Shown here: one piece after another, positions 1-64,000 of the stretch
How positions within the stretch are numbered: the stretch's first letter is position 1
Layout: every line of letters begins with the position of its first letter
Assembly (NCBI GenBank): GCA_023128895.1
Contig: JAGMDC010000003.1
Coordinates: 2,254-66,253 of the forward strand
Source: Candidatus Parcubacteria bacterium
Lineage (GTDB): Bacteria > Patescibacteriota > Minisyncoccia > Minisyncoccales > JAGMDC01
Length of the DNA stretch: 64,000 bases
Direction: 5' to 3'
Notes under the pieces: model-generated
Seen by the model: the letters and a program-made list of their open reading frames with translations, nothing else
What the model was told of the DNA's origin: nothing
The model's database searches: none
Made by a program: the position numbers and the translations under genes

Positions 1-273
1 GCGAATTTTGAATTGACAAGCGATTATTCTGACATAGAAGACCAAGAGGAATTAAGCGCGGAAGAGAAGTTGAGAAAAAAAGTTATTCTTAATTACGCTT
101 TTGAGGAATTTGGATTTGATATAAAAAATCCAGAAATAATTGAAGAAAAAATTATACAAGAAGGCGAAGAAACTAAAACGATAAAATATTTCCGCACTAA
201 TCAGCCGAATTTGATTTTAGGTTTTGACGGCGTTGATTGGTGGATAGAAAAAAAAGACACTATTCAACATTGA
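1..273 (+). CDS. hypothetical acidic protein, 5' end probably outside the window
   Basis: The reading frame is open from base 1, and the track ORF 13..273 uses a TTG start. I recognised no motif. Confidence 0.35.
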   Translation, partial: ANFELTSDYSDIEDQEELSAEEKLRKKVILNYAFEEFGFDIKNPEIIEEKIIQEGEETKTIKYFRTNQPNLILGFDGVDWWIEKKDTIQH

Positions 274-384
274 CCAAATTTTATTAAAAAAGGTATAATA
301 AATATATAATTATAATAATATAACATTCTTAAAGCATTTTAGTATTCTCACAATATTATTTGATTTAAAAATTGTTAAATTTTT

Positions 385-462
385 ATTGCGGCAAAGCCGC
401 ATATTTAATCGCTTGGTCAAAATACAAAAACAAGTTTTTGTATTTTGACCTCGCTCATAATT
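385..462 (+). repeat. family-A modular hairpin element, copy A1, ending at the ATG of the downstream gene
   Basis: Contains hairpin attgcggcaaagccgcat, hairpin aaatacaaaaacaagtttttgtattt, then cctcgctcataatt directly followed by ATG at 463. Related copies lie at 7722, 18234, 29418, 31381 and 36406. Confidence 0.8.
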
Positions 463-2322
463 ATGAAAAAAATCATTTTTTTGTTTATTATTTTTGGTTT
501 AACATTTAGTTTGAGTAGTTTTGCTTTTCACAAAACATTTGAATATGAAAAATTAGAAAAAGAAGATAAAAAAAATGTTGAAAATTCAGACGCATCAGAC
601 GCATTTGATATAGGAAGTGAAAATATAAAAGACAACAACGAAATTAAAAAAAGTGACAATGAAGAGGAACAAAATGAGGAAGATATTATTGAAATAATGC
701 CAAAATCTCATTTTATTTTTCCAAAACAACAAGCAGCCATTGATGGCAAGATTGATATAACAATAGGGATAAAAGACGCGTCTTCTGTTGAGTTTCATTC
801 GCGCCGTCCAGAATCTTTGATATCGACATATATAGGAAGGGCGCAATCAAACAAGAACAATATCTGGAAGTTGGAGTTTAATACTACCCAGCATCCGAAT
901 GGAACTTATAATCTTTTTCCCAAAATTACCAATGAATATGGCGGATACACCGGCAAGGGCATAACGATAAAAATTAAAAATATTGTTGAAGAAAAAATAG
1001 AAAAAGAGAAAGAATTAAAGCAAAAAATAAAAGAAGCAGGGGAAGAGATTGAGAAGGAAGATAAAAAAATTGAGGAAGAACAAAAAAAATCTAAAAAAGA
1101 AATCAAAAAAGAGATAGACAAGTCAATAGAGAAAACTGAAAATATAATAGAAGAGCCCGAAAAAGAAATAATTAGTTCTGAAGTTAAGAAAGAAAAAGAG
1201 AAAGCAAACAAAGAAATAGATAAAGAAATAAACAAGATGGCTGATAAAATTAAAGAGGCGCAGGAATTAAAAAAAGAGATTAAAGAAAAAGAAGATGAAA
1301 AAGAGAAAACAAATGAAAAAATTAAACAAACACAAAAAGAATTGGAAAATCTTCCTGAATTGCCCATACCTGTATTAAAAAAAGATAAACAAGAAAAATT
1401 AAACGGCTATAAAAAAGAAAAAAAAGAAATTAAAAAAGAGATAGAAGATATTGAGAAAAAATTGGGAAGCATTCAGATAGAAAAGAATAATTCCAAAAAA
1501 AAGATTATAAAAATTGTTGAAAAAGTAGTAAAGCCGATAAAGGATACTTCTGAAACAAAAGTTAAATTACAAATTAGAGATATAGAAGAAAAAACAAAAA
1601 TTATTATTACTAAAAATCTTGAAAAATTAGAGACCTCAATTATCGGGGCAGAGAACAATAAAATTAAAAGAACTAAAACGCTTTTGAAAGATTCTGACCA
1701 GGATGGCATTTCAGACGCGGAAGAGATTAGATTAAATACTAACCCGTTGAACCCTGACAGCGATAACGACGGATTTTTAGACGGAGTGGAATATGTAAAC
1801 GGTTTTAACCCTTTGGATCCGTCGCCGGCAAAAAAAATTGTTTATCAAGACCCGCGCAAAGCAAAACCCAAAAAATCAGACATATATATAATAGAACAAG
1901 TAAAAACGGAAAGTTTGCCTTATGGACAGATAGGGCTGAAAATTAAAGGAAAGGGCCTGCCGAATAGTTTTGTTACTTTATATATTTTTTCCGAGCCAAT
2001 AGTAATGGTTGTCAAAACCGATGAAAAGGGCAATTGGGAATATATTTTAGATAAGCAAATAGCAGACGGACAGCACATAGTTTACGCGGCAGTAACTAAT
2101 AATACTGGAGAAATAGAAGCGAAATCAGAGCCATTCGTTTTTACAAAAAGCGGAAATAAGGTTTTTAGAATTTTTGAATCAGTCCACTTGGCAGAGATTT
2201 CTTCTCCTATTTATGCTTTGGAAAAGGGCTATACTATTTTAATAGCCGCAATTGTAATTTTGAATATAATGTTAGCGCTTCTTTTAATTGGGGTCTTGGC
2301 TAAAAGAAAAAAGGAAATTTAA
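463..2322 (+). CDS. secreted, C-terminally membrane-anchored K/E-rich coiled-coil surface protein with thrombospondin type-3-like Asp-rich Ca-binding repeats
   Basis: Signal-peptide-like N-terminus MKKIIFLFIIFGLTFSLSSFA. Long KE-rich low-complexity core. DSDQDGISDAEE...NPDSDNDGFLDGVE repeats. C-terminal hydrophobic helix followed by KRKKEI. The ATG at 463 is preferred over the TTG at 445. Confidence 0.6.
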   Translation: MKKIIFLFIIFGLTFSLSSFAFHKTFEYEKLEKEDKKNVENSDASDAFDIGSENIKDNNEIKKSDNEEEQNEEDIIEIMPKSHFIFPKQQAAIDGKIDITIGIKDASSVEFHSRRPESLISTYIGRAQSNKNNIWKLEFNTTQHPNGTYNLFPKITNEYGGYTGKGITIKIKNIVEEKIEKEKELKQKIKEAGEEIEKEDKKIEEEQKKSKKEIKKEIDKSIEKTENIIEEPEKEIISSEVKKEKEKANKEIDKEINKMADKIKEAQELKKEIKEKEDEKEKTNEKIKQTQKELENLPELPIPVLKKDKQEKLNGYKKEKKEIKKEIEDIEKKLGSIQIEKNNSKKKIIKIVEKVVKPIKDTSETKVKLQIRDIEEKTKIIITKNLEKLETSIIGAENNKIKRTKTLLKDSDQDGISDAEEIRLNTNPLNPDSDNDGFLDGVEYVNGFNPLDPSPAKKIVYQDPRKAKPKKSDIYIIEQVKTESLPYGQIGLKIKGKGLPNSFVTLYIFSEPIVMVVKTDEKGNWEYILDKQIADGQHIVYAAVTNNTGEIEAKSEPFVFTKSGNKVFRIFESVHLAEISSPIYALEKGYTILIAAIVILNIMLALLLIGVLAKRKKEI

Positions 2323-2344
2323 TTATTAACAAGGTTATTAAACA

Positions 2345-3703
2345 ATGTTATTTCTAAAAAGGATTTTTAGTTTTATCAAAAATTATCCGGGAATTTTATA
2401 TTCTTTGCTTTTGATTATTGTTATTCCATCAGCTCTTTTTTATAACACCTTATTCACGGCCAAATCTTTTCAGAAAAACATAGATACTAATTTGCAGACA
2501 AAAGCGTTAATTGTAGAGGATATTTTCAGTATATTCGCTTCTGATATTTTTTCTAAACCAGAAATTTTACAAGAAAAAATTAAAAAAATTACGGAAGAAA
2601 ATTCTGAAATTACTAATTTGAGAGTAATGAAAGAAAAAGAAGGGGGAAATTTCCAAGTTGTGGCTTCTCAAAATCCTGAAGAAATAGGAAATTTATTTTC
2701 TGAAGTTTCTCTTAACATCAGCTGGTCGCAGAATCAAAGCATAGCCAATTTAATCGGAAGCAAAGATGAAAGATTTTGGGAAGTGATAAAGCCGATTTAT
2801 AACAACGATACAGAAGAAAAAATAGGATTAGTGTCTATGGCTTTATCGCTAAAGCAGCCAGACGCTTTGATTGTTGAATCCCTTTACCGTTCTTATTTTA
2901 TAGTTATTCTTGCTATTATGTTAAGTTTGTTCCTTATAATCCAGCACACGCGGCTTTTTGGATATGTGGTTTTGTCTAAAAAATTACAGGAAGTGGATAA
3001 GATGAAAGATAATTTTATAAGAATGACCACTCATGAACTGCAGACGCCTATTACTAATATCAGAGCGTATTCCCATGTCTTAAAAGAAGAAATGGATTCT
3101 TTGTCAGACGAAGAGCGAAAAGAGCATCTTTTTAGAATAGAGTCGTCGGCAAAAAATTTAAGCGAATTGATTTATGATATTTTGGAAGTTTCCAGGATTG
3201 AGCAAGGCCGTTTGGATTTCACGTATAAGCAAATTTTTCCTGCCGGCATAATAAACGAGGTGGTACAAGAATTAAAATTAAAGGCTGACCAAAAATATTT
3301 AAAACTCACAATTGATATTTCAGAGCATCAAGCGTGTATTAACGCAAATCCCTTGCGATTAAAACAAATTATTACTAATCTTGTGGAAAACGCTATCAAA
3401 TATACTCCGAAAGGAGAAATAAAAATAGCTATGAATGTAGACGAGCAAAAAAATGAGTGTATTATTTCCATTAAAGATACTGGTTTAGGAATGTCGGCTG
3501 AACACAGCAAACGGCTTTTTGAAAGATTTTACAGAATTAAGACAAGAAACACGGCGGAAATTGCAGGCACAGGTCTCGGGCTTTGGATTACAAAACAACT
3601 TTGCGAAAAAATGAAAGGAAAAATTTTCGTGGAAAGTATGGAAGGAATTGGCTCTAAATTTACTATAATTTTTCCTTTAACAAAATTTAAAGATTTAATA
3701 TGA
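2345..3703 (+). CDS. membrane sensor histidine kinase
   Basis: Two TM segments. H-box MTTHELQTPITNIRAY. N-box LVENAIKYTP. G-boxes IKDTGLGM and GTGLGLWI. No response regulator is adjacent. Confidence 0.85.
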   Translation: MLFLKRIFSFIKNYPGILYSLLLIIVIPSALFYNTLFTAKSFQKNIDTNLQTKALIVEDIFSIFASDIFSKPEILQEKIKKITEENSEITNLRVMKEKEGGNFQVVASQNPEEIGNLFSEVSLNISWSQNQSIANLIGSKDERFWEVIKPIYNNDTEEKIGLVSMALSLKQPDALIVESLYRSYFIVILAIMLSLFLIIQHTRLFGYVVLSKKLQEVDKMKDNFIRMTTHELQTPITNIRAYSHVLKEEMDSLSDEERKEHLFRIESSAKNLSELIYDILEVSRIEQGRLDFTYKQIFPAGIINEVVQELKLKADQKYLKLTIDISEHQACINANPLRLKQIITNLVENAIKYTPKGEIKIAMNVDEQKNECIISIKDTGLGMSAEHSKRLFERFYRIKTRNTAEIAGTGLGLWITKQLCEKMKGKIFVESMEGIGSKFTIIFPLTKFKDLI

Positions 3704-4572
3704 TGAATAATTGTTCATTGGGAACAATAACCACTTATGACGGGAAAGAATTGAATGGAGTATTTTTTAACCCCGGTAAGAGAAACAAAAAAGCCCTGCT
3801 TTATGTACATGGTTTTTACGGCCATTCTGAAATTCTTAACGCCTTGTCTGACAAATTTTATAAATTAGGATATGGCTTAGCTTGTTTTGATGTTCGCGGA
3901 TATGATAAAATTCTTGAAAGGGGAAAAGTTAGAAAAGGCGCGGCTACGCGGGAATTTCAGGATTGTATTTTTGATATTGAAGCAGGCGTTAAATTTCTTT
4001 TGATAAACGGTTTTTCGGAGATTATAGTAGCCGGGATAAGCGGAGGAGCGAACAAAGCGGTTTACTATTTTTCAGGACTTCACAACAGATCTGTCAAGGG
4101 ATTAATTCTTTTGTCACCCGTGTGCGAGGGTCCCGAATTCAAGGACGCGCCCAGTGCAAGCGCGGGGCAGGATTTTGAAAATTTTAAACAAAAATTAAGC
4201 ATCTCAATAAGAAAAATCAAAAAAACAATTTTTCCGCCTAAAAAAAGAATAGATTTGGCGCCGAAATATAATAAGAATAATAAAATACAAGTGAAACAAT
4301 GGAAGCCTGATTACGATGAAAAAAAATTTTACGAAAGCCCCAGGCCCCAATTTAACGCGATGTCTAAAATTAAAAAACCCATATTGGTTGTGTTCGGCGA
4401 TAAGGGCGCGTATTTAGACAAAGACCCTGAATCCATTATAGAGATATTCAAACAAAAAGCGCAAGCAACGCAAAAATTTGATTCAGCGATTGTTGCTGGC
4501 GCAGGCCATAATTTTGACAGCAAAGAACCAGAATTAGCAAATTTAATCACCAACTGGATAGAAAAAATTTAA
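3700..4572 (+). CDS. alpha/beta-fold hydrolase
   Basis: LLYVHGFYGHSE and the nucleophile elbow GISGG. There is a 4-bp overlap with the kinase gene. Confidence 0.65.
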   Translation: MMNNCSLGTITTYDGKELNGVFFNPGKRNKKALLYVHGFYGHSEILNALSDKFYKLGYGLACFDVRGYDKILERGKVRKGAATREFQDCIFDIEAGVKFLLINGFSEIIVAGISGGANKAVYYFSGLHNRSVKGLILLSPVCEGPEFKDAPSASAGQDFENFKQKLSISIRKIKKTIFPPKKRIDLAPKYNKNNKIQVKQWKPDYDEKKFYESPRPQFNAMSKIKKPILVVFGDKGAYLDKDPESIIEIFKQKAQATQKFDSAIVAGAGHNFDSKEPELANLITNWIEKI

Positions 4573-4577
4573 ATAGC

Positions 4578-6113
4578 TTATTTCAAAAATTTTACCATAT
4601 AGGTATCTTTGAGGCGGTAATGAAGTTTACGATAATACTCGCGGGCGCCAACGCCGGAAATCACAGCAATTTTAGATAATTTGAATTCGCGCTTTGTGAT
4701 TTTTTCCGCTTCTTTAATAAGTTTTTTGCCAAGCCCTTTGTGCTGGGCAGACAAAGGCCTTTCTGAAATCCGCGCCATTTGTCCAAAAGTATGAAGTTCC
4801 CGAATAATCGCGGAATTTTTTAATATTCGTAAACGGAGCAAACTGAAAAGTTTGGTTCGTTTTTCATTTTCAAAACTTAAAAATATTTCTCTGCCCTGCG
4901 AAGCGTCATAATCCTCGCGGAATAAAAATATTTTTTCTTTTGGATTGTAATTTTCGCGAACTTCCCTGCATCTTATGCAATGGCAAACTTTGCCTTGCTT
5001 TTTCATTTCTGCTTGAACAATCTGCCTTAAATTAGAAAATTTGCTTCCAGACTCAATTTTCTGAGACGGTATATCTCTGAACAATCGCGCCACTCTAACC
5101 CAATAGGGGAGAGCCGTCTTTATTTTTATCAAAAGATTGATAAGGTCTTTGTCTGAATATGTTTTGTATTTTCCTTGTTTCCACATTTGATAAAGTTTAG
5201 TTCCTTTACACACAACGCAGGGATAAATTTTGACCCAGTCGGGCATAAATCTTGCGTTACTAAAAATTGTTTTTACGCATTCAAAATCGCGCTTGATGCT
5301 TGACCCGGGCAAGTTTGGCATTATCTGGTACAGCACCTTAAATCCGGCGTTCTTAAGCATTTGCGTTGCTTGCACAGTTTGTTCTACCAAATGCCCTCTC
5401 TGGCATTTTTCTAAAATGTCGTTATAAATTGTCTGAACTCCTAATTCCACCATTGTTACGCCCAGTTTCCTGAAATTCAAAATTTCTTTTTTGTTTATCA
5501 AATCAGGCCTTGTCTCAATTGAAATCCCAACAATTCTGCGCCTCGCTGTTTCATTGGTTATTTGGGTTTGTTGTAAATTAACGCTACCGCGCTGGTTCGC
5601 AGCGTCAAAGCATCTTTTCACAAACCAGGACTGATATCTTTTTGGATAGTAATTGAAACTGCCGCCAATAATTCTTAATTCAATTTTATCTGTTGGATGC
5701 CCCTGAATTTCCAAACTTTCAATTCTGCTTTTAGTCTGCAGATAAGGGTCAAAATTTTCCATTTTTGCGCGCTCTACCGCAGGTTCGCCCGAGAGATAAC
5801 TTTTTGGCAAACCCTTTTCGCTGGGACAGTAAATGCATTTTCCGGGACATGGATACGATTTAGTCAGAACAGAAACAACAACAACACCGGATAAACTCCT
5901 AATTTTTCTTTTTCGTAAAAGATTTTCCAAAATCAAATTTTTGTTTATTATTCCATTTTTTACTAAATTATGGTATGATTTTAGTAATTCAATATTTGAA
6001 AAAAGAGAGATTTGATATCTCTTTGACATTTTTCGTTTTATTACATCCAATCCTTTTAATGTTCTGACTCTGTCTTTTATAAGTTGTTTGACTGTTTGCT
6101 CTTTAATCATCAC
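4578..6113 (-). CDS. elp3: Elp3-type radical SAM / GNAT tRNA wobble-uridine modification enzyme
   Basis: Radical-SAM cysteine cluster CPGKCIYCP. Elp3-like core (IIGGSF, ETRPD). C-terminal GNAT motif QHKGLGKKL. Length is 511 aa. Confidence 0.85.
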   Translation of the reverse strand: MMIKEQTVKQLIKDRVRTLKGLDVIKRKMSKRYQISLFSNIELLKSYHNLVKNGIINKNLILENLLRKRKIRSLSGVVVVSVLTKSYPCPGKCIYCPSEKGLPKSYLSGEPAVERAKMENFDPYLQTKSRIESLEIQGHPTDKIELRIIGGSFNYYPKRYQSWFVKRCFDAANQRGSVNLQQTQITNETARRRIVGISIETRPDLINKKEILNFRKLGVTMVELGVQTIYNDILEKCQRGHLVEQTVQATQMLKNAGFKVLYQIMPNLPGSSIKRDFECVKTIFSNARFMPDWVKIYPCVVCKGTKLYQMWKQGKYKTYSDKDLINLLIKIKTALPYWVRVARLFRDIPSQKIESGSKFSNLRQIVQAEMKKQGKVCHCIRCREVRENYNPKEKIFLFREDYDASQGREIFLSFENEKRTKLFSLLRLRILKNSAIIRELHTFGQMARISERPLSAQHKGLGKKLIKEAEKITKREFKLSKIAVISGVGAREYYRKLHYRLKDTYMVKFLK

Positions 6114-6134
6114 TTTAATTATAACCTAAATTTT

Positions 6135-6731
6135 ATGAAAGCAACAATTTTATTCAGCGGAGGCAAAGATTCCTGTTTAGCGGCAATTATGCTGTCGCGA
6201 TTTTTTGAAGTAGAACTCATTACTTATAATTTTGGCTTGCTTGATAATTGGAAACAAGCGAAACAAGTTGCCGAAAAATTGAAATTGCCGTTCAAAATCA
6301 TAAAACTTCCGCAAAAAATTTTAGATGAGGCGGTAGAAATAACAAATAAAGACGGTTTTCCGAATAATGGGATAAAATATATCCATCAAAAAGCCCTGGA
6401 GTTCGCGTCGCAAGATTCAAAAGTTATTGCTGACGGAATGAGGCGCGACGACAGAGTTCCAATTCTATTATTATCTGAAATCAGACATTTAGAAGATAAA
6501 TTTGATGTCCATTATATCCAGCCATTGATGGGGTACAGCAGAAAAACAATTAATATATTGGTAAAGCGATTTTTTGAAATTAAAGAGTATAAAAGCGAAG
6601 ATTTTATTGGCGCGGAATATGAATTTGAACTAAGAGAAGCAATAAAGCGAAAATACGGCGTCACAGCGGTTGAAAAAATATTTCCAAAAGGCCATTCCCA
6701 AACTATTGTGATAAGGTATAATGAAATATAG
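6135..6731 (+). CDS. PP-loop ATP pyrophosphatase, MJ0570/Dph6-like (ATP_bind_4-type)
   Basis: N-terminal SGGKDS PP-loop (ILFSGGKDSCLAA). C-terminal GAEYEFEL resembles the GEGGEFET motif of Dph6-like proteins. The ATG at 6135 is preferred over the track start at 6084. Confidence 0.6.
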   Translation: MKATILFSGGKDSCLAAIMLSRFFEVELITYNFGLLDNWKQAKQVAEKLKLPFKIIKLPQKILDEAVEITNKDGFPNNGIKYIHQKALEFASQDSKVIADGMRRDDRVPILLLSEIRHLEDKFDVHYIQPLMGYSRKTINILVKRFFEIKEYKSEDFIGAEYEFELREAIKRKYGVTAVEKIFPKGHSQTIVIRYNEI

Positions 6732-6809
6732 TGCTTGCGTTATATTACGCGAACAAAGGTCGAAAATTTTAACAATAATTTGTTGGGGTTGTGGGATGCC
6801 CCATAACAT

Positions 6810-7070
6810 ATGGCGGAAGAAAAATTAGGAAAACCAATAGGAAAAATCACTCATTATTTCAGTAAAATCGGGGTGGCAGTAATTAAACTTTCAAAACCTT
6901 TGGTAAAAGGGGACGTTATTAGAATTATAGGCGGGGAAACTGATTTTGAGCAAAAAGTGAAATCAATGGAAGTGGATAACAAAAAAATAGAAAAAGCAAA
7001 ATCAAAAGACGATGTTGGTTTGAAAGTTGACGAAAAAGTAAGGGAAGGATATAAGGTATACAAGGCATGA
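6810..7070 (+). CDS. small translation-elongation-factor-like protein (EF-Tu domain-2-like beta barrel)
   Basis: An 86-aa protein. The pattern GKITHYFSKIGVAVIKLSKPLVKGDVIRI...GLKV...REGYKVYK matches the stand-alone EF-Tu-D2-like family common in archaea and CPR. Confidence 0.6.
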   Translation: MAEEKLGKPIGKITHYFSKIGVAVIKLSKPLVKGDVIRIIGGETDFEQKVKSMEVDNKKIEKAKSKDDVGLKVDEKVREGYKVYKA

Positions 7071-7092
7071 ATCCCTGCGGGATTTCACAGAA

Positions 7093-7121
7093 TTGACATG
7101 TGGATAACTTTCTGCTATACT
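7093..7121 (+). promoter_or_regulatory. near-consensus sigma70-type promoter (TTGACA-17 nt-TATACT)
   Basis: TTGACA at 7093..7098, a 17-nt spacer, and TATACT at 7116..7121. No annotated gene starts within 90 nt. Confidence 0.5.
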
Positions 7122-7158
7122 TTAAACAGTGAGGGCTTGTTTTTTTTGTTCTCAATTT

Positions 7159-7176
7159 GTTCTCAATTTTGAGAAC
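7159..7176. promoter_or_regulatory. perfect 18-bp palindrome GTTCTCAATTTTGAGAAC just downstream of the promoter (operator or 5' leader hairpin)
   Basis: The palindrome was read directly. An extra direct copy of GTTCTCAA lies at 7148..7155. Flanking ggcttg (7134..7139) and caagcc (7177..7182) can extend the stem. Confidence 0.45.
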
Positions 7177-7214
7177 CAAGCCTGATTAAAAAATAAATAT
7201 GTGGGACAAAAAAA

Positions 7215-7505
7215 ATGTGCAGGAAAGTAGGAGTAGAGGCTTTAATTGATGGGCAGGTAATGGACATTGAAACGCCAGAAGAACTTTGGGAGCGTCTATC
7301 GAAGATACAAAACAGCAGAGATGTAATGGCAGGGAGAAAAATCGAAAAAGTGAGATTATCACAGGGCGAAAGAGCGCTAGAACTCTGGATTAGCAGCAGA
7401 GTAATTGTCGGTGGCATAGCAAATGGAAAAAAATGGGGCAATTGCCCAATTTCTGACCTTAGAGAAGGGAAAAAACAAATTTGTGGTTCTTTCATTTGGA
7501 GCTAA
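7215..7505 (+). CDS. hypothetical protein or non-coding transcript (uncertain)
   Basis: A 96-aa ORF with no Shine-Dalgarno sequence, lying in a purine-rich segment where the opposite strand is also open (7163..7495). Coding status is unresolved. Confidence 0.25.
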   Translation: MCRKVGVEALIDGQVMDIETPEELWERLSKIQNSRDVMAGRKIEKVRLSQGERALELWISSRVIVGGIANGKKWGNCPISDLREGKKQICGSFIWS

Positions 7506-7583
7506 ACCAGCGGCAGCGAGGGCGAAATAGGAGGAATGGGACAAAATAAGGGACAAAAAGAGAGTTATAATATTTTATTTATG

Positions 7584-7610
7584 TCGGGGAGTTTCCTCGG
7601 CTTTTCTTTT
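7584..7610 (+). terminator. possible intrinsic terminator of the 7.1-7.6 kb unit
   Basis: A 7-bp stem (two G-U pairs), tcgggga/tcctcgg, with a 3-nt loop, followed by cttttctttt. Confidence 0.3.
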
Positions 7611-7633
7611 AGTAAAATTTATGCTATTTTCAA

Positions 7634-7696
7634 GTAAAGCGAGGGAAGTCCAAGAGAGAGTACTCGCTTGGACTTCCGAGCGAACGCAGAAAATGT
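7634..7696 (-). repeat. family-A variant module (conserved flanks, different hairpin), copy A2a
   Basis: The reverse complement reads acattttctgcgttcgctc-ggaagtccaag-cgagtactctct-cttggactt-ccctcgctttac. It has the same flanks as 16468..16539 but an unrelated stem sequence. Confidence 0.75.
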
Positions 7697-7721
7697 ATCC
7701 CGTATGGGTTCATTTTGGATT

Positions 7722-7760
7722 ATTGTGGCAAAGCCGCATAATTACTCGCTCGGAATAAAT
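7722..7760 (+). repeat. family-A element, truncated copy A2b, running into the murD start
   Basis: attgtggcaaagccgcataattactcgctcggaataaat is followed by GTG at 7761. Confidence 0.7.
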
Positions 7761-9068
7761 GTGAAAATAAAAAATTTAGAAAACAAAAAAATATTGATAT
7801 TAGGTCTTGGGCGAGAGGGGATAGATAATTTTAAATTTTTAAGGAAAATGTTTCCTAATAAAATTTTAGGGCTCGCGGACGCCAAAAGTTTGGAAAAATT
7901 AGAAGCTCGGGCAAGCGATTTGTTTAGAAAAGACAAAAAAAACAAACTTTATTTAGGCAAAAATCATCTGAATTTTTTGAAGCAATATGATTTTATAATA
8001 AAGTCCCCTGGAATACCATTCAAAAATATAGAGCGCTATATTACCAAAAAACAAAAAATCAGTTCGCAAACCGAAATTTTTTTTGAAAATTGTAAAGGAA
8101 CAATCGTCGGAGTTACTGGAACAAAAGGAAAAAGCACGACAGCATCCTTGATTTTTAAAATTTTTAGAACAGCTGGGATTAAAGCGCGTCTGGTCGGGAA
8201 CATTGGAAAACCAGTATTGTCTTTTCTGGAAAAATCAGGAAAAGATAATGTCTTTGTCTATGAACTTTCCTCGCATCAATTATGCGGATTAAAACATAGT
8301 CCGCATATCGCTGTATTTCTAAATATCTACAAAGAGCACCTTGATTATTATAAAAATTTTAAAGAGTATATTAAGGCGAAAGAAAATATATCGCGCTGGC
8401 AAAATAAACAGGATTATTTAATCTACAACGCAAAAGACAAAATCGTATCAAAATTTGCGCAAAAATCAAAAGCGAAAAAAATCCCTATTAGCCAAATCAA
8501 TTTCAAATTAAACAATACGCCCTTGCTTGGAAAGCATAATATTCAAAATATATCCGCGGCTATGGAAGTGGGAAAAATCTTTAAAATTCCAAAAAAGAAA
8601 ATTATTTCAGCGATAGAAAATTTCAAACCTTTGGCGCATCGTTTGGAATTCGTTGGTGAGTATAAAACGATAAAATTTTATAATGATTCTTTGTCAACTA
8701 TCCCGGAAACCGCTATTGCGGCTATGGATGCTTTGGGAAAAGATGTAGAAACAATTATATTAGGCGGATCTGATAGGGGACAGGACTTTACTGAATTATG
8801 TCAAAAAATTATAAAAAACAAAATTAAGACATTAATTTTGTTTCCTCCAACTGGAGAAAGGATATGGCAAAAAATTTCCAAATTAAAACACAAAAATCCT
8901 GTAAAACATTATTTTGTTAATAATATGAAAACAGCGGTAGAATTGAGTTTCAAACATACTGGAAAAGGGAAAATATGTTTAATGTCTCCAGCGTCTCCAA
9001 GTTTTAGCATTTTTAAGGATTACAAGCACAGGGGAGATTTATTCAAAAAATATATCAAAAAACAATGA
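7761..9068 (+). CDS. murD: UDP-N-acetylmuramoylalanine--D-glutamate ligase
   Basis: N-terminal Rossmann segment [12 protein letters not shown] and Mur ligase P-loop [11 protein letters not shown]. The start is uncertain: GTG 7761, ATG 7704 or ATG 7668, the latter two lying inside repeat sequence. Confidence 0.85.
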
Positions 9069-10243
9069 AATGTGGTATTATAAAATGTGATATTGTTTTG
9101 CTTGGGATAATAGGGGTCTTAATAATGTTGGGAATTTTGATTTTGGCGGGAATTTCCGCGCCGCTTTCCCAGCAAAAAATCGGAAATCCTACTTATTTTT
9201 TGTTCCACCAAATTCTTTTTGGAATTATTGCCGGAATTATAGCTGGATTTATATTTTACAAAATTCCCTTGTCTTTGATAAAAAAATACGCGCCAGGGCT
9301 GCTCTTAATAAATATTTTTTTCTTAGGATTAGTTTTTGTCCCCATGCTCGGCATAAGCTCTGCTGGAGCTCATAGATGGATTAATTTAGGAATTGTTTCT
9401 TTTCAACCTTCAGAATTCCTAAAAATCTTCTTTATCCTATATTTGGCTTCCTGGCTCACATCAAAACACAAAAATATAAACAGCGCGAATAGGAAATTCC
9501 GTTTTTACAATCCTAAACAAAAAATATTATCTCTTAATCTGAACAAATTATTTGATACTTTAAGCAAGACCTTTTTTCCATTTTTAGTAATTCTTGGTTT
9601 TATAGGCATATTTTTAATCAAACAGCCGGATGCCAGCACCTTGGGGATTATCGCGTTAGTAGCTGGAATTATGTATTTTTCCATAGGCACTCCTCTTTGG
9701 CACAGTATTTTAATATTTCTTATGGGAGCAGGCAGTTTGTATGCTTTGGTAAAAACGGCTCCTTATAGAATGAATCGCTTTATGGTTTTTCTGAATCCGG
9801 AGATTGAACCGATGGGAATAGGATACCAGCTTAAACAATCCTTAATCGCTATTGGTTCCGGCGGAATATTAGGATTAGGATTAGGAATGTCGCGCCAAAA
9901 ATTTGTTTTCCTTCCGCAATCAATGTCAGACTCAATTTTTTCTATATTTGCCGAGGAAACAGGCCTTGCAGGCGGATTAATACTGATTTTTCTTTTTTTG
10001 TTATTTTTATGGAAATGCTTCAATTTAGCGAAAAAAACATCGGATGAATTTTCCCGACTTGTTTGTTTGGGAATTAGTTCATGGATTACTATTCAAGCGT
10101 TTATAAATATCAGCGCTATGGCTGGAATTTTTCCGCTCACAGGAATCCCTTTGCCGTTTATCAGTTACGGCGGCTCCCATATAATAGCGGAGTTAATAGG
10201 AGTCGGAATATTATTAAACATATCTAAAAATAAGAGACTGTAG
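9065..10243 (+). CDS. ftsW: SEDS-family peptidoglycan glycosyltransferase FtsW/RodA
   Basis: Polytopic membrane protein with [15 protein letters not shown] and [10 protein letters not shown] motifs. ATGA overlap with murD. Confidence 0.85.
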
Positions 10244-10248
10244 GATCT

Positions 10249-10414
10249 AAGAGACGGTAGGACAATATGCTTTCGTAGCGAGATTTTCAAAATTTCAGGC
10301 AAATTTTTCAAACAATTTTTGAAACCTATATAGAATATAAGTTGAGAAAATTTTTGGGAAATTTGACCAAATTTTGAAAATCACAGTAGAAATGATATTG
10401 TCCTACAGTCTCTA
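10249..10414. repeat. family-B long-hairpin (MITE-like) element, copy B1
   Basis: Terminal inverted repeats agagacggtaggacaatat / atattgtcctacagtctct and long complementary arms. The central about 110 bp is nearly identical to 22316..22430. Confidence 0.8.
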
Positions 10415-10422
10415 TAATAACC

Positions 10423-11550
10423 ATGAAAATTTTATTTACCGGTGGTGGAACCGGAGGACATATATTCCCAATAATCGCTGTATTAAGAGAGATAAAAAAA
10501 ATCCGCTCAAAAGAGCCAATAGATTTTTTTTACATTGGGCCTAAAGATAATTTCCAAAATTTTCTTTTTAAAGAAGGCGTTAAAATAAAAAATATTAATA
10601 CTGGAAAAATCAGAAGATACTGGGGTATAAAATCATTTTTCCAAAATTTAGCAGATATTTTTTTCAGAATCCCTTTCGGAATTTTTCAAGCATTTTGGTA
10701 CATCTTTGCGCTCAATCCAGATTTAATTTTCAGCAAAGGCGGATTCGGCTCTCTTCCGGCTGTAATATCCGGTTGGATTTTGCGCGTCCCAATCTTTTTG
10801 CAGGAGTCCGACGTGTCTGCCGGCTTTGCTAATAGAATTTTATCCCGTTTTTGCCTGGAAATTTTTGTTGCTTTCCCTGTAGAAAAAACTACGGGATTGC
10901 CCGCGCAAAAAATGATTTCAACGGGAAATCCAATTAGAACCAAAATTTTAGAAGTAAAAAAAGAAGAAGCGAAACAAGCGCTGAAACTGACAAACGAGAA
11001 ACCCGTGATATTAATCTTGGGCGGGTCCCAGGGCGCGCAAAGAATCAATGACAATATTTTAGAAATTCTGCCTGAATTTTTAAAGGACTTTGAGGTTATC
11101 CACCAATGCGGTACAAAAAATTTTCAGGGAATTAAAGCGGAACTTAAAATAATCGTTCCAAAACAATTGGAAAAATATTACCATTTATATCCATTTTTAG
11201 ATGATAAAAATTTAGCAAACGCTTATAACGCGGCAGACGCAGTGGTATCCAGGGCCGGGTCAGGATCCATATTTGAAATTTCCGCTTTGGGCAAACCGTC
11301 AATTTTAATTCCTTTAGAGGAAGCGGCGCAAAACCACCAGTTAAAAAACGCTTACTGCTATTCTGAGACAGGCGCTTCCATTGTTATTGAAGAACCAAAT
11401 TTTACTCCTCATTTCTTTTTGGCAAAATTAAAAAATTTATTTTCTGACCATAAAAGAATAAAAAATATGAGTGCGAAAGCCAAAAAATTTTCCAGACCAA
11501 AAGCGGCTCAAATTATTGCTGGATATATTATAGAATATTTGAACCAATGA
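10423..11550 (+). CDS. murG: undecaprenyldiphospho-muramoylpentapeptide beta-N-acetylglucosaminyltransferase
   Basis: N-terminal GGGTGGHIFP loop and GT28 C-terminal domain (GGSQGA, SRAGSGSIFE). Confidence 0.9.
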   Translation: MKILFTGGGTGGHIFPIIAVLREIKKIRSKEPIDFFYIGPKDNFQNFLFKEGVKIKNINTGKIRRYWGIKSFFQNLADIFFRIPFGIFQAFWYIFALNPDLIFSKGGFGSLPAVISGWILRVPIFLQESDVSAGFANRILSRFCLEIFVAFPVEKTTGLPAQKMISTGNPIRTKILEVKKEEAKQALKLTNEKPVILILGGSQGAQRINDNILEILPEFLKDFEVIHQCGTKNFQGIKAELKIIVPKQLEKYYHLYPFLDDKNLANAYNAADAVVSRAGSGSIFEISALGKPSILIPLEEAAQNHQLKNAYCYSETGASIVIEEPNFTPHFFLAKLKNLFSDHKRIKNMSAKAKKFSRPKAAQIIAGYIIEYLNQ

Positions 11551-13079
11551 CAGATAAGCAATTAAATAAAGTCAGGGTAAGATTTGCTCCTTCGCCTACA
11601 GGACATTTGCATATCGGCACAGCCAGAACCGCGCTTTTTAATTATATTTTTATCAAAAGCCAAAATGGAAAATTTATTTTGAGAATTGAAGACACGGATT
11701 TAGAGCGGTCAGACGTAAAATGGGAAAAAGAGATTATAGAGGGGCTGAAATGGCTTGGAATAGAATGGGACGAATTTTACAGGCAAAGCGAACGGTTCAA
11801 TATCTACAAAAAATATCTTGAAAAATTATTAGACGAAGACAAGGTGTATTATTGTTTTTGTACAAAAGAGGAAATAGAAGCGCAAAAACAAGAGCAAACT
11901 TCTATCGGCAAACCAGCCATGTATTCCGGCAAATGCCGCAGCTTATCAAAGCAAAAAATCTCGGAAAATTTGAAAAATGGGCAGCCGTTCACAATAAGGT
12001 TTAAGACGCCTCCAGATATAAAAATTGTTTTTCAGGATTTAGCGCGCAAAAAAATAGAATTTGATTCTAATTTGATAAGCGATTTTATTATCAGCAAAGG
12101 ATTAGATAATCCTCTTTATAATTTTGTTGTTGTTATTGACGATTATGAAATGGAAATCAGCCATATAATCAGAGGGGAGGACCATATCTCCAACACGCCA
12201 AAACAAATTCTTTTGCAGGAAGCATTGGGATTTCCAACACCAAAATACGCTCATCTGCCTTTAATTTTAGGCGAAGACCGAAGTAAATTAAGCAAAAGGC
12301 ACGGCGCTACCGCGGTTTACGAGTATAAAAAAATGGGCTATTTGCCGGAAGCGCTAACCAATTTTATAGCATTTCTTGGATGGAACCCTGGAACCGAAAG
12401 GGAGATATATAATATAAATTCCTTAATAAAAGAATTTTCTTTGGATAAAATCCAAAAAGGCGGAGCGATTTTTAATATTAAACGATTGAATTTTTTGAAT
12501 AGTTTCTATATTCGCCAGAAACCCCTAAATAAACTAACAGAACTTTGTATTCCTTATCTAATAGACGCGCAATTGATTGTTCCGAAGAGCGACGAAGGAC
12601 AGATTATTGCTGATTGGGGGCATCTTCCATTAGAGATGCTCGGGTATATGGCAATGGAAACAAAAGAAAAATTAAGTTTTAATTATTTGAAGCAAATTAT
12701 TGGAATATATCAGGAACGGTTGAGAATTTTATCGGAAATCCCTGAATTGTGCGATTATTTTTTTAAGGAGAAGTTGGAGTATGATAGGGGATTGCTGAAA
12801 TGGAAAGATATGAGCGATAGCGAGATTGCGGAAGTTCTTGACAAATTAGAGAATATATTGTCTAAAATTAGCACTGAGAATTTTAATAAAGAAAATTTGG
12901 AAAAGATTTTAATAGCGGAAGCAGAAGCAGTAGGGGATAGGGGGAAGCTTTTATGGCCCTTGCGAGTCGCGCTGTGTGGCAAAAAGGCGTCTGCCGGCCC
13001 GTTTGAAATCGCGGAAATCTTAGGAAAAGAAAAAACTTTAACAAGAATAATAGAAGCAAAACGTATCGCGAAAAAATAA
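11547..13079 (+). CDS. gltX: glutamyl-tRNA synthetase
   Basis: HIGH-type motif SPTGHLHIGTART and KMSKS-type motif KLSKRHG. 4-bp overlap with murG. Confidence 0.9.
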   Translation: MTDKQLNKVRVRFAPSPTGHLHIGTARTALFNYIFIKSQNGKFILRIEDTDLERSDVKWEKEIIEGLKWLGIEWDEFYRQSERFNIYKKYLEKLLDEDKVYYCFCTKEEIEAQKQEQTSIGKPAMYSGKCRSLSKQKISENLKNGQPFTIRFKTPPDIKIVFQDLARKKIEFDSNLISDFIISKGLDNPLYNFVVVIDDYEMEISHIIRGEDHISNTPKQILLQEALGFPTPKYAHLPLILGEDRSKLSKRHGATAVYEYKKMGYLPEALTNFIAFLGWNPGTEREIYNINSLIKEFSLDKIQKGGAIFNIKRLNFLNSFYIRQKPLNKLTELCIPYLIDAQLIVPKSDEGQIIADWGHLPLEMLGYMAMETKEKLSFNYLKQIIGIYQERLRILSEIPELCDYFFKEKLEYDRGLLKWKDMSDSEIAEVLDKLENILSKISTENFNKENLEKILIAEAEAVGDRGKLLWPLRVALCGKKASAGPFEIAEILGKEKTLTRIIEAKRIAKK

Positions 13080-13127
13080 AAATGAGGAACAAGTCCTCAA
13101 AAATTTCTTATTTTTAGTGTTTTATAT

Positions 13128-13373
13128 CTATACTTCATACTGTTGTCTCTTGAGAGCGTTGGAAACCATGAGAATACTTTTCATATCTGCCTTACTAATT
13201 GCCTTTTCTGCTTTTACAAATGCGGCTATAAGATAAGGAATCTCTTTTACTGGGACTATTACTGTCCCGGATTTGTATAATTCCATCAGAGTATCAAAAT
13301 TGCGTATTGGGTCTTCTTCAAGCAGTTCAATCGCTCTTTTATGGGCAGGAATTCTCTTTTTTTCTTTTGGCAT
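13128..13373 (-). CDS. hypothetical 81-aa protein
   Basis: ORF only; no motif recognised. Confidence 0.4.
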   Translation of the reverse strand: MPKEKKRIPAHKRAIELLEEDPIRNFDTLMELYKSGTVIVPVKEIPYLIAAFVKAEKAISKADMKSILMVSNALKRQQYEV

Positions 13374-13408
13374 TTTTCACCTCCTTTTTATATAAGTCCA
13401 CATATCTT

Positions 13409-13939
13409 ATGAACCAATTACAAATATACCAAAGAATAATGATTTTGTCAATATTTGCGGCAATGCTCGCGGCGCCGGCGAGTTTGATTTTGCCTGGATT
13501 TTGTTTTGCGCAGGATTTTGGTAAAATTAGCGAATTTGGCGGGAACGAAGAAGCCAATCAAGAAGTTAATCAAGAGGTTGGAGAGGTCAAAGCAGATACT
13601 GCGCGCAATGGTTTTATAAACACAGTAAAAAAGTTCTGGGAAATTCGCATTCTCCCCTGTTTTCATAAAATAGGGGATAGAATAACAAATTTTTGGTATT
13701 TAACTATCAAGCCCGGGATTCAAAACGCTGGAGATCGAGCATATAATATCTGGCACCAAAAAGTTAAACCTTTTACCCGAGAAAGCATAGATAAAATAAA
13801 AAAATTTTTGGGAAAGGAAGCAGAAAAACAAAAACCCGGAATAATAGAGGAGTTTGACAAAGAGAAAGAAGAACTCAAACAAGAAGCGCCAGGGCTCTGG
13901 GAACGGCTTAAGGGTATAATATGGGGACAACAGCCCTGA
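13409..13939 (+). CDS. hypothetical secreted protein
   Basis: The ATG at 13409 gives a signal-like N-terminus MNQLQIYQRIMILSIFAAMLAAPASLILPGFCFA. The track start at 13307 overlaps the opposite-strand gene. Confidence 0.45.
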   Translation: MNQLQIYQRIMILSIFAAMLAAPASLILPGFCFAQDFGKISEFGGNEEANQEVNQEVGEVKADTARNGFINTVKKFWEIRILPCFHKIGDRITNFWYLTIKPGIQNAGDRAYNIWHQKVKPFTRESIDKIKKFLGKEAEKQKPGIIEEFDKEKEELKQEAPGLWERLKGIIWGQQP

Positions 13940-13997
13940 AAACCGCGTGTGAGGGGATACAGAGCGTTTTTTTGTAGGGGAGCGGCAGTTTTCCACA

Positions 13998-14026
13998 TTG
14001 ACAGCGTCTTTTACACGCTGTAATAT
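13998..14026 (+). promoter_or_regulatory. candidate sigma70-type promoter (TTGACA-17 nt-TAATAT) upstream of the recombinase pair
   Basis: TTGACA at 13998..14003, a 17-nt spacer, and TAATAT at 14021..14026. An additional TATAAT lies at 14044..14049. Confidence 0.4.
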
Positions 14027-14079
14027 AAATATAAAGAAGTGAGTATAATAACCCTTACACTCAGTAATAGATAAACAAT

Positions 14080-15495
14080 ATGTTAAATAAAAATAAGACT
14101 ATTATTAGCTATATCCCCTATTTTTTAGAATACTGCAAAATTGAAAAAAATCTTTTACCGAAAACTATTAAAAGTTATGATATTTTTTTGCGGCAATTTG
14201 CTACTTGGCTAAAAATTTCTAATTTATTCGATATACGGCCTGAAGAATTTTCTATAGAATATGCTGAAAAATATCGGGATTATCTATCCAAAGAAATTAA
14301 TGGTAGAAATCAACAAATTATTAGCAAAAAAACTCAAAATTATTATTTAATATCACTTCGCGCATTATTAACATTTTTCGTTGAAAAAAATATTAAGTCC
14401 CTCTCCCCTATTCAAGTAAGACTATTAAAAGAAGATAAAAAAATACCAAAAAATAAATTTTTAAATTCAGAAAAAATAGAATTAATACTTAAAATTCCTG
14501 ATACTTTAACTGTTATTGGCTTAAGAGACAGGGCTATTTTAGAAATTTTATTTTTTAATAGCTTAAAAGTTGGTCAAATTGTTAATTTAAATAAAAATAA
14601 TATTAATATAAAAGAAAAACATCAAATTTCAAAAAGATCTATAAAATGGATAAATAAATATCTCAAAACGAGACAAGAAGACAACGAAAAAGCCCTTTTT
14701 ATAAGTTATAAAGGGCCAAAGAAAAACGCTGGAGGGAGATTAAGCACTCGCTCTATTGAAAATATTGTTAAAAAATATATGACAAAATCAAAATTGGCTA
14801 CTTCCCTATCCCCTGAAAATTTGCGAAATATTTTTATAATCAACCTCTTGAACCAAAATGACAAAATTAAAATATATGATGAAATTTTTAATCATCAAAA
14901 ATTGAAAATCAGAAATGGTTATAAACCATCAGAAAGTAGAAAAAATAAAAGAATATCTAAAACATTACCTTACGCTTCTTGGAACACTATTGAATCTAAC
15001 ATAAATAAAGAAATAAAATGGTTGAAAGAAAATATTTCTGTTTTGTCCGCTGAATATGGACAAAATCGAAATTTCGTCTATTGCCACGATTGCCTTTTAA
15101 GGAAAATAGCGATTTTAATTGTAAGTGGTGAAATTGAAACTACTAAATTTGAAATACCACAAAGCAAAAAATTGTGGAATATTTCAAATGTCCAAAATAT
15201 CAAAATAATAAATAAGCATGGGCAAGAATGGCATCGCAAAATGATGAGTATAGTTTCAAAATATTTTGAAGATAAAAACTATAAAATAAAATTAGAACCT
15301 AATTTAAATTATGGAAGAGCGGATTTGGGTGTTTATTCAAAACAAAATCCAAAAGAAATTTTTTATATAGAGATAGGCACGGTATCTCTATTTAAACTTT
15401 GGTATAATTTTTCAACAATGAAAAATACTACCTTCTTAGTAATTCCGTTTGAAGAATATTTTATAGAGTTTAGCGCAAAATTAAATGAAAAATAA
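14080..15495 (+). CDS. degenerate Xer-like tyrosine-recombinase paralog with an extra C-terminal domain
   Basis: Has an N-terminal SAM-like core-binding domain. The box I region reads FNSLKVGQ (Lys where TGxR Arg is expected) and the box II region reads ENLRN (no HxxRH). There is no terminal LGH...Y. About 190 extra C-terminal residues contain GRADLGV...IFYIEIG. Confidence 0.6.
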   Translation: MLNKNKTIISYIPYFLEYCKIEKNLLPKTIKSYDIFLRQFATWLKISNLFDIRPEEFSIEYAEKYRDYLSKEINGRNQQIISKKTQNYYLISLRALLTFFVEKNIKSLSPIQVRLLKEDKKIPKNKFLNSEKIELILKIPDTLTVIGLRDRAILEILFFNSLKVGQIVNLNKNNINIKEKHQISKRSIKWINKYLKTRQEDNEKALFISYKGPKKNAGGRLSTRSIENIVKKYMTKSKLATSLSPENLRNIFIINLLNQNDKIKIYDEIFNHQKLKIRNGYKPSESRKNKRISKTLPYASWNTIESNINKEIKWLKENISVLSAEYGQNRNFVYCHDCLLRKIAILIVSGEIETTKFEIPQSKKLWNISNVQNIKIINKHGQEWHRKMMSIVSKYFEDKNYKIKLEPNLNYGRADLGVYSKQNPKEIFYIEIGTVSLFKLWYNFSTMKNTTFLVIPFEEYFIEFSAKLNEK

Positions 15496-16429
15496 AAATT
15501 TACCACATTTAGACGATTTTCTATTGAACTTGCAAACCAATAATTATTCAGAAGAGACGCTTTATAACTACGAACGGGATTTAGAAGTTCTAGAAAAATT
15601 TTTAGAAAAAGTAAAAATTGATTTTGCTGATATTGATAAAAAAACTATCCTAAATTATAAAGCGTATTTGGCTTCGCAAGACAGAGAAACGCCAAAAAGC
15701 GAAAAAGGCAAGAAAAAATTGGCCAGTTATTCTATGAATAGAATGCTGTCTTCTTTTCGTTCATATTTAAAATTTTTGATAGATATGGATTATAAATGCC
15801 CTATTCCGCCCGAGGTTATAAAATTAGTGAAAACAGAGAAAAAACATCCGCGAGTTTCTGAATTTGACGAAATAGTAAAATTAATTGAATCCCCTACTCT
15901 TTTCGAACACAACGAAATTGTGGCCTTGAGAAATAGAGCAATATTTGAAACATTATTTTCCACAGGGATGAGGATATCCGAATTAATAAACTTAAAAATA
16001 ATTCAAATAGATAAAACAGGCCGTATTTTTATCAGAGGAAAAGGAAAAAAAGAAAGATTTGTATATTTAACTCCAAGGGCTGAAAAACATATTAAGGATT
16101 ATTTGAAGAATAAAGAGAAAACAAATTCTTCTTATTTATTCACCCCGCTTAGAGGCAGAAACGTTAAAATCAAAGATAAAAAAATTTCCCCTAATTATAT
16201 ACAGGAGAAAATGAAAAGATATAGAGAAATCTTAGGATTGAATATTCCTATTTCTCCACATTCGCTTCGCCACGCTTTTGCCACTTATTTAGCGGAAAAC
16301 GGGGCTAATCCAGCTGCTATCCAAATTCTTTTAGGCCACGAATCATTAGATACCACTACTCGTTATGTTCATGCTTCTGACAGATACGCTGAAAAAATAC
16401 ATTGTAAATATCACCCATTAAAAAAATGA
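15485..16429 (+). CDS. tyrosine recombinase XerC/XerD family, catalytically intact
   Basis: ALRNRAIFETLFSTGMRISEL (Arg I), HSLRHAFATYL (His-x-x-Arg-His) and LGHESLDTTTRYVH (His, Tyr). 11-bp overlap with the upstream paralog. Confidence 0.85.
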   Translation: MKNKNLPHLDDFLLNLQTNNYSEETLYNYERDLEVLEKFLEKVKIDFADIDKKTILNYKAYLASQDRETPKSEKGKKKLASYSMNRMLSSFRSYLKFLIDMDYKCPIPPEVIKLVKTEKKHPRVSEFDEIVKLIESPTLFEHNEIVALRNRAIFETLFSTGMRISELINLKIIQIDKTGRIFIRGKGKKERFVYLTPRAEKHIKDYLKNKEKTNSSYLFTPLRGRNVKIKDKKISPNYIQEKMKRYREILGLNIPISPHSLRHAFATYLAENGANPAAIQILLGHESLDTTTRYVHASDRYAEKIHCKYHPLKK

Positions 16430-16467
16430 ACCCCAGACTTTGGACTGGGTATTAAAAAGTCTGTGGT

Positions 16468-16539
16468 ACATTTTCTGCGTTCGCTTGCGAATACAAACAA
16501 ACTCGCTTCGCGTCGCTTGTTTGTATTCCCTCGCTTTAC
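16468..16539 (+). repeat. family-A variant module, copy A3, between convergent genes
   Basis: acattttctgcgttcgcttg-cgaatacaaacaa-actcgcttcgcgtcgc-ttgtttgtatt-ccctcgctttac. Confidence 0.75.
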
Positions 16540-16555
16540 TTAAAAATAATAATTT

Positions 16556-17257
16556 TTATGCGCCGAAACAGCGGCGCCGGCAGCTGTAATCTTTAATCGC
16601 GTTTCTGAAATCATCAGCAGTAAAATCAGGATAAAGTTTATCGGAAAAATATAATTCAGCGTCAGCAATATCCCACATCATAAACCCGGAAGACATATGC
16701 GCTCCTCCTCCTGTTCTTATCAGAAAATCAACAGGCGGCAAATCCTTGGTCAAAAGGTTTTTTTTAATAATCTCTGAAGTAATTCTTGAATTACTTCGCT
16801 TATTGATTTTTTTTACAGCGTTAAGCATTTCGTCAACGCCGCTGTAGGCAATAAAAAAATTTAGAAAAAATTTATTGTAATTTTTTGTTGCTTCTATCGC
16901 CTGTCTTATGGGTATTTTTACATCTTCTGAAAGTTGTATCTTCCACTCCCCTATTACGTTTATCCTTACTTGATTTTTATGGATTGTTTTATCAACGGCC
17001 AACTCAGTAAATTTCTTTTTAAATAAATTCAATAAAAATTTTACCTCTGCTTTGGGCCGTTTTTTGAGATTGTCTTTGGAAGAAATCCAAAAAGAGAAAT
17101 AAGGAATTTTTAAATCTATGGCCGCGCCAAATATTTCTTCAAAATGTTTAAAAGCAATACGGTGCCCTATCCACGGCTTGAATCCCCTGCTTTTTGCCCA
17201 TCTCCGATTGCCGTCAGGAGTAATAACTATGTGTTTTGGTATGTTTTGATTAGACAT
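16556..17257 (-). CDS. uppS: isoprenyl (undecaprenyl) diphosphate synthase
   Basis: HIVITPDGNRRWA and the cis-prenyltransferase core, ending ...RRFG. Confidence 0.9.
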   Translation of the reverse strand: MSNQNIPKHIVITPDGNRRWAKSRGFKPWIGHRIAFKHFEEIFGAAIDLKIPYFSFWISSKDNLKKRPKAEVKFLLNLFKKKFTELAVDKTIHKNQVRINVIGEWKIQLSEDVKIPIRQAIEATKNYNKFFLNFFIAYSGVDEMLNAVKKINKRSNSRITSEIIKKNLLTKDLPPVDFLIRTGGGAHMSSGFMMWDIADAELYFSDKLYPDFTADDFRNAIKDYSCRRRCFGA

Positions 17258-17303
17258 TATTTTTATGAGAGTGTTTTACGCTTTCAATTTTAATATAAAT
17301 CCT

Positions 17304-18233
17304 TTACATTAGCAACCAGTCCCCTTCTATCTTGGCTTTTTTCGGTAAAATCCAAGGAATATTAAATCCTGAAAAATAAACAATTTTTGTGAACAATTTT
17401 GAAAAAAATATTTCTCGCGCGAAAAATTTTTTTACTGCTTTTTCATAAGCAAAAAAATCAGGAAAATGTTTTATTAACAAATCACAGGTTTTTAAGCCCC
17501 AAATTACCCCTCCCCCGCTCCAGGGCTTAGTGCCTGCAATTGCTTCCCCACAGAGCGTTATGACGCCATTATGCGGCTCTGAAAGGCCTTGAGATACTAA
17601 ACTAGCAGATATCTTATCTAATTTTAGGTTATTTTTAAATAAAAATTCTTGGAAAATTTTGCGCGCTTGCTGTTTATTTGACATAATGCCATACTCTATT
17701 TCTTCGCCTCTGGGAATTTTCCAAATAAACCCGTCTTTTACAGCCCATGTTTCCACAAAATTTGAATTATCCTGCTTATCTACAAATCCCTGAATTGCCA
17801 AACGTAAGTCATGCTCCCGCAAATTCAAATTTTTTAGCGTAAATGACTTTGCTCCGTCACATCCGATAATTCTGTCAAAGCCAACTGGTAAAGCATCTAT
17901 TCTGCGATTTAAGACAATTTTAGCTCCGGCATTCTCTGCATATCGCGCGACTAATTTATCCAACTCAAAATGGTTCATTACAAAAAATGTATCAGAAAAT
18001 GAAACTTTAACGCTTTTTTTCGGAAAATGTATTAAAGTATAATCAATTTCATTTTGTATCAATTTTTTGCTTTGGGGAATATGAGCAAAAATTCTCTGGG
18101 AAAAAAGTCCTGAACAGGTTTGTTTGCCTATTTCCTTTTTCTGCTCAAAAACTGTAATGTCTTCGCCTTTTTCGGCAAGCTTCCATGCTAAATAAAGTCC
18201 GCACACTCCCCCGCCAATAATACCAATTTTCAT
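17304..18233 (-). CDS. FAD-dependent oxidoreductase, geranylgeranyl-reductase-like
   Basis: N-terminal dinucleotide-binding motif MKIGIIGGGVCGLYLAWKLAEKGEDITVFE. Length is 309 aa. Confidence 0.65.
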   Translation of the reverse strand: MKIGIIGGGVCGLYLAWKLAEKGEDITVFEQKKEIGKQTCSGLFSQRIFAHIPQSKKLIQNEIDYTLIHFPKKSVKVSFSDTFFVMNHFELDKLVARYAENAGAKIVLNRRIDALPVGFDRIIGCDGAKSFTLKNLNLREHDLRLAIQGFVDKQDNSNFVETWAVKDGFIWKIPRGEEIEYGIMSNKQQARKIFQEFLFKNNLKLDKISASLVSQGLSEPHNGVITLCGEAIAGTKPWSGGGVIWGLKTCDLLIKHFPDFFAYEKAVKKFFAREIFFSKLFTKIVYFSGFNIPWILPKKAKIEGDWLLM

Positions 18234-18311
18234 AATTATGAGTGAGGAATAAATGTAAAAATGAATTTTTACATTTATTCCGAGCGAGTAATTATGCGGC
18301 GTAGCCGCAAT
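18234..18311 (-). repeat. family-A element, copy A4, abutting the ATG of the 17304..18233 gene
   Basis: On the minus strand: attgcggctacgccgcataattactcgctcgg-aataaatgtaaaaattcatttttacatttatt-cctcactcataatt-ATG. Confidence 0.85.
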
Positions 18312-18318
18312 AATTTTT

Positions 18319-18495
18319 TTATTCCTCTATTTGTGATTCGTTAATGTTTGTTTGAATTTGCATTGGTTCCTTTTTCTGCATTTCCGACATTATATAGCCT
18401 AGTGTGAATGAAAGTAAAGAAATTAAAACAACGCCAACAAATAAAATTATTTCTTGTTCATCTTTTTTGACAAATTTGAAAAATTTTGATAACAT
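18319..18495 (-). CDS. possible 58-aa small membrane protein (not in the ORF track)
   Basis: Hand translation: MLSKFFKFVKKDEQEIILFVGVVLISLLSFTLGYIMSEMQKKEPMQIQTNINESQIEE, with one TM helix. No clear RBS. Confidence 0.3.
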   Translation of the reverse strand: MLSKFFKFVKKDEQEIILFVGVVLISLLSFTLGYIMSEMQKKEPMQIQTNINESQIEE

Positions 18496-18504
18496 AATAA
18501 AGAT

Positions 18505-18780
18505 ATGTCTAAAACAAAAGCCACAGGCGTTACAAAATTAGGCCGGGATTCCCAGCCAAAATACTTGGGCGTAAAATTATATGAAGGCCAACAAGCAAAA
18601 GTGGGCAGTGTTATTATACGCCAAAGAGGAACAAAATTCCTTGCCGGGAAAAATGTTAAAAAAGGAGCTGATGATACGCTGTTCGCGCTAAAACAAGGAA
18701 CAGTTAAATTTTCAACAAAGCGCAAAATCAAATTTGACAAATCACAACGGCTTGTTAAGATTGTAAATATAGTAGATTAA
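18505..18780 (+). CDS. rpmA: 50S ribosomal protein L27
   Basis: MSKTKATGVTKLGRDSQPKYLGVK...GTKF is typical of bacterial bL27. Confidence 0.9.
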   Translation: MSKTKATGVTKLGRDSQPKYLGVKLYEGQQAKVGSVIIRQRGTKFLAGKNVKKGADDTLFALKQGTVKFSTKRKIKFDKSQRLVKIVNIVD

Positions 18781-18799
18781 CAATTAGGGGGTGAAGAAT

Positions 18800-18940
18800 A
18801 TGAATGAACAAAAAAAAATTATGCTGGAGCAAGCGGGCAAATTAATCAAATGCCCGGAATGCGGCGCGGAATGCGATTTGTCTACGGCAATGGGCACATA
18901 TGTGTGCCTGACCTGCGGATGTTTGATACCAATCCCATAG
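18800..18940 (+). CDS. 46-aa zinc-ribbon protein (not in the ORF track)
   Basis: Hand translation: MNEQKKIMLEQAGKLIKCPECGAECDLSTAMGTYVCLTCGCLIPIP, with CPEC...CLTC pairs. A strong SD (agggggtgaag) lies upstream. Confidence 0.55.
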   Translation: MNEQKKIMLEQAGKLIKCPECGAECDLSTAMGTYVCLTCGCLIPIP

Positions 18941-18964
18941 GATGTAAAAAGCATCTTTTTTTTT
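18941..18964 (+). terminator. weak intrinsic terminator after rpmA and the zinc-ribbon gene
   Basis: A 5-bp stem, gatgt/gcatc, with loop aaaaa, followed by a run of nine T. Confidence 0.4.
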
Positions 18965-20579
18965 ATTCTATGCAGGTCTTAACAAATTCACGGAATAAAG
19001 GGTGCGGGTGTAAAGGGCTTGATTTGAACTCTGGGTGAAACTGGGTTGCCACAAAAAATGGATGTTCTTTAATTTCTATAATTTCCACTAAATCTCTCTC
19101 TGGATTCACACCTGCCATCACTAATCCCTTGCTTTCTAATTTTCTACGAAATTCATTATTAAGTTCATATCTATGCCTGTGCCGCTCATAAATCAATTTT
19201 GATTTATACGCTTTCGCGCTAATTGTATTTGGTCTGAGCTCACATTCATATTCCCCTAACCGCATTGTGCCTCCGTATTTTTTTTCTTTAATTAAAATCT
19301 TTTGCTCAGGCATTACATCAATCACCGGAAATTTACAATCAGGAGACATTTCGTATGAATTTGCGTCTTTCAAGCCGCAGACATTTCTCGCAAATTCTAT
19401 TACTGCCAGTTGCATTCCTAAACATAGTCCCAAAAACGGGATTTTATTTTTTCTGCAAAATTCAATTACTTTTATTTTGCCTTCCACTCCCCTAACCCCG
19501 AATCCTCCCGGAACTATTATCCCATCGTATTGTTTTAATTCTTTCAACGCAGAAGATTTTTTTTCGTATTTACTGCTTAAAAGCCAATGAATTTCTGGTT
19601 TTTTGTCATTAGCCCAGGAAGCGTGCTTAATTGCTTCAATAACAGAAATATACGAATCCTGCAAAACAAATTTTCCGGTTTCAAAATATTTTCCAACTAT
19701 CCCGATTTTTACAACCTGAGTAGCTGTTTTGCTTGTATTTACAAATTTCTTCCAATCTTTCAGGTCGCCTTTGTTTCTGCTTCTTAAATTAAATTTTTTC
19801 AGAATTCTGGCGCTTAATCCATCTTTCTCAAAATTAATCGGAACTTCATAAATTGATTTAATATCAGGCGCGGAAATTACATTTTTTTCCGGCACATTGC
19901 AGAAAATTGAAATTTTTCTTTTGCGCGGCTTGTCCAACGCGACAGACGACCTGGCTAAAATCATATCCGGCTGAATCCCGGCGGAATTAAGAGTCCGCGC
20001 GGAATATTGGGTGGGCTTTGTTTTCATCTCCCCTGTTACGCCAGGCACTGGCAAATAACTTACTAAAATAAAAAAAACATCTTGCGGGCGTTGTAATCTT
20101 ATCATTCTCGCGGCTTCCAAGAAAAGCATATTTTGATACTCCCCCACTGTGCCGCCGATTTCAATCAAAACAAAATCGGCTTTAGAAATTTTAGCCGCTT
20201 TTTTTATTCTGCGAATCACTTCATTGGGAATGTCAGGTACTACTTCCACGCATCTTCCGTTATATTCCAAATTTCTTTCTTTCTCTATTACTGTTTTATA
20301 GACCCTGCCTGTCGTTATATAATTGTCTGTTGTTGACTCTATATCCAAAAATCTTTCATAATTCCCTATATCCTGGTCGCATTCCACGCCGTCTTTGGTA
20401 ACAAAAACCTCTCCGTGCTCAACAGGATTCATAGTGCCAGCGTCAATATTTATATAAGGGTCAATCTTTACGGCAACAACCTTAAATCCTTTGCTCTGCA
20501 AAATTCTTCCAATAGACGCAGTGGCTATTCCTTTTCCTATACCTGACATTACGCCGCCAGCTACAAAAATGTACTTCAT
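18963..20579 (-). CDS. pyrG: CTP synthase
   Basis: N-terminal GGVMSGIGKG and C-terminal glutamine amidotransferase motifs GLCLGMQ and HRHRYE. Confidence 0.95.
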   Translation of the reverse strand: MKYIFVAGGVMSGIGKGIATASIGRILQSKGFKVVAVKIDPYINIDAGTMNPVEHGEVFVTKDGVECDQDIGNYERFLDIESTTDNYITTGRVYKTVIEKERNLEYNGRCVEVVPDIPNEVIRRIKKAAKISKADFVLIEIGGTVGEYQNMLFLEAARMIRLQRPQDVFFILVSYLPVPGVTGEMKTKPTQYSARTLNSAGIQPDMILARSSVALDKPRKRKISIFCNVPEKNVISAPDIKSIYEVPINFEKDGLSARILKKFNLRSRNKGDLKDWKKFVNTSKTATQVVKIGIVGKYFETGKFVLQDSYISVIEAIKHASWANDKKPEIHWLLSSKYEKKSSALKELKQYDGIIVPGGFGVRGVEGKIKVIEFCRKNKIPFLGLCLGMQLAVIEFARNVCGLKDANSYEMSPDCKFPVIDVMPEQKILIKEKKYGGTMRLGEYECELRPNTISAKAYKSKLIYERHRHRYELNNEFRRKLESKGLVMAGVNPERDLVEIIEIKEHPFFVATQFHPEFKSSPLHPHPLFREFVKTCIE

Positions 20580-20582
20580 ATT

Positions 20583-21029
20583 TTAATCTTCGGAGTTTAT
20601 TATTATTTTAACTTCTGCTTCAAGATTATGTTCAAATTTAATGTTTATTGAAAATTCTCCTAATTCCTTGATTGGCTCATTCAAATCAATTTGGCTTGCG
20701 TCAACATTAATGCCTAATTCTTTTATTTTATCAGAAATTTTTTGCGTTGTGATGGATTCGAAAAGTTGTCCCTTATCACCTGTTTTAACTGGAATAATCA
20801 CTTCCAACCCGTCTATCGCGGAGGCCCTTGTTTCTGTTTTTTTCAAATCCTCTTCCGCTTTCCCCGCTATTATTTGTTTTTGCCCTTCAAGCCATTTCAT
20901 ATTTTTCTTATCAGCGATTTTTATCAAATTTTTCGGTATTAAAAAATTTCTGGCATAGCCGTCTTTAACTTCTTTCACATCGTATTTTTTTCCCAATTTA
21001 TCTACATCTTCTAATAATATAATCTTCAT
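20583..21029 (-). CDS. rplI: 50S ribosomal protein L9
   Basis: MKIILLEDVDKLGKKYDVKEVKDGYARNFLIPK. Confidence 0.9.
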   Translation of the reverse strand: MKIILLEDVDKLGKKYDVKEVKDGYARNFLIPKNLIKIADKKNMKWLEGQKQIIAGKAEEDLKKTETRASAIDGLEVIIPVKTGDKGQLFESITTQKISDKIKELGINVDASQIDLNEPIKELGEFSINIKFEHNLEAEVKIIINSED

Positions 21030-21059
21030 TAATATTTTAAGTTTTGGCTTTTCATTATC

Positions 21060-22244
21060 TTACTTCATTTCTCTAAGAATTTCAATAGCCCTGTCTAATT
21101 GCGGGTCTTTATCCTGTTCAAAATCCTGCTCAGTTATTTCTACTTTAATATCAGGGTCCAAGCCATTGTCTGTAATTTGGTCTCCTTTAGGCGTAAGCCA
21201 GCTCGCGACAGTAACTTTAAGAGAACCCTGTCTCAATTTTGTTAATTCCTGCACAGTGCCCTTTCCAAATGATTTTTCTCCAACCAATAATATCCCCCTG
21301 TTGTCTCTTAACGCGCCGGCAAGGATTTCCGAGCCGGAAGCAGAACCCTGATTGATTAAAATCACTATTGGAAAAGATAAAAATTTTGCCGGACCCTTTG
21401 CCTTATATTCTTTTGCCTTCCGCTTCTCTCCAAAATCTTCTATAGTCACTATTTGCCCTTTTTCTATAAACCATCCTGCAATATTTTGCGCTACTTGCAA
21501 ATAGCCGCCTGGATTGTTCCGCAAGTCAAGAATTATTTTTCGCGCTGAAGAATTTATGACCTCAGACGCGGCATCCGCGAAATCATCACCTGCTGTGCCG
21601 GAAAAATGATGAATCTTGATATAAGCAATGTCATCATCTTTAAATTCCAATGTAACAGACGGTATTTTAATTATATCCCTGATAATTCTAATTTCTTTGG
21701 TATCTCCCCACTCTTCCCTGTAAATTGTAAAGCAAACCTCGCTTCCTTGAGGTCCCCTTATAATTTTCACTGCTTTGTCTATTGTCATATCAATAGTTGA
21801 TGTTTCGCCCACTTTAAGTATTTTATCCCCTGGCCTTAATCCGGCTTTCTGCGCCGGAGTGCCGTCTAAAGGCGCGATAACCGTAAGCTGGTTGTCTTTG
21901 ATTGCTATTTCCATCCCAACACCCTGGAATTCTCCGCTCACATCCTCTTCAAAAATTTTAGCGTCTTCCGGGTCAAGAAAAACAGTATAAGGATCGTCCA
22001 GCCTGTCTACCATTCCGGAAATAGCGCCATAAATCATCTGGTCATTGTCAAATTTTTCCGTATCAACATATTTCTCTTTCAAAATATTATACGCTTCCCA
22101 AAAAAGAGACATATCTAAATCGTCTGAAGGAGAAATTTTGGTTTTGCCCTCAATTTCGCCAAAATAAAATCCAACAGAAAAACCAACATACAAAACTGCT
22201 ATGATTGAGACCAATATAATTATTGTTTTTGTTTTGCCTGTCAT
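21060..22244 (-). CDS. S41-family carboxy-terminal processing peptidase with PDZ domain
   Basis: TM anchor, PDZ domain (GLRPGDKILKV), and S41 core GSASGSEILAGAL...GEKSFGKG. Confidence 0.85.
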   Translation of the reverse strand: MTGKTKTIIILVSIIAVLYVGFSVGFYFGEIEGKTKISPSDDLDMSLFWEAYNILKEKYVDTEKFDNDQMIYGAISGMVDRLDDPYTVFLDPEDAKIFEEDVSGEFQGVGMEIAIKDNQLTVIAPLDGTPAQKAGLRPGDKILKVGETSTIDMTIDKAVKIIRGPQGSEVCFTIYREEWGDTKEIRIIRDIIKIPSVTLEFKDDDIAYIKIHHFSGTAGDDFADAASEVINSSARKIILDLRNNPGGYLQVAQNIAGWFIEKGQIVTIEDFGEKRKAKEYKAKGPAKFLSFPIVILINQGSASGSEILAGALRDNRGILLVGEKSFGKGTVQELTKLRQGSLKVTVASWLTPKGDQITDNGLDPDIKVEITEQDFEQDKDPQLDRAIEILREMK

Positions 22245-22249
22245 ATTCT

Positions 22250-22460
22250 TATAATGAGAGTGTAGAATAATATCTTTCGCCCGCCCGCATCGCTACGCGA
22301 AGCGTTGCGGGCGGGTAGCGAGAGTTTCAAAATTTGAGGCAAATTTTTCAAATAATTTTTGAAACCTGTATAGAATACAAGTTGAGAAAATTTTTGGGAA
22401 ATTTGACCAAATTTTGGAAGTCGCAGCAGAAAGGATATTGTTCTACACTCTCATAATAGC
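22250..22460. repeat. family-B long-hairpin element, copy B2, carrying a nested 36-bp GC-rich palindrome
   Basis: Terminal inverted repeats tataatgagagtgtagaataatatctttc / gaaaggatattgttctacactctcataata. The interior matches B1 except for an insertion at 22280..22315. Confidence 0.8.
22280..22315. repeat. family-C 36-bp GC-rich palindromic mini-element nested in B2
   Basis: cccgcccgcatcgctacgcgaagcgttgcgggcggg lies between ctttcg and tagcgag, which are contiguous in B1. Confidence 0.85.
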
Positions 22461-22467
22461 AAATTTC

Positions 22468-23511
22468 TTACAATTTATCCACTATTTTTCCGAACTTTTG
22501 CGCTATTATTTTTGCTTTTTCAATCAGCGTTTTTATTTCAAAATTGACTAATAAAAGGATGCCCAATCCTGTTATTGTCAGCATAACGCATCTTACAATC
22601 AAAGAAAATGCGATACCAGTGTCAGAGCCCAATCCGAAAATAGAAAAAATAAAAGCCTGGCTCCATTCAAAACTCCCTAAAGACGCTGGAATAGGAATAA
22701 TAGACACAAGATGTATTAAAGCGTTAATAGAAACTACTTCCCAAATACACAAATATTTTTTCAAAAATATTATTATCAGCCAATAACTCAAAATTAATAA
22801 TAAAATTTCTATTACAGACAGAATACAAGCGTTAATAACTTTACCCCTTTGCTCTTTGAAAAAATCAGAAATTTCCTGCTCTATTTCATTTATCTTTGGT
22901 TTTATTCCGTTCACTATATCTATTTTATCTAAACACAAGGTCTCAATAAAAAAGACGAAAAACCCCTTTTTGCTTTTGTTGTTTATTGTCTTGGAATAAA
23001 AAATATAAAGTATAAATAAGCAAAAAATAATTAAAGCGACGAGCAAAACAATGAAATATAACGGTAAAGTAAAATGAGCGAGAAGCAATACAACCCCTAG
23101 AACAGCGAACACAAAACTCACAGACAGAAAAATAACTTCTTCTATAACAATGGAAGTTAGTCCTTTGTCTATCGGAACCTTGGCTCTTGCTTTTAACACA
23201 AGCGCTTTGAACGGTTCGCCGCCGGCAAACATTACTGGCGTAAGATAATTTATGCTATGGCCGATAAACTTTGCTATAAAAATATCAGAAAACCGGACAG
23301 GAGATGAATGTTGTGTATCTAATATTATTTTCCAGCGCAAAGCGCCTATTACGAGGCCGAATAAAAATAATCCGAGTATAAGAGAAATCTGCCATACATC
23401 AAATCCTGATAAAACAGAAAATATATTTTCCAAGCCAACTTTTTTTAAGGCAATAAAAAAAAGGATAAATCCGATTATGAGAGACGCGCTTAAAAAAATA
23501 ATTTTTTTCAT
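22468..23511 (-). CDS. polytopic membrane protein, flippase-like / LPG-synthase-TM-like (UPF0104-type)
   Basis: About 8 TM helices. Overall organisation resembles the UPF0104 family. The assignment is by resemblance only. Confidence 0.45.
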   Translation of the reverse strand: MKKIIFLSASLIIGFILFFIALKKVGLENIFSVLSGFDVWQISLILGLFLFGLVIGALRWKIILDTQHSSPVRFSDIFIAKFIGHSINYLTPVMFAGGEPFKALVLKARAKVPIDKGLTSIVIEEVIFLSVSFVFAVLGVVLLLAHFTLPLYFIVLLVALIIFCLFILYIFYSKTINNKSKKGFFVFFIETLCLDKIDIVNGIKPKINEIEQEISDFFKEQRGKVINACILSVIEILLLILSYWLIIIFLKKYLCIWEVVSINALIHLVSIIPIPASLGSFEWSQAFIFSIFGLGSDTGIAFSLIVRCVMLTITGLGILLLVNFEIKTLIEKAKIIAQKFGKIVDKL

Positions 23512-23528
23512 GTCAAAGATTCAAGATT

Positions 23529-24140
23529 TTAAAGAATAGCTATAAATTTTTCTTTATTTTTGCCTAAAAATATAATTTTCTTGGGGCTAAACTCCTGAAG
23601 ATACTCGTGCAATTCTTCTTCATCGGCAAAACCCCATTTTATCCTTTGCGCCAGAGGATTAATCCCGTCATTATCGCCTAAAAATTTATCAAAAATTTCA
23701 TAAACGCAAAAAGGCGTTCTCTTACTGTTAAATTTTAATCCTGTTCTTGGCTCAGTAACAATAAGTTTCTTTGTTCTTTCTTTTGCTTCCCTAATAAGCT
23801 CTTTATCCCGAGGAATAATATGGTGCAGAACATCTGATATTACAATTACATCATTGTCTGGATAATCGTCAAAATCAAAAATATTTTTTTGAAACACCTC
23901 CAGTCCCCTTTTACAACAGTCATCAACAAAATTTTTATTCAAATCCCAGCCAATATAAGAACATCCCTGCTTCAAATAATCGGCTAAAAAGGCTGTGCCG
24001 CACCCTATTTCAAAAACTTTCTTGTTTTTTCCAATAATTTCTGCTATACGCAAAAATTTCTTTTCAGATATGCCCCTGTCCACTATAGAGATAAGAATAT
24101 TATATGTTCTGGCAAATTTGTAAGAAACTGAACTTTTCAT
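23529..24140 (-). CDS. class I SAM-dependent methyltransferase
   Basis: Motif I VFEIGCGTAFLADYL and the post-I acidic residue. The ATG at 24140 is preferred over the track start at 24182. Confidence 0.7.
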   Translation of the reverse strand: MKSSVSYKFARTYNILISIVDRGISEKKFLRIAEIIGKNKKVFEIGCGTAFLADYLKQGCSYIGWDLNKNFVDDCCKRGLEVFQKNIFDFDDYPDNDVIVISDVLHHIIPRDKELIREAKERTKKLIVTEPRTGLKFNSKRTPFCVYEIFDKFLGDNDGINPLAQRIKWGFADEEELHEYLQEFSPKKIIFLGKNKEKFIAIL

Positions 24141-25296
24141 AATTTTTTTTCTTTTTCTTTTGCGTTTTTTTATAACAATCAACCAATTTTTTTGCGGATT
24201 TTTCTACTGAATAATCTTTAACTGTTTTTATTGCGTTTTCTGAAACTTTTTTTCTCAAATCAGAATTTTTTATTAACTTTGAAACCGTTCTACTGAATTC
24301 ATCTATATTTTGGGAGCATAAAAAGCCGTTTTGTTTATGCGTGATTATATCTTTGGCTCCGTTTGCCTTTACAGCGACAACAGGCAATCCGCTTGCCATT
24401 GCTTCTGTTAATACCGTTGGCTGGACTTCAGCCAATGAACTGAAAACAAATATATCGCCGGCAGAATAATAAAAAGGTATTTCTTGGCTGGATATTTCGC
24501 CAGCAAATATAACTTTTCTTTTAAGCCCAAATCTATCGCTTTTATGCTCTAAAAATTTCTTAGAAGGGCCGTCGCCCGCTAACATAAAATACGCGTTGGG
24601 ATGCTTATTCATAATCCTTTGAAACGATTTTAATAAAAATAAAAGATTCTTTTCAGGGCCCAAACGCGAAACAGTAAGCAAAAGCATGCTATCTTTGCCT
24701 AAATTATATTTTTCGCGCATAACCTGCGGATTGTTTCCCGAAAATTTTTTTAAATCAATCCCTGACGGAATAATTGTTATTGGCGTTTTTACTTTGTATT
24801 TTAAAAGCAAATTTTTGATATCTTCTGTAGGCGCAATTACTGCGTCGCAAGTATCAGCAAAAAAAGCGCAAAGCAGTTGCGCTAACGGCTTGCTGATTTC
24901 TCTTGGTATAATGGGCACATAATCAGTAGAAAGGTCGTCGTAACGGGTATGATGCGTAAATATTAATGGTATATTGAATTTCTTGGAGTAATACCAGGCA
25001 ATCTGTCCGCAAACTAAAAAATGCTGCGCGTGGATAATATCTAAATTTAATTTTTTAATAATCCTTCCAATGCGCGGAGAAAAAATCACAGGCAATGGAT
25101 ATGATGTTTTAAAGCGGAGGTCAATTGACTTAAATCGAAAAACCCTGGGGTTGTTGTCTTTGTAATTCTTATATTCTGCCGCAAAAATATAAACTTGATG
25201 CCCTTGTTTCTCTAATTCTTTTCTGTAATTCTCAATAGCGGTTATCACTCCGCTCACCCCGGGCAGATAAATATTGGTAAAAATTCCTATTTTCAT
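24100..25296 (-). CDS. GT4-family (GT-B) glycosyltransferase
   Basis: N-terminal MKIGIFTNIYLPGVSGV and C-terminal EVQPTVLTEAMASGLPVVA (EX7E-type). Confidence 0.8.
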   Translation of the reverse strand: MKIGIFTNIYLPGVSGVITAIENYRKELEKQGHQVYIFAAEYKNYKDNNPRVFRFKSIDLRFKTSYPLPVIFSPRIGRIIKKLNLDIIHAQHFLVCGQIAWYYSKKFNIPLIFTHHTRYDDLSTDYVPIIPREISKPLAQLLCAFFADTCDAVIAPTEDIKNLLLKYKVKTPITIIPSGIDLKKFSGNNPQVMREKYNLGKDSMLLLTVSRLGPEKNLLFLLKSFQRIMNKHPNAYFMLAGDGPSKKFLEHKSDRFGLKRKVIFAGEISSQEIPFYYSAGDIFVFSSLAEVQPTVLTEAMASGLPVVAVKANGAKDIITHKQNGFLCSQNIDEFSRTVSKLIKNSDLRKKVSENAIKTVKDYSVEKSAKKLVDCYKKTQKKKKKNYEKFSFLQICQNI

Positions 25297-26114
25297 GCTT
25301 TATCAATCTTGAACGCTTTTACAATATTTTCTCCATTCATAAATTTATAATTTTTAGTTTTCAGAAAATAAATCATTTTATCCAAGATTTTAACAAACCG
25401 ATTCCCGCAATTCTTAGATTTTATGCCTCTAAAAAATACAGAATCCCAGGAATGCATAGTCAGACAAATAAACATTGGAGCGCGGACTTTGAAAAGGTCT
25501 TTATATGTGGCAAATGGAATATATCTTAAAAAACTGCCCCATAAAGGAACTCCTAAAACCAACCCGCTCACTGGAATTTCTAAAATTTTCATATCTCCTT
25601 TCTTTCTGCAATTACTGCGCGATGGATAATAAGGCGTTAAAGGAGCTTTCTTTCTATAACCGCGGTATTTTATAAAAAACGGAAAACGAGGAACAATACT
25701 GCTGTCATATAAAAATCCCTTGTTCTCCAATAGTTTCATTTGTTCTTTATCAATGATATGGGACGGAGCGCGAAATCCGCAGGGCATTTTCTTAAAAATT
25801 TTTTTATAAACATTAATATAATCTTCCAAGTCCTGCTCTCTCTCATCTTTGCTCATGGTGTTTAAAAAATTGTGCGCAAAACTATGGCTGGCAATTTCAT
25901 ATTTTTTTGACCATTGTTTGGCTAATTCTGGAAATCTTTCCAGCGCTTGTCCCGTCACAAACAAAGTGGCCGGAATATTGTGGTTGTCAAAAACATTTAA
26001 AATTTTTTCTAAATTTTCAACGCCCTCCCAAGTTCTTTGATGCAATGGTTTAAGAGGATGATTGCGGTCATCTTCAACATCAACCGAAACAAAACAAACC
26101 TTTTTTGTTGCCAT
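25293..26114 (-). CDS. polysaccharide deacetylase (NodB/CE4-like)
   Basis: FVSVDVEDD and SHSFAH metal-binding motifs. The ATG at 26114 is preferred, which avoids overlap with the next gene. Confidence 0.7.
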   Translation of the reverse strand: MATKKVCFVSVDVEDDRNHPLKPLHQRTWEGVENLEKILNVFDNHNIPATLFVTGQALERFPELAKQWSKKYEIASHSFAHNFLNTMSKDEREQDLEDYINVYKKIFKKMPCGFRAPSHIIDKEQMKLLENKGFLYDSSIVPRFPFFIKYRGYRKKAPLTPYYPSRSNCRKKGDMKILEIPVSGLVLGVPLWGSFLRYIPFATYKDLFKVRAPMFICLTMHSWDSVFFRGIKSKNCGNRFVKILDKMIYFLKTKNYKFMNGENIVKAFKIDKA

Positions 26115-26137
26115 ATTCTTGAGACCGGTTTTCGCCG

Positions 26138-26338
26138 CTATTTCTCGACGAATTCCCAGAATTTTTTCATTACTCTGTGCGTTCTGAATTTCCATTCATA
26201 TCTTAAAACTATAATCCAGACGCCGAGCAAAATCAGGACTAAAGGCCAAATTATGCCAAAAAGATCCCCGGTAATAATACCAAGGTTTTTCAGCAAAAAA
26301 ATCACGCCTAAAATAATGAGAAGGAAAGCAAAAAACAT
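26138..26338 (-). CDS. small two-TM membrane protein
   Basis: A 66-aa protein with two hydrophobic helices (FFAFLLIILGVIFLL and IIWPLVLILLGVWIIVL). Confidence 0.45.
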   Translation of the reverse strand: MFFAFLLIILGVIFLLKNLGIITGDLFGIIWPLVLILLGVWIIVLRYEWKFRTHRVMKKFWEFVEK

Positions 26339-26400
26339 ATTATCCCATTATATGAAAAAAAGCAGAACAAGTAAATACTTATCCTCAATTTACAATTTTG

Positions 26401-26471
26401 TACCCCCAGAAGGAATCGGACCCTCGTTAACTGCTTAAAAGGCAGCTGCTCTACCACTGAGCTATGGGGGC
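26401..26471 (-). tRNA. tRNA-Lys (anticodon UUU), no encoded CCA
   Basis: Hand-folded cloverleaf: GCCCCCA TA GCTC AGTGGTA GAGC A GCTGC CTTTTAA GCAGT TAAC GAGGG TCCGATT CCTTC TGGGGGT A. It has a G1-U72 pair, and the T-loop reads TCC rather than TTC. Confidence 0.75.
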
Positions 26472-26516
26472 GTAAAAACGTTTGACGCACTTTAATTCAT
26501 TCTAATTCATTTTAAT

Positions 26517-26753
26517 TCATTTTGCGAAATCGTCAAGTTTGACGCTGAAAATTTTGTTTCGCGTTTTGAAGCCTTTGATGAGTTTGATGTTTGATTCTGG
26601 AATTTTGAAAAATTCGGACAAAATTCTTATCACTTCATTATTTGCCCTGCCCATTATTGGTTTTTCTTTCACTTTAATCTCAAAAACATCTTCTGATTTT
26701 TGAATTACTTCCTGTTTTCCAGTATTTACAAAAATTTTAACTTTAACAAGCAT
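26517..26753 (-). CDS. DUF167 (YggU) family protein
   Basis: A 78-aa protein. The pattern KVKEKPIMGRANNEVIRILSEFFKIP...IKLIKGFKTRNKIFSV matches the YggU pattern. Confidence 0.75.
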   Translation of the reverse strand: MLVKVKIFVNTGKQEVIQKSEDVFEIKVKEKPIMGRANNEVIRILSEFFKIPESNIKLIKGFKTRNKIFSVKLDDFAK

Positions 26754-26820
26754 TATCTCATCCTACCAAAAAATCGCGTTTATAGCGAGATAAAGCAAAA
26801 AAAAATTGGGTCGAATTTCT

Positions 26821-27246
26821 TCAACCCGCTTGGTGCGCTGTTTGAGTGTCGTTGGCTATCTTTACATCAACTATATATAAACTTCCATCAAGTGTGCCTA
26901 CCTCGGCAGTTACCTTGTGAATTTTTCCAACTTCCCAAATAAAGTCTTCTGCATGTTTTGCGCAAAAAACCGTCTTATTTTCTCCGTCTTGGAAAACAAG
27001 GATATCGGGATTGTTATAATTAAAAGTGATTTCAATCAGTCTTCCAATTATCACGGTTTTTTCGTACCCAAAACTCTTCTCGGTAACTACGCTCACTTCT
27101 TTCTGGCTTTGATTTGACCAAGTATTATTCATATCTATACTGACTGTCTTTGTTTCTTCCGCTTCATCAATGCAGCCCATAGTCAAAGCGACGCCAAATA
27201 CCACTATTACAAGCAATACTGCTGTTTTCTTTTCCATTTTTTTCAC
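26821..27246 (-). CDS. putative lipoprotein
   Basis: Signal peptide with a lipobox-like sequence, VALTMGC. Confidence 0.5.
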   Translation of the reverse strand: MKKMEKKTAVLLVIVVFGVALTMGCIDEAEETKTVSIDMNNTWSNQSQKEVSVVTEKSFGYEKTVIIGRLIEITFNYNNPDILVFQDGENKTVFCAKHAEDFIWEVGKIHKVTAEVGTLDGSLYIVDVKIANDTQTAHQAG

Positions 27247-27336
27247 CTCCCTTTTATTCTTTCCTTATTCTTTTTTTAATTTGATGAGTTTTTTCATCAT
27301 CTCCAATTCAAATATTAACACATTTCCAAAAAATTG

Positions 27337-28398
27337 TCAACCCAATAAGCGGATTGCGACGCCGACAATTGCGAGAACAATGCCAATAATCCAAAACCGC
27401 ATAGTGATTTGCTCCGGCTTCCAGCCAATTGCTTCAAAATGATGATGTATGGGAGTTGAAAGCCAAATCTTTTTTTTGCGAAATTTCTTGGATAAAAGCT
27501 GTAAAATCACGGACCCGGTTTCAAGAAGCAAGACCCCGCCAATAATAGGCAGGACAATTAAAGAATCAGTCAAAAACGCCACAACAGCCAGAGTGCTTGT
27601 AAGCCCTAACATGCCTGTCTCGCCCATATAAAATCTTGCCGGGGGTATGTTAAACCACAAAAAAGCGAATAAAGTGCCTACTATGGCAATACAAAACGCG
27701 GCTAAATCAACTTTTCCCTGGGAAAACGCTATTATTGAAAAAGCGCCGAAAATTGACGCGAATACGCCGCCTGCCAAGCCGTCTAATCCGTCAACCACTC
27801 CGCTGCTCCAGCACGCAAGCATTGTTATAATAAACAAAATTACATATCCAAAGCCCAAAGAAAAATCGCCGACTAATGGAATATGAACAGAATCCCATCC
27901 TAATTTATAGAAAAACCACCAAGCGCCAATAGCGCCAATAGCGCCAACCATCAGCATCCGCATTTTGAAAGTTATGCCGCCGGCGATATATTTCCCTTTC
28001 CCAATCACCTGTAAAATATCGTCTGACAATCCCACCAGGGACGCGGTTATCAAAGTAAACAAGGGAAGCCAGGTTTCTCCCCGCGAAAAAAAATTCAAGG
28101 ACTTAAGCCACCAAATATCCGTGAATTTTCCGAGCAAATAAAAAACAGCGAAAACAGCTACAACTGAAATCCAAATTATTAATCCCCCACCGCGCGGCAC
28201 AGTTGTTTCCCGCTCTTTATGCAAAGAATAAAAAACCTCTGCTTTGTCTCCAGTGATTGTTTTAGTCCGCGCTTGTTTTTTCCAAAATTTAATTCTGTGA
28301 AGAAATCTAATTAAAATCGGAGCGCAGGAAACCGCAATTATCGCGGAAGAAAAAGAAATCAAAAAAATTTTAATAATATTGAAAGTAAAAAGCGTCAT
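27337..28398 (-). CDS. mraY: phospho-N-acetylmuramoyl-pentapeptide transferase
   Basis: A 10-TM protein with SDDILQV, DGLDGLA and NIPPARFYMGETG motifs. Confidence 0.85.
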   Translation of the reverse strand: MTLFTFNIIKIFLISFSSAIIAVSCAPILIRFLHRIKFWKKQARTKTITGDKAEVFYSLHKERETTVPRGGGLIIWISVVAVFAVFYLLGKFTDIWWLKSLNFFSRGETWLPLFTLITASLVGLSDDILQVIGKGKYIAGGITFKMRMLMVGAIGAIGAWWFFYKLGWDSVHIPLVGDFSLGFGYVILFIITMLACWSSGVVDGLDGLAGGVFASIFGAFSIIAFSQGKVDLAAFCIAIVGTLFAFLWFNIPPARFYMGETGMLGLTSTLAVVAFLTDSLIVLPIIGGVLLLETGSVILQLLSKKFRKKKIWLSTPIHHHFEAIGWKPEQITMRFWIIGIVLAIVGVAIRLLG

Positions 28399-29417
28399 AA
28401 TTCAATTTTTGAGCGCTGATTAGACCATTTGACTAACTCCTTCATTTCCACAAAACGCGCTTCCTGCGTTATGGCCCCTAAAATGACATTTACAATATAA
28501 TCCCCTTTCCTATTTTTATTAACCAATAAAACACATCCTTTTGCTTCGTCAGTATATCCTGTTTTGCCTCCGACAATATTTGGAATCTGCGCGAGCCACT
28601 CGTCGTCGTTATGGCAAATTTCATAATTCGGGTCTAAAAGTTTATTTTTATTTTTAACAAAATGGTGCAATTGTCCAGAACCATTGCCTGCCTTAAAAGA
28701 CATTTTTTTGGAAATTTCAAAAATTTCTGGATAGCGCTGAAGAATAATTTTGCTTAATTTTGCCAAATCTTTGGCGCAAGAAACATTTTTTGGTTCTTCT
28801 AAATTTTCCGGGTCAAGACCAGTGGAATTTACAAAAAAAGTATGAGCAAGCAGTAAATTCTTTTCTGCTTCCAAATTCATCAGACCAACAAACGGTTCTG
28901 TTTGCTCCCCCATCACCTCGCTCAAAGCGTATGCCGCGTCATTGCTGGATTCTATAAGTATAAAATGCAAGAGATTTTCAATAGAAATTTTTTCTCCCCA
29001 TCTTAACTGGCCAAAATTTTCTTCTTGGCTTACTGCTTTTTTGGATATTGCAACCGGTTTGGAAAAATCATAATATTCAGGATATTTAAAAACCATATAC
29101 GCTACCATTAATTTAGTCAAAGAAGCAATAGGTAAAATCTGTTCGCTGTTTTGCTCAGAAAGAACCTCTGAATTTCCCTGCTCGTCTATTTTGATTGAAA
29201 TATATGATTTTGCTTTAATATTCGGCTCTGAAAGTTCAGATATTAATTCCTGCTTATGCTGCTTAATAGAATTTTCAAAAACAGCATTTTGCTGTTCTAT
29301 AGGAGCGGAAATTTGGGCAAAAAAATAATTCTCTAAATTTTCTTCCAAAACATTGGCGCCATAGAAAAAGAATAAACTAACTATTACTGAAACAAAAAAG
29401 ATTTTTATTAATTTCAT
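28395..29417 (-). CDS. D-alanyl-D-alanine carboxypeptidase (S11 penicillin-binding protein)
   Basis: SxxK (ASLTKLM), SxN (ESSND) and KTG (GGKTGYT) motifs. 4-bp overlap with mraY. Confidence 0.8.
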   Translation of the reverse strand: MKLIKIFFVSVIVSLFFFYGANVLEENLENYFFAQISAPIEQQNAVFENSIKQHKQELISELSEPNIKAKSYISIKIDEQGNSEVLSEQNSEQILPIASLTKLMVAYMVFKYPEYYDFSKPVAISKKAVSQEENFGQLRWGEKISIENLLHFILIESSNDAAYALSEVMGEQTEPFVGLMNLEAEKNLLLAHTFFVNSTGLDPENLEEPKNVSCAKDLAKLSKIILQRYPEIFEISKKMSFKAGNGSGQLHHFVKNKNKLLDPNYEICHNDDEWLAQIPNIVGGKTGYTDEAKGCVLLVNKNRKGDYIVNVILGAITQEARFVEMKELVKWSNQRSKIEL

Positions 29418-29495
29418 AATTAGGAGCGAGGAATAAATGTAAAAATGAGTTTTTACATTTATTCCGAGCGAGTAATTATGCGGCTTTGCCGCAAT
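29418..29495 (-). repeat. family-A element, copy A5, abutting the ATG of the carboxypeptidase gene
   Basis: On the minus strand: attgcggcaaagccgcataattactcgctcgg-aataaatgtaaaaactcatttttacatttatt-cctcgctcctaatt-ATG. Confidence 0.85.
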
Positions 29496-29500
29496 ATTTG

Positions 29501-30886
29501 TTACTTCGCAATTTTAATATGTAGCTCTTTTAATTGCTCCTGCGTCACTTCGCTTGGAACACCCATCATTAAATCACGATTGTCTCCTGTTTTTGGAAAA
29601 GCAATAACTTCTCTAATATTCGGTTCATTCAGAACCACTGATAAAAATCTGTCTATGCCAGGCGCGATTCCTCCATGAGGCGGCACGCCGTAGCTAAACG
29701 CTTCAAAATAATTTTTAAAATTCTTTTTAATATCTTCTTTCTTATGGCCCAAAACCTCAAAAACAGCGGTAAGAATATCTAAATCTATTGTTCTTAAACT
29801 TCCTCCTCCTATTTCATATCCATTTAGTACAAAATCATATTGATAAGCCAAAATGTCTTTTGGACTTTTCTTTATTTCTTTAATATCCCGCGTTTGCGGC
29901 ATTGTGAAAGGGTGATGCATTGCTCCCCATTTTTTATCTCCTTTCTTGTATTCAAACATTGGAAAATCAGTGATAAAAGCAAAAGCTAGTTCATTCGGAT
30001 CTTTTTTATTTTTCCTTAAATCCGGCTTATCACTCTTATATTTGCCCATCGCTTCTTTGTAAGTCATACGGAAAAAAGGCGTTTTAGCAATTTTTTTGTC
30101 TGGAAATATTTTTTTAACTAAATTTGTATAAAGTTCTTCTGTTAAATTTAAAATTTCTTCTTGGGATGTAAAACTCATCTCAACATCCAATTGCGTATGT
30201 TCCGCTTGTCTGTCCCCGCGAGGATCTTCGTCGCGCAAACATCTTGCTATCTGGAAATATTTTTCGATTCCAGCCACCATTAAAAATTGCTTATACTGCT
30301 GAGGGCTTTGCGGCAGGGCAAAAAACTGCCCTGACCCAGTCCGCGAAGGAACCAAAAAGTCCCTGGCTCCTTCTGGAGTGGATTTAGTTAAAATAGGCGT
30401 TTCTATTTCAGTAAATTCCTGCTTTATTAAAAAATCCCGCATAAAGTGAATAACTTTCTGGCGGATTCTTAGGTTGTTTGCCATACGTCCGCGCCTTAGA
30501 TCAAGATAACGATGTTTTAACCGCTTTTCTTCGTTTATTTCAAACCCGGAAGTATCAATAGCAAAAGGTAATGTTTTGGCTTCTGATAAAATTTTGAGAT
30601 TTTCCGCCTTAATTTCTACTTTTCCAGTTTCAAGTTTTGGGTTTATCATACCTTTGGGCCTTTTCTTGACTTCTCCTGTTATTTCAATAACCCATTCCGG
30701 CCTTAATTTTTCTGACAAACCACAGGGCTCGCATTTTGAAGTAAAAACAATTTGAGACAAACCGGTTCTGTCGCGAAGGTCAATAAAAATAATCTTTCCA
30801 TGGTCTCTTCTGGAATTCACCCAACCGCAAAGTTTCACAGATTTTCCTATATGTTTGTTAAGTTCTTTGTTTAATACTCGTTTCAT
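29501..30886 (-). CDS. aspS: aspartyl-tRNA synthetase, bacterial-type sequence but lacking the GAD insertion domain
   Basis: FFALPQSPQQYKQ, motif 2 CLRDEDPRGDRQAEHTQLD and motif 3 GIAPGIDR. Only 461 aa: SDKPDLR is followed almost directly by FITDFPMFE. Confidence 0.9.
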   Translation of the reverse strand: MKRVLNKELNKHIGKSVKLCGWVNSRRDHGKIIFIDLRDRTGLSQIVFTSKCEPCGLSEKLRPEWVIEITGEVKKRPKGMINPKLETGKVEIKAENLKILSEAKTLPFAIDTSGFEINEEKRLKHRYLDLRRGRMANNLRIRQKVIHFMRDFLIKQEFTEIETPILTKSTPEGARDFLVPSRTGSGQFFALPQSPQQYKQFLMVAGIEKYFQIARCLRDEDPRGDRQAEHTQLDVEMSFTSQEEILNLTEELYTNLVKKIFPDKKIAKTPFFRMTYKEAMGKYKSDKPDLRKNKKDPNELAFAFITDFPMFEYKKGDKKWGAMHHPFTMPQTRDIKEIKKSPKDILAYQYDFVLNGYEIGGGSLRTIDLDILTAVFEVLGHKKEDIKKNFKNYFEAFSYGVPPHGGIAPGIDRFLSVVLNEPNIREVIAFPKTGDNRDLMMGVPSEVTQEQLKELHIKIAK

Positions 30887-30956
30887 ATAAAAAAAACATT
30901 ATGATATGAATTATCATATCAGACTTTGTTAAAAAACAAACCCCATCAAGCGATTT

Positions 30957-31325
30957 CTATGATGTTGGATATTGCGGGGTTTTGTCTGATTCAGATGTTT
31001 CTCCTTCTGCACTTTCTTCAGGCAGTTTTGGCTCTGTTGATTCAACAGACGGCGTTTCTTCTGGAAACGGCTTTGGTTCTGCCGGCTGTTCTACTGGTTC
31101 TACCGGCTGTTCTACTGGTTCTACTGGCTCTACTGGCTCAGCCGCTGGCTCTTCTCCTAATGGCTCTGCTGGCGCAGGTTCTTGCTCCGCAGGACCAGGT
31201 TCTGTCGGCGTTTCTGTAAAAGACACTGTTTCTTTTCCAGCTTCTTTTTTGCTAAAAAGATAATAACCCGCGCCTCCTATCACCGCTGCTGTGACGATTA
31301 AAAGTATCCAAGTTATTGTAAGCAT
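30957..31325 (-). CDS. membrane-anchored Pro/Glu-rich repeat protein
   Basis: N-terminal TM helix followed by PVEPVEQ/PAEP repeats. All overlapping plus-strand ORFs are repeat artefacts. Confidence 0.5.
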   Translation of the reverse strand: MLTITWILLIVTAAVIGGAGYYLFSKKEAGKETVSFTETPTEPGPAEQEPAPAEPLGEEPAAEPVEPVEPVEQPVEPVEQPAEPKPFPEETPSVESTEPKLPEESAEGETSESDKTPQYPTS

Positions 31326-31380
31326 AATATTAATATATGTATAATATTGCGACCTTTATTTTTGTTTTACAATTTTATTA

Positions 31381-31584
31381 TTGCGGCAGAGCCGCATAAT
31401 TACTCGCTTCGCTATCAATTATTGCGGCTTCGCCGCATAATTACTCGCTTCGCTATCAATTATTGCGGCTTCGCCGCATAATTACTCGCTTCGCTATCAA
31501 TTATTGCGGCTTCGCCGCATAATTACTCGCTCGGTTTAAATACAAAAATGAATTTTTGTATTTTTCCCCTCACTCGCAATTATA
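31381..31584 (+). repeat. family-A element, copy A6, with its first module amplified to four tandem 41-bp units; no downstream gene
   Basis: attgcggc occurs at 31381, 31422, 31463 and 31504 (period 41 bp). It is followed by ctcggtttaaatacaaaaatgaatttttgtatttttcccctcactcgcaattATA, where ATG is degenerate. Confidence 0.85.
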
Positions 31585-31626
31585 GCAATTCCTAACAAAA
31601 ATTACCAGTACAGTTATTCTACACTC

Positions 31627-32919
31627 TCAGAAATCTGAAACTATATTGTAAATGCTCCCAGCGCCCATTATTACAACAATGTCATTTATATCGATTTTTT
31701 CCTTCAAAAATTCGGGAATTTTTTGGAAATCCTGTATAAAATGAACTTTGTTCCCTCTTTTTCCCACTGCTTTTGCTAATTTTTCTCCATTTACTTTTTG
31801 AGCGATTCCCTCATCTCCCCTGCCCGCGACATCATAAATTTCAGTCAAAACAATTTCGTCTGCCTCATCAAACGCCTTTACAAAATCATCAAACAAGTAA
31901 AATGTCCTTTGATGCTGATGCGGCTGGAATACAACCCAAATTTTGTTTTCAGGAAATTTTTCTCTAACGCCGGATATACAGGCCTTAACTTCTGTGGGAT
32001 GATGCGCGTAATCGCTTATCAGGATAAAAGGTTTCGGACTATTAATTTTAGTAATATCGCAGCGGCGCCAGCACCCGGTATATTCTGACAGCGCAAGGAA
32101 ACTTATTTCATCTGGAATTTTTAATGTTCTTGCGACTGCAAGCGCTGCCAGCGCGTTATAAACATTATATTCCCCCTTCACCTGTAAAATTTCCTTCAAT
32201 CTCCTTGCTTCTTCTTGTTCAATTGAAAACTTTTTGATTTTGTGTTTTGTATTTAATATCCGAAGGATATTATTGTCGTCCCCATTAACAATTAAAACTC
32301 CATCTTCCGGCAATTTATTAACAAACTTCTCAAACGCTTTAATAATATTTTCCAAATTTTTATAATAATCAAGATGGTCTGCTTCTATATTGTTTGCAAC
32401 AATAATATCAGGAGAATAATTCAAAAATGATTCTTCGTGTTCGCACGCTTCTATAAGCAAGTATTTTGACTTGCCAGCGCGAAAATTACTGTTTCCAAAT
32501 TCTTTAAGTTTTGTGCCAACAATCACTGTCGGATCTAATCCTGCTTTGATTAAAAGCAAAGCCAGCATTGATGTGGTAGAACTTTTGCCATGCGTGCCGG
32601 ATACAGCAATTGTAAAATGCTCTTTTGTTAAATTTCCAAGCGCTTGCGGGTATGACAAGCATTTAATTCCTAATTTTTTTGCCTGCGCAAACTCTGGATT
32701 ATCTTCCTGGACAGCGGGGCTGTAAATTACTAAATCAATATTTTCTACAATGTTTTTCGCTTCCTGCCCAATGAAAATTTTTGCTCCTTGCTTTTCAAGC
32801 ATTTCAGTAATCTCCGAACCACTCAAATCAGAACCAAAAACCTGGTCTCCTTTTTTAAGATAATACTGGGCAAGCGCACTCACGCCTATCCCGCCAATAC
32901 CAATAAAATAAATGGTCAT
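31627..32919 (-). CDS. murC: UDP-N-acetylmuramate--L-alanine ligase
   Basis: IGIGGIGVSALA and GTHGKSSTT. Confidence 0.9.
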   Translation of the reverse strand: MTIYFIGIGGIGVSALAQYYLKKGDQVFGSDLSGSEITEMLEKQGAKIFIGQEAKNIVENIDLVIYSPAVQEDNPEFAQAKKLGIKCLSYPQALGNLTKEHFTIAVSGTHGKSSTTSMLALLLIKAGLDPTVIVGTKLKEFGNSNFRAGKSKYLLIEACEHEESFLNYSPDIIVANNIEADHLDYYKNLENIIKAFEKFVNKLPEDGVLIVNGDDNNILRILNTKHKIKKFSIEQEEARRLKEILQVKGEYNVYNALAALAVARTLKIPDEISFLALSEYTGCWRRCDITKINSPKPFILISDYAHHPTEVKACISGVREKFPENKIWVVFQPHQHQRTFYLFDDFVKAFDEADEIVLTEIYDVAGRGDEGIAQKVNGEKLAKAVGKRGNKVHFIQDFQKIPEFLKEKIDINDIVVIMGAGSIYNIVSDF

Positions 32920-33464
32920 AATGGAAATGATTGTAAAATTGTATATTCCGCGCCAGAGCGTTTGAGACGGCTTTCCATTATGTCAATCGTCTTGACTTCA
33001 AACTCTAAAGAAATGTCTTTTTCTATTGCCGGCCTTTCTTCCGGTTCAATGCGGCGCCATTGCCATTCTTTAATTCTTCCTAAAGTAATATGTGGAACAA
33101 AATCGCGAACATTCTTTTTACCTAACAACTCCCGCTCTAATTCTTTATTTATTTCTGATAATTCTTTGTTCAGCGCGCCCAAAGCCCAAATCATTCGCGG
33201 AGGCATTATATCAGGAGGCCCGTAACTAATTTTATCCAAGTTTACTGAAAACGCAATATGTTTTTCAGCAATATCTTTCACGATTTCGCAAATTCTTGAA
33301 ATCTGTTCTTCCTCAATATAACCCAAAAAACACAAAGTAATATGGAGATTATCTTGTTTCGCCAATTTCACAGGCAAATCGCGAGGAATTTCCTTTTGTT
33401 CGTCTAATAACGCTTGTCTCACATCCTCTGGCAAATTTACAGCAATAAATATCCTATGTTTCAT
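32916..33464 (-). CDS. thpR: RNA 2',3'-cyclic phosphodiesterase / 2'-5' RNA ligase family
   Basis: Two HxTx motifs (LHITLCFLG and PHITLGRI). 4-bp overlap with murC. Confidence 0.8.
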   Translation of the reverse strand: MKHRIFIAVNLPEDVRQALLDEQKEIPRDLPVKLAKQDNLHITLCFLGYIEEEQISRICEIVKDIAEKHIAFSVNLDKISYGPPDIMPPRMIWALGALNKELSEINKELERELLGKKNVRDFVPHITLGRIKEWQWRRIEPEERPAIEKDISLEFEVKTIDIMESRLKRSGAEYTILQSFPL

Positions 33465-33548
33465 TACCTTAGTTTAACACGACATTGACTTTATTTCAAT
33501 AATTTTATAACTTAAAATAAGTTCTTAATAACAGAAAAAAAGATAAAG

Positions 33549-34460
33549 ATGATGGAACCTAAAAAATCAGATTTTGGAAAACAAGAGATTAAAAAATGTC
33601 CAGAGTGCGGATGCAGATATCTAATAACCAGCGATAAGGAAATTTACTGTTCTGGCTGTGGATTAGTGATTGCGGAAAATATAATTGACCTTGGCCCTGA
33701 ATGGCGGGCTTATGATGCTGAACAACACCAGTCAAAAACAAGAACCGGCCCTTCAATGAACTGGCGATATTATGATAAAGGATTGTCAACAGCCACGCCG
33801 CTTGCAAATAAAATACCAAACATCCGACAACCGCGCATTTCAGTCCAAGCAGTGTCAAAAGAAAAAACTTTAGCATTTACTCTTTCGGAAATGCACAGAA
33901 TATGCTCAGCGCTTCAATTACCAGATATAACAAAAGAAGAAGCAGCGAAATTATGCCATAATACGCGGAAAAAAAATCTATTTAGAGGTAGAAGAACAGA
34001 AGCAATAGCAGCGGCAATTGTTTATATCGTCTGCAAAGAACAAAAAATATCCAGAACGCTTTCAGAAATAGAAAAAGTATCAAGGGTGAAACAAAAAGAA
34101 ATCAGAAGAACTTATATATTCTTGCAAAAAGAGCTCAAATTAAAAACCAGACAAATTTCCAGCGCTGAATTAATACCGCGCTACTGCTCTAAACTCGGCT
34201 TGAACAGTCAAATAGAAAAATCGGCAAGAGAAATAATTAACAAAGCAGAAGAACAAAACTTAACCGATGGTAAACGGCAAGCAGGAGTCGCTGCCGCAGC
34301 AATTTATATCGCATGCTTTTTGGAGAGTACACATCGCACGCAAAAAGATATATCTCGGGTTGCAGGAATAACAACGCAGACACTCAGCACAAGATACAAC
34401 GAAATATCAAAAAAATTACAAATTAGAGATATGTATTTAATTCTGGACAAAAAAATATGA
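33549..34460 (+). CDS. TFB/TFIIB-family transcription initiation factor homolog
   Basis: N-terminal zinc ribbon CPECGCRYLITSDKEIYCSGCG. B-reader/linker signature IDLGPEWRAYD ... YDKGLST. Two cyclin-like repeats follow. Length is 303 aa. Confidence 0.8.
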   Translation: MMEPKKSDFGKQEIKKCPECGCRYLITSDKEIYCSGCGLVIAENIIDLGPEWRAYDAEQHQSKTRTGPSMNWRYYDKGLSTATPLANKIPNIRQPRISVQAVSKEKTLAFTLSEMHRICSALQLPDITKEEAAKLCHNTRKKNLFRGRRTEAIAAAIVYIVCKEQKISRTLSEIEKVSRVKQKEIRRTYIFLQKELKLKTRQISSAELIPRYCSKLGLNSQIEKSAREIINKAEEQNLTDGKRQAGVAAAAIYIACFLESTHRTQKDISRVAGITTQTLSTRYNEISKKLQIRDMYLILDKKI

Positions 34461-34495
34461 AAAATATCCGCTCGCGCGGATTCATTTTTTTTACC

Positions 34496-35620
34496 CTAAC
34501 AAATTATTCCACCTCCCAAGAGGTTTTCGCGAATATAAAAAACAACGGACTGGCCAAAAGTTATCGCGCGCTGGGGCTTATTAAACACTATTTTGTAATT
34601 TTTACCTTTGCTTTGATATTTCAAAATAGCAGAGGCGGGTTCGTGATGATAGCGAATTTTCGCTTTTACCCTCAAAGGCATTTTTGGTTTGTTTCCAGAA
34701 ATCCAATTAACATTTTCAGCTACAAGTTCTTTTTTATCTAATTCTTTTTCCTTTTTCGTAACGAATAAAATATTTTTCTTTATATCTTTTCCTGAAACAT
34801 AATAGGGACCGCCTGGCAAGCCAATGGATTTTCTTTGCCCAATTGTGTAAAAACACAAACCCTGATGCTCGCCGATAATTTCATTTTTTTGGTTCAAAAT
34901 TTTTCCCGGTTTTGATTTGATATATTTTTTTAAAAAAGCATTAACATCTTTGCCGATAAAACAAATATCCTGGGACTCTTTTCTTGTAAATCGCGAAATG
35001 CCAATTTTTTCAGCGATTTTCCCCGCTTCTTTTTTAGTATAATTTCCTAAAGGAAACAAAATTTTCTCTAATTCTTTTTGTTCTAACATCCATAAAAAAT
35101 AGGACTGGTCCTTGCTTCTGTCCTTTGCTTTCAACAATTGATATTCGTTACTCTGTGCTTTTTGTCGCAGGCGGGCCTGCCCGCAATGCTTCGCGTAGCG
35201 TTGCAGGCGAGCCTGCCCGCAATGCTTCGCGTAGCGTTGCAGGCGTGCGTAATGTCCGGTTGCGACGAAGTCAAAATCAATTTTTAATTTTTTAAGTTTT
35301 TTCACCAATAAATCAATCTTAATTTCTTTATTGCAGATAACGCAGGGATTAGGGGTTGTCCCCTGCTTAATTTCTTTGATAAACCTGTCAATAATTTTCT
35401 TTTTGAATTCTTTTTTAACATCTAAGACCAAAAATGGAACATTTAATTTTTTACAAATTTTTTCTGCGCGGATTTTTGCTTTTTGGAATTCCTTTGAATC
35501 AAACAAATCCAAAAAAACACCAACAACATTATATCCCTTTTGCTTTAACAAAAAACACGCAACACCAGAATCTTTTCCTCCTGACATTGCGCAAATAATT
35601 ATTTGATTTTCGCTTCTCAT
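34496..35620 (-). CDS. mnmA: tRNA-specific 2-thiouridylase
   Basis: PP-loop CAMSGGKDS, ATGHYAR and KDQSYFL. Contains an in-frame tandem repeat ARLQRYAKHCGQ x2. Confidence 0.9.
   Translation of the reverse strand: MRSENQIIICAMSGGKDSGVACFLLKQKGYNVVGVFLDLFDSKEFQKAKIRAEKICKKLNVPFLVLDVKKEFKKKIIDRFIKEIKQGTTPNPCVICNKEIKIDLLVKKLKKLKIDFDFVATGHYARLQRYAKHCGQARLQRYAKHCGQARLRQKAQSNEYQLLKAKDRSKDQSYFLWMLEQKELEKILFPLGNYTKKEAGKIAEKIGISRFTRKESQDICFIGKDVNAFLKKYIKSKPGKILNQKNEIIGEHQGLCFYTIGQRKSIGLPGGPYYVSGKDIKKNILFVTKKEKELDKKELVAENVNWISGNKPKMPLRVKAKIRYHHEPASAILKYQSKGKNYKIVFNKPQRAITFGQSVVFYIRENLLGGGIIC
35175..35246. repeat. two tandem family-C 36-bp GC-rich palindromes inside the mnmA coding sequence, in frame
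   Basis: gcctgcccgcaatgcttcgcgtagcgttgcaggcg(a/t) occurs twice. Its reverse complement is closely similar to 22280..22315. Confidence 0.85.
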
Positions 35621-35643
35621 TGAATAATTGTATAATTCTTAAA

Positions 35644-36405
35644 TCACAATTCTTTCACTATTTTCGCGAATTCATTGGGATCCAAAGACGCGCTGCCGAC
35701 TAATACGCCTTGAAATCCAGCATCTTTGACAAAACTCGCTACATTCGCGCTGTTAACGCTCCCTCCATAAAGTATTTGAATTTTTTTAGCGGTTGGCTGT
35801 GAATATTTTTGCGCAATAATTTTTTGTATAAGCAGGCGCGCAACGCACGCTTCGTCAGAAGAGCAGGCCTTTCCCGTGCCAATTGCCCATCTTGGCTCAT
35901 AAGCAAAAACTATTTTCCCAATTTCTTTTTTAGAAACTTTTTTCAGCGCGTTTTCTATCTGAGACCTTAACACAATGGAAATTTTTCCTTTTTCTTTGTC
36001 TTCTTTTGTCTCGCCTATGCACAAAATCGGGATTAAACCAAAAGACAAAATCGCTTGAACTTTTCTGTTTATCATTTGGTTTGTTTCATTAAGGAACTTC
36101 CGCCTCTCGGAATGCCCGACAATAATATACTTGCATCCTAAATTTTTTAACATTATTGGCGAAACCTCGCCAGTATACGAACCCTTACCTTCCCAAAAAC
36201 AATTCTGGGCTCCTAATCTTATTCGCGTTTTCTTTCTTCTTAATAACAATTCAGATAATTTAGGAAGATAAATAAACGAAGGGCAAACCACTATTTCCGC
36301 TTTTCTGATTTTTCGCAATCCTTTATTCAATAACTTAAAAAGCTCTTCAGCTGATTTTGCTGTTAATAAATTGCATTTCCAATTTGCGATAATCAATGTC
36401 TTCAT
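35644..36405 (-). CDS. tpiA: triosephosphate isomerase
   Basis: IIANWKCN, VGHSERR and YEPRWAIGTG. Confidence 0.9.
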   Translation of the reverse strand: MKTLIIANWKCNLLTAKSAEELFKLLNKGLRKIRKAEIVVCPSFIYLPKLSELLLRRKKTRIRLGAQNCFWEGKGSYTGEVSPIMLKNLGCKYIIVGHSERRKFLNETNQMINRKVQAILSFGLIPILCIGETKEDKEKGKISIVLRSQIENALKKVSKKEIGKIVFAYEPRWAIGTGKACSSDEACVARLLIQKIIAQKYSQPTAKKIQILYGGSVNSANVASFVKDAGFQGVLVGSASLDPNEFAKIVKEL

Positions 36406-36506
36406 AATTATGAGTGAGGGAAAAATACAAAAATGAATTTTTGTATTTTAACCGAGCGAGTAATTATGCGGCTTTGCCGCAATAATTATGCGGCTTTGCC
36501 GCAATG
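36406..36506 (-). repeat. family-A element, copy A7, abutting the tpiA ATG, with its first hairpin module duplicated
   Basis: On the minus strand: attgcggcaaagccgcataatt x2, then actcgctcgg-ttaaaatacaaaaattcatttttgtattttt-ccctcactcataatt-ATG. Confidence 0.85.
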
Positions 36507-36513
36507 TTTACAA

Positions 36514-38439
36514 CTAATTATTTATCACTGATTTAATGTGTTCAACACTTTCCTGATTGGATAAGGTTGAAAGGTCGCCTAATTCCTCGCCTGTAAATAA
36601 TTTTCTCAAAATTCGACGCATAATTTTTCCGCTTCTGGTTTTAGGCAAATCCTTGACTATGTAAACTTGCTTTGTGGAAATAATAGGCCCGATTTCTTTT
36701 CTTAGTTGAAGTTTAATCTCCTTCTGAACTTTCTCAACAGGCGTTGTTTCTTTGAGAACCACAAAAATTATCGGGACTTGTCCTTTTATTTCGTCTAAAA
36801 CCCCAACAACAGCGCTTTCTGAAATATAAGAAATATGAGAAACCGCGTCTTCCAATTCTCCAGTGGTGAATCGGTGTCCCGCGACTTTCAAAACATCGTC
36901 GATTCTTCCAACAATCCTTATTAAACCGTTCTTGTCTTTCAGCGCGGCGTCAGAAGTGAAATAAATCTTTTTGCCGCACTGCCGCCAATATGTTTTCAAA
37001 TATTTTTCAGGATTTCTATAAATCCCGCGCAAAAGACCTGGCGCAAAAGGGGGAAGCAGAACTAAATTTCCCTGTTTATTAGACGAAACGCGCTTGCCCT
37101 TGTCATCAACTATGTCAAACTTTAATCCGGGAAACGGCAAACCAGTGAAACAGGGCCTAAAAGGTCCTATTCCAGGCAAAGATGTAATTAAAATTCCGCC
37201 TGTTTCTGTCTGCCACCAAGTGTCAACAACAGGACATCTATTTTTTCCAATCTCTTTGAAATACCATTTCCACGACGATTCGTCTATTGGCTCCCCTACT
37301 GAACTCAAAAGCCGCAGGGTTTCAAATTTATATTTTTTCAATATATCAGCGCCGTATTTTTTGAACATCCTCACGGCAGTAGGCGCGGTATAAAAAATTG
37401 TTATTCCGTATTTTTCAATAATTCGCGCCCATCTGTCCGGCGTCGGAGAATTCGGCGCGCCCTCAAAAATAACAAATGTCGCGGCATTTAACAAAGGCGA
37501 ATAACAGCTGTAGGTATGGCCGGTAATCCAGCCCAAATCCGCGGTTGACCAAAAAATATCATCTTTTCGCAAATCAAAAATCCATTTTCCGGTGAACTTT
37601 GCCTGAACAGCATAGCCGCCGCAGGTCTGGACAGTGCCTTTGGGCTTCCCGGTGCTCCCGCTCGTGTAAAGTATGAATAAAGTGTCTTCAGCGTCCATTA
37701 TTTGCGCATCGCATTCATCTGATTCTCCCGCGACTAAATTCTGCCACCATAAATCCCTATTCCTGTTCCAGGCAACCTCATTGCCAGCTCGCTTGACAAC
37801 AATCATTTTTTTGACTTTTGTGTTTTTTATTGCTTCATCAGCGTTCCTCTTCAAATCAATAACTTTCGCTCTTCTGTAATATCCGTCTGCTGTAATCAAG
37901 ACCTTTGCTTTAGTATCCTGCAATCGTATCTGCAGGGCAGAAGAACTAAAAGCGGAAAAAACTACCGTATGAATCGCGCCAATTCTCGCACAGGCGAGCA
38001 TAGAAATTATTGCCTCTGGGATCATTGGCAAATAAATCCCGACTCTATCGCCTTTTTTCACGCCTAATCTTTTAAGCGCATTCGCAAACCGATTTACTTC
38101 TCTGAATAATTCATAATATGTCAAAACCCTTTGCCTTTCTTCTGGAATTTCCGGCTCCCAGATGATTGCCGCTTTGTTTTTTATATTTTCCCATCCAAGA
38201 GAATTATTTTCAAAAATATTGGAAGTGATATTAATCTTTCCCCCAACAAACCACTGGAAATACGGTGGTTTATGTATAAACGCTTTCTTCCATTTCTTGA
38301 ACCAAAAAAGTTCTTTTGCCAAACCTTCCCAAAACTTAATCGGATTTTTCCCAGCGTCTTTATAAATTTTCTTGTTATTTATAATCGCGCTATGCGCGAA
38401 TTCTTTTGATGGATAATATAAATCTCCTTTCTTAAGCAT
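36514..38439 (-). CDS. acs: acetyl-CoA synthetase (AMP-forming)
   Basis: YTSGSTGKPKG, WWQTETGG and LPKTRSGKIMRR. Confidence 0.9.
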   Translation of the reverse strand: MLKKGDLYYPSKEFAHSAIINNKKIYKDAGKNPIKFWEGLAKELFWFKKWKKAFIHKPPYFQWFVGGKINITSNIFENNSLGWENIKNKAAIIWEPEIPEERQRVLTYYELFREVNRFANALKRLGVKKGDRVGIYLPMIPEAIISMLACARIGAIHTVVFSAFSSSALQIRLQDTKAKVLITADGYYRRAKVIDLKRNADEAIKNTKVKKMIVVKRAGNEVAWNRNRDLWWQNLVAGESDECDAQIMDAEDTLFILYTSGSTGKPKGTVQTCGGYAVQAKFTGKWIFDLRKDDIFWSTADLGWITGHTYSCYSPLLNAATFVIFEGAPNSPTPDRWARIIEKYGITIFYTAPTAVRMFKKYGADILKKYKFETLRLLSSVGEPIDESSWKWYFKEIGKNRCPVVDTWWQTETGGILITSLPGIGPFRPCFTGLPFPGLKFDIVDDKGKRVSSNKQGNLVLLPPFAPGLLRGIYRNPEKYLKTYWRQCGKKIYFTSDAALKDKNGLIRIVGRIDDVLKVAGHRFTTGELEDAVSHISYISESAVVGVLDEIKGQVPIIFVVLKETTPVEKVQKEIKLQLRKEIGPIISTKQVYIVKDLPKTRSGKIMRRILRKLFTGEELGDLSTLSNQESVEHIKSVINN

Positions 38440-38521
38440 ATTACTCTATTTTAAAGTATTACTAAATTATGTCAAACAAAAAATAGACAAAATTGTCTAT
38501 TGAAAATTTTAAATAAGTAAC

Positions 38522-38582
38522 CAAAATAAAAATTACAGCTTCTTGCCAATAAATTCAGCGAATTCACACATTCTGCAGGAAT
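38522..38582 (-). repeat. 61-bp direct repeat: orphan duplicate of the gap 3' end (putative distal att site)
   Basis: Matches 44591..44651 with 3 mismatches by hand count. The remnant translates as SCRMCEFAEFIGKKL-stop, versus SCRMCEFAEFIGKQL-stop in gap. Confidence 0.85.
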
Positions 38583-38626
38583 TTTCATCACAATATCTCT
38601 GGCATAGTTTAATTGCTTAGTATAAA

Positions 38627-39376
38627 TTATTGGCTGTTAATTTCATAAATCTTTCTTTCTCCACTTGGCAGTTCGTATTCCAGTTCTGTGTCAGAGAGCC
38701 ATTTGGGTTTGAAACGCCAAGAAGGGTCGGATGAAGCAATTTTAATCTTTTCTTTGGTGAAAAGATTGTAAATCCATAGATTTTTCATCTCTCCTCTTTG
38801 TCTCGCTTCTTCTTCCATCTGTTCAACCACTCCTCCAAAACCAGTAAAAGATGTCATATCAACATAAGCGAGCCATCCTTTGAAGTTCCACGCTCTTTCA
38901 GCTCCGGAAGGAAGATCAGAAGGCATAGACAAAATATCAGTTTTCCATGTTCCCATCTCTACACGGTAATATGCGGTTTCATAAGCTCCAACATATATAT
39001 CTCCCCATAAATATTTACCATCCGGAGTCCAAATACCTAACCCAAAACTGCCTGGTTCAATATCTGAATGTTTTTCCAATATCTCATCAAGGGTCAAAAC
39101 AAAAACATCCTCTTTTGTTTCTAAAACCTTGATGACAAGGGCATAATCAGGACTGCCGAGATAACCGCGTTCAAGAACAACATAATTTTCTGTAGGGTCA
39201 ACGCGAAAATCTCCAAGTATATTTTCAAAAGACCATTTAGCATAAGAAGCGATTAATGCTTTCCCTTTTCCGTTATAATTATATCTCCACAACTCTCTTC
39301 TATAATTTTCAAGTGGTATTTTTTTTTGATAATCATAATTAAAAGTTCTTATTGCATATACACCGCATTTATGCAA
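38627..39376 (-). CDS. hypothetical protein (TTG start only; possibly the continuation of the upstream ORF)
   Basis: A 249-aa ORF with no ATG near its 5' end. It begins 1 nt after the TGA of 39378..39689. Confidence 0.4.
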   Translation of the reverse strand: MHKCGVYAIRTFNYDYQKKIPLENYRRELWRYNYNGKGKALIASYAKWSFENILGDFRVDPTENYVVLERGYLGSPDYALVIKVLETKEDVFVLTLDEILEKHSDIEPGSFGLGIWTPDGKYLWGDIYVGAYETAYYRVEMGTWKTDILSMPSDLPSGAERAWNFKGWLAYVDMTSFTGFGGVVEQMEEEARQRGEMKNLWIYNLFTKEKIKIASSDPSWRFKPKWLSDTELEYELPSGERKIYEINSQ

Positions 39377-39377
39377 C

Positions 39378-39689
39378 TCAATTGGGTGATAATGATCTGG
39401 GATCTGGATTTGATATATTTATTTGAAAACTAAATATTTCTGTATTATCTTTTTTATTTTTGATAAAAATTTCGGCTATTCCTCCGCCCTCTTCTTTCTT
39501 TTTGATTTCATATCCTGCTACTTCATCATCTGCCAGACAAGCGCTATGAGCAACCAAATTTTCCTGCGCTCCTTTGTTTTCTTCTATTTCCCTTATTGCC
39601 CGCTGCTGATAATTCAATACAACTACAATTGCAAGAAAAAATGTTAAAACAACTATAATAAGATATAACCAATTTCTCATAAAACTCAA
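39378..39689 (-). CDS. hypothetical N-terminally membrane-anchored protein
   Basis: TM helix WLYLIIVVLTFFLAIVVVL. Length is 103 aa. Confidence 0.4.
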   Translation of the reverse strand: MSFMRNWLYLIIVVLTFFLAIVVVLNYQQRAIREIEENKGAQENLVAHSACLADDEVAGYEIKKKEEGGGIAEIFIKNKKDNTEIFSFQINISNPDPRSLSPN

Positions 39690-39892
39690 AGATGCTTAAT
39701 AATGTATTGAGTGTCGTTAATTAAAAGATTAGAACACTGGTCTGTGATGTACTGTCTTTCGGCAAAGAACTCAACTTCTCTGATAAACCATTCAAGAACA
39801 TTAGTTATTATTCCGTTCATAGTCTTCTCATACGCTTCTTTCATCCTTTCTAATACTTGTTCTATCGCTGGAAGTTTAGCTTCATCTATCAA
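39686..39892 (-). CDS. hypothetical 68-aa protein
   Basis: ORF with a 4-bp overlap onto the next gene. Confidence 0.35.
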   Translation of the reverse strand: MIDEAKLPAIEQVLERMKEAYEKTMNGIITNVLEWFIREVEFFAERQYITDQCSNLLINDTQYIIKHL

Positions 39893-40027
39893 TTCATCAT
39901 AATACCTTAATCGTTCTTATTTTTCTTGCTCTAATCTTTGAGCTGATTTCAGCTTGGCAATGAGCATATCTTTGACAAATCCCAGATATTATAAATATCC
40001 GATATCTACATCAATCCAGTTTAATTT

Positions 40028-40360
40028 TCATGTAGACAAGATCAAAGCCGTTATAAATATAAAAAATACAAATAATGATACTAACAAACCAATGATAGAT
40101 AGAACTATACCTACTATAGCATGACTCTTTTTGGTCGACCTTAACCCAGTTATTCCAAAAATTAAACCGAGAATAGCACTTATTATTGCTATAGAAAGTG
40201 TTATTGCATATATTGCTACATTTATTGCCAAACTTGTTAATACTTCTGTTAATACTCCTACGCTCGGTGCTATTAAGCTAATAATACCCAATATCAAGGA
40301 AAGAACAGCCTTGCCCTTTGGGTCGGATTTTAATTTAGAAACATCTTGATTATCGCTCAT
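40028..40360 (-). CDS. small multi-TM membrane protein
   Basis: A 110-aa protein with three or four hydrophobic helices. Confidence 0.5.
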   Translation of the reverse strand: MSDNQDVSKLKSDPKGKAVLSLILGIISLIAPSVGVLTEVLTSLAINVAIYAITLSIAIISAILGLIFGITGLRSTKKSHAIVGIVLSIIGLLVSLFVFFIFITALILST

Positions 40361-40491
40361 ATTTTTTAATGTCTTAATTTTTTATTATCTTTTAACGACC
40401 TTTTAAGGTTTAGTGAATTCAGAACAACCCGACAGCAAACCTAACACAGGAATTACAGCGTTCGGGCTACTGTAAACCGCAAAATGCGTAA

Positions 40492-43400
40492 TCACCAAGA
40501 TAGATGAAAAAATGAGTTAAGAGCCCCTAAAAACCGCGTACGTAAGCCAGTAGTATGAGATTTAAAAAACGAGGGAGCGGCAAACTTAACCGCTAATTGG
40601 GCGTATGACCAGGATTGGCTTAGCCGCATTACTGCTTTGTCCGGCCGTGCTTTAGATATTTCTTTCTCTGCTCTTGATAACTCTCTTTCGGCTTTCTCTA
40701 TGAAGCGATCAACTGTGTTTTGAAACATAGGATTTCCAATTGGTGTATTCTTGGCGTCATTGATAGCTGTTTCAGCTATTATCCTGTCTGCTTTGATTAG
40801 ATTATCTACAACTTGATTAAATACTGGCAGAACAGTGTTAATGGCTTCAATCTCGGTCTCTTCTTTCTCTGTGTCTAATCCGAATTTTTGCTTTATCTCT
40901 ATAATTCTTTCCAGGATTGATGTTTTTGTATTAAATATCCGTGCTTTATGATAAAGACGGCTTACAGCAAAGGATTGTTCAAAGAGAACTTTCCTACCCT
41001 GGTTTGAATCAAGACGAAAATCGTCAATCCACAAGGCATTATCCAAACTTTTATCAATATGCCTGATAATTGAATCAATTTCTCTATTTATTGCTTTATT
41101 ATTAGTTTTACTTTCTTCCAAGAGAGATATGCTTTGTTCTTTGAGAAGTTTAGGGGTTTGCCAGGGAATTGCCGGCAGAACAGCGATATCTGTTGTTCCT
41201 GTGATTGGCTGTTCTAATTCCTGCCCTGGCTCTATTTGCTCAGTGCTAATATTTGATTTGTATTGTTGGCTGGCTTCATCGTAATAAATTGCTTGAACCT
41301 CATAAGTTTCAATCCCATCAGTTAATTCTTGAAGTTCAGGATAAGTTTCTATCATTTCTTGGATATCTTTGCTGGAAACAACGAAATGAACCTTTGTTTC
41401 CTCGGGCACAAAAATCCATTCATCGTCGTAAACAAGATCCCCCGAGGCAATGGCTTCTGGAATTTGATTTTCATATTCTCCTGTTTCGTAATTCATGCCA
41501 GTATGTCTACCTAGCTCATCGTAAGCATGAAGGTCAACATCAGCAGAAATGGACTTGTAAGAAACATTTAAGGGGGTGGTCAAATTATTTGAATGAGCAG
41601 AAGCAAAAGAAACGAAAAAAGTTAAAATAAAGATAATTGCTAAAAAAATAATAATTCGCAAAATCGTTTTTTTTGCTTTTTGCTTTTTGATAATCCAAAA
41701 TCGTAAAAAGAACAGAGATATAATGAGCAGAGCTAAAATTTGCTGCAAACCGCTTGTTATCATTGAAAGATATCTTACCGATGCATACTCATAAATTTGT
41801 TCAATTTTATATCCAAAGACATGTAAATAAAATCGTTCGCCGGGTCCCATTGGATGAAGATGAAAATAAAGAATTTCTTTCTGCTCTTCCTTATCAAATT
41901 CAGAAGATATCTCATTAACTTTGAAAGGATCAGAAGCGAACTCCCAAATTTTTTCTAATAAGGACAATTTTGGTCGCAAAACAGTTCCAACATAATTTGA
42001 AAGGGTACATTCAGAAATTTGAGCATTAATTTTAAAACTATCGGGTTCAGCAATACGATTATTTATTTCAACGAAAACATTGTTTATCGGATCTTTAAAT
42101 GGCGAGTTCAAGGGATCTGGAATGGGCGGAACTAATGGACCTAAAGAAATTATACCCACAGATTTAGCAATATTAACAAAATTAATCGTAGTTGTCTCAT
42201 TATTTACTGTAATTTCTTTGGGCGAAATTTTATAAATTACCAAAGGATTATCTGGTAAATCTGTATCCCATTTACTATATGCAGAATTATTAGTTCTGGC
42301 TTCTAAAAGATAATATGAGTCATTAGCAAGATTATACCTTGCCACTTCATCGCCAAACTTCATTGTTTCTAATGATTCGATTGTATGACTGCCATATTCT
42401 ACAACATTTTCCTGAAGCCAGCCGAGCTTAATTTTGCTAAATGAAGAGAAATAAGATGTGATATTTTGTGTTACGCTCCAAATATTTGTGGCGCCACCCA
42501 TTATATCAAAATAATTGGGAACAGATCCGCCATAACCGCCATCGTAACAAGGGTTTGCTGTAGAATATAAATCACATAAAGGATAACCTGTTAATATATT
42601 ACCCAAAGCGTGTCCTAATTCATGAGACCAGACATATTTTGTGCCATTTTCCGCAACTGCTATCCAATTATTAATGAACTCGGTCGGACTATTAATTGGC
42701 GCGGGGGAAAAAGAAGGCGTCCACCATTGAGATGAAAGAGGATATTTTTGCAAAGAAAGTAATTTTTGTTCTGAATCTCCCCAATAAATAACTATAACAC
42801 TTTGATAATCATTATAATCTATATCTTCATCAGCTTTATTGATTGCGTCCCAAATAAATTGCTCTGTCCTGTCCTCATCTTTTACTTTTATTTCTCTACC
42901 CTGTCCGTCAAGACCAAAGCTTATTTCCTGAACTTGAGAAAAGTTTTTTCCGTAATGTTTCTGAGTTTGCTCTAACTTATAATTCAATTCATTGTTGTCA
43001 TAAACATCAAAATTTAAATTAAAAAGTCCTCCATTGCAAGTTTTTGTAATTGGATCCCATTTTCCAAACGAATTTTCACAATAATAATCTTCAACTTGTT
43101 CAGTAATGCTTTCAAAGTATTCTTTGTTATGCGAAAAATCAAAAAATTTATCGGGATCACTCGGTTCAGCTAAAATCACCGCAATATTGTAGGTTGGAGA
43201 TTGAGGCGCTTCCCACCCGCTCTCTTGTATAAATGGGTATCTGTCTCGGCAAGGATGAAGACAATAATATCCATAATGATAGCCGCCCCAGAAGTTATAA
43301 GAAAGATATGGGGTATCGCCTATTCCATCACTGCCAGGTTGGTCTTGTTCGGGTCCGCTCTTTTCATCTACGCCTGTATAATCGCTCCAATAATTGCCGC

Positions 43401-44577
43401 CTGATGGATAATCATTGTCTAAAAAATCAGTATCGCAAACAAACATCTCGGGACTATTGTGGTTATCAATAAAATTATTGTGAAATATCTCATTATCCTT
43501 GCTGCACATTACCATTCCAGCTGGCCAGTACCAATGACAAAGCATGCGCAAACCATATTCTGTATTCTCTCTCAAAGTATTTTCAGTGACAGTATTGTAA
43601 TGAGAAAGGAATATATAAATACCATGTTGATTTAAGCTAATATCATTATCTGTAATTGTATTATAACTGGAATAATACAGACAGATTCCAAAATCGTTAT
43701 TTGAATTGACAATATTGTCAACGAGAATATTATTGTCAGAATGCGTTAAACGAATTCCGTGAGATTTATTATTGGAAACATTATTGTTGTTAAGGGTGCT
43801 ATTTGAACCATAATAAAAAAAAGCGCCTGAATGAAAATTATTTACAGTACAATTTTTAACAGCAACATTAGTTTTGCGATTTACATAAACGCCGTATCCA
43901 GTATCAGAGCCTGTCATGTTATAGCCAGCGCAGTCCAAAGTAATATTACTCTCTGTTATCTCTATACTTTCAATTAAATCCTGGGTTAAAGTACAGGTTG
44001 AGGTTCCTTCATTCCAGATGCCATAATCAGAGCATTCTTCCGGCAGAAATACTACATTATCGCTTTCAGACAGGGTTTGAATATCTTTGGATTGAATCCC
44101 TGCATCCGCTTCGGGCTGAATCCAAATATGATGGGATTGGGTTAAGTCTTGAGTCCAATTATGTTCTCCATTTCTATTGGAAACAAAAACAGCTTTGTTT
44201 TTGTAGCTGTCTTGGAATTTGTAATAGGTTGTATTTGGCTCTAATCCGCTAATAGTTAAATTAGTAGAAGCAAAATCGGTTGAGGAGCTAATATCCATAC
44301 TAATCATTCTTGGGATTGATTCTATATCTATTGTTATTTCTTCAGTGCTTTTCAGAGAAATATTGAGATATTCGCTGTCAATTATTTCAAAATAACTGCC
44401 TGTTCCTTCAACTTTTCCAGATATTTGCGGTTCCAGCAATGCGTCCTCGGCAAAGGTTACTGCCGGTATTATCATTAAGAATGCCAAACTTGCTAAGACA
44501 ATTTTCATTGGTTTATATTTTTCCGTAATCCGTTTTGCTGTTGTTTTAATTTCTTTTTGACATTTTCTTTTATTCAT
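40492..44577 (-). CDS. giant surface protein: parallel beta-helix repeats plus HExxH metallopeptidase motif, two internal TM helices and a helical C-terminal domain
   Basis: Signal anchor. Beta-helix repeats of NosD/PbH1 style (NNNVSNNKSHGIRLTHSDNNILVDNIV...). SHELGHALG. TM pair ILALLIISLFFLRFWII / IIIFLAIIFILTFFVSF. Length is 1361 aa. Confidence 0.65.
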   Translation of the reverse strand: MNKRKCQKEIKTTAKRITEKYKPMKIVLASLAFLMIIPAVTFAEDALLEPQISGKVEGTGSYFEIIDSEYLNISLKSTEEITIDIESIPRMISMDISSSTDFASTNLTISGLEPNTTYYKFQDSYKNKAVFVSNRNGEHNWTQDLTQSHHIWIQPEADAGIQSKDIQTLSESDNVVFLPEECSDYGIWNEGTSTCTLTQDLIESIEITESNITLDCAGYNMTGSDTGYGVYVNRKTNVAVKNCTVNNFHSGAFFYYGSNSTLNNNNVSNNKSHGIRLTHSDNNILVDNIVNSNNDFGICLYYSSYNTITDNDISLNQHGIYIFLSHYNTVTENTLRENTEYGLRMLCHWYWPAGMVMCSKDNEIFHNNFIDNHNSPEMFVCDTDFLDNDYPSGGNYWSDYTGVDEKSGPEQDQPGSDGIGDTPYLSYNFWGGYHYGYYCLHPCRDRYPFIQESGWEAPQSPTYNIAVILAEPSDPDKFFDFSHNKEYFESITEQVEDYYCENSFGKWDPITKTCNGGLFNLNFDVYDNNELNYKLEQTQKHYGKNFSQVQEISFGLDGQGREIKVKDEDRTEQFIWDAINKADEDIDYNDYQSVIVIYWGDSEQKLLSLQKYPLSSQWWTPSFSPAPINSPTEFINNWIAVAENGTKYVWSHELGHALGNILTGYPLCDLYSTANPCYDGGYGGSVPNYFDIMGGATNIWSVTQNITSYFSSFSKIKLGWLQENVVEYGSHTIESLETMKFGDEVARYNLANDSYYLLEARTNNSAYSKWDTDLPDNPLVIYKISPKEITVNNETTTINFVNIAKSVGIISLGPLVPPIPDPLNSPFKDPINNVFVEINNRIAEPDSFKINAQISECTLSNYVGTVLRPKLSLLEKIWEFASDPFKVNEISSEFDKEEQKEILYFHLHPMGPGERFYLHVFGYKIEQIYEYASVRYLSMITSGLQQILALLIISLFFLRFWIIKKQKAKKTILRIIIFLAIIFILTFFVSFASAHSNNLTTPLNVSYKSISADVDLHAYDELGRHTGMNYETGEYENQIPEAIASGDLVYDDEWIFVPEETKVHFVVSSKDIQEMIETYPELQELTDGIETYEVQAIYYDEASQQYKSNISTEQIEPGQELEQPITGTTDIAVLPAIPWQTPKLLKEQSISLLEESKTNNKAINREIDSIIRHIDKSLDNALWIDDFRLDSNQGRKVLFEQSFAVSRLYHKARIFNTKTSILERIIEIKQKFGLDTEKEETEIEAINTVLPVFNQVVDNLIKADRIIAETAINDAKNTPIGNPMFQNTVDRFIEKAERELSRAEKEISKARPDKAVMRLSQSWSYAQLAVKFAAPSFFKSHTTGLRTRFLGALNSFFHLSW

Positions 44578-44590
44578 TATTACAAAATTG

Positions 44591-44651
44591 CAAAATAAAA
44601 ATTACAGCTGTTTTCCAATAAATTCAGCGAATTCACACATTCTGCAGGAAT
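44591..44651 (-). repeat. 61-bp direct repeat partner covering the true 3' end of gap (putative proximal att site)
   Basis: See 38522..38582. Confidence 0.85.
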
Positions 44652-45612
44652 AAGCGAATTCATTGTCATACCAAGATATAATTTTGATTAAATTATCTTT
44701 TGCCATTGTCAATTGCGTGTCAACAATAGACGAAAAAGGATTTCCAATATAATCAGACGAAACCAATGGCGCGTTTTCTGTTGTTAAAATTCCCTGAAAA
44801 TTTTCTTGCGCGCTCGCCTCTTTAAAAAAATTATTAACTTCTTCAACGCTTGCGCTTTTCTCTGTCTGGCAAACAAAATCTATTGCTGAAACAACAGGAG
44901 TGGGCACTCTAATGGCAATTCCGTCAAGTTTGCCCTCCACTTCAGGAATAACCCTGCCAATTGCTTTTGTGGCGCCGGTAGTAGTAGGAACAATGTTCTG
45001 CGCCGCGGCGCGCGCCCGGCGCAAATCCTTATGCGGCAAGTCCAAAAGCCGCTGGTCAGTAGTATAACTGTGAATAGTCGTCATAAATCCTTTCTCAATT
45101 TTCAAATTGTCGCCAAGAACTTTTACTACCGGAGCAAGGCAATTAGTAGTACAGGAACCCATGTCAACAATTTCGTCTTTTTCTGGATTAAATTTTTGTT
45201 CATTTACTCCTAAAATATAGGAAAAGATTTTTTCCGGGGTTTTTGTGGGCGCTGAAATGAGCACTTTCTTGGCACCTGCCTGAATATGCTTTTTCGCGCC
45301 TTCGTAATCCCGAAAAACGCCTGTGCATTCCAAAACAACATCTATACTCAAATCCTTCCAGGGAAGTTTGGAGGGATCTTTTTCAGCGAAAATTTTAATT
45401 TCTTTGTCGCCAATAATAAGCGAATTCTCTTTTGCCTCCACTTGCTTATCATAGATTCCGTATAAAGAATCGTATTTCAAAAGGTGAGCCAATGTTTTTG
45501 CGTCAGTCAAATCATTTATAGCAACCACTTCTAAATCAGGATGTTTGTCTAAAATCCTTCTAAAACTTGACCTCCCAATCCGACCAAACCCATTTATTGC
45601 AATTTTAATCAT
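44602..45612 (-). CDS. gap: type I glyceraldehyde-3-phosphate dehydrogenase
   Basis: INGFGRIGR and SCTTNCLAP. Confidence 0.95.
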   Translation of the reverse strand: MIKIAINGFGRIGRSSFRRILDKHPDLEVVAINDLTDAKTLAHLLKYDSLYGIYDKQVEAKENSLIIGDKEIKIFAEKDPSKLPWKDLSIDVVLECTGVFRDYEGAKKHIQAGAKKVLISAPTKTPEKIFSYILGVNEQKFNPEKDEIVDMGSCTTNCLAPVVKVLGDNLKIEKGFMTTIHSYTTDQRLLDLPHKDLRRARAAAQNIVPTTTGATKAIGRVIPEVEGKLDGIAIRVPTPVVSAIDFVCQTEKSASVEEVNNFFKEASAQENFQGILTTENAPLVSSDYIGNPFSSIVDTQLTMAKDNLIKIISWYDNEFAYSCRMCEFAEFIGKQL

Positions 45613-45708
45613 AAAAAAATAAATAATGAGCGAGACAACAAGCCCTCAAAAATAAAAAAATATGAAGTTCAGGAATAAACTTCTTTGCCTTGCGAATTAT
45701 TTAATAAA

Positions 45709-46746
45709 TTACTTACACTCTCCGCCCGAGGAATCGCCTTCGCCAGCGCCAAAACCAGGAATAGGAACTTCATCGGAAAGCGTTTGAGAACATTGTTTTG
45801 GCTCTGTATTAAACGCCTGACAAACTATGCTTTTGAAATTTTCCGGAGAACGCGGACTGATTTCTGTTGTTTTTCCGTTAATAATTATAGTTGGCGAACC
45901 CTTAACTTCATACTCATTGTTCAAATCCGCGTGCAAATCAAACTTTGGAAACTGGCCGCTCTTCCAGGTTGATTTATCATTATATTGCGCTGTTACATTA
46001 AATTCCTGGTCAATACGCGCGACACAAGCGTCAACGCGCGCTTCATCCACTCCTGCTTCTGCCAGACATTTTTTCGCGTCCGCAACAGCGTTAAAAACAA
46101 AACAATTCAAATAATTATAATACTTATCCTCTTGCTCCAATTCAATGCAATACTGGCGCAAATTTTCGTCAATTTCCGGCTTGTCGTGCATTATGTAATC
46201 AACGTAATAGATGTCTATATCTGCTTCGTCTTTTAACAAATTATAAACAGGCAAAAACATTTTTTGCGCCTGCAAGCCGTAAGGGCAATACGACATCACA
46301 AAAACCTTTATATCAGGCCTGTCTGCTTTAACAACTTCTTTTTCCTTTTTAACTTCTTCTATGTCAATAAACTGCGGAAATAAAAATTTTCCGTTTTTTG
46401 TAATATATGAATCAAATTCCTCTTCCTGAATTTTCAATTTAATCCTGTAAATTCCGCTTTCTTCCGCTGATTCTATCACAGAAGCAGTCATCCCCCCCTG
46501 AAGCATATTCTCATTGATAAAACTTACTGCCAGCGCGCCTGCGTCTTCAATGCTTAACAATTCCTCTGTGTTATTATTGTTATTGTTTCCGGCAAAAATT
46601 GTCGGATTTACGTAAATTATCGCGCCCGCAATCAAAACACCGGCAATTATTATTGCTATTGGCATTATTGTCTTGCATGTCTTTTTTTCTCCGGTCAAAC
46701 CTTGTGAATTTATAGATTCTGTTTCCATTGTTTTAATAATACTCAT
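45709..46746 (-). CDS. membrane-anchored thioredoxin-fold (DsbA-like) protein
   Basis: N-terminal TM helix and a CPYG redox-type motif in VFVMSYCPYGLQ. Confidence 0.5.
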   Translation of the reverse strand: MSIIKTMETESINSQGLTGEKKTCKTIMPIAIIIAGVLIAGAIIYVNPTIFAGNNNNNNTEELLSIEDAGALAVSFINENMLQGGMTASVIESAEESGIYRIKLKIQEEEFDSYITKNGKFLFPQFIDIEEVKKEKEVVKADRPDIKVFVMSYCPYGLQAQKMFLPVYNLLKDEADIDIYYVDYIMHDKPEIDENLRQYCIELEQEDKYYNYLNCFVFNAVADAKKCLAEAGVDEARVDACVARIDQEFNVTAQYNDKSTWKSGQFPKFDLHADLNNEYEVKGSPTIIINGKTTEISPRSPENFKSIVCQAFNTEPKQCSQTLSDEVPIPGFGAGEGDSSGGECK

Positions 46747-46759
46747 TTACGAATAAAAG

Positions 46760-47941
46760 TCAAACTTTGCTATATTTGAAAATCGTTGACATTAAATCCT
46801 GCTGCTTGATTTTGCCTAATTTTCCTTTTCTGCATAATTTTTCAGAAAACTTATTAACCGCGTCTTCACCGTTTCCATAAACCAAAATCGGAATTGGCTC
46901 AAGGCAATGTTCTTTGGTGTCGCAGCAAGTTGAATGGTCTGCAGTAATCACTATCAGGCAATTCTTTATTCTTGCCAAAAGTTTTATGTTCTTGTCAATT
47001 TTCTCAATAAATTTTTTCTTCCCCGCAAAATCCCCGTCGTGGGAAAATGTGTCTGTCGCTTTAATATGCAAAAACACAAAATCGTATTTTTTCAGCGTTT
47101 TTATCGCTGTCAAAACCTTTGATTTCAAATTCGTGTCTGCCAATCCTGTCGCGCCTTTGGCTTTTATCAATTTCATCCCGATTATTTTCGCGACTCCTTT
47201 ATACAGTTCCCCGCCAGCCACGCTTGCGGAACGCAAACCATATTTCTGTTTAAAACTCGGTGTTTTCTCAAACTCCCCAGCGCCCCTTACTAATAAATAA
47301 TTTGCCGGCTTCTTTCTTTTCTTATTCGCGCGATGGTCTTTCAAAATTTGATAAGCGCGCTCTAAATATTCATTTAAAATTTCTGCTGTAAATTTTGCTT
47401 GTTTTGATTTGTCTAATGCGACAATTTCTTTTGGTTTTATTCCTGTTTTATGCAAATCATTATCGCTTATCTTTGAAGACAATCCCTTGCCTCTCATCAC
47501 TAATACCGCGCGATGTCCATACGATTTCTTTATTATAAACTTAACGCCTTTAATAGTTATGCCTGAAAGCGCTTTTATCAACAACGCGGTATTTTCTATT
47601 CTGCCTGCCCGACGGTCAACAATTTTTAATTTTTCATCTACTGTAGCAAAATTTACTCTTAGCGCGATATCTCCTTTGTTTAATTTTATGCCAGCGCCAA
47701 TTGCTTCATAGGGACCCCGCCCTAAAAAATAATCCTTGTATCCAAACAAGGCAATATGCGCTCCTTCTGAAGTCGGCAACTTTTCTTTTGGAAATAGATA
47801 TGGGATTATTAAACCGCAAATCCCCTGTTCCGTTAGAAAATCCATATTTGGCGTTGCAGCGGCTTCCAGCGGCGTTTTGCCTCTAAATTCCGCAATAGGC
47901 CTGTCCCCTAATCCATCAAGAATAATAAAAATCGTTTTCAT
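46760..47941 (-). CDS. apgM: cofactor-independent phosphoglycerate mutase, archaeal type
   Basis: IFIILDGLGDRP N-terminus, ...ITADHS..., and about 390 aa, typical of ApgM. Confidence 0.8.
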   Translation of the reverse strand: MKTIFIILDGLGDRPIAEFRGKTPLEAAATPNMDFLTEQGICGLIIPYLFPKEKLPTSEGAHIALFGYKDYFLGRGPYEAIGAGIKLNKGDIALRVNFATVDEKLKIVDRRAGRIENTALLIKALSGITIKGVKFIIKKSYGHRAVLVMRGKGLSSKISDNDLHKTGIKPKEIVALDKSKQAKFTAEILNEYLERAYQILKDHRANKKRKKPANYLLVRGAGEFEKTPSFKQKYGLRSASVAGGELYKGVAKIIGMKLIKAKGATGLADTNLKSKVLTAIKTLKKYDFVFLHIKATDTFSHDGDFAGKKKFIEKIDKNIKLLARIKNCLIVITADHSTCCDTKEHCLEPIPILVYGNGEDAVNKFSEKLCRKGKLGKIKQQDLMSTIFKYSKV

Positions 47942-48462
47942 TGAATTTCCAACAACTCCACTTCAAAGATGAGTGTGGCGTTTGGCGGTATGACGCCGTT
48001 ACCCGCGCCTGTCTTGCCATATCCCAATTCCGCTGGTATCACGAGCCGGCGTTGTCCCCCTATCTTCATCCCAAGCACTCCTAAATCCCATCCTTTAATC
48101 ACTTGTCCCGCGCCCAATATAAAACTAAAGGGCTTGCCTCTGTCCAAACTGGAATCAAACTTTGTTCCGTCTGTTAAAACTCCTGTATAATGCACGCTCA
48201 CTGTATCGTTGTTTTTACATTCCTCACCAGTCCCCTCTTTTAATGTTTCTATTTTCAATTCCTCGTCTTTCGGCTGGTTTATTTTCTGTGCCTCAAATTC
48301 ATTATTATTTATATCCATAGTTTCTTCTTTGTTATTACTATTTTGATTCAATGCTTCATCCATTGGTTCCGGCGTTTTTTCATCGCTAAAACCCTTGGAC
48401 AAATAGTAAAAACCAAAACAAATAATTAAACAAAATATAACTGGTAAAATAATTTTATTCAT
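47938..48462 (-). CDS. FKBP-type peptidyl-prolyl cis-trans isomerase, membrane-anchored
   Basis: VHYTGVLTDGTKFDSS and GWDLGVLGMKIGGQRRLVIP. Confidence 0.85.
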   Translation of the reverse strand: MNKIILPVIFCLIICFGFYYLSKGFSDEKTPEPMDEALNQNSNNKEETMDINNNEFEAQKINQPKDEELKIETLKEGTGEECKNNDTVSVHYTGVLTDGTKFDSSLDRGKPFSFILGAGQVIKGWDLGVLGMKIGGQRRLVIPAELGYGKTGAGNGVIPPNATLIFEVELLEIQ

Positions 48463-49136
48463 AGTAACTCTATATGATTAATCACTAACCCAAATTTATA
48501 GCCAAGGAATTCCGCTGCTTGCCGGCAGTAAACCATTCTGTCAGTGAAAATCTCGAAATACTGCATTATTGGAACAACTTTTTTGTCGATTTTTAACACC
48601 AAAGTTATTCTCTTCTTTCGCTTGTCAATTTTAACTCTACTGAAAGTGGCTCCATAATTAACCCTGCTGTGAATGTCTGCGTGTATTCCAGCCATTGAAT
48701 TTTTCCTCACCCTGGTGCGATGGACATCCGACTTGTCGGCAAGCACAACTACCGCGGACACAGGATTAGAAAATTTCATCTCGCTTTGCTTGTCGTGATT
48801 GGCTATCGCCTGCATAATTATGCTTAATTCTTCTGGGTTTTCGTTGATAAAAATTTGATGAAACAGCAGCGCGCCCCAATAGTGATGCTGTGTCCTGCCC
48901 AAAAAATTGCCCATATCATGGCAAAATCCGGCTATGGCGCAGATTTCCTGTTCTCTGTCTGTTAAACCAATCTCCCGAGCAATAGTCCGCGCCCTGTCTG
49001 CCACAAGATTGGAATGCCTTAGACCATGCTCGCTGTATTCCAGAACTCCGAGCGTTATCTCTGTCTGCCGGATAAATTCCAATACCTGCGGATCTTTTTT
49101 AATTTGATTTAATGTGAACATATTTTCATTATACAC
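48459..49136 (-). CDS. HD-domain phosphohydrolase
   Basis: HGLRHS ... GFCHDMGN (H...HD signature). Confidence 0.65.
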   Translation of the reverse strand: MYNENMFTLNQIKKDPQVLEFIRQTEITLGVLEYSEHGLRHSNLVADRARTIAREIGLTDREQEICAIAGFCHDMGNFLGRTQHHYWGALLFHQIFINENPEELSIIMQAIANHDKQSEMKFSNPVSAVVVLADKSDVHRTRVRKNSMAGIHADIHSRVNYGATFSRVKIDKRKKRITLVLKIDKKVVPIMQYFEIFTDRMVYCRQAAEFLGYKFGLVINHIELL

Positions 49137-50093
49137 TTATTTGCTCAAAATTTCAATTAACACAAAAAGCGCGTAAATTCCCAATAAAAACATGGCTTCT
49201 TTTTTAGTGATTTTGCGATCTGTCCTCATAAAAAAGAAAAAGAACAAAGCGGAAATTATCAGAAAAAATCTGCCAATTGCAAAAGGGGAAAAATCCTGAA
49301 TTTGAATAGGGCAAATTATTGCCACACTTCCCAGAACTAAAGTTGCGGGTACAACAACAGAACCCATTAAATTGCCTAAAACCAGAGCAGACCTTCCCTG
49401 CCTCGCGGATATAACGGCAAAATATATTTCAGGCAAGGCGTTGCCAATAGCAATAATCAAAATCCCGATAAGCACTAAAGACAAATTCAAAGCATCGGCA
49501 AACCAGAGAGCGGAAAATATCATTCCCTGCGCCGCTAATATTAAAAAAGTTATTCCCAAAATTACCATCCCAATATTTTTTACAAACTCCGTAAAATCTT
49601 TAACCGTAATTTCGTCGTCTTTTTCATAAATTTTTGAGAATCTTTCTTCTTTGGAAAACAGCCAAAAAATATAAAAAACAAACATAAAAATCAAAATTAT
49701 TCCGTCTCCTCTGCCCAAAGTCCCGTCTAAAATCAGAAATAAAGGCAGAATAGCGACAACGATAGTGAACAACGACGACGCCTGAATTGTTTTTCCATCT
49801 GCTGGAAGCCCTCTAATAACCAATGCCGCTAATGCCACAGCAACAGTCAAATCAATCATATTTCCGCCTATTACGTCGCCGAAAGAAAGCAAAGGGACTT
49901 TATGCACAGCAGACGTAATACCAAAGAAAAAATTCGGAATTGCGCCAGCCAGGGCGATAGTAAAGAAAGCCACAACAAATTCTTTCCACTCCAAAAAACG
50001 AGCCATTCCCATTAAGCCCCTGATAAGCCATCTTCCGGAACAGAAAATCATCAAGCAAGAAATTATAAAAATTAAAATATAAAACCAAACCAT
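49137..50093 (-). CDS. Ca2+/cation antiporter (CaCA / YrbG-like)
   Basis: Alpha-repeat motifs GDVIGGNMIDL and GNALPE. Polytopic. The ATG at 50093 is preferred over the track start at 50135. Confidence 0.75.
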   Translation of the reverse strand: MVWFYILIFIISCLMIFCSGRWLIRGLMGMARFLEWKEFVVAFFTIALAGAIPNFFFGITSAVHKVPLLSFGDVIGGNMIDLTVAVALAALVIRGLPADGKTIQASSLFTIVVAILPLFLILDGTLGRGDGIILIFMFVFYIFWLFSKEERFSKIYEKDDEITVKDFTEFVKNIGMVILGITFLILAAQGMIFSALWFADALNLSLVLIGILIIAIGNALPEIYFAVISARQGRSALVLGNLMGSVVVPATLVLGSVAIICPIQIQDFSPFAIGRFFLIISALFFFFFMRTDRKITKKEAMFLLGIYALFVLIEILSK

Positions 50094-50097
50094 AATG

Positions 50098-51090
50098 TTA
50101 TAAACTTCTAACAAATTTTGACAATTCCGCAACATTTTCGCCTAATTGCGCTAATTTTTTAAAAGTTCCTTTGCCAAAAGTTTTATTTACTAACTTTCCC
50201 CAATTTAACTTTCCCGTAAGCATGGATTTAACAAACAAATCAAAAATTTTTTCTTCATCTCTAAATTCATTTTTATTTTTAGAATATAATTTTTCAATTA
50301 AAATATCCAAAATTTTTCTTTCTTTTCTGAAAGTGAAACCATGTATAACTGTTTTATATTCTTTTTCGCCAGATAGCGTTAAAATACTATTTGTTTTGAT
50401 AGAAAATATATTATCTACATCTTTATTTTTAAATTCTTCAAAAAGACTTTCTTTTGCTTTTTTAGTTTCATTTTTTTCTTTCTCAAACGATTCAGGTAAT
50501 TTTTCATTCAAAAATATATCTTCGTAAAATACTTTTTTAGTTAATTTTTCAGTAATAGCCTCATTCAAATTTTTAAAATATTTCTGTTTTGATTTTCTAT
50601 TTATTACAAATGTTCCGACCTGATAAACATCGCACTCCCCCTCCTCATTTTTTTGCAGCGATTGATAAGATTTAAAGTGAATAAATTCGTGTATACATGC
50701 ATTAGTAAATTTTAAAATTGAATCAGTATCCGCTATTGCAACAGCTTGCAAAAATGGTGTAAAGCGCGCAATTTCCTTTTTTTTGTTAAAAAATTTCTTA
50801 TAATCGTTTTCCGCAAAAATATGAACATTATCAGACGAAATATTAAATTCAGGCAAATTATATCTTTCCAACAACCTATTGGTAGCTTCGTTCGCTATTT
50901 GAACCGCCTCAATTTGTTCAGGTGTTTTTTCTATTTCTTTTTCTTGAATTTCTTTTTCAAATTCCTGTTGCTCAAAACGCCTGCTAAGTTCCTCTTTTAT
51001 TTGTTTCTCCTCCTTTACTTCTACGCCTATTATTTTCTTAACGGATTGCGAAGGATATTGCTCAATTTTTGGTGTAAGTTTTTCTCTCAT
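50098..51090 (-). CDS. hypothetical protein with HExxH motif (possible metallopeptidase)
   Basis: ACIHEFIHF. 4-bp overlap with the ATPase gene and a 4-nt gap to the antiporter gene. Confidence 0.4.
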   Translation of the reverse strand: MREKLTPKIEQYPSQSVKKIIGVEVKEEKQIKEELSRRFEQQEFEKEIQEKEIEKTPEQIEAVQIANEATNRLLERYNLPEFNISSDNVHIFAENDYKKFFNKKKEIARFTPFLQAVAIADTDSILKFTNACIHEFIHFKSYQSLQKNEEGECDVYQVGTFVINRKSKQKYFKNLNEAITEKLTKKVFYEDIFLNEKLPESFEKEKNETKKAKESLFEEFKNKDVDNIFSIKTNSILTLSGEKEYKTVIHGFTFRKERKILDILIEKLYSKNKNEFRDEEKIFDLFVKSMLTGKLNWGKLVNKTFGKGTFKKLAQLGENVAELSKFVRSL

Positions 51091-53756
51091 AATTTTTTCT
51101 TTTTAATAAAATGGTATTTTGCCGCTTCAATTAAAATAATTTCAACAAGTCCGAGCGCGATAATAATTGCCCAATCAGAAATTCCTAATGGCACGGTTCT
51201 CAATAAATTTTGCAACGCTGGAACATACAACGCCGCTAAAAGCGCTAAAATACCCGTAATCCACGCAAGAATTAAAAACTTATTGGAAAAAGGGTTTATC
51301 TCCCAAATATTTCTTCGCAAAGACCTGCAGGAAAAAATATAAAAGAGAGAGTCAATACTCAAGGCGGCAAAAATCATTGTCTGGACATATTGAAGATTGT
51401 AATTTGTTTTCAAAAGCCAAAAGAACAAGCATAAAAGTATTAAATCAGTTATGAGCCCTATAACGAAAATAATGACTTTCATTTCTTTCGTTAGAAGCGC
51501 GATGTCTCTTGTCTCCGGTTTTCTTTCCATTAAATCCTTTTCTTTCGGCTCAAAGCACAAAGCAATCCCTGGAAGGCCGTCTTCAATTAAATTCACGTAT
51601 AAAATTTGAACAGCGATTATTGGCAGAGGAAATCCGAAAATAACGCTCACACCAATAAGAATCGTTTCAGTAAAAGAATCAGACAAAAGATAAGTAATCA
51701 CTTTCCTTAAATTATCAATAATCGCCCTCCCCTGCTCAACGGCAGAGACAATTATATTAAAATTATCAGTAAGCAAAATCAAATCTGACACGCCTTTTGC
51801 GACATCTGTCCCAGACCCAAGCGCGACTCCAATATCCGCTTTTTTAAGAGCTGGTGCGTCATTGATGCCGTCTCCTGTCATTGCGACAACTTCTCCCCTG
51901 TCCTGCCACGCCTGAACAATTCTTAATTTATGTTCCGGCTCTACGCGGGCATAAACCTGAATGTCTTTTACTTTTTCTTGAAAATCCTCGTCTGAAAATC
52001 TCTCTAATTCCTTTCCTTCAATAATGTTTTCTTTGCCTGTCTTAAATCCTAATTCCTTGGCAATGGCGCGCGCCGTGAGCAAATGGTCGCCTGTTACTAT
52101 AATCGGCGTCATTCCCGCTTGCCTGCAAACTTGGAGCGCTTCTTTCACTTCTTTTCTCAAAGGGTCTTTCAATCCAAACATTCCCACAAAGACCAAATTT
52201 TTAATTTCTTTGTCAACTTCTATTTTCTCGCTTTTTGTTTTCCTGTATCCTACTGCCACAACTCTCAAACCTTGTGAAGTGAGTCTTTCCAATTCTGCGT
52301 CAAACCATTGTACTTGTTTTTTGCTGATTTTTTTTCTTTTTCCATCTGTCTCAATATAAGAAGAAAGTCCAAATATTTTTTCAGGCGCGCCTGAAATATA
52401 TAATACATTTTCTTTATTATTCTTTCGCAAACCGGCAATAAATTTGTTTCTCGCGTCAAAAGGAATTTCGTCAATTTTTGGAAATTTCTTTTCCATCGCT
52501 TGTTTTTCTATTCCTGCTTCTGCTCCTATAAGCACAAACGCCTTGTCTGTGGGCTTGCCCTGCACGCGCCAAAGAGGATATTGCGTTTCAGGATTTTCCA
52601 CAAACGCCTCACTGCATAACACAGCGATATTCATTGATAAAACTTGCTCTTTATTCGCGTTTTTGGAAAAATCCTCACGCCAATTTTTATCTTCAAAGGA
52701 AAATTGATTTTGCGACGTAATCATACGCGACACGCGCATTTTTCCTTCAGTGAGCGTGAGCGTTTTGTCTGTTGCAATAATAGAAGTGCTTCCCAGGGTT
52801 TCCGCTGAAACCAATTTTCTAACTAATCCTTTCTGTTTCAAAATATTTGTCATTCCCAGCGCCAAAACAACCGTAAGCCCTATGGGCAGGCCCTCGGGAA
52901 TCGCGGCAACCGCTATCGCAACTGCTGTAATAAACATCTCCAGCCATGGCTCGCCATGTATTATGCCTTCTAAGAATATAAACAAACAAAGAATACCGAT
53001 AATAATACTGATTTTCTTGCTGAAATTCCTGATTTTTTTTTGGAGAGGGGTTTTTTCGTCTTCTGTCTCTTTTACTAAAACAGCGATTCTTCCTATTTCA
53101 GTATTTTTTCCAGTTGCTATAACAACCGCTTTTCCAACCCCTGTTTCCACCGCGCAACCCATATAAGCCATATTGTCCCTGTCAGCCAAAGGAGTATCTT
53201 TTGGCAAATTTTCAGTATTTTTTTCCGCGAGACGGCTTTCCCCTGTAAGCGGCGCTTCATTGATTTTCAAATTATGTGTTTCTATTAAACGGCTGTCAGC
53301 CGGAACATTATCCCCTGCGCATAACATTATTATATCCCCTGGAACTAATTCTTCCGCGTCAATTTTAATTTCATTGCCCTCTCTTATCACTTTCGCGTCC
53401 ATCTTAACTATTTTTTTTAATTCCCTTAACGCGTGAACAGCCTTCTTCTCCTGAAAAAAACCAATAAAAGTGTTTAATACCACTGCCGCGAAAATAACTA
53501 CTGAATCAGCATATAAATGGAAAAATAAAGTTATTGTTCCGGCAATAACTAAAATATAAACCAAAGGGCTCTTGAACTGGTCTAAAAATATTTTTAATTT
53601 TGACAATGGCGCTTTTTCCGGCAGTTTATTTTCGCCCCATTTTCCGCGAAGTTCAATCACTTTGTCCAAAAACAACCCATTGTCTAAATGGGTCTCTAAA
53701 TTTTCTATTACTTTTCTTACGGAAAGATTATGCCAAAGATTATATCTTTGCGCCAT
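51087..53756 (-). CDS. P-type cation-transporting ATPase, type II (Ca2+-ATPase-like)
   Basis: TGES, a phosphorylation-site region reading DKTLTLT, TGDH and GDGINDAPALKKADIG, plus 10 TM segments. Confidence 0.9.
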   Translation of the reverse strand: MAQRYNLWHNLSVRKVIENLETHLDNGLFLDKVIELRGKWGENKLPEKAPLSKLKIFLDQFKSPLVYILVIAGTITLFFHLYADSVVIFAAVVLNTFIGFFQEKKAVHALRELKKIVKMDAKVIREGNEIKIDAEELVPGDIIMLCAGDNVPADSRLIETHNLKINEAPLTGESRLAEKNTENLPKDTPLADRDNMAYMGCAVETGVGKAVVIATGKNTEIGRIAVLVKETEDEKTPLQKKIRNFSKKISIIIGILCLFIFLEGIIHGEPWLEMFITAVAIAVAAIPEGLPIGLTVVLALGMTNILKQKGLVRKLVSAETLGSTSIIATDKTLTLTEGKMRVSRMITSQNQFSFEDKNWREDFSKNANKEQVLSMNIAVLCSEAFVENPETQYPLWRVQGKPTDKAFVLIGAEAGIEKQAMEKKFPKIDEIPFDARNKFIAGLRKNNKENVLYISGAPEKIFGLSSYIETDGKRKKISKKQVQWFDAELERLTSQGLRVVAVGYRKTKSEKIEVDKEIKNLVFVGMFGLKDPLRKEVKEALQVCRQAGMTPIIVTGDHLLTARAIAKELGFKTGKENIIEGKELERFSDEDFQEKVKDIQVYARVEPEHKLRIVQAWQDRGEVVAMTGDGINDAPALKKADIGVALGSGTDVAKGVSDLILLTDNFNIIVSAVEQGRAIIDNLRKVITYLLSDSFTETILIGVSVIFGFPLPIIAVQILYVNLIEDGLPGIALCFEPKEKDLMERKPETRDIALLTKEMKVIIFVIGLITDLILLCLFFWLLKTNYNLQYVQTMIFAALSIDSLFYIFSCRSLRRNIWEINPFSNKFLILAWITGILALLAALYVPALQNLLRTVPLGISDWAIIIALGLVEIILIEAAKYHFIKKKKL

Positions 53757-53785
53757 TGTTATATTCTACTCATCAAGAGCGATTA

Positions 53786-53827
53786 GGGCAAGCCCCCACA
53801 CCTATGTATATGTGTGGGGGCTTGCCC
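53786..53827. other. 16-bp perfect GC-rich hairpin between a small ORF and the ATPase start
   Basis: gggcaagcccccacac (53786..53801) pairs with gtgtgggggcttgccc (53812..53827). An A9 run follows on the plus strand. Confidence 0.7.
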
Positions 53828-53858
53828 AAAAAAAAATCGGAAGATAAATCTTCCATCT

Positions 53859-54008
53859 TTATATTCCTACAAATCCTCTTATCAAAAAACCCGCGAATAA
53901 TCCTACTATGCCGAAAAGAATGCCTCCGATAATAAAAGCATTTCTTTCGTAATTTCGGATTTTGTCCCATTTCTCATCTATTCCACACGTCTCATTTGGC
54001 TTATGCAT
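53859..54008 (-). CDS. 49-aa small membrane protein (not in the ORF track)
   Basis: Hand translation: MHKPNETCGIDEKWDKIRNYERNAFIIGGILFGIVGLFAGFLIRGFVGI. A strong SD (aaggagggagg) lies upstream of the ATG at 54008. Confidence 0.45.
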   Translation of the reverse strand: MHKPNETCGIDEKWDKIRNYERNAFIIGGILFGIVGLFAGFLIRGFVGI

Positions 54009-54090
54009 TTTTCCTCCCTCCTTTATTGTTCTATTATACTCTATTATGTTCTATTTACTTTATTATATTCTTACTCCAAATCAAAAAAAT

Positions 54091-54130
54091 GTCAAAAAAA
54101 TTATATTTACAGGGGTCTGACCCCTGTAAA
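54091..54130 (-). terminator. intrinsic terminator downstream of res
   Basis: A 10-bp stem, tttacagggg/cccctgtaaa, with loop tctga. On the minus strand it is followed by tataattttttt. Confidence 0.55.
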
Positions 54131-54153
54131 TTTTATGTTCTCCGTAGTTAATT

Positions 54154-56733
54154 TTATTTAATATTTAAAGTTTCAAACATCTTCTCTTCGAATTTATTTT
54201 CATCCTCGCTCTGATAAAACGGCACACCTACAATTTTATACTTCTGCGATTTCGAAAATTCTAAAACTCTGTCTTTAAATTTATCTTTAATTTCTTCTAA
54301 AAATTTACTCTTCCATTTCTCTCCTTCAGCTAAATATTTTCCTTTCGGTTCTAGAAATAATTGATAAGTAATACTTCTACCAATTTTATCAACTAAAAAC
54401 AAAAGGTAATCCGGTTCAAACGCTTGGCCGTCACTAAAATTATAAATTTTCAGCTGTCTTTCATTACGAACTAAGTAAATCTTTTTAAAATTCTTTCTTA
54501 ATTCGTTTATCTGCCGGTCAATCAATTTAACAAATGTTTTTTCTTCACTTGTGCCATAATTAGCATTAAACACATACCATTCTTTATCTTCTAAAAATTC
54601 AATCTGGCCATCTTCTCTTTCGCTACGCATTTTGACTTTTATTTTCTTATCATTAAATTTATCTTTAATCAGATATGGCATAAATTCTTGACTACCGCTA
54701 TATTCAGTCAAATTTTCTTTAATTTGTTTTTCTATTTCGCCAAGAAGTTTTAAAACTGCCCGAAATTTATCTTCATTAGTTATAGTCGGAGTATATTTTT
54801 CTACCTGAAAATTGATTTTAAAACCAGCTAAATATTTTCCCTTTTCAACAAACTCGCTCGCAGAATCTATTTCCGGAACATATTTTTTTAAAGAACCAAA
54901 ATCGAAAAAATCATTCTTTGCCAAAGCGTTTCTAATAATGTGATAATCTATTTCCTTGAGGCTAATTTCCTTTCCTGTCCTTTTCACGCCTTCGCGTATT
55001 AAATCTTCGTCTTCCTTAAACACTGTTGTCTGTTTGCCTTCTCCGGATAATACCTTAAAGTCAATGCTTTTATTTCTTACCCCCAAATCATCAATCGATT
55101 TTACCTTATCAAAACTTATTGGTCTTTTTTCATTGGCATAAACTAATCCAAATTTATAAAAATTTGTTTTCTTAAATTCCTCTTTCAATTTCAACTCAAC
55201 CTCTACCTCATTTTCGTCAATCATTCCCTTTTCAATTAGAGCAATTTTTATCTCTGAAATATATCTTGATTCGTTATGGCTATGATAATGTAATTCTTCC
55301 AAAACACGGAGTTCATTATCTAAATTTTTATCATATTTCCTCTTAAACTTATCGTCAACTTCGCTCAACTTAAACGGAAAATAACGAGCGCCCCTGCCAA
55401 TTAACTGAGCTTCGGAAATAGTGGTTTTGCCAGGTCGGTTATTCCTGCCGTCTCTGGTTTCGTATAGTCGGACAATATCAAATAAATTCAAAACGTCCCA
55501 ACCCTCGTTTAGTTTCTGAACCGCAAAAATAGCCCGAATTTGATTATTTTTATCTTCAAGAGAGTTCAAAAGCAATTGATGTTTTTCTTTTTCCTGTTCT
55601 TCATTTACGCTTAAAGTTTTACTCTTGGCAAAACTATTTTTTAGTTTTTTAACTAAAATAGCATTGGTAATTTTATTGCTTTTAAAAAACTCAAACGCTT
55701 TTTGTAAAATTTCAATATTAGTTCTTTTTTTAATATTTTCAATATCCTTAATAGATAAATTATCAATTATTTTGTGAAACAATTTTTTATTACTTTCTGA
55801 TTGAGCAATTGTTTGTTGCGCCTTGAATAAAATTACCGGCTTTAAATTAATTCCGTGTTTGCCGGCTACCTCTTGTCGATATTGGCTTAAAATTATTGCC
55901 TGAATTATTCTCTCTCCCCTATCCGTATCTGTATGCAGTAATTCAACATCTTTTGAATAACCGTCGTTTCTAAATTCTTTTAATTCGTATTTGTAAATAA
56001 TTTTATTCCTATATTTATCAACTATATTTATGTCCGTCAAATCCATTGTCGCGGTAAACTCTAGTAATATATTTTCATTGTCTTGTTTAAATATTTTCTC
56101 AACCGTATTTTCCCAATTCGGCTTTTCAATCATTTCTTTTTGTGTATTTTTTGTCTGCACTTGTCCGTGATGCGCCTCGTCTGAAATTAAAACAATTTTT
56201 TTATCTTTAAAATCTTCCAAAGTCAAAGAGTTTTCTTTTTCATTATGCAAATCGCTATGTAATTTCTGAATAGTGGTAAAACAAATATTAATATCTCTAT
56301 CGCTTATACCGTCAAAATTTTCTACCTGTTTAATTTGCGTTTGTTTATTTTCAAAAAATATTTTTTGATTAAATAAATATTTGCTGGATAAATTATTCAG
56401 AAAGTTATCTTTGGTTTTTTCAATAATATTAGTGGAATTAACGAAAAATAAAAAATTTCTATATCCTCGCTCGTATAAATACAAAATCAATCCAGCCATA
56501 ATTAAAGTTTTGCCCGAGCCGGTAGCCATATTAAAAAGGAAGTGTAAAGGATATTCTTTATTCTCAAAATCGCGATTATAACAATGAAAAAAGCGCGCAA
56601 ACGCCTCTTTTTGATATTCGCGCAACTCAAAATTAGGATTTAGATTTTCCGACAAAAAACTCGGAATTTCTTTCGGCAATAATCCCATCTTTGACACACT
56701 ATTCAATTGCTCATATAAAAATTCTTGAGGCAT
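54154..56733 (-). CDS. res: Type III restriction endonuclease Res subunit
   Basis: SF2 helicase motifs MATGSGKT and SDEAHH. C-terminal PD-(D/E)xK endonuclease motif EPDYLLF ... LEPKG. Confidence 0.9.
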   Translation of the reverse strand: MPQEFLYEQLNSVSKMGLLPKEIPSFLSENLNPNFELREYQKEAFARFFHCYNRDFENKEYPLHFLFNMATGSGKTLIMAGLILYLYERGYRNFLFFVNSTNIIEKTKDNFLNNLSSKYLFNQKIFFENKQTQIKQVENFDGISDRDINICFTTIQKLHSDLHNEKENSLTLEDFKDKKIVLISDEAHHGQVQTKNTQKEMIEKPNWENTVEKIFKQDNENILLEFTATMDLTDINIVDKYRNKIIYKYELKEFRNDGYSKDVELLHTDTDRGERIIQAIILSQYRQEVAGKHGINLKPVILFKAQQTIAQSESNKKLFHKIIDNLSIKDIENIKKRTNIEILQKAFEFFKSNKITNAILVKKLKNSFAKSKTLSVNEEQEKEKHQLLLNSLEDKNNQIRAIFAVQKLNEGWDVLNLFDIVRLYETRDGRNNRPGKTTISEAQLIGRGARYFPFKLSEVDDKFKRKYDKNLDNELRVLEELHYHSHNESRYISEIKIALIEKGMIDENEVEVELKLKEEFKKTNFYKFGLVYANEKRPISFDKVKSIDDLGVRNKSIDFKVLSGEGKQTTVFKEDEDLIREGVKRTGKEISLKEIDYHIIRNALAKNDFFDFGSLKKYVPEIDSASEFVEKGKYLAGFKINFQVEKYTPTITNEDKFRAVLKLLGEIEKQIKENLTEYSGSQEFMPYLIKDKFNDKKIKVKMRSEREDGQIEFLEDKEWYVFNANYGTSEEKTFVKLIDRQINELRKNFKKIYLVRNERQLKIYNFSDGQAFEPDYLLFLVDKIGRSITYQLFLEPKGKYLAEGEKWKSKFLEEIKDKFKDRVLEFSKSQKYKIVGVPFYQSEDENKFEEKMFETLNIK

Positions 56734-56742
56734 ATTTTATTT

Positions 56743-57708
56743 CTAATTTTTTTCAGCTAAATATTTTTGTTTATTATATTTTTCCAACTGCTCCCTAACT
56801 TTCTTTTCCATTTTCAAACGAGAAACATTGCCGGCGTTTTGTAAAATTTCTTTGTCATTCAAAATCAAAAAATCGTCCAGTTTTTTAATCCAATTTTTCA
56901 TATACATCACTCTTTGCTCTACACTCTGCAATTCCGCGAAAGATAAAAATTGCTCTACTAATAAATTTAATCTTTTCAATTCTAATTCTTGTAAATAATT
57001 TTTAGCGATTTCTGCCTGTTCGCGGGTAATAATCTCGCCTTTCCAATTTGTAAGTCCCAAATTCTCTTTTTTGTTGTCAATTCTATTATTAACAATTTCC
57101 GCCGCGGTCAAACCAGTAATCGCAAAATGAAATTTATTCTGCACCATTGCGAAAAATTGTTTGGCGTAATCGGTTTTGGAATTATAATCCGCGCTGGTAG
57201 CAAAAACATCTCTCACTTTTTGATAAAAATTAGCCTCCGAAGTTCTGATTTTTCTAATCCGCTCTTCCCATTCTCCAAAATATGTTTTTGCCACCCGACC
57301 CTCCGCTAATCGTTCATCATCCATTGTGAAACCTTTAATAATATAATCTCGCAATTTTTGCGTCGCCCATATTCGGAACTGCGTGCCGCGAAGAGATTTT
57401 ATGCGATAACCTACTGAAATGATAACATCCAAATTGTAACAATCTATATCTCTTACCACCTCTCTACCACCCTCTTTTTGAACTATCCGGAATTTCCGGA
57501 TAGTTGAATTTTCTACTAATTCTCCTTCTGAAAACATATTTTTAATATGCTCATTTATTGTTCTCATATCTTTGTCAAAAAGCTCTGCCATCTGTTTTTG
57601 GCTAAGCCAAACCGTCTCGTTTTCCAGCCGAACTTCAATTTTTGTTTCTCCGTCTTCGGTGTTATAGATAATAATTTGATTATTTTTTTCTTTTCGATTT
57701 TTGGTCAT
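56743..57708 (-). CDS. rhuM: RhuM-family protein
   Basis: IIIYNTEDGETKIEVRLENETVWLSQKQMAELF ... VISVGYRIKSLRGTQFRIWATQKLRDYIIKGF is characteristic of RhuM. Confidence 0.85.
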   Translation of the reverse strand: MTKNRKEKNNQIIIYNTEDGETKIEVRLENETVWLSQKQMAELFDKDMRTINEHIKNMFSEGELVENSTIRKFRIVQKEGGREVVRDIDCYNLDVIISVGYRIKSLRGTQFRIWATQKLRDYIIKGFTMDDERLAEGRVAKTYFGEWEERIRKIRTSEANFYQKVRDVFATSADYNSKTDYAKQFFAMVQNKFHFAITGLTAAEIVNNRIDNKKENLGLTNWKGEIITREQAEIAKNYLQELELKRLNLLVEQFLSFAELQSVEQRVMYMKNWIKKLDDFLILNDKEILQNAGNVSRLKMEKKVREQLEKYNKQKYLAEKN

Positions 57709-57751
57709 AAGTTTATAATGTCTAATTGTTCACAAAGAAATTGTTGAGATA

Positions 57752-58441
57752 TTAAAAATTCGTTTTTGCATCTCCATAAATTCCAGTTTTATAAGTCTGA
57801 ACATTTAATAAAAAATCAAAATGATATTTCTGACTAAAATCACTTTTTATTTTTCTCACTAATTTTTGAAAATTAGAAGGGTCGGCTGGTTGATTGTAAG
57901 TAAAAATCCAAATAATCCCTTTATCATTCAAATTTTCACCCTTATTCTTTTGCTCTTTCGTAGACTTTATTTGTTCTAAAGATTTTTTTACTTTCTCGTT
58001 TATTCTTTTTTCCCCAATAGAAGAAACAAACTTAGCCTCACAATATATACAGAATTCGCCTAGTAATAATTCGAAATCACACATTTGAACATTTGATTCA
58101 GTCAATTTGGTTAATACTTTATTATTTAGCTTGTATCCCCTTATTATATGCTTTGCTAAATCAATTTCAGCAAAATGATCTCCTACTTTTTTGACAGCCT
58201 GCTCTTCTGATAATGAAACGCTTAATTCATTTTTAAATCCTAACAAGGTTTCGAAATTTTTAATGCATCTGTCATATTCCATTATTAATTTCTTGTCATC
58301 TTGTATAAAACCTTCCCAATCATTTTTTAAAAGCATAACAACCTCGCTGTTGCTTTTTGTAATTGCTAAAAATTGATCTAATGAATTTTGTGCTATTGCC
58401 TTGAGATATCTAAGTCGTTTATTATTTTTTTCATTTTTCAT
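57752..58441 (-). CDS. hypothetical 229-aa protein with a possible PD-(D/E)xK nuclease motif
   Basis: CDFELLLGEFCIYCEAKF (D-x12-E-x-K). The ATG at 58441 overlaps the end of a mod remnant. The track start at 58450 is GTG. Confidence 0.5.
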   Translation of the reverse strand: MKNEKNNKRLRYLKAIAQNSLDQFLAITKSNSEVVMLLKNDWEGFIQDDKKLIMEYDRCIKNFETLLGFKNELSVSLSEEQAVKKVGDHFAEIDLAKHIIRGYKLNNKVLTKLTESNVQMCDFELLLGEFCIYCEAKFVSSIGEKRINEKVKKSLEQIKSTKEQKNKGENLNDKGIIWIFTYNQPADPSNFQKLVRKIKSDFSQKYHFDFLLNVQTYKTGIYGDAKTNF

Positions 58442-58586
58442 AAAATTCACTATTTAATTTCTTATCTCCTTCGCTCACTTTAAAATCTCTGTCCTTAATC
58501 TCACTCAAATTTACATAAAGCTGATTTTTGTTAAGGATATCAAAAAGGGAACGTTTTTGTTTGGCAACGGGAAGTTTTTTAAATTC
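58431..58586 (-). pseudogene. remnant 2 of a Type III mod 3' end (51 codons plus stop)
   Basis: Translates as EFKKLPVAKQKRSLFDILNKNQLYVNLSEIKDRDFKVSEGDKKLNSEFYEK-stop. 41 of 51 residues are identical to the Mod C-terminus. A TAG lies immediately upstream. Confidence 0.85.
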
Positions 58587-58637
58587 CTATCAGCCGTGTT
58601 TTTAAAATTCTTCGGTGATTAGTTTTTGGATTTGATA

Positions 58638-59378
58638 TTATAATCGCCTCTCTAATAATTTTTTTTGGTCTCCCTGTAATACTTGTTCGTTAGGATTTTC
58701 CCAGCCAAAAAATTGAAAAGTTTTTATTACTTTTTCAAGTGAATAAAAATCAAATTTAGCTATCAAATCGTCTTTCTTGTATATTTCAGAAAAAGGTATC
58801 TTTCCGTTATCAAAATTACATATATAAGGCGACCATAAATCCCTGTCCCGGTCCCAAGTAAATAACAATCTATCTTTTACATCATTCAATTCTATTATTA
58901 TTTCAAATTCGTTCACATCTTCATATTCTTTCAACTGAGCCAAGTTAGATGCAAACAAATATATTTCAGTAAATTTATAAACGGTAGATACCGTTTCAAA
59001 AAATTTATTTATATCTTTAGCTTTATCTTTATTAAAAGCAAAATCGGATTTTATTTCATCAGCTTTTTGTTTATCAATAATATAATCTTCCTTCATAGAA
59101 AAAATATGCGCGAATTGTCCGCTTGTTATAAATTCCCAATACTCAATATACCCCTCAAACTTACATTCATTGCTTATCGCATTCTGCTCTATAATTTTAA
59201 TATCATTCCTGCTTATATGTGGATAATACCAACCACGCAAACGCACCTGATTATCTTCAATAATTTTCGCTAATTCTGAAATATCAAAACGATCAACCCT
59301 ATAAAAAGGTTGAGTAGGTCTAATTACTACTCGCCAATATCCCTTTTGCTTAATTATTTTTTTTATATCTTCGTTCAT
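58638..59378 (-). CDS. hypothetical 246-aa protein, translationally coupled to the AlbA_2 gene
   Basis: ATGA overlap with the upstream gene. No motif recognised. Confidence 0.55.
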   Translation of the reverse strand: MNEDIKKIIKQKGYWRVVIRPTQPFYRVDRFDISELAKIIEDNQVRLRGWYYPHISRNDIKIIEQNAISNECKFEGYIEYWEFITSGQFAHIFSMKEDYIIDKQKADEIKSDFAFNKDKAKDINKFFETVSTVYKFTEIYLFASNLAQLKEYEDVNEFEIIIELNDVKDRLLFTWDRDRDLWSPYICNFDNGKIPFSEIYKKDDLIAKFDFYSLEKVIKTFQFFGWENPNEQVLQGDQKKLLERRL

Positions 59379-60007
59379 ATTTTTAATTCTTTATCAAAAG
59401 GATTAACCCCTTTGCCCTTAATAATTGAATAGCGGCGAAGTGTTTCTTTTTCAAATTTTTTATAAGTTCGCTCAATCAATTCCTGCCATTCATGTATTGT
59501 AGATATTTCTTTATTTCCAATATTTGACTTATTTCTTATATAAAGCGCTCCTGTCCTCAAGCTAATATTATTATTAAAAGCTTGGATACTTTGATTTTTT
59601 AATTCTTGATTCCCTATATAAACCAATGGAAACTCTTTGCTTTCTGAAACCTGAATAAACACAAACTTTTTTACTTTTTTATCTTTAGTATCTAAATGTT
59701 CAAATTTTTCAACTTTACACTGAATCGGCTGATTACCCCTGCCTGTGAGATATTGATTGATTTGATCGTGTGAATATGAATTATAATTATTATCATCAAG
59801 ACCCTCTCGTGTGCCATCGTCTTTTGCTCCTACTACAATAATCCCACCGCCTCGCTCATTAGATAAAGCAAAAATAGTTTCTACTATTTCAAGCATTTTC
59901 ACCCTGTCAGACCAAGCAACATTACCTTTATATTCAAGATAAACTTCTTCTTTACCGTGATACAGAGCGATTTTTAAATTTTCTGGAATATCGTTTATAT
60001 AACTCAT
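59375..60007 (-). CDS. AlbA_2 (Schlafen-like) domain protein
   Basis: EEVYLEYKG ... IVETIFALSNERGGGIIVVGAKDDGT matches the AlbA_2 E-x-L-E-[FY]-K ... AfaN..GG.l..GV.D.G pattern. The ATG at 60007 is preferred; the track start at 60052 lies in a mod remnant in another frame. Confidence 0.7.
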   Translation of the reverse strand: MSYINDIPENLKIALYHGKEEVYLEYKGNVAWSDRVKMLEIVETIFALSNERGGGIIVVGAKDDGTREGLDDNNYNSYSHDQINQYLTGRGNQPIQCKVEKFEHLDTKDKKVKKFVFIQVSESKEFPLVYIGNQELKNQSIQAFNNNISLRTGALYIRNKSNIGNKEISTIHEWQELIERTYKKFEKETLRRYSIIKGKGVNPFDKELKI

Positions 60008-60011
60008 ATAT

Positions 60012-60110
60012 TTATTTTCCATAAAACCCCTCGTTAATCCTTTTATCTCCATCGCCGACCTTAAAATCTTTATCCTTAATCTCGCTTAAATTTACATAAA
60101 GTTGATTTTT
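60012..60110 (-). pseudogene. remnant 1 of a Type III mod 3' end (32 codons plus stop)
   Basis: Translates as KNQLYVNLSEIKDKDFKVGDGDKRINEGFYGK-stop. 26 of 32 residues are identical to the Mod C-terminus. The stop is followed by 4 nt and then the ATG of the next gene, as at the real mod end. Confidence 0.85.
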
Positions 60111-60155
60111 AAAATCGCTATTAAATTGCTCGTAAAAAAATTACTGGGGCACAAT

Positions 60156-61961
60156 TTATGAAAATTTTTTGGAGACAAACTGAAAAATTTTTTCGAATTT
60201 TTTAAGCGTACCGTCGTTTAACTTAAAATCTCTGTTATTAATAAACAAATCTTGTATTGCAGTATTAAATTTTGATTTATTAAAACCGGTTTCTTTTTTG
60301 TGCTCTGGAAATAAATTTTGTATAATTTTAATTTGTTCGCTATCAGTAAACAGATCTTCAGTTTTTAAATTATCAAACTTTTTATCAATGTCTTGAAGAA
60401 TAAAAATCTTTTTTTCTAATTCAATGCCAATGTCATTTATATATCTTTTTTGTTCTTTTCGTCCTTGATTGTCTGCGTCAAATATGGCTATAAATTTTTT
60501 ATTCCAAGATAAATATAACCTAAAAAGTTCATCATATTTTGAAACTCCTGCACCGGGATAAAAATTTAAATCAAACTTATTTTTAAAAAACTTATTCTGA
60601 ATATATTTGAAAGTATAATAATCATTTTTCCCCTCAGTACACACTATATTAGGAATTTGTTCTAAATCACTGGGACAATAATGTATCGAATCTAATATGG
60701 GCTGAAAATAATCTTTTTCATCAGGATATCCGGCAACAAAATTTTTATACAATATCGCTTTGATATCGGTTTTGCTTTGATTAAATGCTTCGTCGTTTTT
60801 ATAATTAATAGCTTCATTTTTTATGATATAAGTACCTGATAAAAATTTTGGGTTGATCAAATGATGGCTGTGTGTAGAGTAAATTAACTTACATTTATCA
60901 GTAAGTTTTTCGAATAAATTAAGTAATTTTTTCTGTGAATACTGATGTAAATTGCTTGCAGGTTCATCTAATAAAAACAAAGTTTCTCCTTTATCGTCTG
61001 CTCTTTCTTTTCTAAATTCGGTAAAAATTAAAAAACTAAAAAACCATCGAAAACCGAGGCTTCTTTCTCTTATATAATATCTATCAGCACCTTGTTTAAT
61101 TTTTAACTCTATATAATACCCCTTATTGTCTTGACCAGTTATTAACTCTATTTGCTTGTTGCTTTTTTCAAATATTTCTTCCCAACTTTTAAAAATCTTA
61201 TTTGTTAATTTTTCACTAACCTGTCCCAATAATGCATCTAGAGCTTCCTTGTCTTCACTTTCACTACTTTCTAACCTATTTAAAATATGGTCATTAACTA
61301 TTAAAGTGTTGTCAACTGAATTTAATATATCTTGCAATACTGCTCGGTATTCTTCCTGCTCAATACTCTCGCCTTCATATTTTTCTAAATAAATTTTTTG
61401 CGGAAAATCAAATAGAAAATTTTCATAATAAACGATCTTTGGAAAAAGATTTTCTTTTATTTTTTTAATGACTTTAATCCATTTATCTCTATCTTTATCA
61501 TATAAGCGACTATCCTTTTTAGCTCTTTCTTTTTTACCCAATAAATTAATATTCCAAGTCGAACTAGGAGACTCTTCTTCGCATTTAGAATTTTTAAATT
61601 TATACTCTTTTGTATAAATTATCTGTCCAACATCTTGAGCTAAAATAAAGCGTCTTTCGCCATTATTTTTTTCATTGCAAAATTTTTTTATTTCTTTCTC
61701 GTCTTCAGCATCTAATTCTAATGTTGCAAGAACGGATATGCTACCATTAAAATTTCCTTTTTTGCTTTTATGTATCATTTCGTGTGCATGATCTCTGTTA
61801 ATATTATTATGTAAAAGATTTATTGCTTCCAGTATAGAGGTTTTTCCACTTTCATTTAAACCGACGAAGGTAAAAATATTCGCTTTTGGTAATTTTGTTA
61901 AATCTATTTCTATTTTTTCTATTCCTTTATAATTTTTTATTGTAAATTTTGTATATTTCAT
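60156..61961 (-). CDS. OLD-family-like ABC ATPase with a C-terminal Toprim-like domain
   Basis: Walker A GLNESGKTS, signature-like SLGFRWFF, Walker B LFLLDEPASNLH, and H-loop STHSHH. C-terminal VCTEGKNDY ... AIFDADNQG (E...DxD). Confidence 0.75.
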   Translation of the reverse strand: MKYTKFTIKNYKGIEKIEIDLTKLPKANIFTFVGLNESGKTSILEAINLLHNNINRDHAHEMIHKSKKGNFNGSISVLATLELDAEDEKEIKKFCNEKNNGERRFILAQDVGQIIYTKEYKFKNSKCEEESPSSTWNINLLGKKERAKKDSRLYDKDRDKWIKVIKKIKENLFPKIVYYENFLFDFPQKIYLEKYEGESIEQEEYRAVLQDILNSVDNTLIVNDHILNRLESSESEDKEALDALLGQVSEKLTNKIFKSWEEIFEKSNKQIELITGQDNKGYYIELKIKQGADRYYIRERSLGFRWFFSFLIFTEFRKERADDKGETLFLLDEPASNLHQYSQKKLLNLFEKLTDKCKLIYSTHSHHLINPKFLSGTYIIKNEAINYKNDEAFNQSKTDIKAILYKNFVAGYPDEKDYFQPILDSIHYCPSDLEQIPNIVCTEGKNDYYTFKYIQNKFFKNKFDLNFYPGAGVSKYDELFRLYLSWNKKFIAIFDADNQGRKEQKRYINDIGIELEKKIFILQDIDKKFDNLKTEDLFTDSEQIKIIQNLFPEHKKETGFNKSKFNTAIQDLFINNRDFKLNDGTLKKFEKIFQFVSKKFS

Positions 61962-61965
61962 AATT

Positions 61966-63978
61966 TTAATTTTTATAAAACTCCTTATTTATCTTCTTAT
62001 CTCCCTCCCCGACCTTAAAATCCTTATCCTTAATCTCGCTTAAATTTACATAAAGCTGATTTTTATTGAGCAGGTCAAAAAGAGTGCGTTTTTGTTTGGC
62101 AAGCGAGAGTTTTTTAAATTCGTCAATTGTCTCGTCAAACTTTTTGATATCAACATTATAATTCAAAAAACTTTTCTTTTTCATTTCTTCCCAAATTTTC
62201 AAAAATGTTTTTGTATCTTTGGCTTTCTGAATTTTCTTTACAAACAGCTCATTATATTTCATCAGTTCGCAATAAACAAAATCACCTCCACCTTTCCAAT
62301 CAACTATCTTGGAAATTCCAGTTTGGTCGCCATTGAGAACATTATTCAATCTTACTTCTACATTGTTCTTTCCGTAATCAAGTTGTTCGACTCCAACATA
62401 TTGACGACCCATTTTGTGTGCAACTGTACAAGTTGTTCCTGTCCCTACAAAAAAATCCAAAACTAAATCATCATTTTTTGTGACTAAATCTATAATTAAT
62501 CTAAGTAATTCTTCTGGTTTCTTGCCATACTTTAATTCAACCCTACCCTCACCTGCAATTCCCTGCCATAAATCTTTTGTAATTATATTTGATATTTGCT
62601 CTAATTTAACCACAACTTTTTTTCTTCCATTTTGTTTTATCTCGGCATTTTCATTTAAAAAGAGAATTCCTTCTTTTTTATAGACATAATATTTCATTTT
62701 CTGATCTTTATATTTTCCTTTTGACGGAGTATGGTAATAAGAAAATAGACCATTATCAGGTATTAATTCTCTTATTTTTCTCTCAATTCCACCTGAAAGA
62801 GTCGCTGTTCTAAAAATTTTGACAAAATTTTTAACATAAAAGTTTTCTATACTCCCGACATTCTTTAGATTGATTTTTTCAATTTTGTAATCATTCATTC
62901 TTCTTATTTCGATTTTTCTAGTTTGTGTTTGAAATGTTCCGACTATATCTCCTTCTTCGCCTTCTGATTCAAAAAGTAAATTATAACTTTCAATTGTCTT
63001 TGACTTTTCATTCACAACTTCCTTCTCAACGGAATTATTATAAGGTTCAACTTTGTTATTTCTGCCATAAATTAGTATATTTTCCTTAATGTCAAAGATT
63101 AATCCTCCTGTAGCCACACCAGAGGGCGCCTTAACTTTTATTGCCATACTTGAAATAAAATTCTCTCGTTTGAAAACTTCGTCCATTAAAACCTTTAAAT
63201 AAGCATGTTCTCTATCATCACATTGCACAAAAATAACTCCGTCGTCCATTAATAATTCTCTGGCAACTTCTAACCTATTTTTCATAAAAGTCAACCAAGT
63301 AGAATGATTGAAACTATCATTATATTGAAAATCTCCATTGATATTATAAGGAGGATCAATATAGATAAGTTTTACCTTATTTTGAAATTGTTGTTTAAGA
63401 GAATGAAGCGCTAAAAGGTTATTTCCTTTGATAATTAAATTTTCCCGAATTGTGCCGTCCTTATCTCTTTTTAATTCTTTAACTTTTTCTTCGCCTTTTT
63501 GAGTATATCTTTTCCAATTAGTTAAAACTTTTGGTGAAAATAATTTGTCAATTTCGTCTTGCGCTAAAATTTCATTGAAAAATATCTCTTTTCGTTTTTC
63601 ATCTTCTTTCGTCATTCCGCCCTCCAATACACAATCCTTAAATGGCCAAACAAGAGCTACTTCATTGCGTTCGTTTAAAAATTTTTCGTCAATATTAAGC
63701 CCGATTTTATTCCTGTATTTTGTATAAGAATCAGCCAAAAAGTTTTTATCAGAAATGTATGCCACAAAATCATTGATATTAAAAACCAATGCGTCTTTTA
63801 TTTTGCTAAAAAACTTGTTCTTAAACTCTTTTTGCGAAAGCAAAACCTCAATCAACTTTTTATCCGCTTTATAAGCCGCGTCAATTACATTACTTTTCAA
63901 TAAATCTCCCTCTCGATCAATAAAACGAGAGTCATTTTTAAGTAATTTTTCTAATTTTGAATAAAATTTTTGTAGCAT
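61966..63978 (-). CDS. mod: Type III R-M DNA methyltransferase Mod (N6-adenine, beta-class order)
   Basis: Motif IV IYIDPPYN precedes motif I DFFVGTGTTCTVA. Length is 670 aa. Confidence 0.9.
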   Translation of the reverse strand: MLQKFYSKLEKLLKNDSRFIDREGDLLKSNVIDAAYKADKKLIEVLLSQKEFKNKFFSKIKDALVFNINDFVAYISDKNFLADSYTKYRNKIGLNIDEKFLNERNEVALVWPFKDCVLEGGMTKEDEKRKEIFFNEILAQDEIDKLFSPKVLTNWKRYTQKGEEKVKELKRDKDGTIRENLIIKGNNLLALHSLKQQFQNKVKLIYIDPPYNINGDFQYNDSFNHSTWLTFMKNRLEVARELLMDDGVIFVQCDDREHAYLKVLMDEVFKRENFISSMAIKVKAPSGVATGGLIFDIKENILIYGRNNKVEPYNNSVEKEVVNEKSKTIESYNLLFESEGEEGDIVGTFQTQTRKIEIRRMNDYKIEKINLKNVGSIENFYVKNFVKIFRTATLSGGIERKIRELIPDNGLFSYYHTPSKGKYKDQKMKYYVYKKEGILFLNENAEIKQNGRKKVVVKLEQISNIITKDLWQGIAGEGRVELKYGKKPEELLRLIIDLVTKNDDLVLDFFVGTGTTCTVAHKMGRQYVGVEQLDYGKNNVEVRLNNVLNGDQTGISKIVDWKGGGDFVYCELMKYNELFVKKIQKAKDTKTFLKIWEEMKKKSFLNYNVDIKKFDETIDEFKKLSLAKQKRTLFDLLNKNQLYVNLSEIKDKDFKVGEGDKKINKEFYKN

Positions 63979-64000
63979 ATTATTTTACATTAACTTATTC

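Follow-up and report, generated by a model that had tools for sequence, protein, structure and literature searches.

The window, a 64,000-nt stretch of Candidatus Parcubacteria bacterium contig JAGMDC010000003.1, carries a 61-nt direct repeat of the gap 3′ end that brackets a block of cargo genes between gap and acs (Table 1). The gap product is 100% identical to a Candidatus Parcubacteria protein at NCBI. All island genes are co-oriented with gap, and the stretch from the gap stop codon to the start of the cargo genes contains no terminator-like site. The hairpin beyond the orphan repeat copy has an 8-bp stem followed by TTTTTTG; the same sequence lies directly 3′ of gap in L005, a relative that lacks the island.

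Table 1. Features of the gap–acs interval, with positions in the window
Feature	Positions	Strand	Basis
gap, type I glyceraldehyde-3-phosphate dehydrogenase, 336 aa, intact, target gene	44602..45612	-	Pfam Gp_dh_N, Gp_dh_C
gap-attached repeat copy (attL-like): last 15 gap codons, stop codon, 11 nt	44591..44651	-	Repeat and shuffle searches
Inserted block, 6,008 nt	38583..44590	-	Absent from L005
1361-aa cargo protein	40492..44577	-	Pfam Beta_helix 1e-33, NosD 3e-24; TIGR03296 M6 1.4e-11 (below family cutoff)
110-aa membrane protein	40028..40360	-	Weak DUF4190 match
68-aa ORF, doubtful reality	39686..39892	-	Missing from public gene calls
Partner gene of surface module, split into 103-aa and 249-aa ORFs	38627..39689	-	Homologue comparison
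Orphan (displaced) repeat copy (attR-like), in frame, ends GKKL-stop	38522..38582	-	Repeat and shuffle searches
Hairpin and T-run, likely original gap terminator, now behind orphan and cargo	38476..38501	-	Centroid fold
Promoter-like site for acs, TTGACA-16-TAAAAT, 11/12 match	38448..38475	-	Motif match
acs, acetyl-CoA synthetase, 641 aa, ancestral downstream neighbor of gap	36514..38439	-	Pfam

Direct repeat and cargo genes

A repeat search of the window found copies identical at 58 of 61 nt (95%) with a spacing of 6069 nt, in agreement with the original prediction of 61-bp direct repeats with three mismatches. Exactly two sites match the repeat at ≤3 mismatches; 0 matches are expected by chance, and none occurred in 100 dinucleotide-preserving shuffles. 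On the minus strand, each copy comprises 2 nt of a Tyr codon, 15 codons, TAA, and 11 nt, and so spans gap 3′ codons, the stop codon, and 11 nt as had been predicted. The 15 codons encode SCRMCEFAEFIGKQL in the gap-attached copy and SCRMCEFAEFIGKKL in the orphan. Repeat edges are sharp. The 120-nt flanks of both copies match no better than shuffles (P=0.16 and 0.41), and longer degenerate homology outside the 61 nt was rejected on this basis. Folds of the 61 nt, attC-like or other, did not exceed shuffles on either strand (z −0.4 to −1.3). A dif-like 11-6-11 or ATAA-N6-TTAT palindrome is absent from the 61 nt as read by eye rather than with a formal dif model. An exact DNA search for the repeat core gave no matches in JGI metagenome contigs or viral contigs.

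Differences between the gap-attached and orphan copies are gga>ggc, aaa>aag, and cag>aag, and they cluster within 6 nt (P=0.016). GKKL, found in the orphan, is the family consensus, and GKQL, found in the gap-attached copy, is derived. The gap-attached copy is identical over 61/61 nt to the single copy in L005. The original prediction had read two synonymous changes and one conservative change here; the changes themselves stand, but the pattern on its own lacks significance, because at most one amino acid change arises in 28% of random three-substitution sets (P=0.28). Selection inferred from the substitution pattern was rejected accordingly.

The 1361-aa protein consists of a signal peptide or transmembrane segment, a NosD/right-handed beta-helix, an M6-like HExxH (HELGH) region, transmembrane segments, and a helical C-terminal domain. 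The Pfam matches and HELGH region agree with its prediction as a beta-helix/HExxH protein. Two other genes of this genome are its paralogues, and it is a mosaic with respect to them; relative to the 1264-aa paralogue, its N-terminus is 69% identical, its C-terminus is 88% identical, and its middle is unrelated. No full-length homologue with >45% identity was found outside this population. No flanking repeats were found around the two large paralogous genes (L009, L096). The island and the paralogue share exact-identity patches of 76–123 nt, which suggest active recombination.

The 249-aa ORF had been taken as a separate cargo gene of unknown function. The ORF is present, but it is a piece of a frameshifted beta-propeller partner gene. 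Intact homologues of this partner are 330–365 aa in length, ~100 aa longer, with an N-terminal transmembrane helix followed by a beta-propeller. The 103-aa ORF matches the N-terminus of P0123. The frameshift is a 7-nt tandem duplication (CCAGATC twice, 39394–39407), and removal of one 7-mer restores a 351-aa ORF 70% identical to P0123. An AlphaFold model of the partner protein (pLDDT 93) returned generic beta-propeller matches. The cargo is paralogous to a two-gene surface module resident in this genome. One gene encodes a NosD/beta-helix protein with an M6-like HExxH domain, and the other, frameshifted in the island, encodes a membrane-anchored beta-propeller. The segment at 39675–40482 is missing from the paralogous module.

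In Pfam, NCBIfam, and PHROGs, the island ORFs matched no family of integrases, transposases, or phage proteins, which bears out the prediction that no integrase lies inside. The ORF layout leaves no spare room for an integrase remnant, and no inverted repeats were found at the island ends. Transposons and insertion sequences differ from the island in having duplications of 2–14 bp rather than 61 bp, a transposase, and terminal inverted repeats. A prophage or phage satellite is likewise not indicated, as no PHROG matches occur among the island ORFs. Neither the att core nor any relative of the partner protein was found in viral contigs, and no Rfam matches were found in the island or in the insert of L055, a related gap locus.

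The tetranucleotide profile of the island is the most deviant of any 6-kb stretch in the window (z about 2.5–3). Composition as a sign of foreign origin was nevertheless rejected. It is uninformative on this point because the resident paralogous module is equally far from the window profile, as are ordinary flanks on a different contig of this genome. The k-mer comparison of island and flanks suggested with the original prediction therefore finds a deviant island that resident sequences equal.

Empty site and assembly support

L005 is 96–98% identical to the window in the flanks. Its gap adjoins acs, and the 61 nt are present once. It aligns to positions 45615–44591 and then 38582–36513, with the 61 nt shared and the island absent. 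acs lies 30–300 nt behind gap in ~30 of the 83 genome loci and in ~30 of the 80 metagenome loci, so ~60 other Parcubacteria loci have gap adjoining acs. L006 (84% GAP identity) and L007 (77%) have neither cargo nor repeat. Judged from these alignments, the 6,008 nt between the repeat copies are a recent insertion, because the site is empty in L005 and the gap–acs adjacency is widespread. The original prediction had proposed an insertion between gap and acs and an empty site in related genomes with gap directly next to acs, and both are supported. Its option of an ancient integration is contradicted by the 95% identity of the repeats and the 96–98% flank identity of the empty-site relative.

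The opposite polarity would make the cargo an ancestral part of the gap–acs interval that L005 deleted when its two repeat copies recombined, and it is very improbable. Such recombination would yield exactly the L005 structure. However, L006, L007, and ~60 other loci have neither cargo nor repeat, and the origin of the repeat would still require an insertion.

An empty-site junction would read gap, the 61 nt, and GTTACTTATTT. No empty-site variant was found among assembled contigs of the same population, and all population assemblies carry the island. No circular or excised form of the island and no donor were found; the circular junction expected on excision is GATATTGTGATGAAAA, the 61 nt, and CAATTTTGTAATAATG.

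The island junctions are not an assembly artifact. Four independent assemblies (L001–L004) contain the gap-side junction, and L095, L097, and L098 contain the acs-side junction. L099 begins inside the orphan and has the orphan's own allele. Several contigs terminate within the island, which chimeric joining across a short repeat might produce, but they do so exactly 55 nt into a 76-nt exact match with the paralogue, which is a k=55 graph branch. Population heterogeneity was rejected as the source of these contig ends for the same reason. With both junctions in independent samples and a distinct orphan allele, a chimeric join is hardly credible.

Recurrence behind gap in Patescibacteria

The survey set comprised 163 Patescibacteria gap loci (83 genome and 80 metagenome). 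A displaced gap end behind an intact gap was found in seven other locus types: L055, L056, L102, L116/L134/L139, L150/L151/L155, L159, and L173. L116/L134/L139 holds two nested events. Cargo in these cassettes includes a 128-aa ORF, a DUF1189 protein, a DUF5678 and aspartyl-protease pair, a diversity-generating retroelement (DGR; bAvd and reverse transcriptase), HicAB, and membrane proteins, and the L055 insert is ~120 nt and gene-less. The regenerated end and displaced fragment match the predicted footprint of an element that targets a gene 3′ end. Genes found between gap and acs elsewhere (metK, glutamate-synthase-like, a nucleotidyltransferase/HEPN pair, and others) have no displaced gap end; either some gap–acs genes arrived by another route or older footprints have decayed.

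The DUF5678/aspartyl-protease cassette is 98.2% identical (800/815) between L173 and L134, whereas identity is 74.3% for the host gap genes and 80.8% for the distal orphans, and the downstream DNA is unrelated. On these identities, the cassette moved between species. The last 36 nt of L173 gap match the L134 inner orphan at 34/36 positions and L134's own gap end at 28/36, which shows that the cassette brings a new gap terminus with it. In L134, the cassette-supplied terminus was displaced by a later insertion, as tandem accretion would leave it. The predicted supply of a replacement gene end accordingly holds for the L173/L134 cassette; in the window, the gap-attached copy is the L005 allele, and either copy may be the replacement. 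Orphans in L055, L056, L134, L155, and L173 differ from the resident gap end mainly at synonymous sites, and the copies therefore come from different functional alleles.

The duplication starts 36–39, 50, 54, ~60, 71–72, or 95 nt before the end of the gap stop codon, depending on the cassette. Every repeat has a perfect-identity run of 13–35 nt, which lies at the left end in L134 (13 nt), L155 (23 nt), L173 (32 nt), and the window (35 nt). Left boundaries of the repeat thus span 36–95 nt, and in three cassettes of two cargo types the boundary falls at the same WYDNE codons, with the identity run at the left end. No common motif was found in the cassette arms. Such events hit gap much more frequently than the other genes of these loci.

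The predicted Xer-like pair is real, with two tyrosine recombinases encoded at 14080–16429. Gene 3′-end duplications also occur at the mod locus, as had been predicted: inserted genes there are followed by two more orphan 3′ ends that are in frame. Around gap at the 163 loci, phmmer with the window's two Xer-like proteins as queries detected no tyrosine recombinase in the 2,057 ORFs that lie within ~10 kb, a screen confined to tyrosine recombinases encoded near gap as opposed to serine recombinases or enzymes from elsewhere in the genome or a helper element. No integrase was found in the eight other cassettes with a displaced gap end. The integrase-type integration originally proposed thus lacks support: no integrase is found in the island or in those cassettes, and this screen detected none within ~10 kb of gap.

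Origin of the island and comparison with known systems

We consider with moderate confidence that the island is a recently acquired, non-autonomous cargo cassette that entered the gap 3′ end by reciprocal recombination between the gap end and an incoming copy of it, most likely through host homologous recombination. RecA is encoded in this genome, and Patescibacteria reportedly retain both competence machinery and genes for homologous recombination (PMC12455944). We infer the enzyme, the form of the incoming DNA, and read-through expression as follows. Incoming DNA would bring a second version of the final ~50 nt of gap together with 11 nt beyond. Reciprocal recombination with the resident gap end would place the cargo directly behind an intact gap and push a 5′-truncated gap-end copy to the far side of the cargo, giving a regenerated target plus a displaced fragment. 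The host's own homologous recombination would be the most likely agent. The substrate may have been circular, with one gap-end copy and a Campbell-type single crossover, or it may have been linear and derived from a donor already so structured, in which case gap and orphan would provide two homology arms at the same conserved gene. The cargo follows the gap stop codon and precedes the old gap terminator, so read-through transcripts of the glycolytic operon probably include it.

The variable duplication start, perfect-identity runs, motif-less arms, and lack of a detected recombinase near gap may point to homology rather than to a fixed core. Against host recombination, homology of 36–104 nt at 72–95% identity is short for RecA. 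The shared WYDNE start in three cassettes and the identity run at the left are also what a site-specific core would be expected to give, and the strong preference for gap could mean target specificity rather than general homology. The same three observations favor site-specific integration by a tyrosine or serine recombinase that acted in trans (from the Xer-like pair or a helper element) or was since lost, which would make the island a CIME-like remnant mobilizable in cis or trans. The footprint is exactly that of integrase islands in tRNA genes and gene 3′ ends (PMC4383910; PMC7563491), and tandem accretion in L134 and at the mod locus and the two tyrosine recombinases in the window fit as well. 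This alternative is possible but doubtful: no integrase is present in nine cassettes and none was detected ~10 kb around gap at 163 loci, the left repeat boundary varies from 36 to 95 nt, the element arms have no common motif, the 61 nt show neither a dif-like 11-6-11 palindrome nor an attC-like fold (z about −1.2), and the island has no space for an integrase remnant.

Duplication in situ, through homology-facilitated illegitimate recombination after uptake or a template switch during replication in which foreign DNA was copied before rejoining occurred 61 nt upstream, would fit the sharp repeat boundaries, the lack of mobility genes, and a probably competent organism. It is improbable, since the copies in related cases differ at many synonymous sites, as different alleles rather than one template would, and one cassette has the same ends in two species. 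The clustering of the three differences in the window is also unlike independent decay.

CPR/Patescibacteria have very small genomes with few recognizable mobile elements. To our knowledge, they have no genetic system, and we know of no established fine-scale transfer mechanism. The gap island is an example with exact boundaries and known polarity, for which an empty site, the two junctions, and the displaced gap end are all documented. Together with the related loci, it marks a recurrent insertion point behind gap at which cargo-only cassettes arrive, stack, and cross species. Horizontal transfer is credited with up to 13% of Patescibacteria genome length (PMC12455944). Tentatively, a general recombinase-free route of gene gain may operate in Patescibacteria, in which each small cassette would carry a duplicate of the 3′ end of some strongly expressed, conserved gene, for example gap, rplL, ppsA, or mod. 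This duplicate would act as a portable homology arm through which RecA recombines the cassette in. DNA imported across species would join behind a gene that stays intact and lends its promoter, the displaced end at the far side of the cassette would also be part of the portable arm, and successive insertions would produce tandem arrays. Cargo moved this way would include toxin-antitoxin pairs, DGRs, homing-endonuclease genes, defense genes, and surface proteins. If host recombination suffices, it would explain integrase-free diversification of surface proteins, toxin-antitoxin systems, DGRs, and defense genes in streamlined episymbionts, and would offer a simple gene-delivery design of cargo flanked by the gap 3′ end. 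If a trans-acting recombinase is responsible, the conserved WYDNE-coding stretch of gap would be a new attachment site to search with.

We found no description in the literature of accessory cassettes spreading behind CPR housekeeping genes by insertion-duplication. Islander-type islands use tyrosine integrases and target tRNA or tmRNA genes or protein-gene 3′ ends, with the ICESt3 family at fda, rpsI, rpmG, and rplL and SGI1 at trmE. As here, element sequence regenerates the target, a displaced fragment lies at the far end, relatives have an empty site, and insertions stack (PMC4383910; PMC7563491). Both include a glycolytic target (fda there, gap here), and rplL is also a target. Islander-type islands carry an integrase beside one end. 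In the nine gap cassettes none was found, nor was one found close to gap at the 163 loci, and the duplicated gene-end length varies from cassette to cassette. Streptococcal CIMEs and microCIMEs are decayed ICE/IME remnants with cargo only, 1.2–13 kb and 130–220 bp in length, flanked by att repeats at a housekeeping gene 3′ end (PMC7563491). The island resembles a CIME in its att-like flanks and lack of recombination genes, and the ~120-nt gene-less L055 insert resembles a microCIME. CIMEs are, however, defined by descent from or tandem association with an integrase-bearing ICE or IME, and no such parent was found at gap in 163 loci by two-query phmmer.

The microcin H47 island of Escherichia coli is small, has imperfect direct repeats and no recombinase, and excises and re-integrates via its repeats with host functions (PMC5426353). 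Its mobility is independent of RecA and 16 known site-specific recombinases, and several homology blocks are used (PMC5426353). It shares with the gap island a recombinase-free block between imperfect direct repeats but belongs to another phylum, its repeats are not a housekeeping-gene end, and it is known to be mobile from experiments, whereas the gap island is known from sequence. Tycheposons of Prochlorococcus have tyrosine or serine recombinases, often replication genes, and tRNA-gene targets. They also bring cargo into streamlined genomes at fixed sites, and newer elements push older ones inward and leave partial target copies; the recombinases, replication genes, and tRNA targets are theirs and not the gap island's. 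IMEX, pdif modules, and integron cassettes are integrase-less cargo units with a recombinase encoded elsewhere; the first two are bounded by dif-like 28-bp sites and integron cassettes by folded attC. The 61-nt repeat shows neither a dif-like site nor an attC fold, and no integron integrase is adjacent. Campbell-type insertion-duplication by homologous recombination of non-replicating DNA is known as a laboratory tool, and Rhs/CDI toxins have displaced "orphan" C-terminal modules, with gene ends swapped for function. As at gap, both place an insert between two copies of one homologous segment, shift the former gene end downstream, and can give rise to arrays.

Insertion at the gap 3′ end

The window belongs to a metagenome-assembled genome of Candidatus Parcubacteria (CPR). 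On the minus strand, genes are ordered apgM, a 345-aa unknown, gap, the island block, acs, tpiA, and mnmA (see table). The direct repeat originally noted at the gap 3′ end, including an in-frame orphan copy beyond the insert, was confirmed with 58 of 61 nt identical; no such match occurs in shuffled sequence. In minus-strand orientation, both copies run from two bases of a Tyr codon through 15 codons and TAA to a further 11 nt. The translated end is GKQL in the gap-attached copy and GKKL, the family consensus, in the orphan. Sequences flanking the two copies are unrelated.

The island is a real, recent insertion. In the close relative L005 (a JGI contig), whose encoded GAP is 97% identical to that of the window, gap (96.2% nucleotide identity) is followed directly by the spacer and acs (98.3%), and the 61 nt occur in a single copy common to both alignments. 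This empty site bears out the proposed insertion and contradicts the suggestion that it was ancient. The cargo is absent in the more distant relatives L006 and L007, and acs lies 30–300 nt after gap in ~60 of 163 related loci. Every assembly from the window's population contains the island, with the gap-side junction present in four assemblies and the acs-side junction in three others. One Logan contig begins within the orphan and bears its allele. Three contigs end at window position 39006; this point falls exactly 55 nt inside a 76-nt stretch identical to a paralogue, so the breaks reflect the assembly graph. Composition, proposed as a check against the flanks, does not set the island apart from other parts of the genome.

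The gap-attached copy matches the single L005 copy at every position, and the three differences between copies are clustered and carried by the orphan. The 45 nt just upstream of the gap-attached copy hold 6 of the 39 mismatches between gap and L005. On the two genomes compared, the incoming copy may be either of the two, according to where the crossover fell. Between gap and its L005 counterpart, divergence follows a mosaic pattern: the first 600 nt contain 22 mismatches, the following 176 nt none, the 184 nt after that 17, and the repeat none. This pattern suggests that strains have recombined in tracts. Variability extends to the upstream side of gap: the spacer is 96 nt in the window versus 8 nt in L005, and L006 carries an additional 400-aa gene plus a REP-like element there. 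In L006 and L007, the interval between gap and acs contains a conserved ~100-aa ORF in opposite orientation, which the window and L005 lack.

Features of the window and compared loci
Feature	Location	Strand	Note
gap	44602–45612	-	immediately before island block
acs	36514–38439	-	beyond island block
Repeat, gap-attached	44591–44651		61 nt
Repeat, orphan	38522–38582		61 nt
gap divergence	44652–45615		vs L005 697–1660
Spacer upstream of gap	45613–45709
~100-aa ORF	L006 8635–8952; L007 11112–11411
CCAGATC duplication	39394–39407		last island gene
Identity patches	38684–41146		vs L009 9251–11038
TFIIB-like gene	33549–34460	+	303 aa
~90-nt repeats	383–446, 7720–7783, 18228–18318, 29412–29502, 31377–31564, 36400–36504
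138-nt repeat	10275–10412, 22315–22452
Xer-like genes	14080–15495, 15485–16429
mnmA tandem repeat	35164–35235
Type III R-M locus	54154–63978
mod	61966–63978
AAA ATPase	60156–61961		between mod and res
Orphan Mod C-terminus	59994–60111		33 codons
Schlafen/AlbA_2 protein	59375–60052		between mod and res
Orphan Mod C-terminus	58428–58586		52 codons
RhuM protein	56743–57708		between mod and res
res	54154–56733
rplL locus	L125 3601–4703
ppsA loci	L142 16663–17746; L149 15489–16582
gap insert	L055		~120 nt, no gene
gap insert	L056		one 128-aa ORF
gap insert	L102		DUF1189 membrane protein
gap insert	L116/L134/L139		two nested events
gap insert	L150/L151/L155 (L155 11024–13984)		DGR with bAvd, RT, TR/VR
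gap insert	L159		HicAB
gap insert	L173		DUF5678 + aspartyl-protease pair
gap inserts lie between gap and its displaced end.

Island cargo and other window features

No island ORF matched integrase, transposase, or phage families, in line with the original prediction. The predicted 1361-aa beta-helix/HExxH protein stands: it has a NosD/beta-helix region, a weak M6-metalloprotease-like region with HELGH, and transmembrane segments, and its gene has no close relative found outside the window's population. The 249-aa ORF is not a separate gene. In every assembly of the population, the last island gene is broken into ORFs of 103 and 249 aa by a tandem duplication of 7 nt (CCAGATC twice). With one copy removed, a single ORF of 351 aa is recovered, and homologues are 330–365 aa. 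The intact protein is a predicted membrane-anchored beta-propeller.

The large beta-helix protein and propeller form a module widespread in Parcubacteria. A second instance is found in the same genome (locus L009), and a third large paralogue lies between ftsK and recA (L096). Relative to the paralogous module, the island has an extra 0.8 kb with a 110-aa membrane protein. Its large protein is mosaic, with ends 69% and 88% identical to the paralogue and an unrelated middle. Patches of exact identity (76–123 nt; overall identity 80–90%) between the island and L009 suggest gene conversion between paralogues. The original gap terminator now lies after the orphan and none was found between gap and cargo, which makes cargo expression by read-through from gap likely.

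Elsewhere in the window, a gene encodes a protein that combines a TFIIB zinc ribbon with a pair of TFIIB cyclin repeats (Pfam 3.4e-45); it is conserved in position in L005 and in the assemblies L095, L097, and L098. Transcription factors of this archaeal/eukaryotic type are not expected in a bacterium such as this CPR member. Intergenic ~90-nt repeats, including three tandem 41-nt units (31377–31531), contain a GC hairpin (TGCGGC…GCCGCA) and an AT-rich palindrome, look REP- or MITE-like, and also occur in L005 and L006. Two intergenic copies of a 138-nt direct repeat (91% identical), 12 kb apart, enclose murG, gltX, two adjacent Xer-like tyrosine recombinase genes, uppS, and others. The mnmA interior has an in-frame, GC-rich 36-nt tandem repeat (two copies, 94% identical).

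Displaced gene ends at other loci

Around gap, 83 genome loci and 80 metagenome loci were scanned for a second, 5′-truncated gap end. Seven further locus types have one; Pfam confirmed their cargo assignments and detected no integrase among them. No tyrosine recombinase was found in 2,057 ORFs of these gap loci using phmmer with the window's two Xer-like proteins. Orphan and resident ends differ mainly by synonymous changes in most cases, so they derive from different functional gap alleles. The L155 insert (also in L150 and L151) is a complete diversity-generating retroelement with a 205-aa target gene containing the VR, a TR, a bAvd-like gene, and a 339-aa reverse transcriptase, bounded by gap-end copies starting at WYDNE codons.

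The DUF5678/protease cassettes of L173 and L134 are 98.2% identical, versus 74.3% for the host gap genes and 80.8% for the distal orphans; DNA farther out is unrelated. The high-identity block begins within the L173 gap, so the last 12 codons and stop of that gene are element-borne. The same 36 nt in L134 (34/36 identical) form the inner orphan, behind a later-arrived 133-aa cassette. This comparison shows directly that the gene terminus is replaced, that the old one is displaced, and that cassettes accrete in tandem.

The 3′-end duplications noted at mod were substantiated: two in-frame orphan Mod C-termini each lie behind an inserted block of defence-type genes between mod and res, the same footprint as at gap. 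Unknowns of 246 and 232 aa also lie between mod and res. Downstream of rplL in L125 come, in order, a ParE-like toxin-antitoxin pair, an orphan C-terminus of rplL (FEAAGAKVELK), and an HNH endonuclease gene. In L142 and L149, a 337-aa LAGLIDADG-domain ORF overlaps the ppsA stop codon and precedes an orphan ppsA C-terminus (18–28 codons). The two readings of this arrangement are a degenerate intein and a free-standing homing-endonuclease cassette that shares the footprint. Across the 2.1 Mb scanned, orphans of this type are otherwise rare.

Integration mechanism and precedents

Taken together with the structural claim, host-driven, homology-based integration is ranked first and is slightly favored. 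A linear donor fragment could recombine through a left arm in gap and a right arm in the orphan, and repeat length would equal the length of gap fragment carried by each cassette. Host homologous recombination would explain variable repeat length, hybrid alleles, and spread into hosts with different downstream genes. The window's genome encodes RecA, and the phylum is reported to be competent (PMC12455944).

A site-specific recombinase acting in trans is ranked second and seems rather unlikely. The repeats were rightly read as a footprint of gene-3′-end integration, and integrases targeting tRNA genes and gene 3′ ends leave the same one (PMC4383910; PMC7563491). Perfect-identity runs of 13–35 nt at the repeat's left end, WYDNE codons as the start in three cassettes, tandem accretion, and strong preference for gap over other genes also fit an integrase. 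However, left boundaries range from 36 to 95 nt, cassette arms have no common motif, the repeat lacks dif-like and attC-like features, cargo fills cassettes up to their edges, and no integrase was found in the cassettes or loci screened. Integrase involvement at the island is unproven.

Together, the island and related loci form a recurrent set of cargo-only cassettes, found after gap and after other conserved genes of CPR bacteria; no description of these was found in the literature searched. Taken by itself, the island adds one case to a type of structure already known. An experimentally studied precedent is the H47 island of Escherichia coli, which has no recombinase and moves by way of its flanking repeats (PMC5426353).

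Follow-up and report, generated by a model that had tools for sequence, protein, structure and literature searches.

[quoted passage not shown]

How do unrelated genes come to lie between the two subunit genes of a restriction-modification system, and do they leave a trace of their arrival? The question is raised by a Type III operon in a metagenome-assembled genome of a Candidatus Parcubacteria bacterium, contained in a 64-kb stretch of DNA (the window, meaning the whole stretch that was analysed). Both the Mod and the Res subunits are recognized by Pfam and PADLOC models, and their genes are not adjacent, being separated by 5.2 kb and six genes on the same strand; all six cargo genes are in minus orientation and nested between mod and res. 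Along this strand the order is mod, a gene for an OLD-like ATPase, remnant 1, an AlbA_2 gene with a 246-aa partner gene, remnant 2, a 229-aa gene, a RhuM-family gene and res (Table 1), the remnants being partial copies of the mod 3' end. Here we describe these copies, compare the locus with related Type III loci, and weigh the processes that may have produced it. The source samples are filed as ENA ERZ23498673, ERZ23499063 and ERZ23498859 (BioSamples SAMN18200503-06).

The locus and its partial mod copies

In addition to the Pfam matches given in Table 1, Mod matched TypeIII_RM_meth, the N-terminal domain specific to Type III systems (PF12564; 3e-19), and the PADLOC model MTase_III (2e-186), while Res, a helicase-like ATPase, matched PADLOC REase_III at full length (residues 2-854; 3e-139). 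Among the cargo, PADLOC defence matches were obtained for the OLD-like ATPase (AriA, 3e-28; Old, 7e-14) and the RhuM protein (PDC-S05), and none for the AlbA_2, 246-aa and 229-aa proteins. The OLD-like ATPase belongs to a large family of full-length proteins (3252 relatives), and a plasmid search returned only distant matches to it, at 20-27% identity. Searches of Pfam, PADLOC and NCBIfam gave no match for the 246-aa protein and no family match for the 229-aa protein; the latter has only 2 homologues among 5.8 billion proteins, and its single-sequence AF2 model was unusable (pLDDT 44.7). Both the AlbA_2 gene with its 246-aa partner and the 229-aa gene are regarded as defence candidates. Just one intergenic terminator-like site was found in the mod-to-res interval, the hairpin that follows res, the remaining minus-strand hairpin matches (5-10 pairs) all lying within coding sequence; the whole array is probably co-transcribed as one operon.

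Table 1. Coordinates of the Type III operon, its cargo genes and the mod 3'-end copies in the window
Feature	Position	Strand	Evidence or remark
Type III mod, intact, 670 aa	61966..63978	-	Pfam N6_N4_Mtase (PF01555), 2e-39
Real mod 3' end, reference repeat copy, last 51 codons and stop	61966-62121	-
Cargo 1: OLD-like / AAA_15 ATPase, 601 aa	60156..61961	-	Pfam AAA_15, 2e-25
45-nt spacer, OLD-like stop to remnant 1	60111..60155	-	Presumed illegitimate joint
Remnant 1: last 32 mod codons and stop	60012..60110	-	87% nt identity to mod
Cargo 2a: AlbA_2 (Schlafen-like), 210 aa	59375..60007	-	Pfam SLFN_AlbA_2, 3e-11
Cargo 2b: 246-aa AlbA_2 partner	58638..59378	-	4-nt overlap with AlbA_2
51-nt spacer	58587..58637	-	Possible degraded continuation of remnant 2 as far as ~58613
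Remnant 2: last 51 mod codons and stop	58431..58586	-	81% nt identity to mod
Cargo 3: 229-aa protein	57752..58441	-	ATG inside remnant 2
RhuM-family gene, PADLOC candidate PDC-S05	56743..57708	-	Pfam 1e-98; PADLOC 4e-130
Type III res, intact, 859 aa	54154..56733	-	Pfam ResIII (PF04851), 1e-33
Terminator-like hairpin 3' of res, 12-bp stem and T-run	54105..54131	-

The window holds exactly three copies of the mod 3' end, all in direct orientation, which a repeat search recovered as one three-copy family. Remnant 1 translates as KNQLYVNLSEIKDKDFKVGDGDKRINEGFYGK-stop and agrees with the real mod end in 86 of 99 nt and 27 of 33 codon positions (32 residues and the stop); remnant 2 translates as EFKKLPVAKQKRSLFDILNKNQLYVNLSEIKDRDFKVSEGDKKLNSEFYEK-stop and agrees in 126 of 156 nt and 42 of 52 codon positions. 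Both can be read in the Mod frame through to a stop, and remnant 2 may continue as decayed sequence that contains a 2-nt indel and stop codons. When the last 73 residues of Mod were compared with the 64-kb window by tblastn, the real end was recovered with E = 4e-43, remnant 2 with E = 7e-24 and remnant 1 with E = 2e-13, and the next match was noise (E = 0.04). The junctions with the following genes are also alike: the mod stop is followed by 4 nt and the ATG of the OLD-like gene, the stop of remnant 1 by 4 nt and the AlbA_2 ATG at 60007, and the 229-aa gene has its ATG (58441) within remnant 2 (TTTTATGAAAAATGA). The coordinates, translations and spacing given by the earlier sequence-only reading of this locus were all recovered when re-read from the sequence. 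A stretch at 60211-60242, matching in frame at the OLD-like C-terminus in 25 of 32 nt, was considered as a fourth remnant and rejected as a chance similarity native to the OLD-like family, its C-terminal motif being conserved in 60+ ATPase-family homologues.

The substitutions that separate the copies are concentrated at third codon positions. Counted by codon position, mod and remnant 2 differ at 7/3/20 sites (binomial p = 0.0002), and the two remnants differ from each other at 3/6/13 (binomial p = 0.012). Furthermore, all residues invariant in the Mod family are kept in the remnants, and of the 16 residue replacements 12 are also found in natural Mod alleles. The third-position bias and the retained invariant residues argue for distinct functional mod alleles as the source, and the proposal of the earlier reading that the remnants represent ends of once-functional alleles is thus supported at the sequence level. 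The remnants themselves are probably without protein function. The Mod tail to which they correspond is not covered by solved relatives such as EcoP15I, Mbo45V and H. pylori Mod.

The mod-res junction and the mod tail in related loci

The surroundings of mod were surveyed in 139 related Type III loci (72 species-representative and 67 metagenome loci) drawn from the best 160 of >8000 Mod homologues, a family spread over Patescibacteria, DPANN archaea, Bacteroidota and others. Within this set, a mod-res gap of 0.35-3.3 kb was found in 35 of the 72 species-representative and 39 of the 67 metagenome loci; in the other 65 of the 139 the gap is at most 47 nt, except in two metagenome loci, where it is 114 and 141 nt. 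As diverse defence-type genes thus lie between mod and res in about half of the 139 loci, the junction constitutes an insertion hotspot. In the species-representative loci the inserted ORFs are nearly all co-oriented and start -19 to about +90 nt from the mod stop, their families including RhuM, PD-(D/E)XK, Shedu SduA, DUF3800, YhcG, OLD, UvrD-like helicase, SMODS/AGS_C, TIR, NYN and HepT-like proteins; an Abi_C gene is carried by the metagenome locus L129.

Remnants are rare in this hotspot. When the Mod tail of each locus was compared with the insert of that locus by Smith-Waterman alignment, none was found in 34 species-representative loci and one in the metagenome loci (L129), so that 73 of the 74 related insert-bearing loci (from the same best 160 of >8000 homologues) are remnant-free, among them multi-gene inserts (L006, L019, L039 and L074). 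Ordinary cargo exchange therefore leaves no such scar. Three further candidates (L149, L067 and L076) were discarded as remnant carriers, as they contain whole tandem mod genes instead. L129 has the order mod end, a 247-aa cargo gene, a 58-codon in-frame remnant and the Abi_C gene, and the ATG of its cargo, like that of the 229-aa gene, lies in the TTTTATG of Phe-Tyr codons.

The AlbA_2 module provides a second comparison. The AlbA_2 and 246-aa pair is conserved at 72-84% amino acid identity in L084-L095 and L180, and L093 and L094 share the AlbA_2 start seen at 60007. L093, an unrelated contig, carries an 87%-identical AlbA_2 gene preceded by a mod remnant of its own, of ~22 codons and frameshifted, which has another truncation point than remnant 1 and the same junction of stop, 4 nt and ATG; next to these lies a PGA_cap-like gene fragment (a weak Pfam match, below cut-off). 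A partial mod tail thus travels with a cargo module in L093. The homologous modules of L084-L092, L094-L095 and L180 have no remnant, and AlbA_2 modules elsewhere lie behind other methyltransferase, GmrSD or AAA_15 genes. In L180, a marginal 'TIDEFKNLSLLQR' match (E = 0.035) was observed upstream of AlbA_2. Neither of the two known homologues of the 229-aa gene has a remnant.

The earlier reading had also placed each passenger block, at one time, directly behind its own mod gene. For AlbA_2 this gains support from the independent remnant of L093 with its identical junction; for the 229-aa gene it would follow by analogy. An intact donor arrangement was found for 0 of the 3 blocks, since a database search for contigs in which an intact mod is directly followed by the AlbA_2, the 229-aa or the window's OLD-like gene returned none, and the donors are accordingly hypothetical.

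Comparison with the closest relatives, L178 and L179, revealed a mosaic. Both share with the window the order RadC, mod and a different cargo, and L178 has in addition RhuM and res. The last ~330 nt of mod are 82-93% identical to these two loci, whereas the upstream recognition domain is only 40-64% identical; RhuM and res, which make up a conserved frame on the right-hand side, are 88% identical to L178 at the nucleotide level over 3.5 kb, giving a succession of 90% / 40-64% / 82-93% / cargo / 88% between the window and L178. In a 90-nt comparison the real mod end is nearest to L178 (90%) and the remnants are no nearer to it, and these identities to L178 and L179 do not tell apart the ancestral resident copy. 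Across 149 loci, the synonymous-site entropy of the conserved core is that of the background, and on this ground the idea that the core contains an RNA element or a site acting at the DNA level was rejected.

Origin of the remnants

Taken together, these observations are best accounted for by sequential homology-anchored insertions with one illegitimate joint each, of which the remnants would be the scars; we consider this the probable explanation, its recombination mechanism and order of events being inferred. Across the Mod family, the conserved final ~330 nt of mod separate two hypervariable regions, the recognition domain upstream and a cargo slot downstream, which usually receives defence-type genes tight behind the mod stop. 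Most cargo turnover would be plain, scarless replacement, with mod and RhuM/res as homology arms. Twice in the lineage of the window, incoming DNA consisting of a mod 3' end and new cargo would have recombined homologously within mod, and its far end would have been attached through an illegitimate joint within the tail of the resident mod, at a distance from the stop of 51 codons in the earlier event and 32 in the later one. Such a process could be described as homology-facilitated illegitimate recombination or, equivalently, as Campbell-type insertion of a circularised fragment. With every such event an intact mod would be restored and the old tail and old cargo pushed downstream, so that the 229-aa gene would have arrived first, the AlbA_2 and 246-aa pair next, and the OLD-like gene last. 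The final bases of each remnant still include the translation-initiation region native to the following gene. Stacking through recombination within the mod 3' end, as had been suggested earlier, is hence retained in its homologous part and is insufficient alone, as recombination at the 3' end cannot by itself make a truncated copy that abuts unrelated DNA. Cassette loss by loop-out between the direct repeats, also raised by the earlier reading, may occur; the complete array is present in all 7 contigs that encode the window's Mod protein. Homology of the 45-nt spacer, the presumed joint, to mod or other loci was sought and not found. Remnant lengths of 58 codons in L129, 51 and 32 in the window and ~22 in L093 indicate that the joints are non-site-specific. 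The process appears to be rare and the case for its generality is thin, with a remnant in 1 of 74 other insert-bearing loci.

A bolder extension, which we regard as rather improbable, is that the conserved ~330-nt tail of this widely transferred Type III family serves as an integrase-free cassette platform, partial tails acting as portable homology arms for RecA. If true, defence cassettes would be gained, lost by loop-out and exchanged through RecA between Type III operons of different bacterial and archaeal phyla, in a homologous-recombination counterpart of the integron for defence genes.

Among the alternatives to scars of insertion, the one that survives best, although we hold it unlikely, is that the remnants are retained by selection as functional elements, namely a ribosome-binding or coupling region, a promoter, a Mod-tail peptide or portable homology arms. 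Each remnant reaches the stop exactly and preserves the start context native to the gene that follows, and L093 keeps the last ~22 codons only, as such a role would predict; nevertheless, a start-context role would need just the last 20-30 nt, a peptide would have no in-frame start codon and remnant 2 is immediately preceded by stops, promoter-like matches are not enriched over shuffles and none falls inside a remnant, and the AlbA_2 modules listed above work without one.

A local origin, in which the tail was duplicated in situ by slippage or unequal crossing-over, cargo was inserted later and the copies diverged in place, is less probable still. It would agree with the kinship of the three copies, which come from the same Mod sub-clade, the resident end being the nearest relative of each remnant, alone or jointly with others. 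In-place decay, however, would not be expected to produce a remnant-to-remnant divergence in which 13 of 22 mismatches fall at third positions (p = 0.012), nor does it account for an AlbA_2-linked remnant with a different truncation point in another genome, or for a gene-start junction at each remnant like that behind intact mod genes (-19 to about +90 nt).

Site-specific integration has a smaller chance yet of being the origin. Direct repeats together with a restored target gene are the classic mark of islands that target 3' ends, and in the window the repeats are direct, flank discrete gene blocks and leave the target gene restored; the mod tail would then be an attachment site, the cargo small integrative elements with a replacement mod end, and the repeats of attL/attR type. 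Against this, the mod-res proteins gave no integrase or recombinase family match, the called flanking genes include no such gene, and the repeat boundaries differ every time, so that neither the recombinase nor the att repeats of constant extent that define an integrative island were found. Moreover, synonymous sites are as variable as the background across the 149 loci, which implies no DNA-level constraint in the conserved core, and 73 of the 74 other inserts have no repeat.

Least credible of all is an assembly artefact in which strains with different cargo were chained through a shared repeat, a concern in a metagenome-assembled genome given that the repeat is common to many alleles in such samples, since the full array occurs in all 7 contigs with the window's Mod protein (three of them, from independently assembled samples, compared base by base, with 0 mismatches over 6.8-10 kb), exact matches between the copies do not exceed 32 and 23 nt, the remnants start abruptly at unique spacer DNA whereas graph chaining would run into upstream mod, and comparable structures exist in the unrelated assemblies of L129 and L093; the objection of collapsed or chimeric assembly is therefore not upheld.

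Comparison with known systems

Integron arrays resemble the locus in their ordered, promoterless, co-oriented cassettes behind a fixed entry, with the newest first and repeats at the borders. The window differs in that no integrase match was found among the mod-res proteins and called flanking genes and neither attC-type cassette sites nor a conserved DNA site were found, the copies being direct and coding-derived, with irregular boundaries and no inverted-repeat partner reported. A phase-variable shufflon, which has inverted silent copies of a specificity domain and a nearby recombinase, differs likewise, as the copies here are direct, comprise the non-variable tail only and are accompanied by no recombinase.

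Type III mod genes undergo allelic shuffling via conserved flanks around the hypervariable recognition domain (Bayliss et al., 2006; PMC1557822). The conserved 5' and 3' parts of mod are recombination substrates in both cases, and a mosaic of this kind is seen between the window and L178/L179. Shuffling, however, exchanges the recognition domain within the gene, whereas in the window the 3' arm is shared with a second variable slot that lies beyond the gene, and truncated copies of this arm have remained in place.

Embedded defence genes are familiar from PrrC in EcoprrI and BrxU in BREX. They have been described in multi-gene defence systems, namely Hma, BREX, DISARM and Type I R-M, in a text that mentions neither embedding in Type III R-M nor duplicated gene ends and offers for the origin of embedding only the idea of a 'genomic sink' (Payne et al., 2024; bioRxiv 10.1101/2024.01.29.577857). 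As in those systems, diverse cargo lies between core genes, nearly always co-oriented, and includes PADLOC embedding candidates (RhuM being PDC-S05); the window differs in its Type III host and in having scars as a direct clue to mechanism. The nesting of defence genes, previously left to the sink idea, would thus have physical footprints in a Type III operon, which point to entry beside the mod stop, to a most recent block adjoining mod, and presumably to one homologous and one illegitimate joint per addition. The mod-res junction is in turn a slot that can be mined for known and unknown defence candidates.

The closest parallel is found in displacement arrays. Orphan or displaced 3' modules have reportedly been described for Rhs, CdiA and T6SS effector-immunity arrays under the name 'C-terminal displacement' (Jackson, 2009; Poole, 2011). 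For Rhs and T6SS effector-immunity arrays, a model of homology-facilitated illegitimate recombination has been proposed (Kirchberger, 2017; PMC5361080). The window has the anatomy of such an array, with an intact gene followed by direct, 5'-truncated 3' copies, each with its own passenger, and with truncation points that vary. As in the Rhs, CdiA and T6SS arrays, the conserved upstream part of the gene is the anchor, the newest module adjoins the intact gene, older modules lie downstream behind direct 3' copies truncated at variable points, and plain homologous replacement is commoner than the rare scarred additions. In those arrays, however, the displaced piece is a variable toxin tip and the passenger its immunity gene, whereas the piece duplicated in the window comes from a DNA methyltransferase, being its conserved, non-specificity end, and the passengers are unrelated stand-alone defence-type genes, with no toxin-immunity logic that would keep old modules. 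The locus is thus a case of a known array-building route seen in a new setting, the Type III restriction-modification operon.

Mod-tail remnants as tails of distinct alleles

A tblastn search of the whole window with the last 73 Mod residues recovered three copies of the mod tail (E = 4e-43, 7e-24 and 2e-13) and none further below E = 0.04. Beside the real mod end, these are the truncated direct copies remnant 1 (32 codons plus stop, 86/99 nt matching the real end) and remnant 2 (51 codons plus stop, 126/156 nt). The sequence-only reading had given both translations, placed an ATG 4 nt after the mod and remnant 1 stops, and had remnant 2 overlapping the ATG of the 229-aa gene; translations and spacing were recovered exactly. 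A possible fourth remnant at 60211-60242, in frame close to the 3' end of the OLD-like gene, has 25/32 nt in common with remnant 2, and the window holds no further match of this kind. It was rejected as a coincidence, since relatives throughout the ATPase family conserve the motif that it encodes.

Features of the mod-res locus in window coordinates
Feature	Position	Strand	Remark
mod	61966-63978	-	full-length Type III subunit
OLD-like AAA_15 ATPase gene	60156-61961	-	
spacer, 45 nt	between OLD-like gene and remnant 1	-	
remnant 1	60012-60110	-	
AlbA_2 gene	59375-60007	-	overlaps 246-aa gene
246-aa gene	58638-59378	-	
spacer, 51 nt	between 246-aa gene and remnant 2	-	
remnant 2	58431-58586	-	
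229-aa gene	57752-58441	-	
RhuM-family gene	56743-57708	-	
res	54154-56733	-	full-length Type III subunit

Third codon positions hold most of the mismatches, the counts by codon position being 2/3/8 between mod and remnant 1 (binomial p = 0.035), 7/3/20 between mod and remnant 2 (p = 0.0002) and 3/6/13 between the remnants (p = 0.012). Furthermore, all 9 family-invariant Mod residues falling in the remnants are retained, and substitutions occur exclusively at family-variable positions, with 12 of the 16 replaced residues found in natural alleles. Taken together, these features indicate that most of the divergence arose while the sequences were still coding, bearing out the earlier proposal that the remnants are ends of different functional mod alleles. 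In the conserved core, the entropy of synonymous sites across 149 family members is equal to the background value; conservation thus acts at the protein level only, and nothing points to a DNA recombination site or an RNA element.

An assembler chaining strain variants through a repeat would not give this picture. A Candidatus Parcubacteria genome encodes a protein 100% identical to the window Mod, and this protein is present on 7 contigs; the three contigs shown, from separately assembled samples, all share the gene order and match 6.8-10 kb of the window with 0 mismatches. In addition, each remnant begins abruptly beside unique spacer DNA, and the longest exact matches between mod-tail copies are only 32 and 23 nt. 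The identical arrays, short matches and abrupt starts make an assembly artefact very unlikely.

At 58587-58613, the 51-nt spacer 5' of remnant 2 aligns weakly (about 58%, with a 2-nt indel) to the preceding mod codons and holds a near-copy of the first 13 nt of remnant 2 (GAATTTTAAAAAC), suggesting that the true joint may lie about 27 nt further upstream. In public gene calls AlbA_2 starts within remnant 1, giving 215 aa from 60022 or 225 aa from 60052; the start favoured by alignment with the homologous loci L093 and L094 is the ATG at 60007 (210 aa). As the only terminator-like site between genes lies 3' of res, the eight genes from mod to res probably form a single operon. The G+C content of the locus (26-33%, versus about 35-40% across most of the window) fits acquired DNA; markedly low values (25-28%) also occur at 14001-16000 and 50001-51000, outside the locus.

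The mod-res junction and its cargo

The closest relatives found, L178 and L179, display the same frame with other cargo: L178 reads RadC-mod, a 439-aa gene plus a D12 methyltransferase gene, and RhuM-res, and L179 cargo is similar. Window and L178 share about 90% identity over mod nucleotides 1-720, 40-64% in the region of the recognition domain, 82-93% in the final ~330 nt of mod and 88% along 3.5 kb of RhuM-res; their cargo is unrelated. This mosaic presents the mod tail as a conserved arm with a variable region on either side. For exchange of the recognition domain, recombination at the conserved flanks of mod is established (PMC1557822). A RadC-family gene lies 7 nt 5' of mod in the source-strain locus L001 (9311-9994, just beyond window position 64000) and in L178 (8323-8994), and in L179 (1267-1935) an inserted Fic gene separates it from mod; the RadC gene appears to belong to the conserved frame.

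The mod-res junction is an insertion hotspot. An alignment of Mod C-termini was searched against one genome per species and against metagenome contigs. Among the matches listed, mod and res lie <=42 nt apart in 37 of 72 species-representative loci with both genes and 355-3289 nt apart in 35; metagenome loci carried an insert in 39 cases and none in 28. In the species representatives, the set in which insert ORFs were read, nearly all of these ORFs are co-oriented with mod, the first starting from 19 nt before to about 90 nt after the mod stop. Cargo there is highly diverse and comprises RhuM (10 loci), a PD-(D/E)XK family (6), UvrD-like helicase, Shedu SduA, DUF3800, YhcG, OLD nuclease, metallo-beta-lactamase-fold, SMODS/AGS_C, TIR, NYN and HepT-like proteins, and many proteins lack any family; metagenome locus L129 adds Abi_C. 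Two to four complete tandem mod genes occur in L076:2171-10228, L067:6244-10234 and L149:8098-10213 (e.g., four on a Caldilineaceae chromosome), with res directly after them in L076 and L149 and none detected in L067; the stacking at this locus is here of another type and resembles the reported Mycoplasma bovis locus (one res, three mod).

A remnant was found in only 1 of the 74 other insert-bearing loci. This one, L129, a 2.4-kb contig, contains a mod end, a 247-aa cargo gene whose ATG sits in the TTTTATG of the final mod Phe-Tyr codons, an in-frame 58-codon remnant (87% nucleotide identity) and the Abi_C gene. In L093, from another assembly (ENA ERZ23498638), the AlbA_2 gene is 87% identical to that of the window, and nucleotide homology extends 73 nt 5' of it into a mod remnant of only about 22 codons with a 5-nt deletion. 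Like remnant 1, this remnant has the GATAAAAGRATTAAC variant and a stop codon set 4 nt before the ATG. Farther 5' the two loci are unrelated, and L093 carries a gene fragment that matches PGA_cap weakly, under the Pfam cut-off. One AlbA_2-linked tail truncated at two different points implies that an intact mod once stood directly 5' of AlbA_2 in an ancestor. The proposal that each passenger block once followed its own mod is therefore supported for the AlbA_2 block and tentative for the 229-aa gene, neither of whose only two homologues has a remnant. Outside this array, no intact mod directly followed by one of its cargo blocks was found among the contigs surveyed.

AlbA_2 (210 aa) and the 246-aa gene form a conserved overlapping pair (window 58638-60007, L084-L095, L180) in many metagenomes. 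Copies other than those of the window and L093 (72-84% identity) lie behind other methyltransferases, GmrSD or AAA_15 genes, none with a mod remnant; AlbA_2 and its partner thus make up a mobile module of two genes and, having no match in PADLOC or NCBIfam, a candidate defence system. At L180:6688-6735, 5' of the module, the end of a 239-aa ORF (TIDEFKNLSLLQR) is similar to Mod at about residues 617-632 (E = 0.035, from a very small search space), perhaps by chance or perhaps as an older relic. Neither the 229-aa nor the 246-aa protein had a family match in Pfam, PADLOC or NCBIfam. In L097:960-1906, downstream of a class I SAM methyltransferase, one of the two homologues of the 229-aa gene precedes a RhuM-like gene as in the window, hinting that the two may travel together.

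Proposed origin of the array

By analogy, the best fit is the displacement scheme proposed for T6SS effector-immunity arrays and for Rhs and CDI orphans (PMC5361080). The common event would be scar-free homologous replacement between two conserved arms; rarely, an incoming fragment would be anchored homologously on one side, in mod, and joined illegitimately at its far end. A joint inside the resident mod tail would rebuild mod from the donor and shift the old tail and cargo downstream, and two such additive events would yield the observed order, the OLD-like gene being the last arrival. Single-crossover integration of a circularised fragment would be formally equivalent and not separable from the linear-fragment scheme. 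We infer all steps beyond scars of distinct alleles, and the direction of events rests on the displacement model.

Specific evidence stands against three other explanations. One is that the remnants are kept by selection for function, of which a limited contribution is plausible because the gene behind each remnant has its start context in the last bases of that remnant. Another is in-situ duplication of the mod tail. The third is site-specific att integration: no recombinase family was matched among proteins of the mod-res interval or the called flanking genes, and the spread of remnant lengths (58, 51, 32 and about 22 codons) indicates that the mod tail was joined at arbitrary points.

Relation to known systems

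Nested defence genes have been described for Hma, BREX, DISARM and Type I R-M, with 96.7% co-orientation, their origin being left to a "genomic sink" idea and no other mechanism; embedding in Type III R-M and duplicated gene ends are both absent from the text of that study (10.1101/2024.01.29.577857). No description of genes embedded between mod and res was found in the literature searched. Displacement arrays are well known at toxin loci; the window array is similar in build but made of defence cassettes, its cargo genes being candidates for defence activity. The locus therefore joins two known themes, defence-gene nesting and the displacement array, anchored on a methyltransferase tail.
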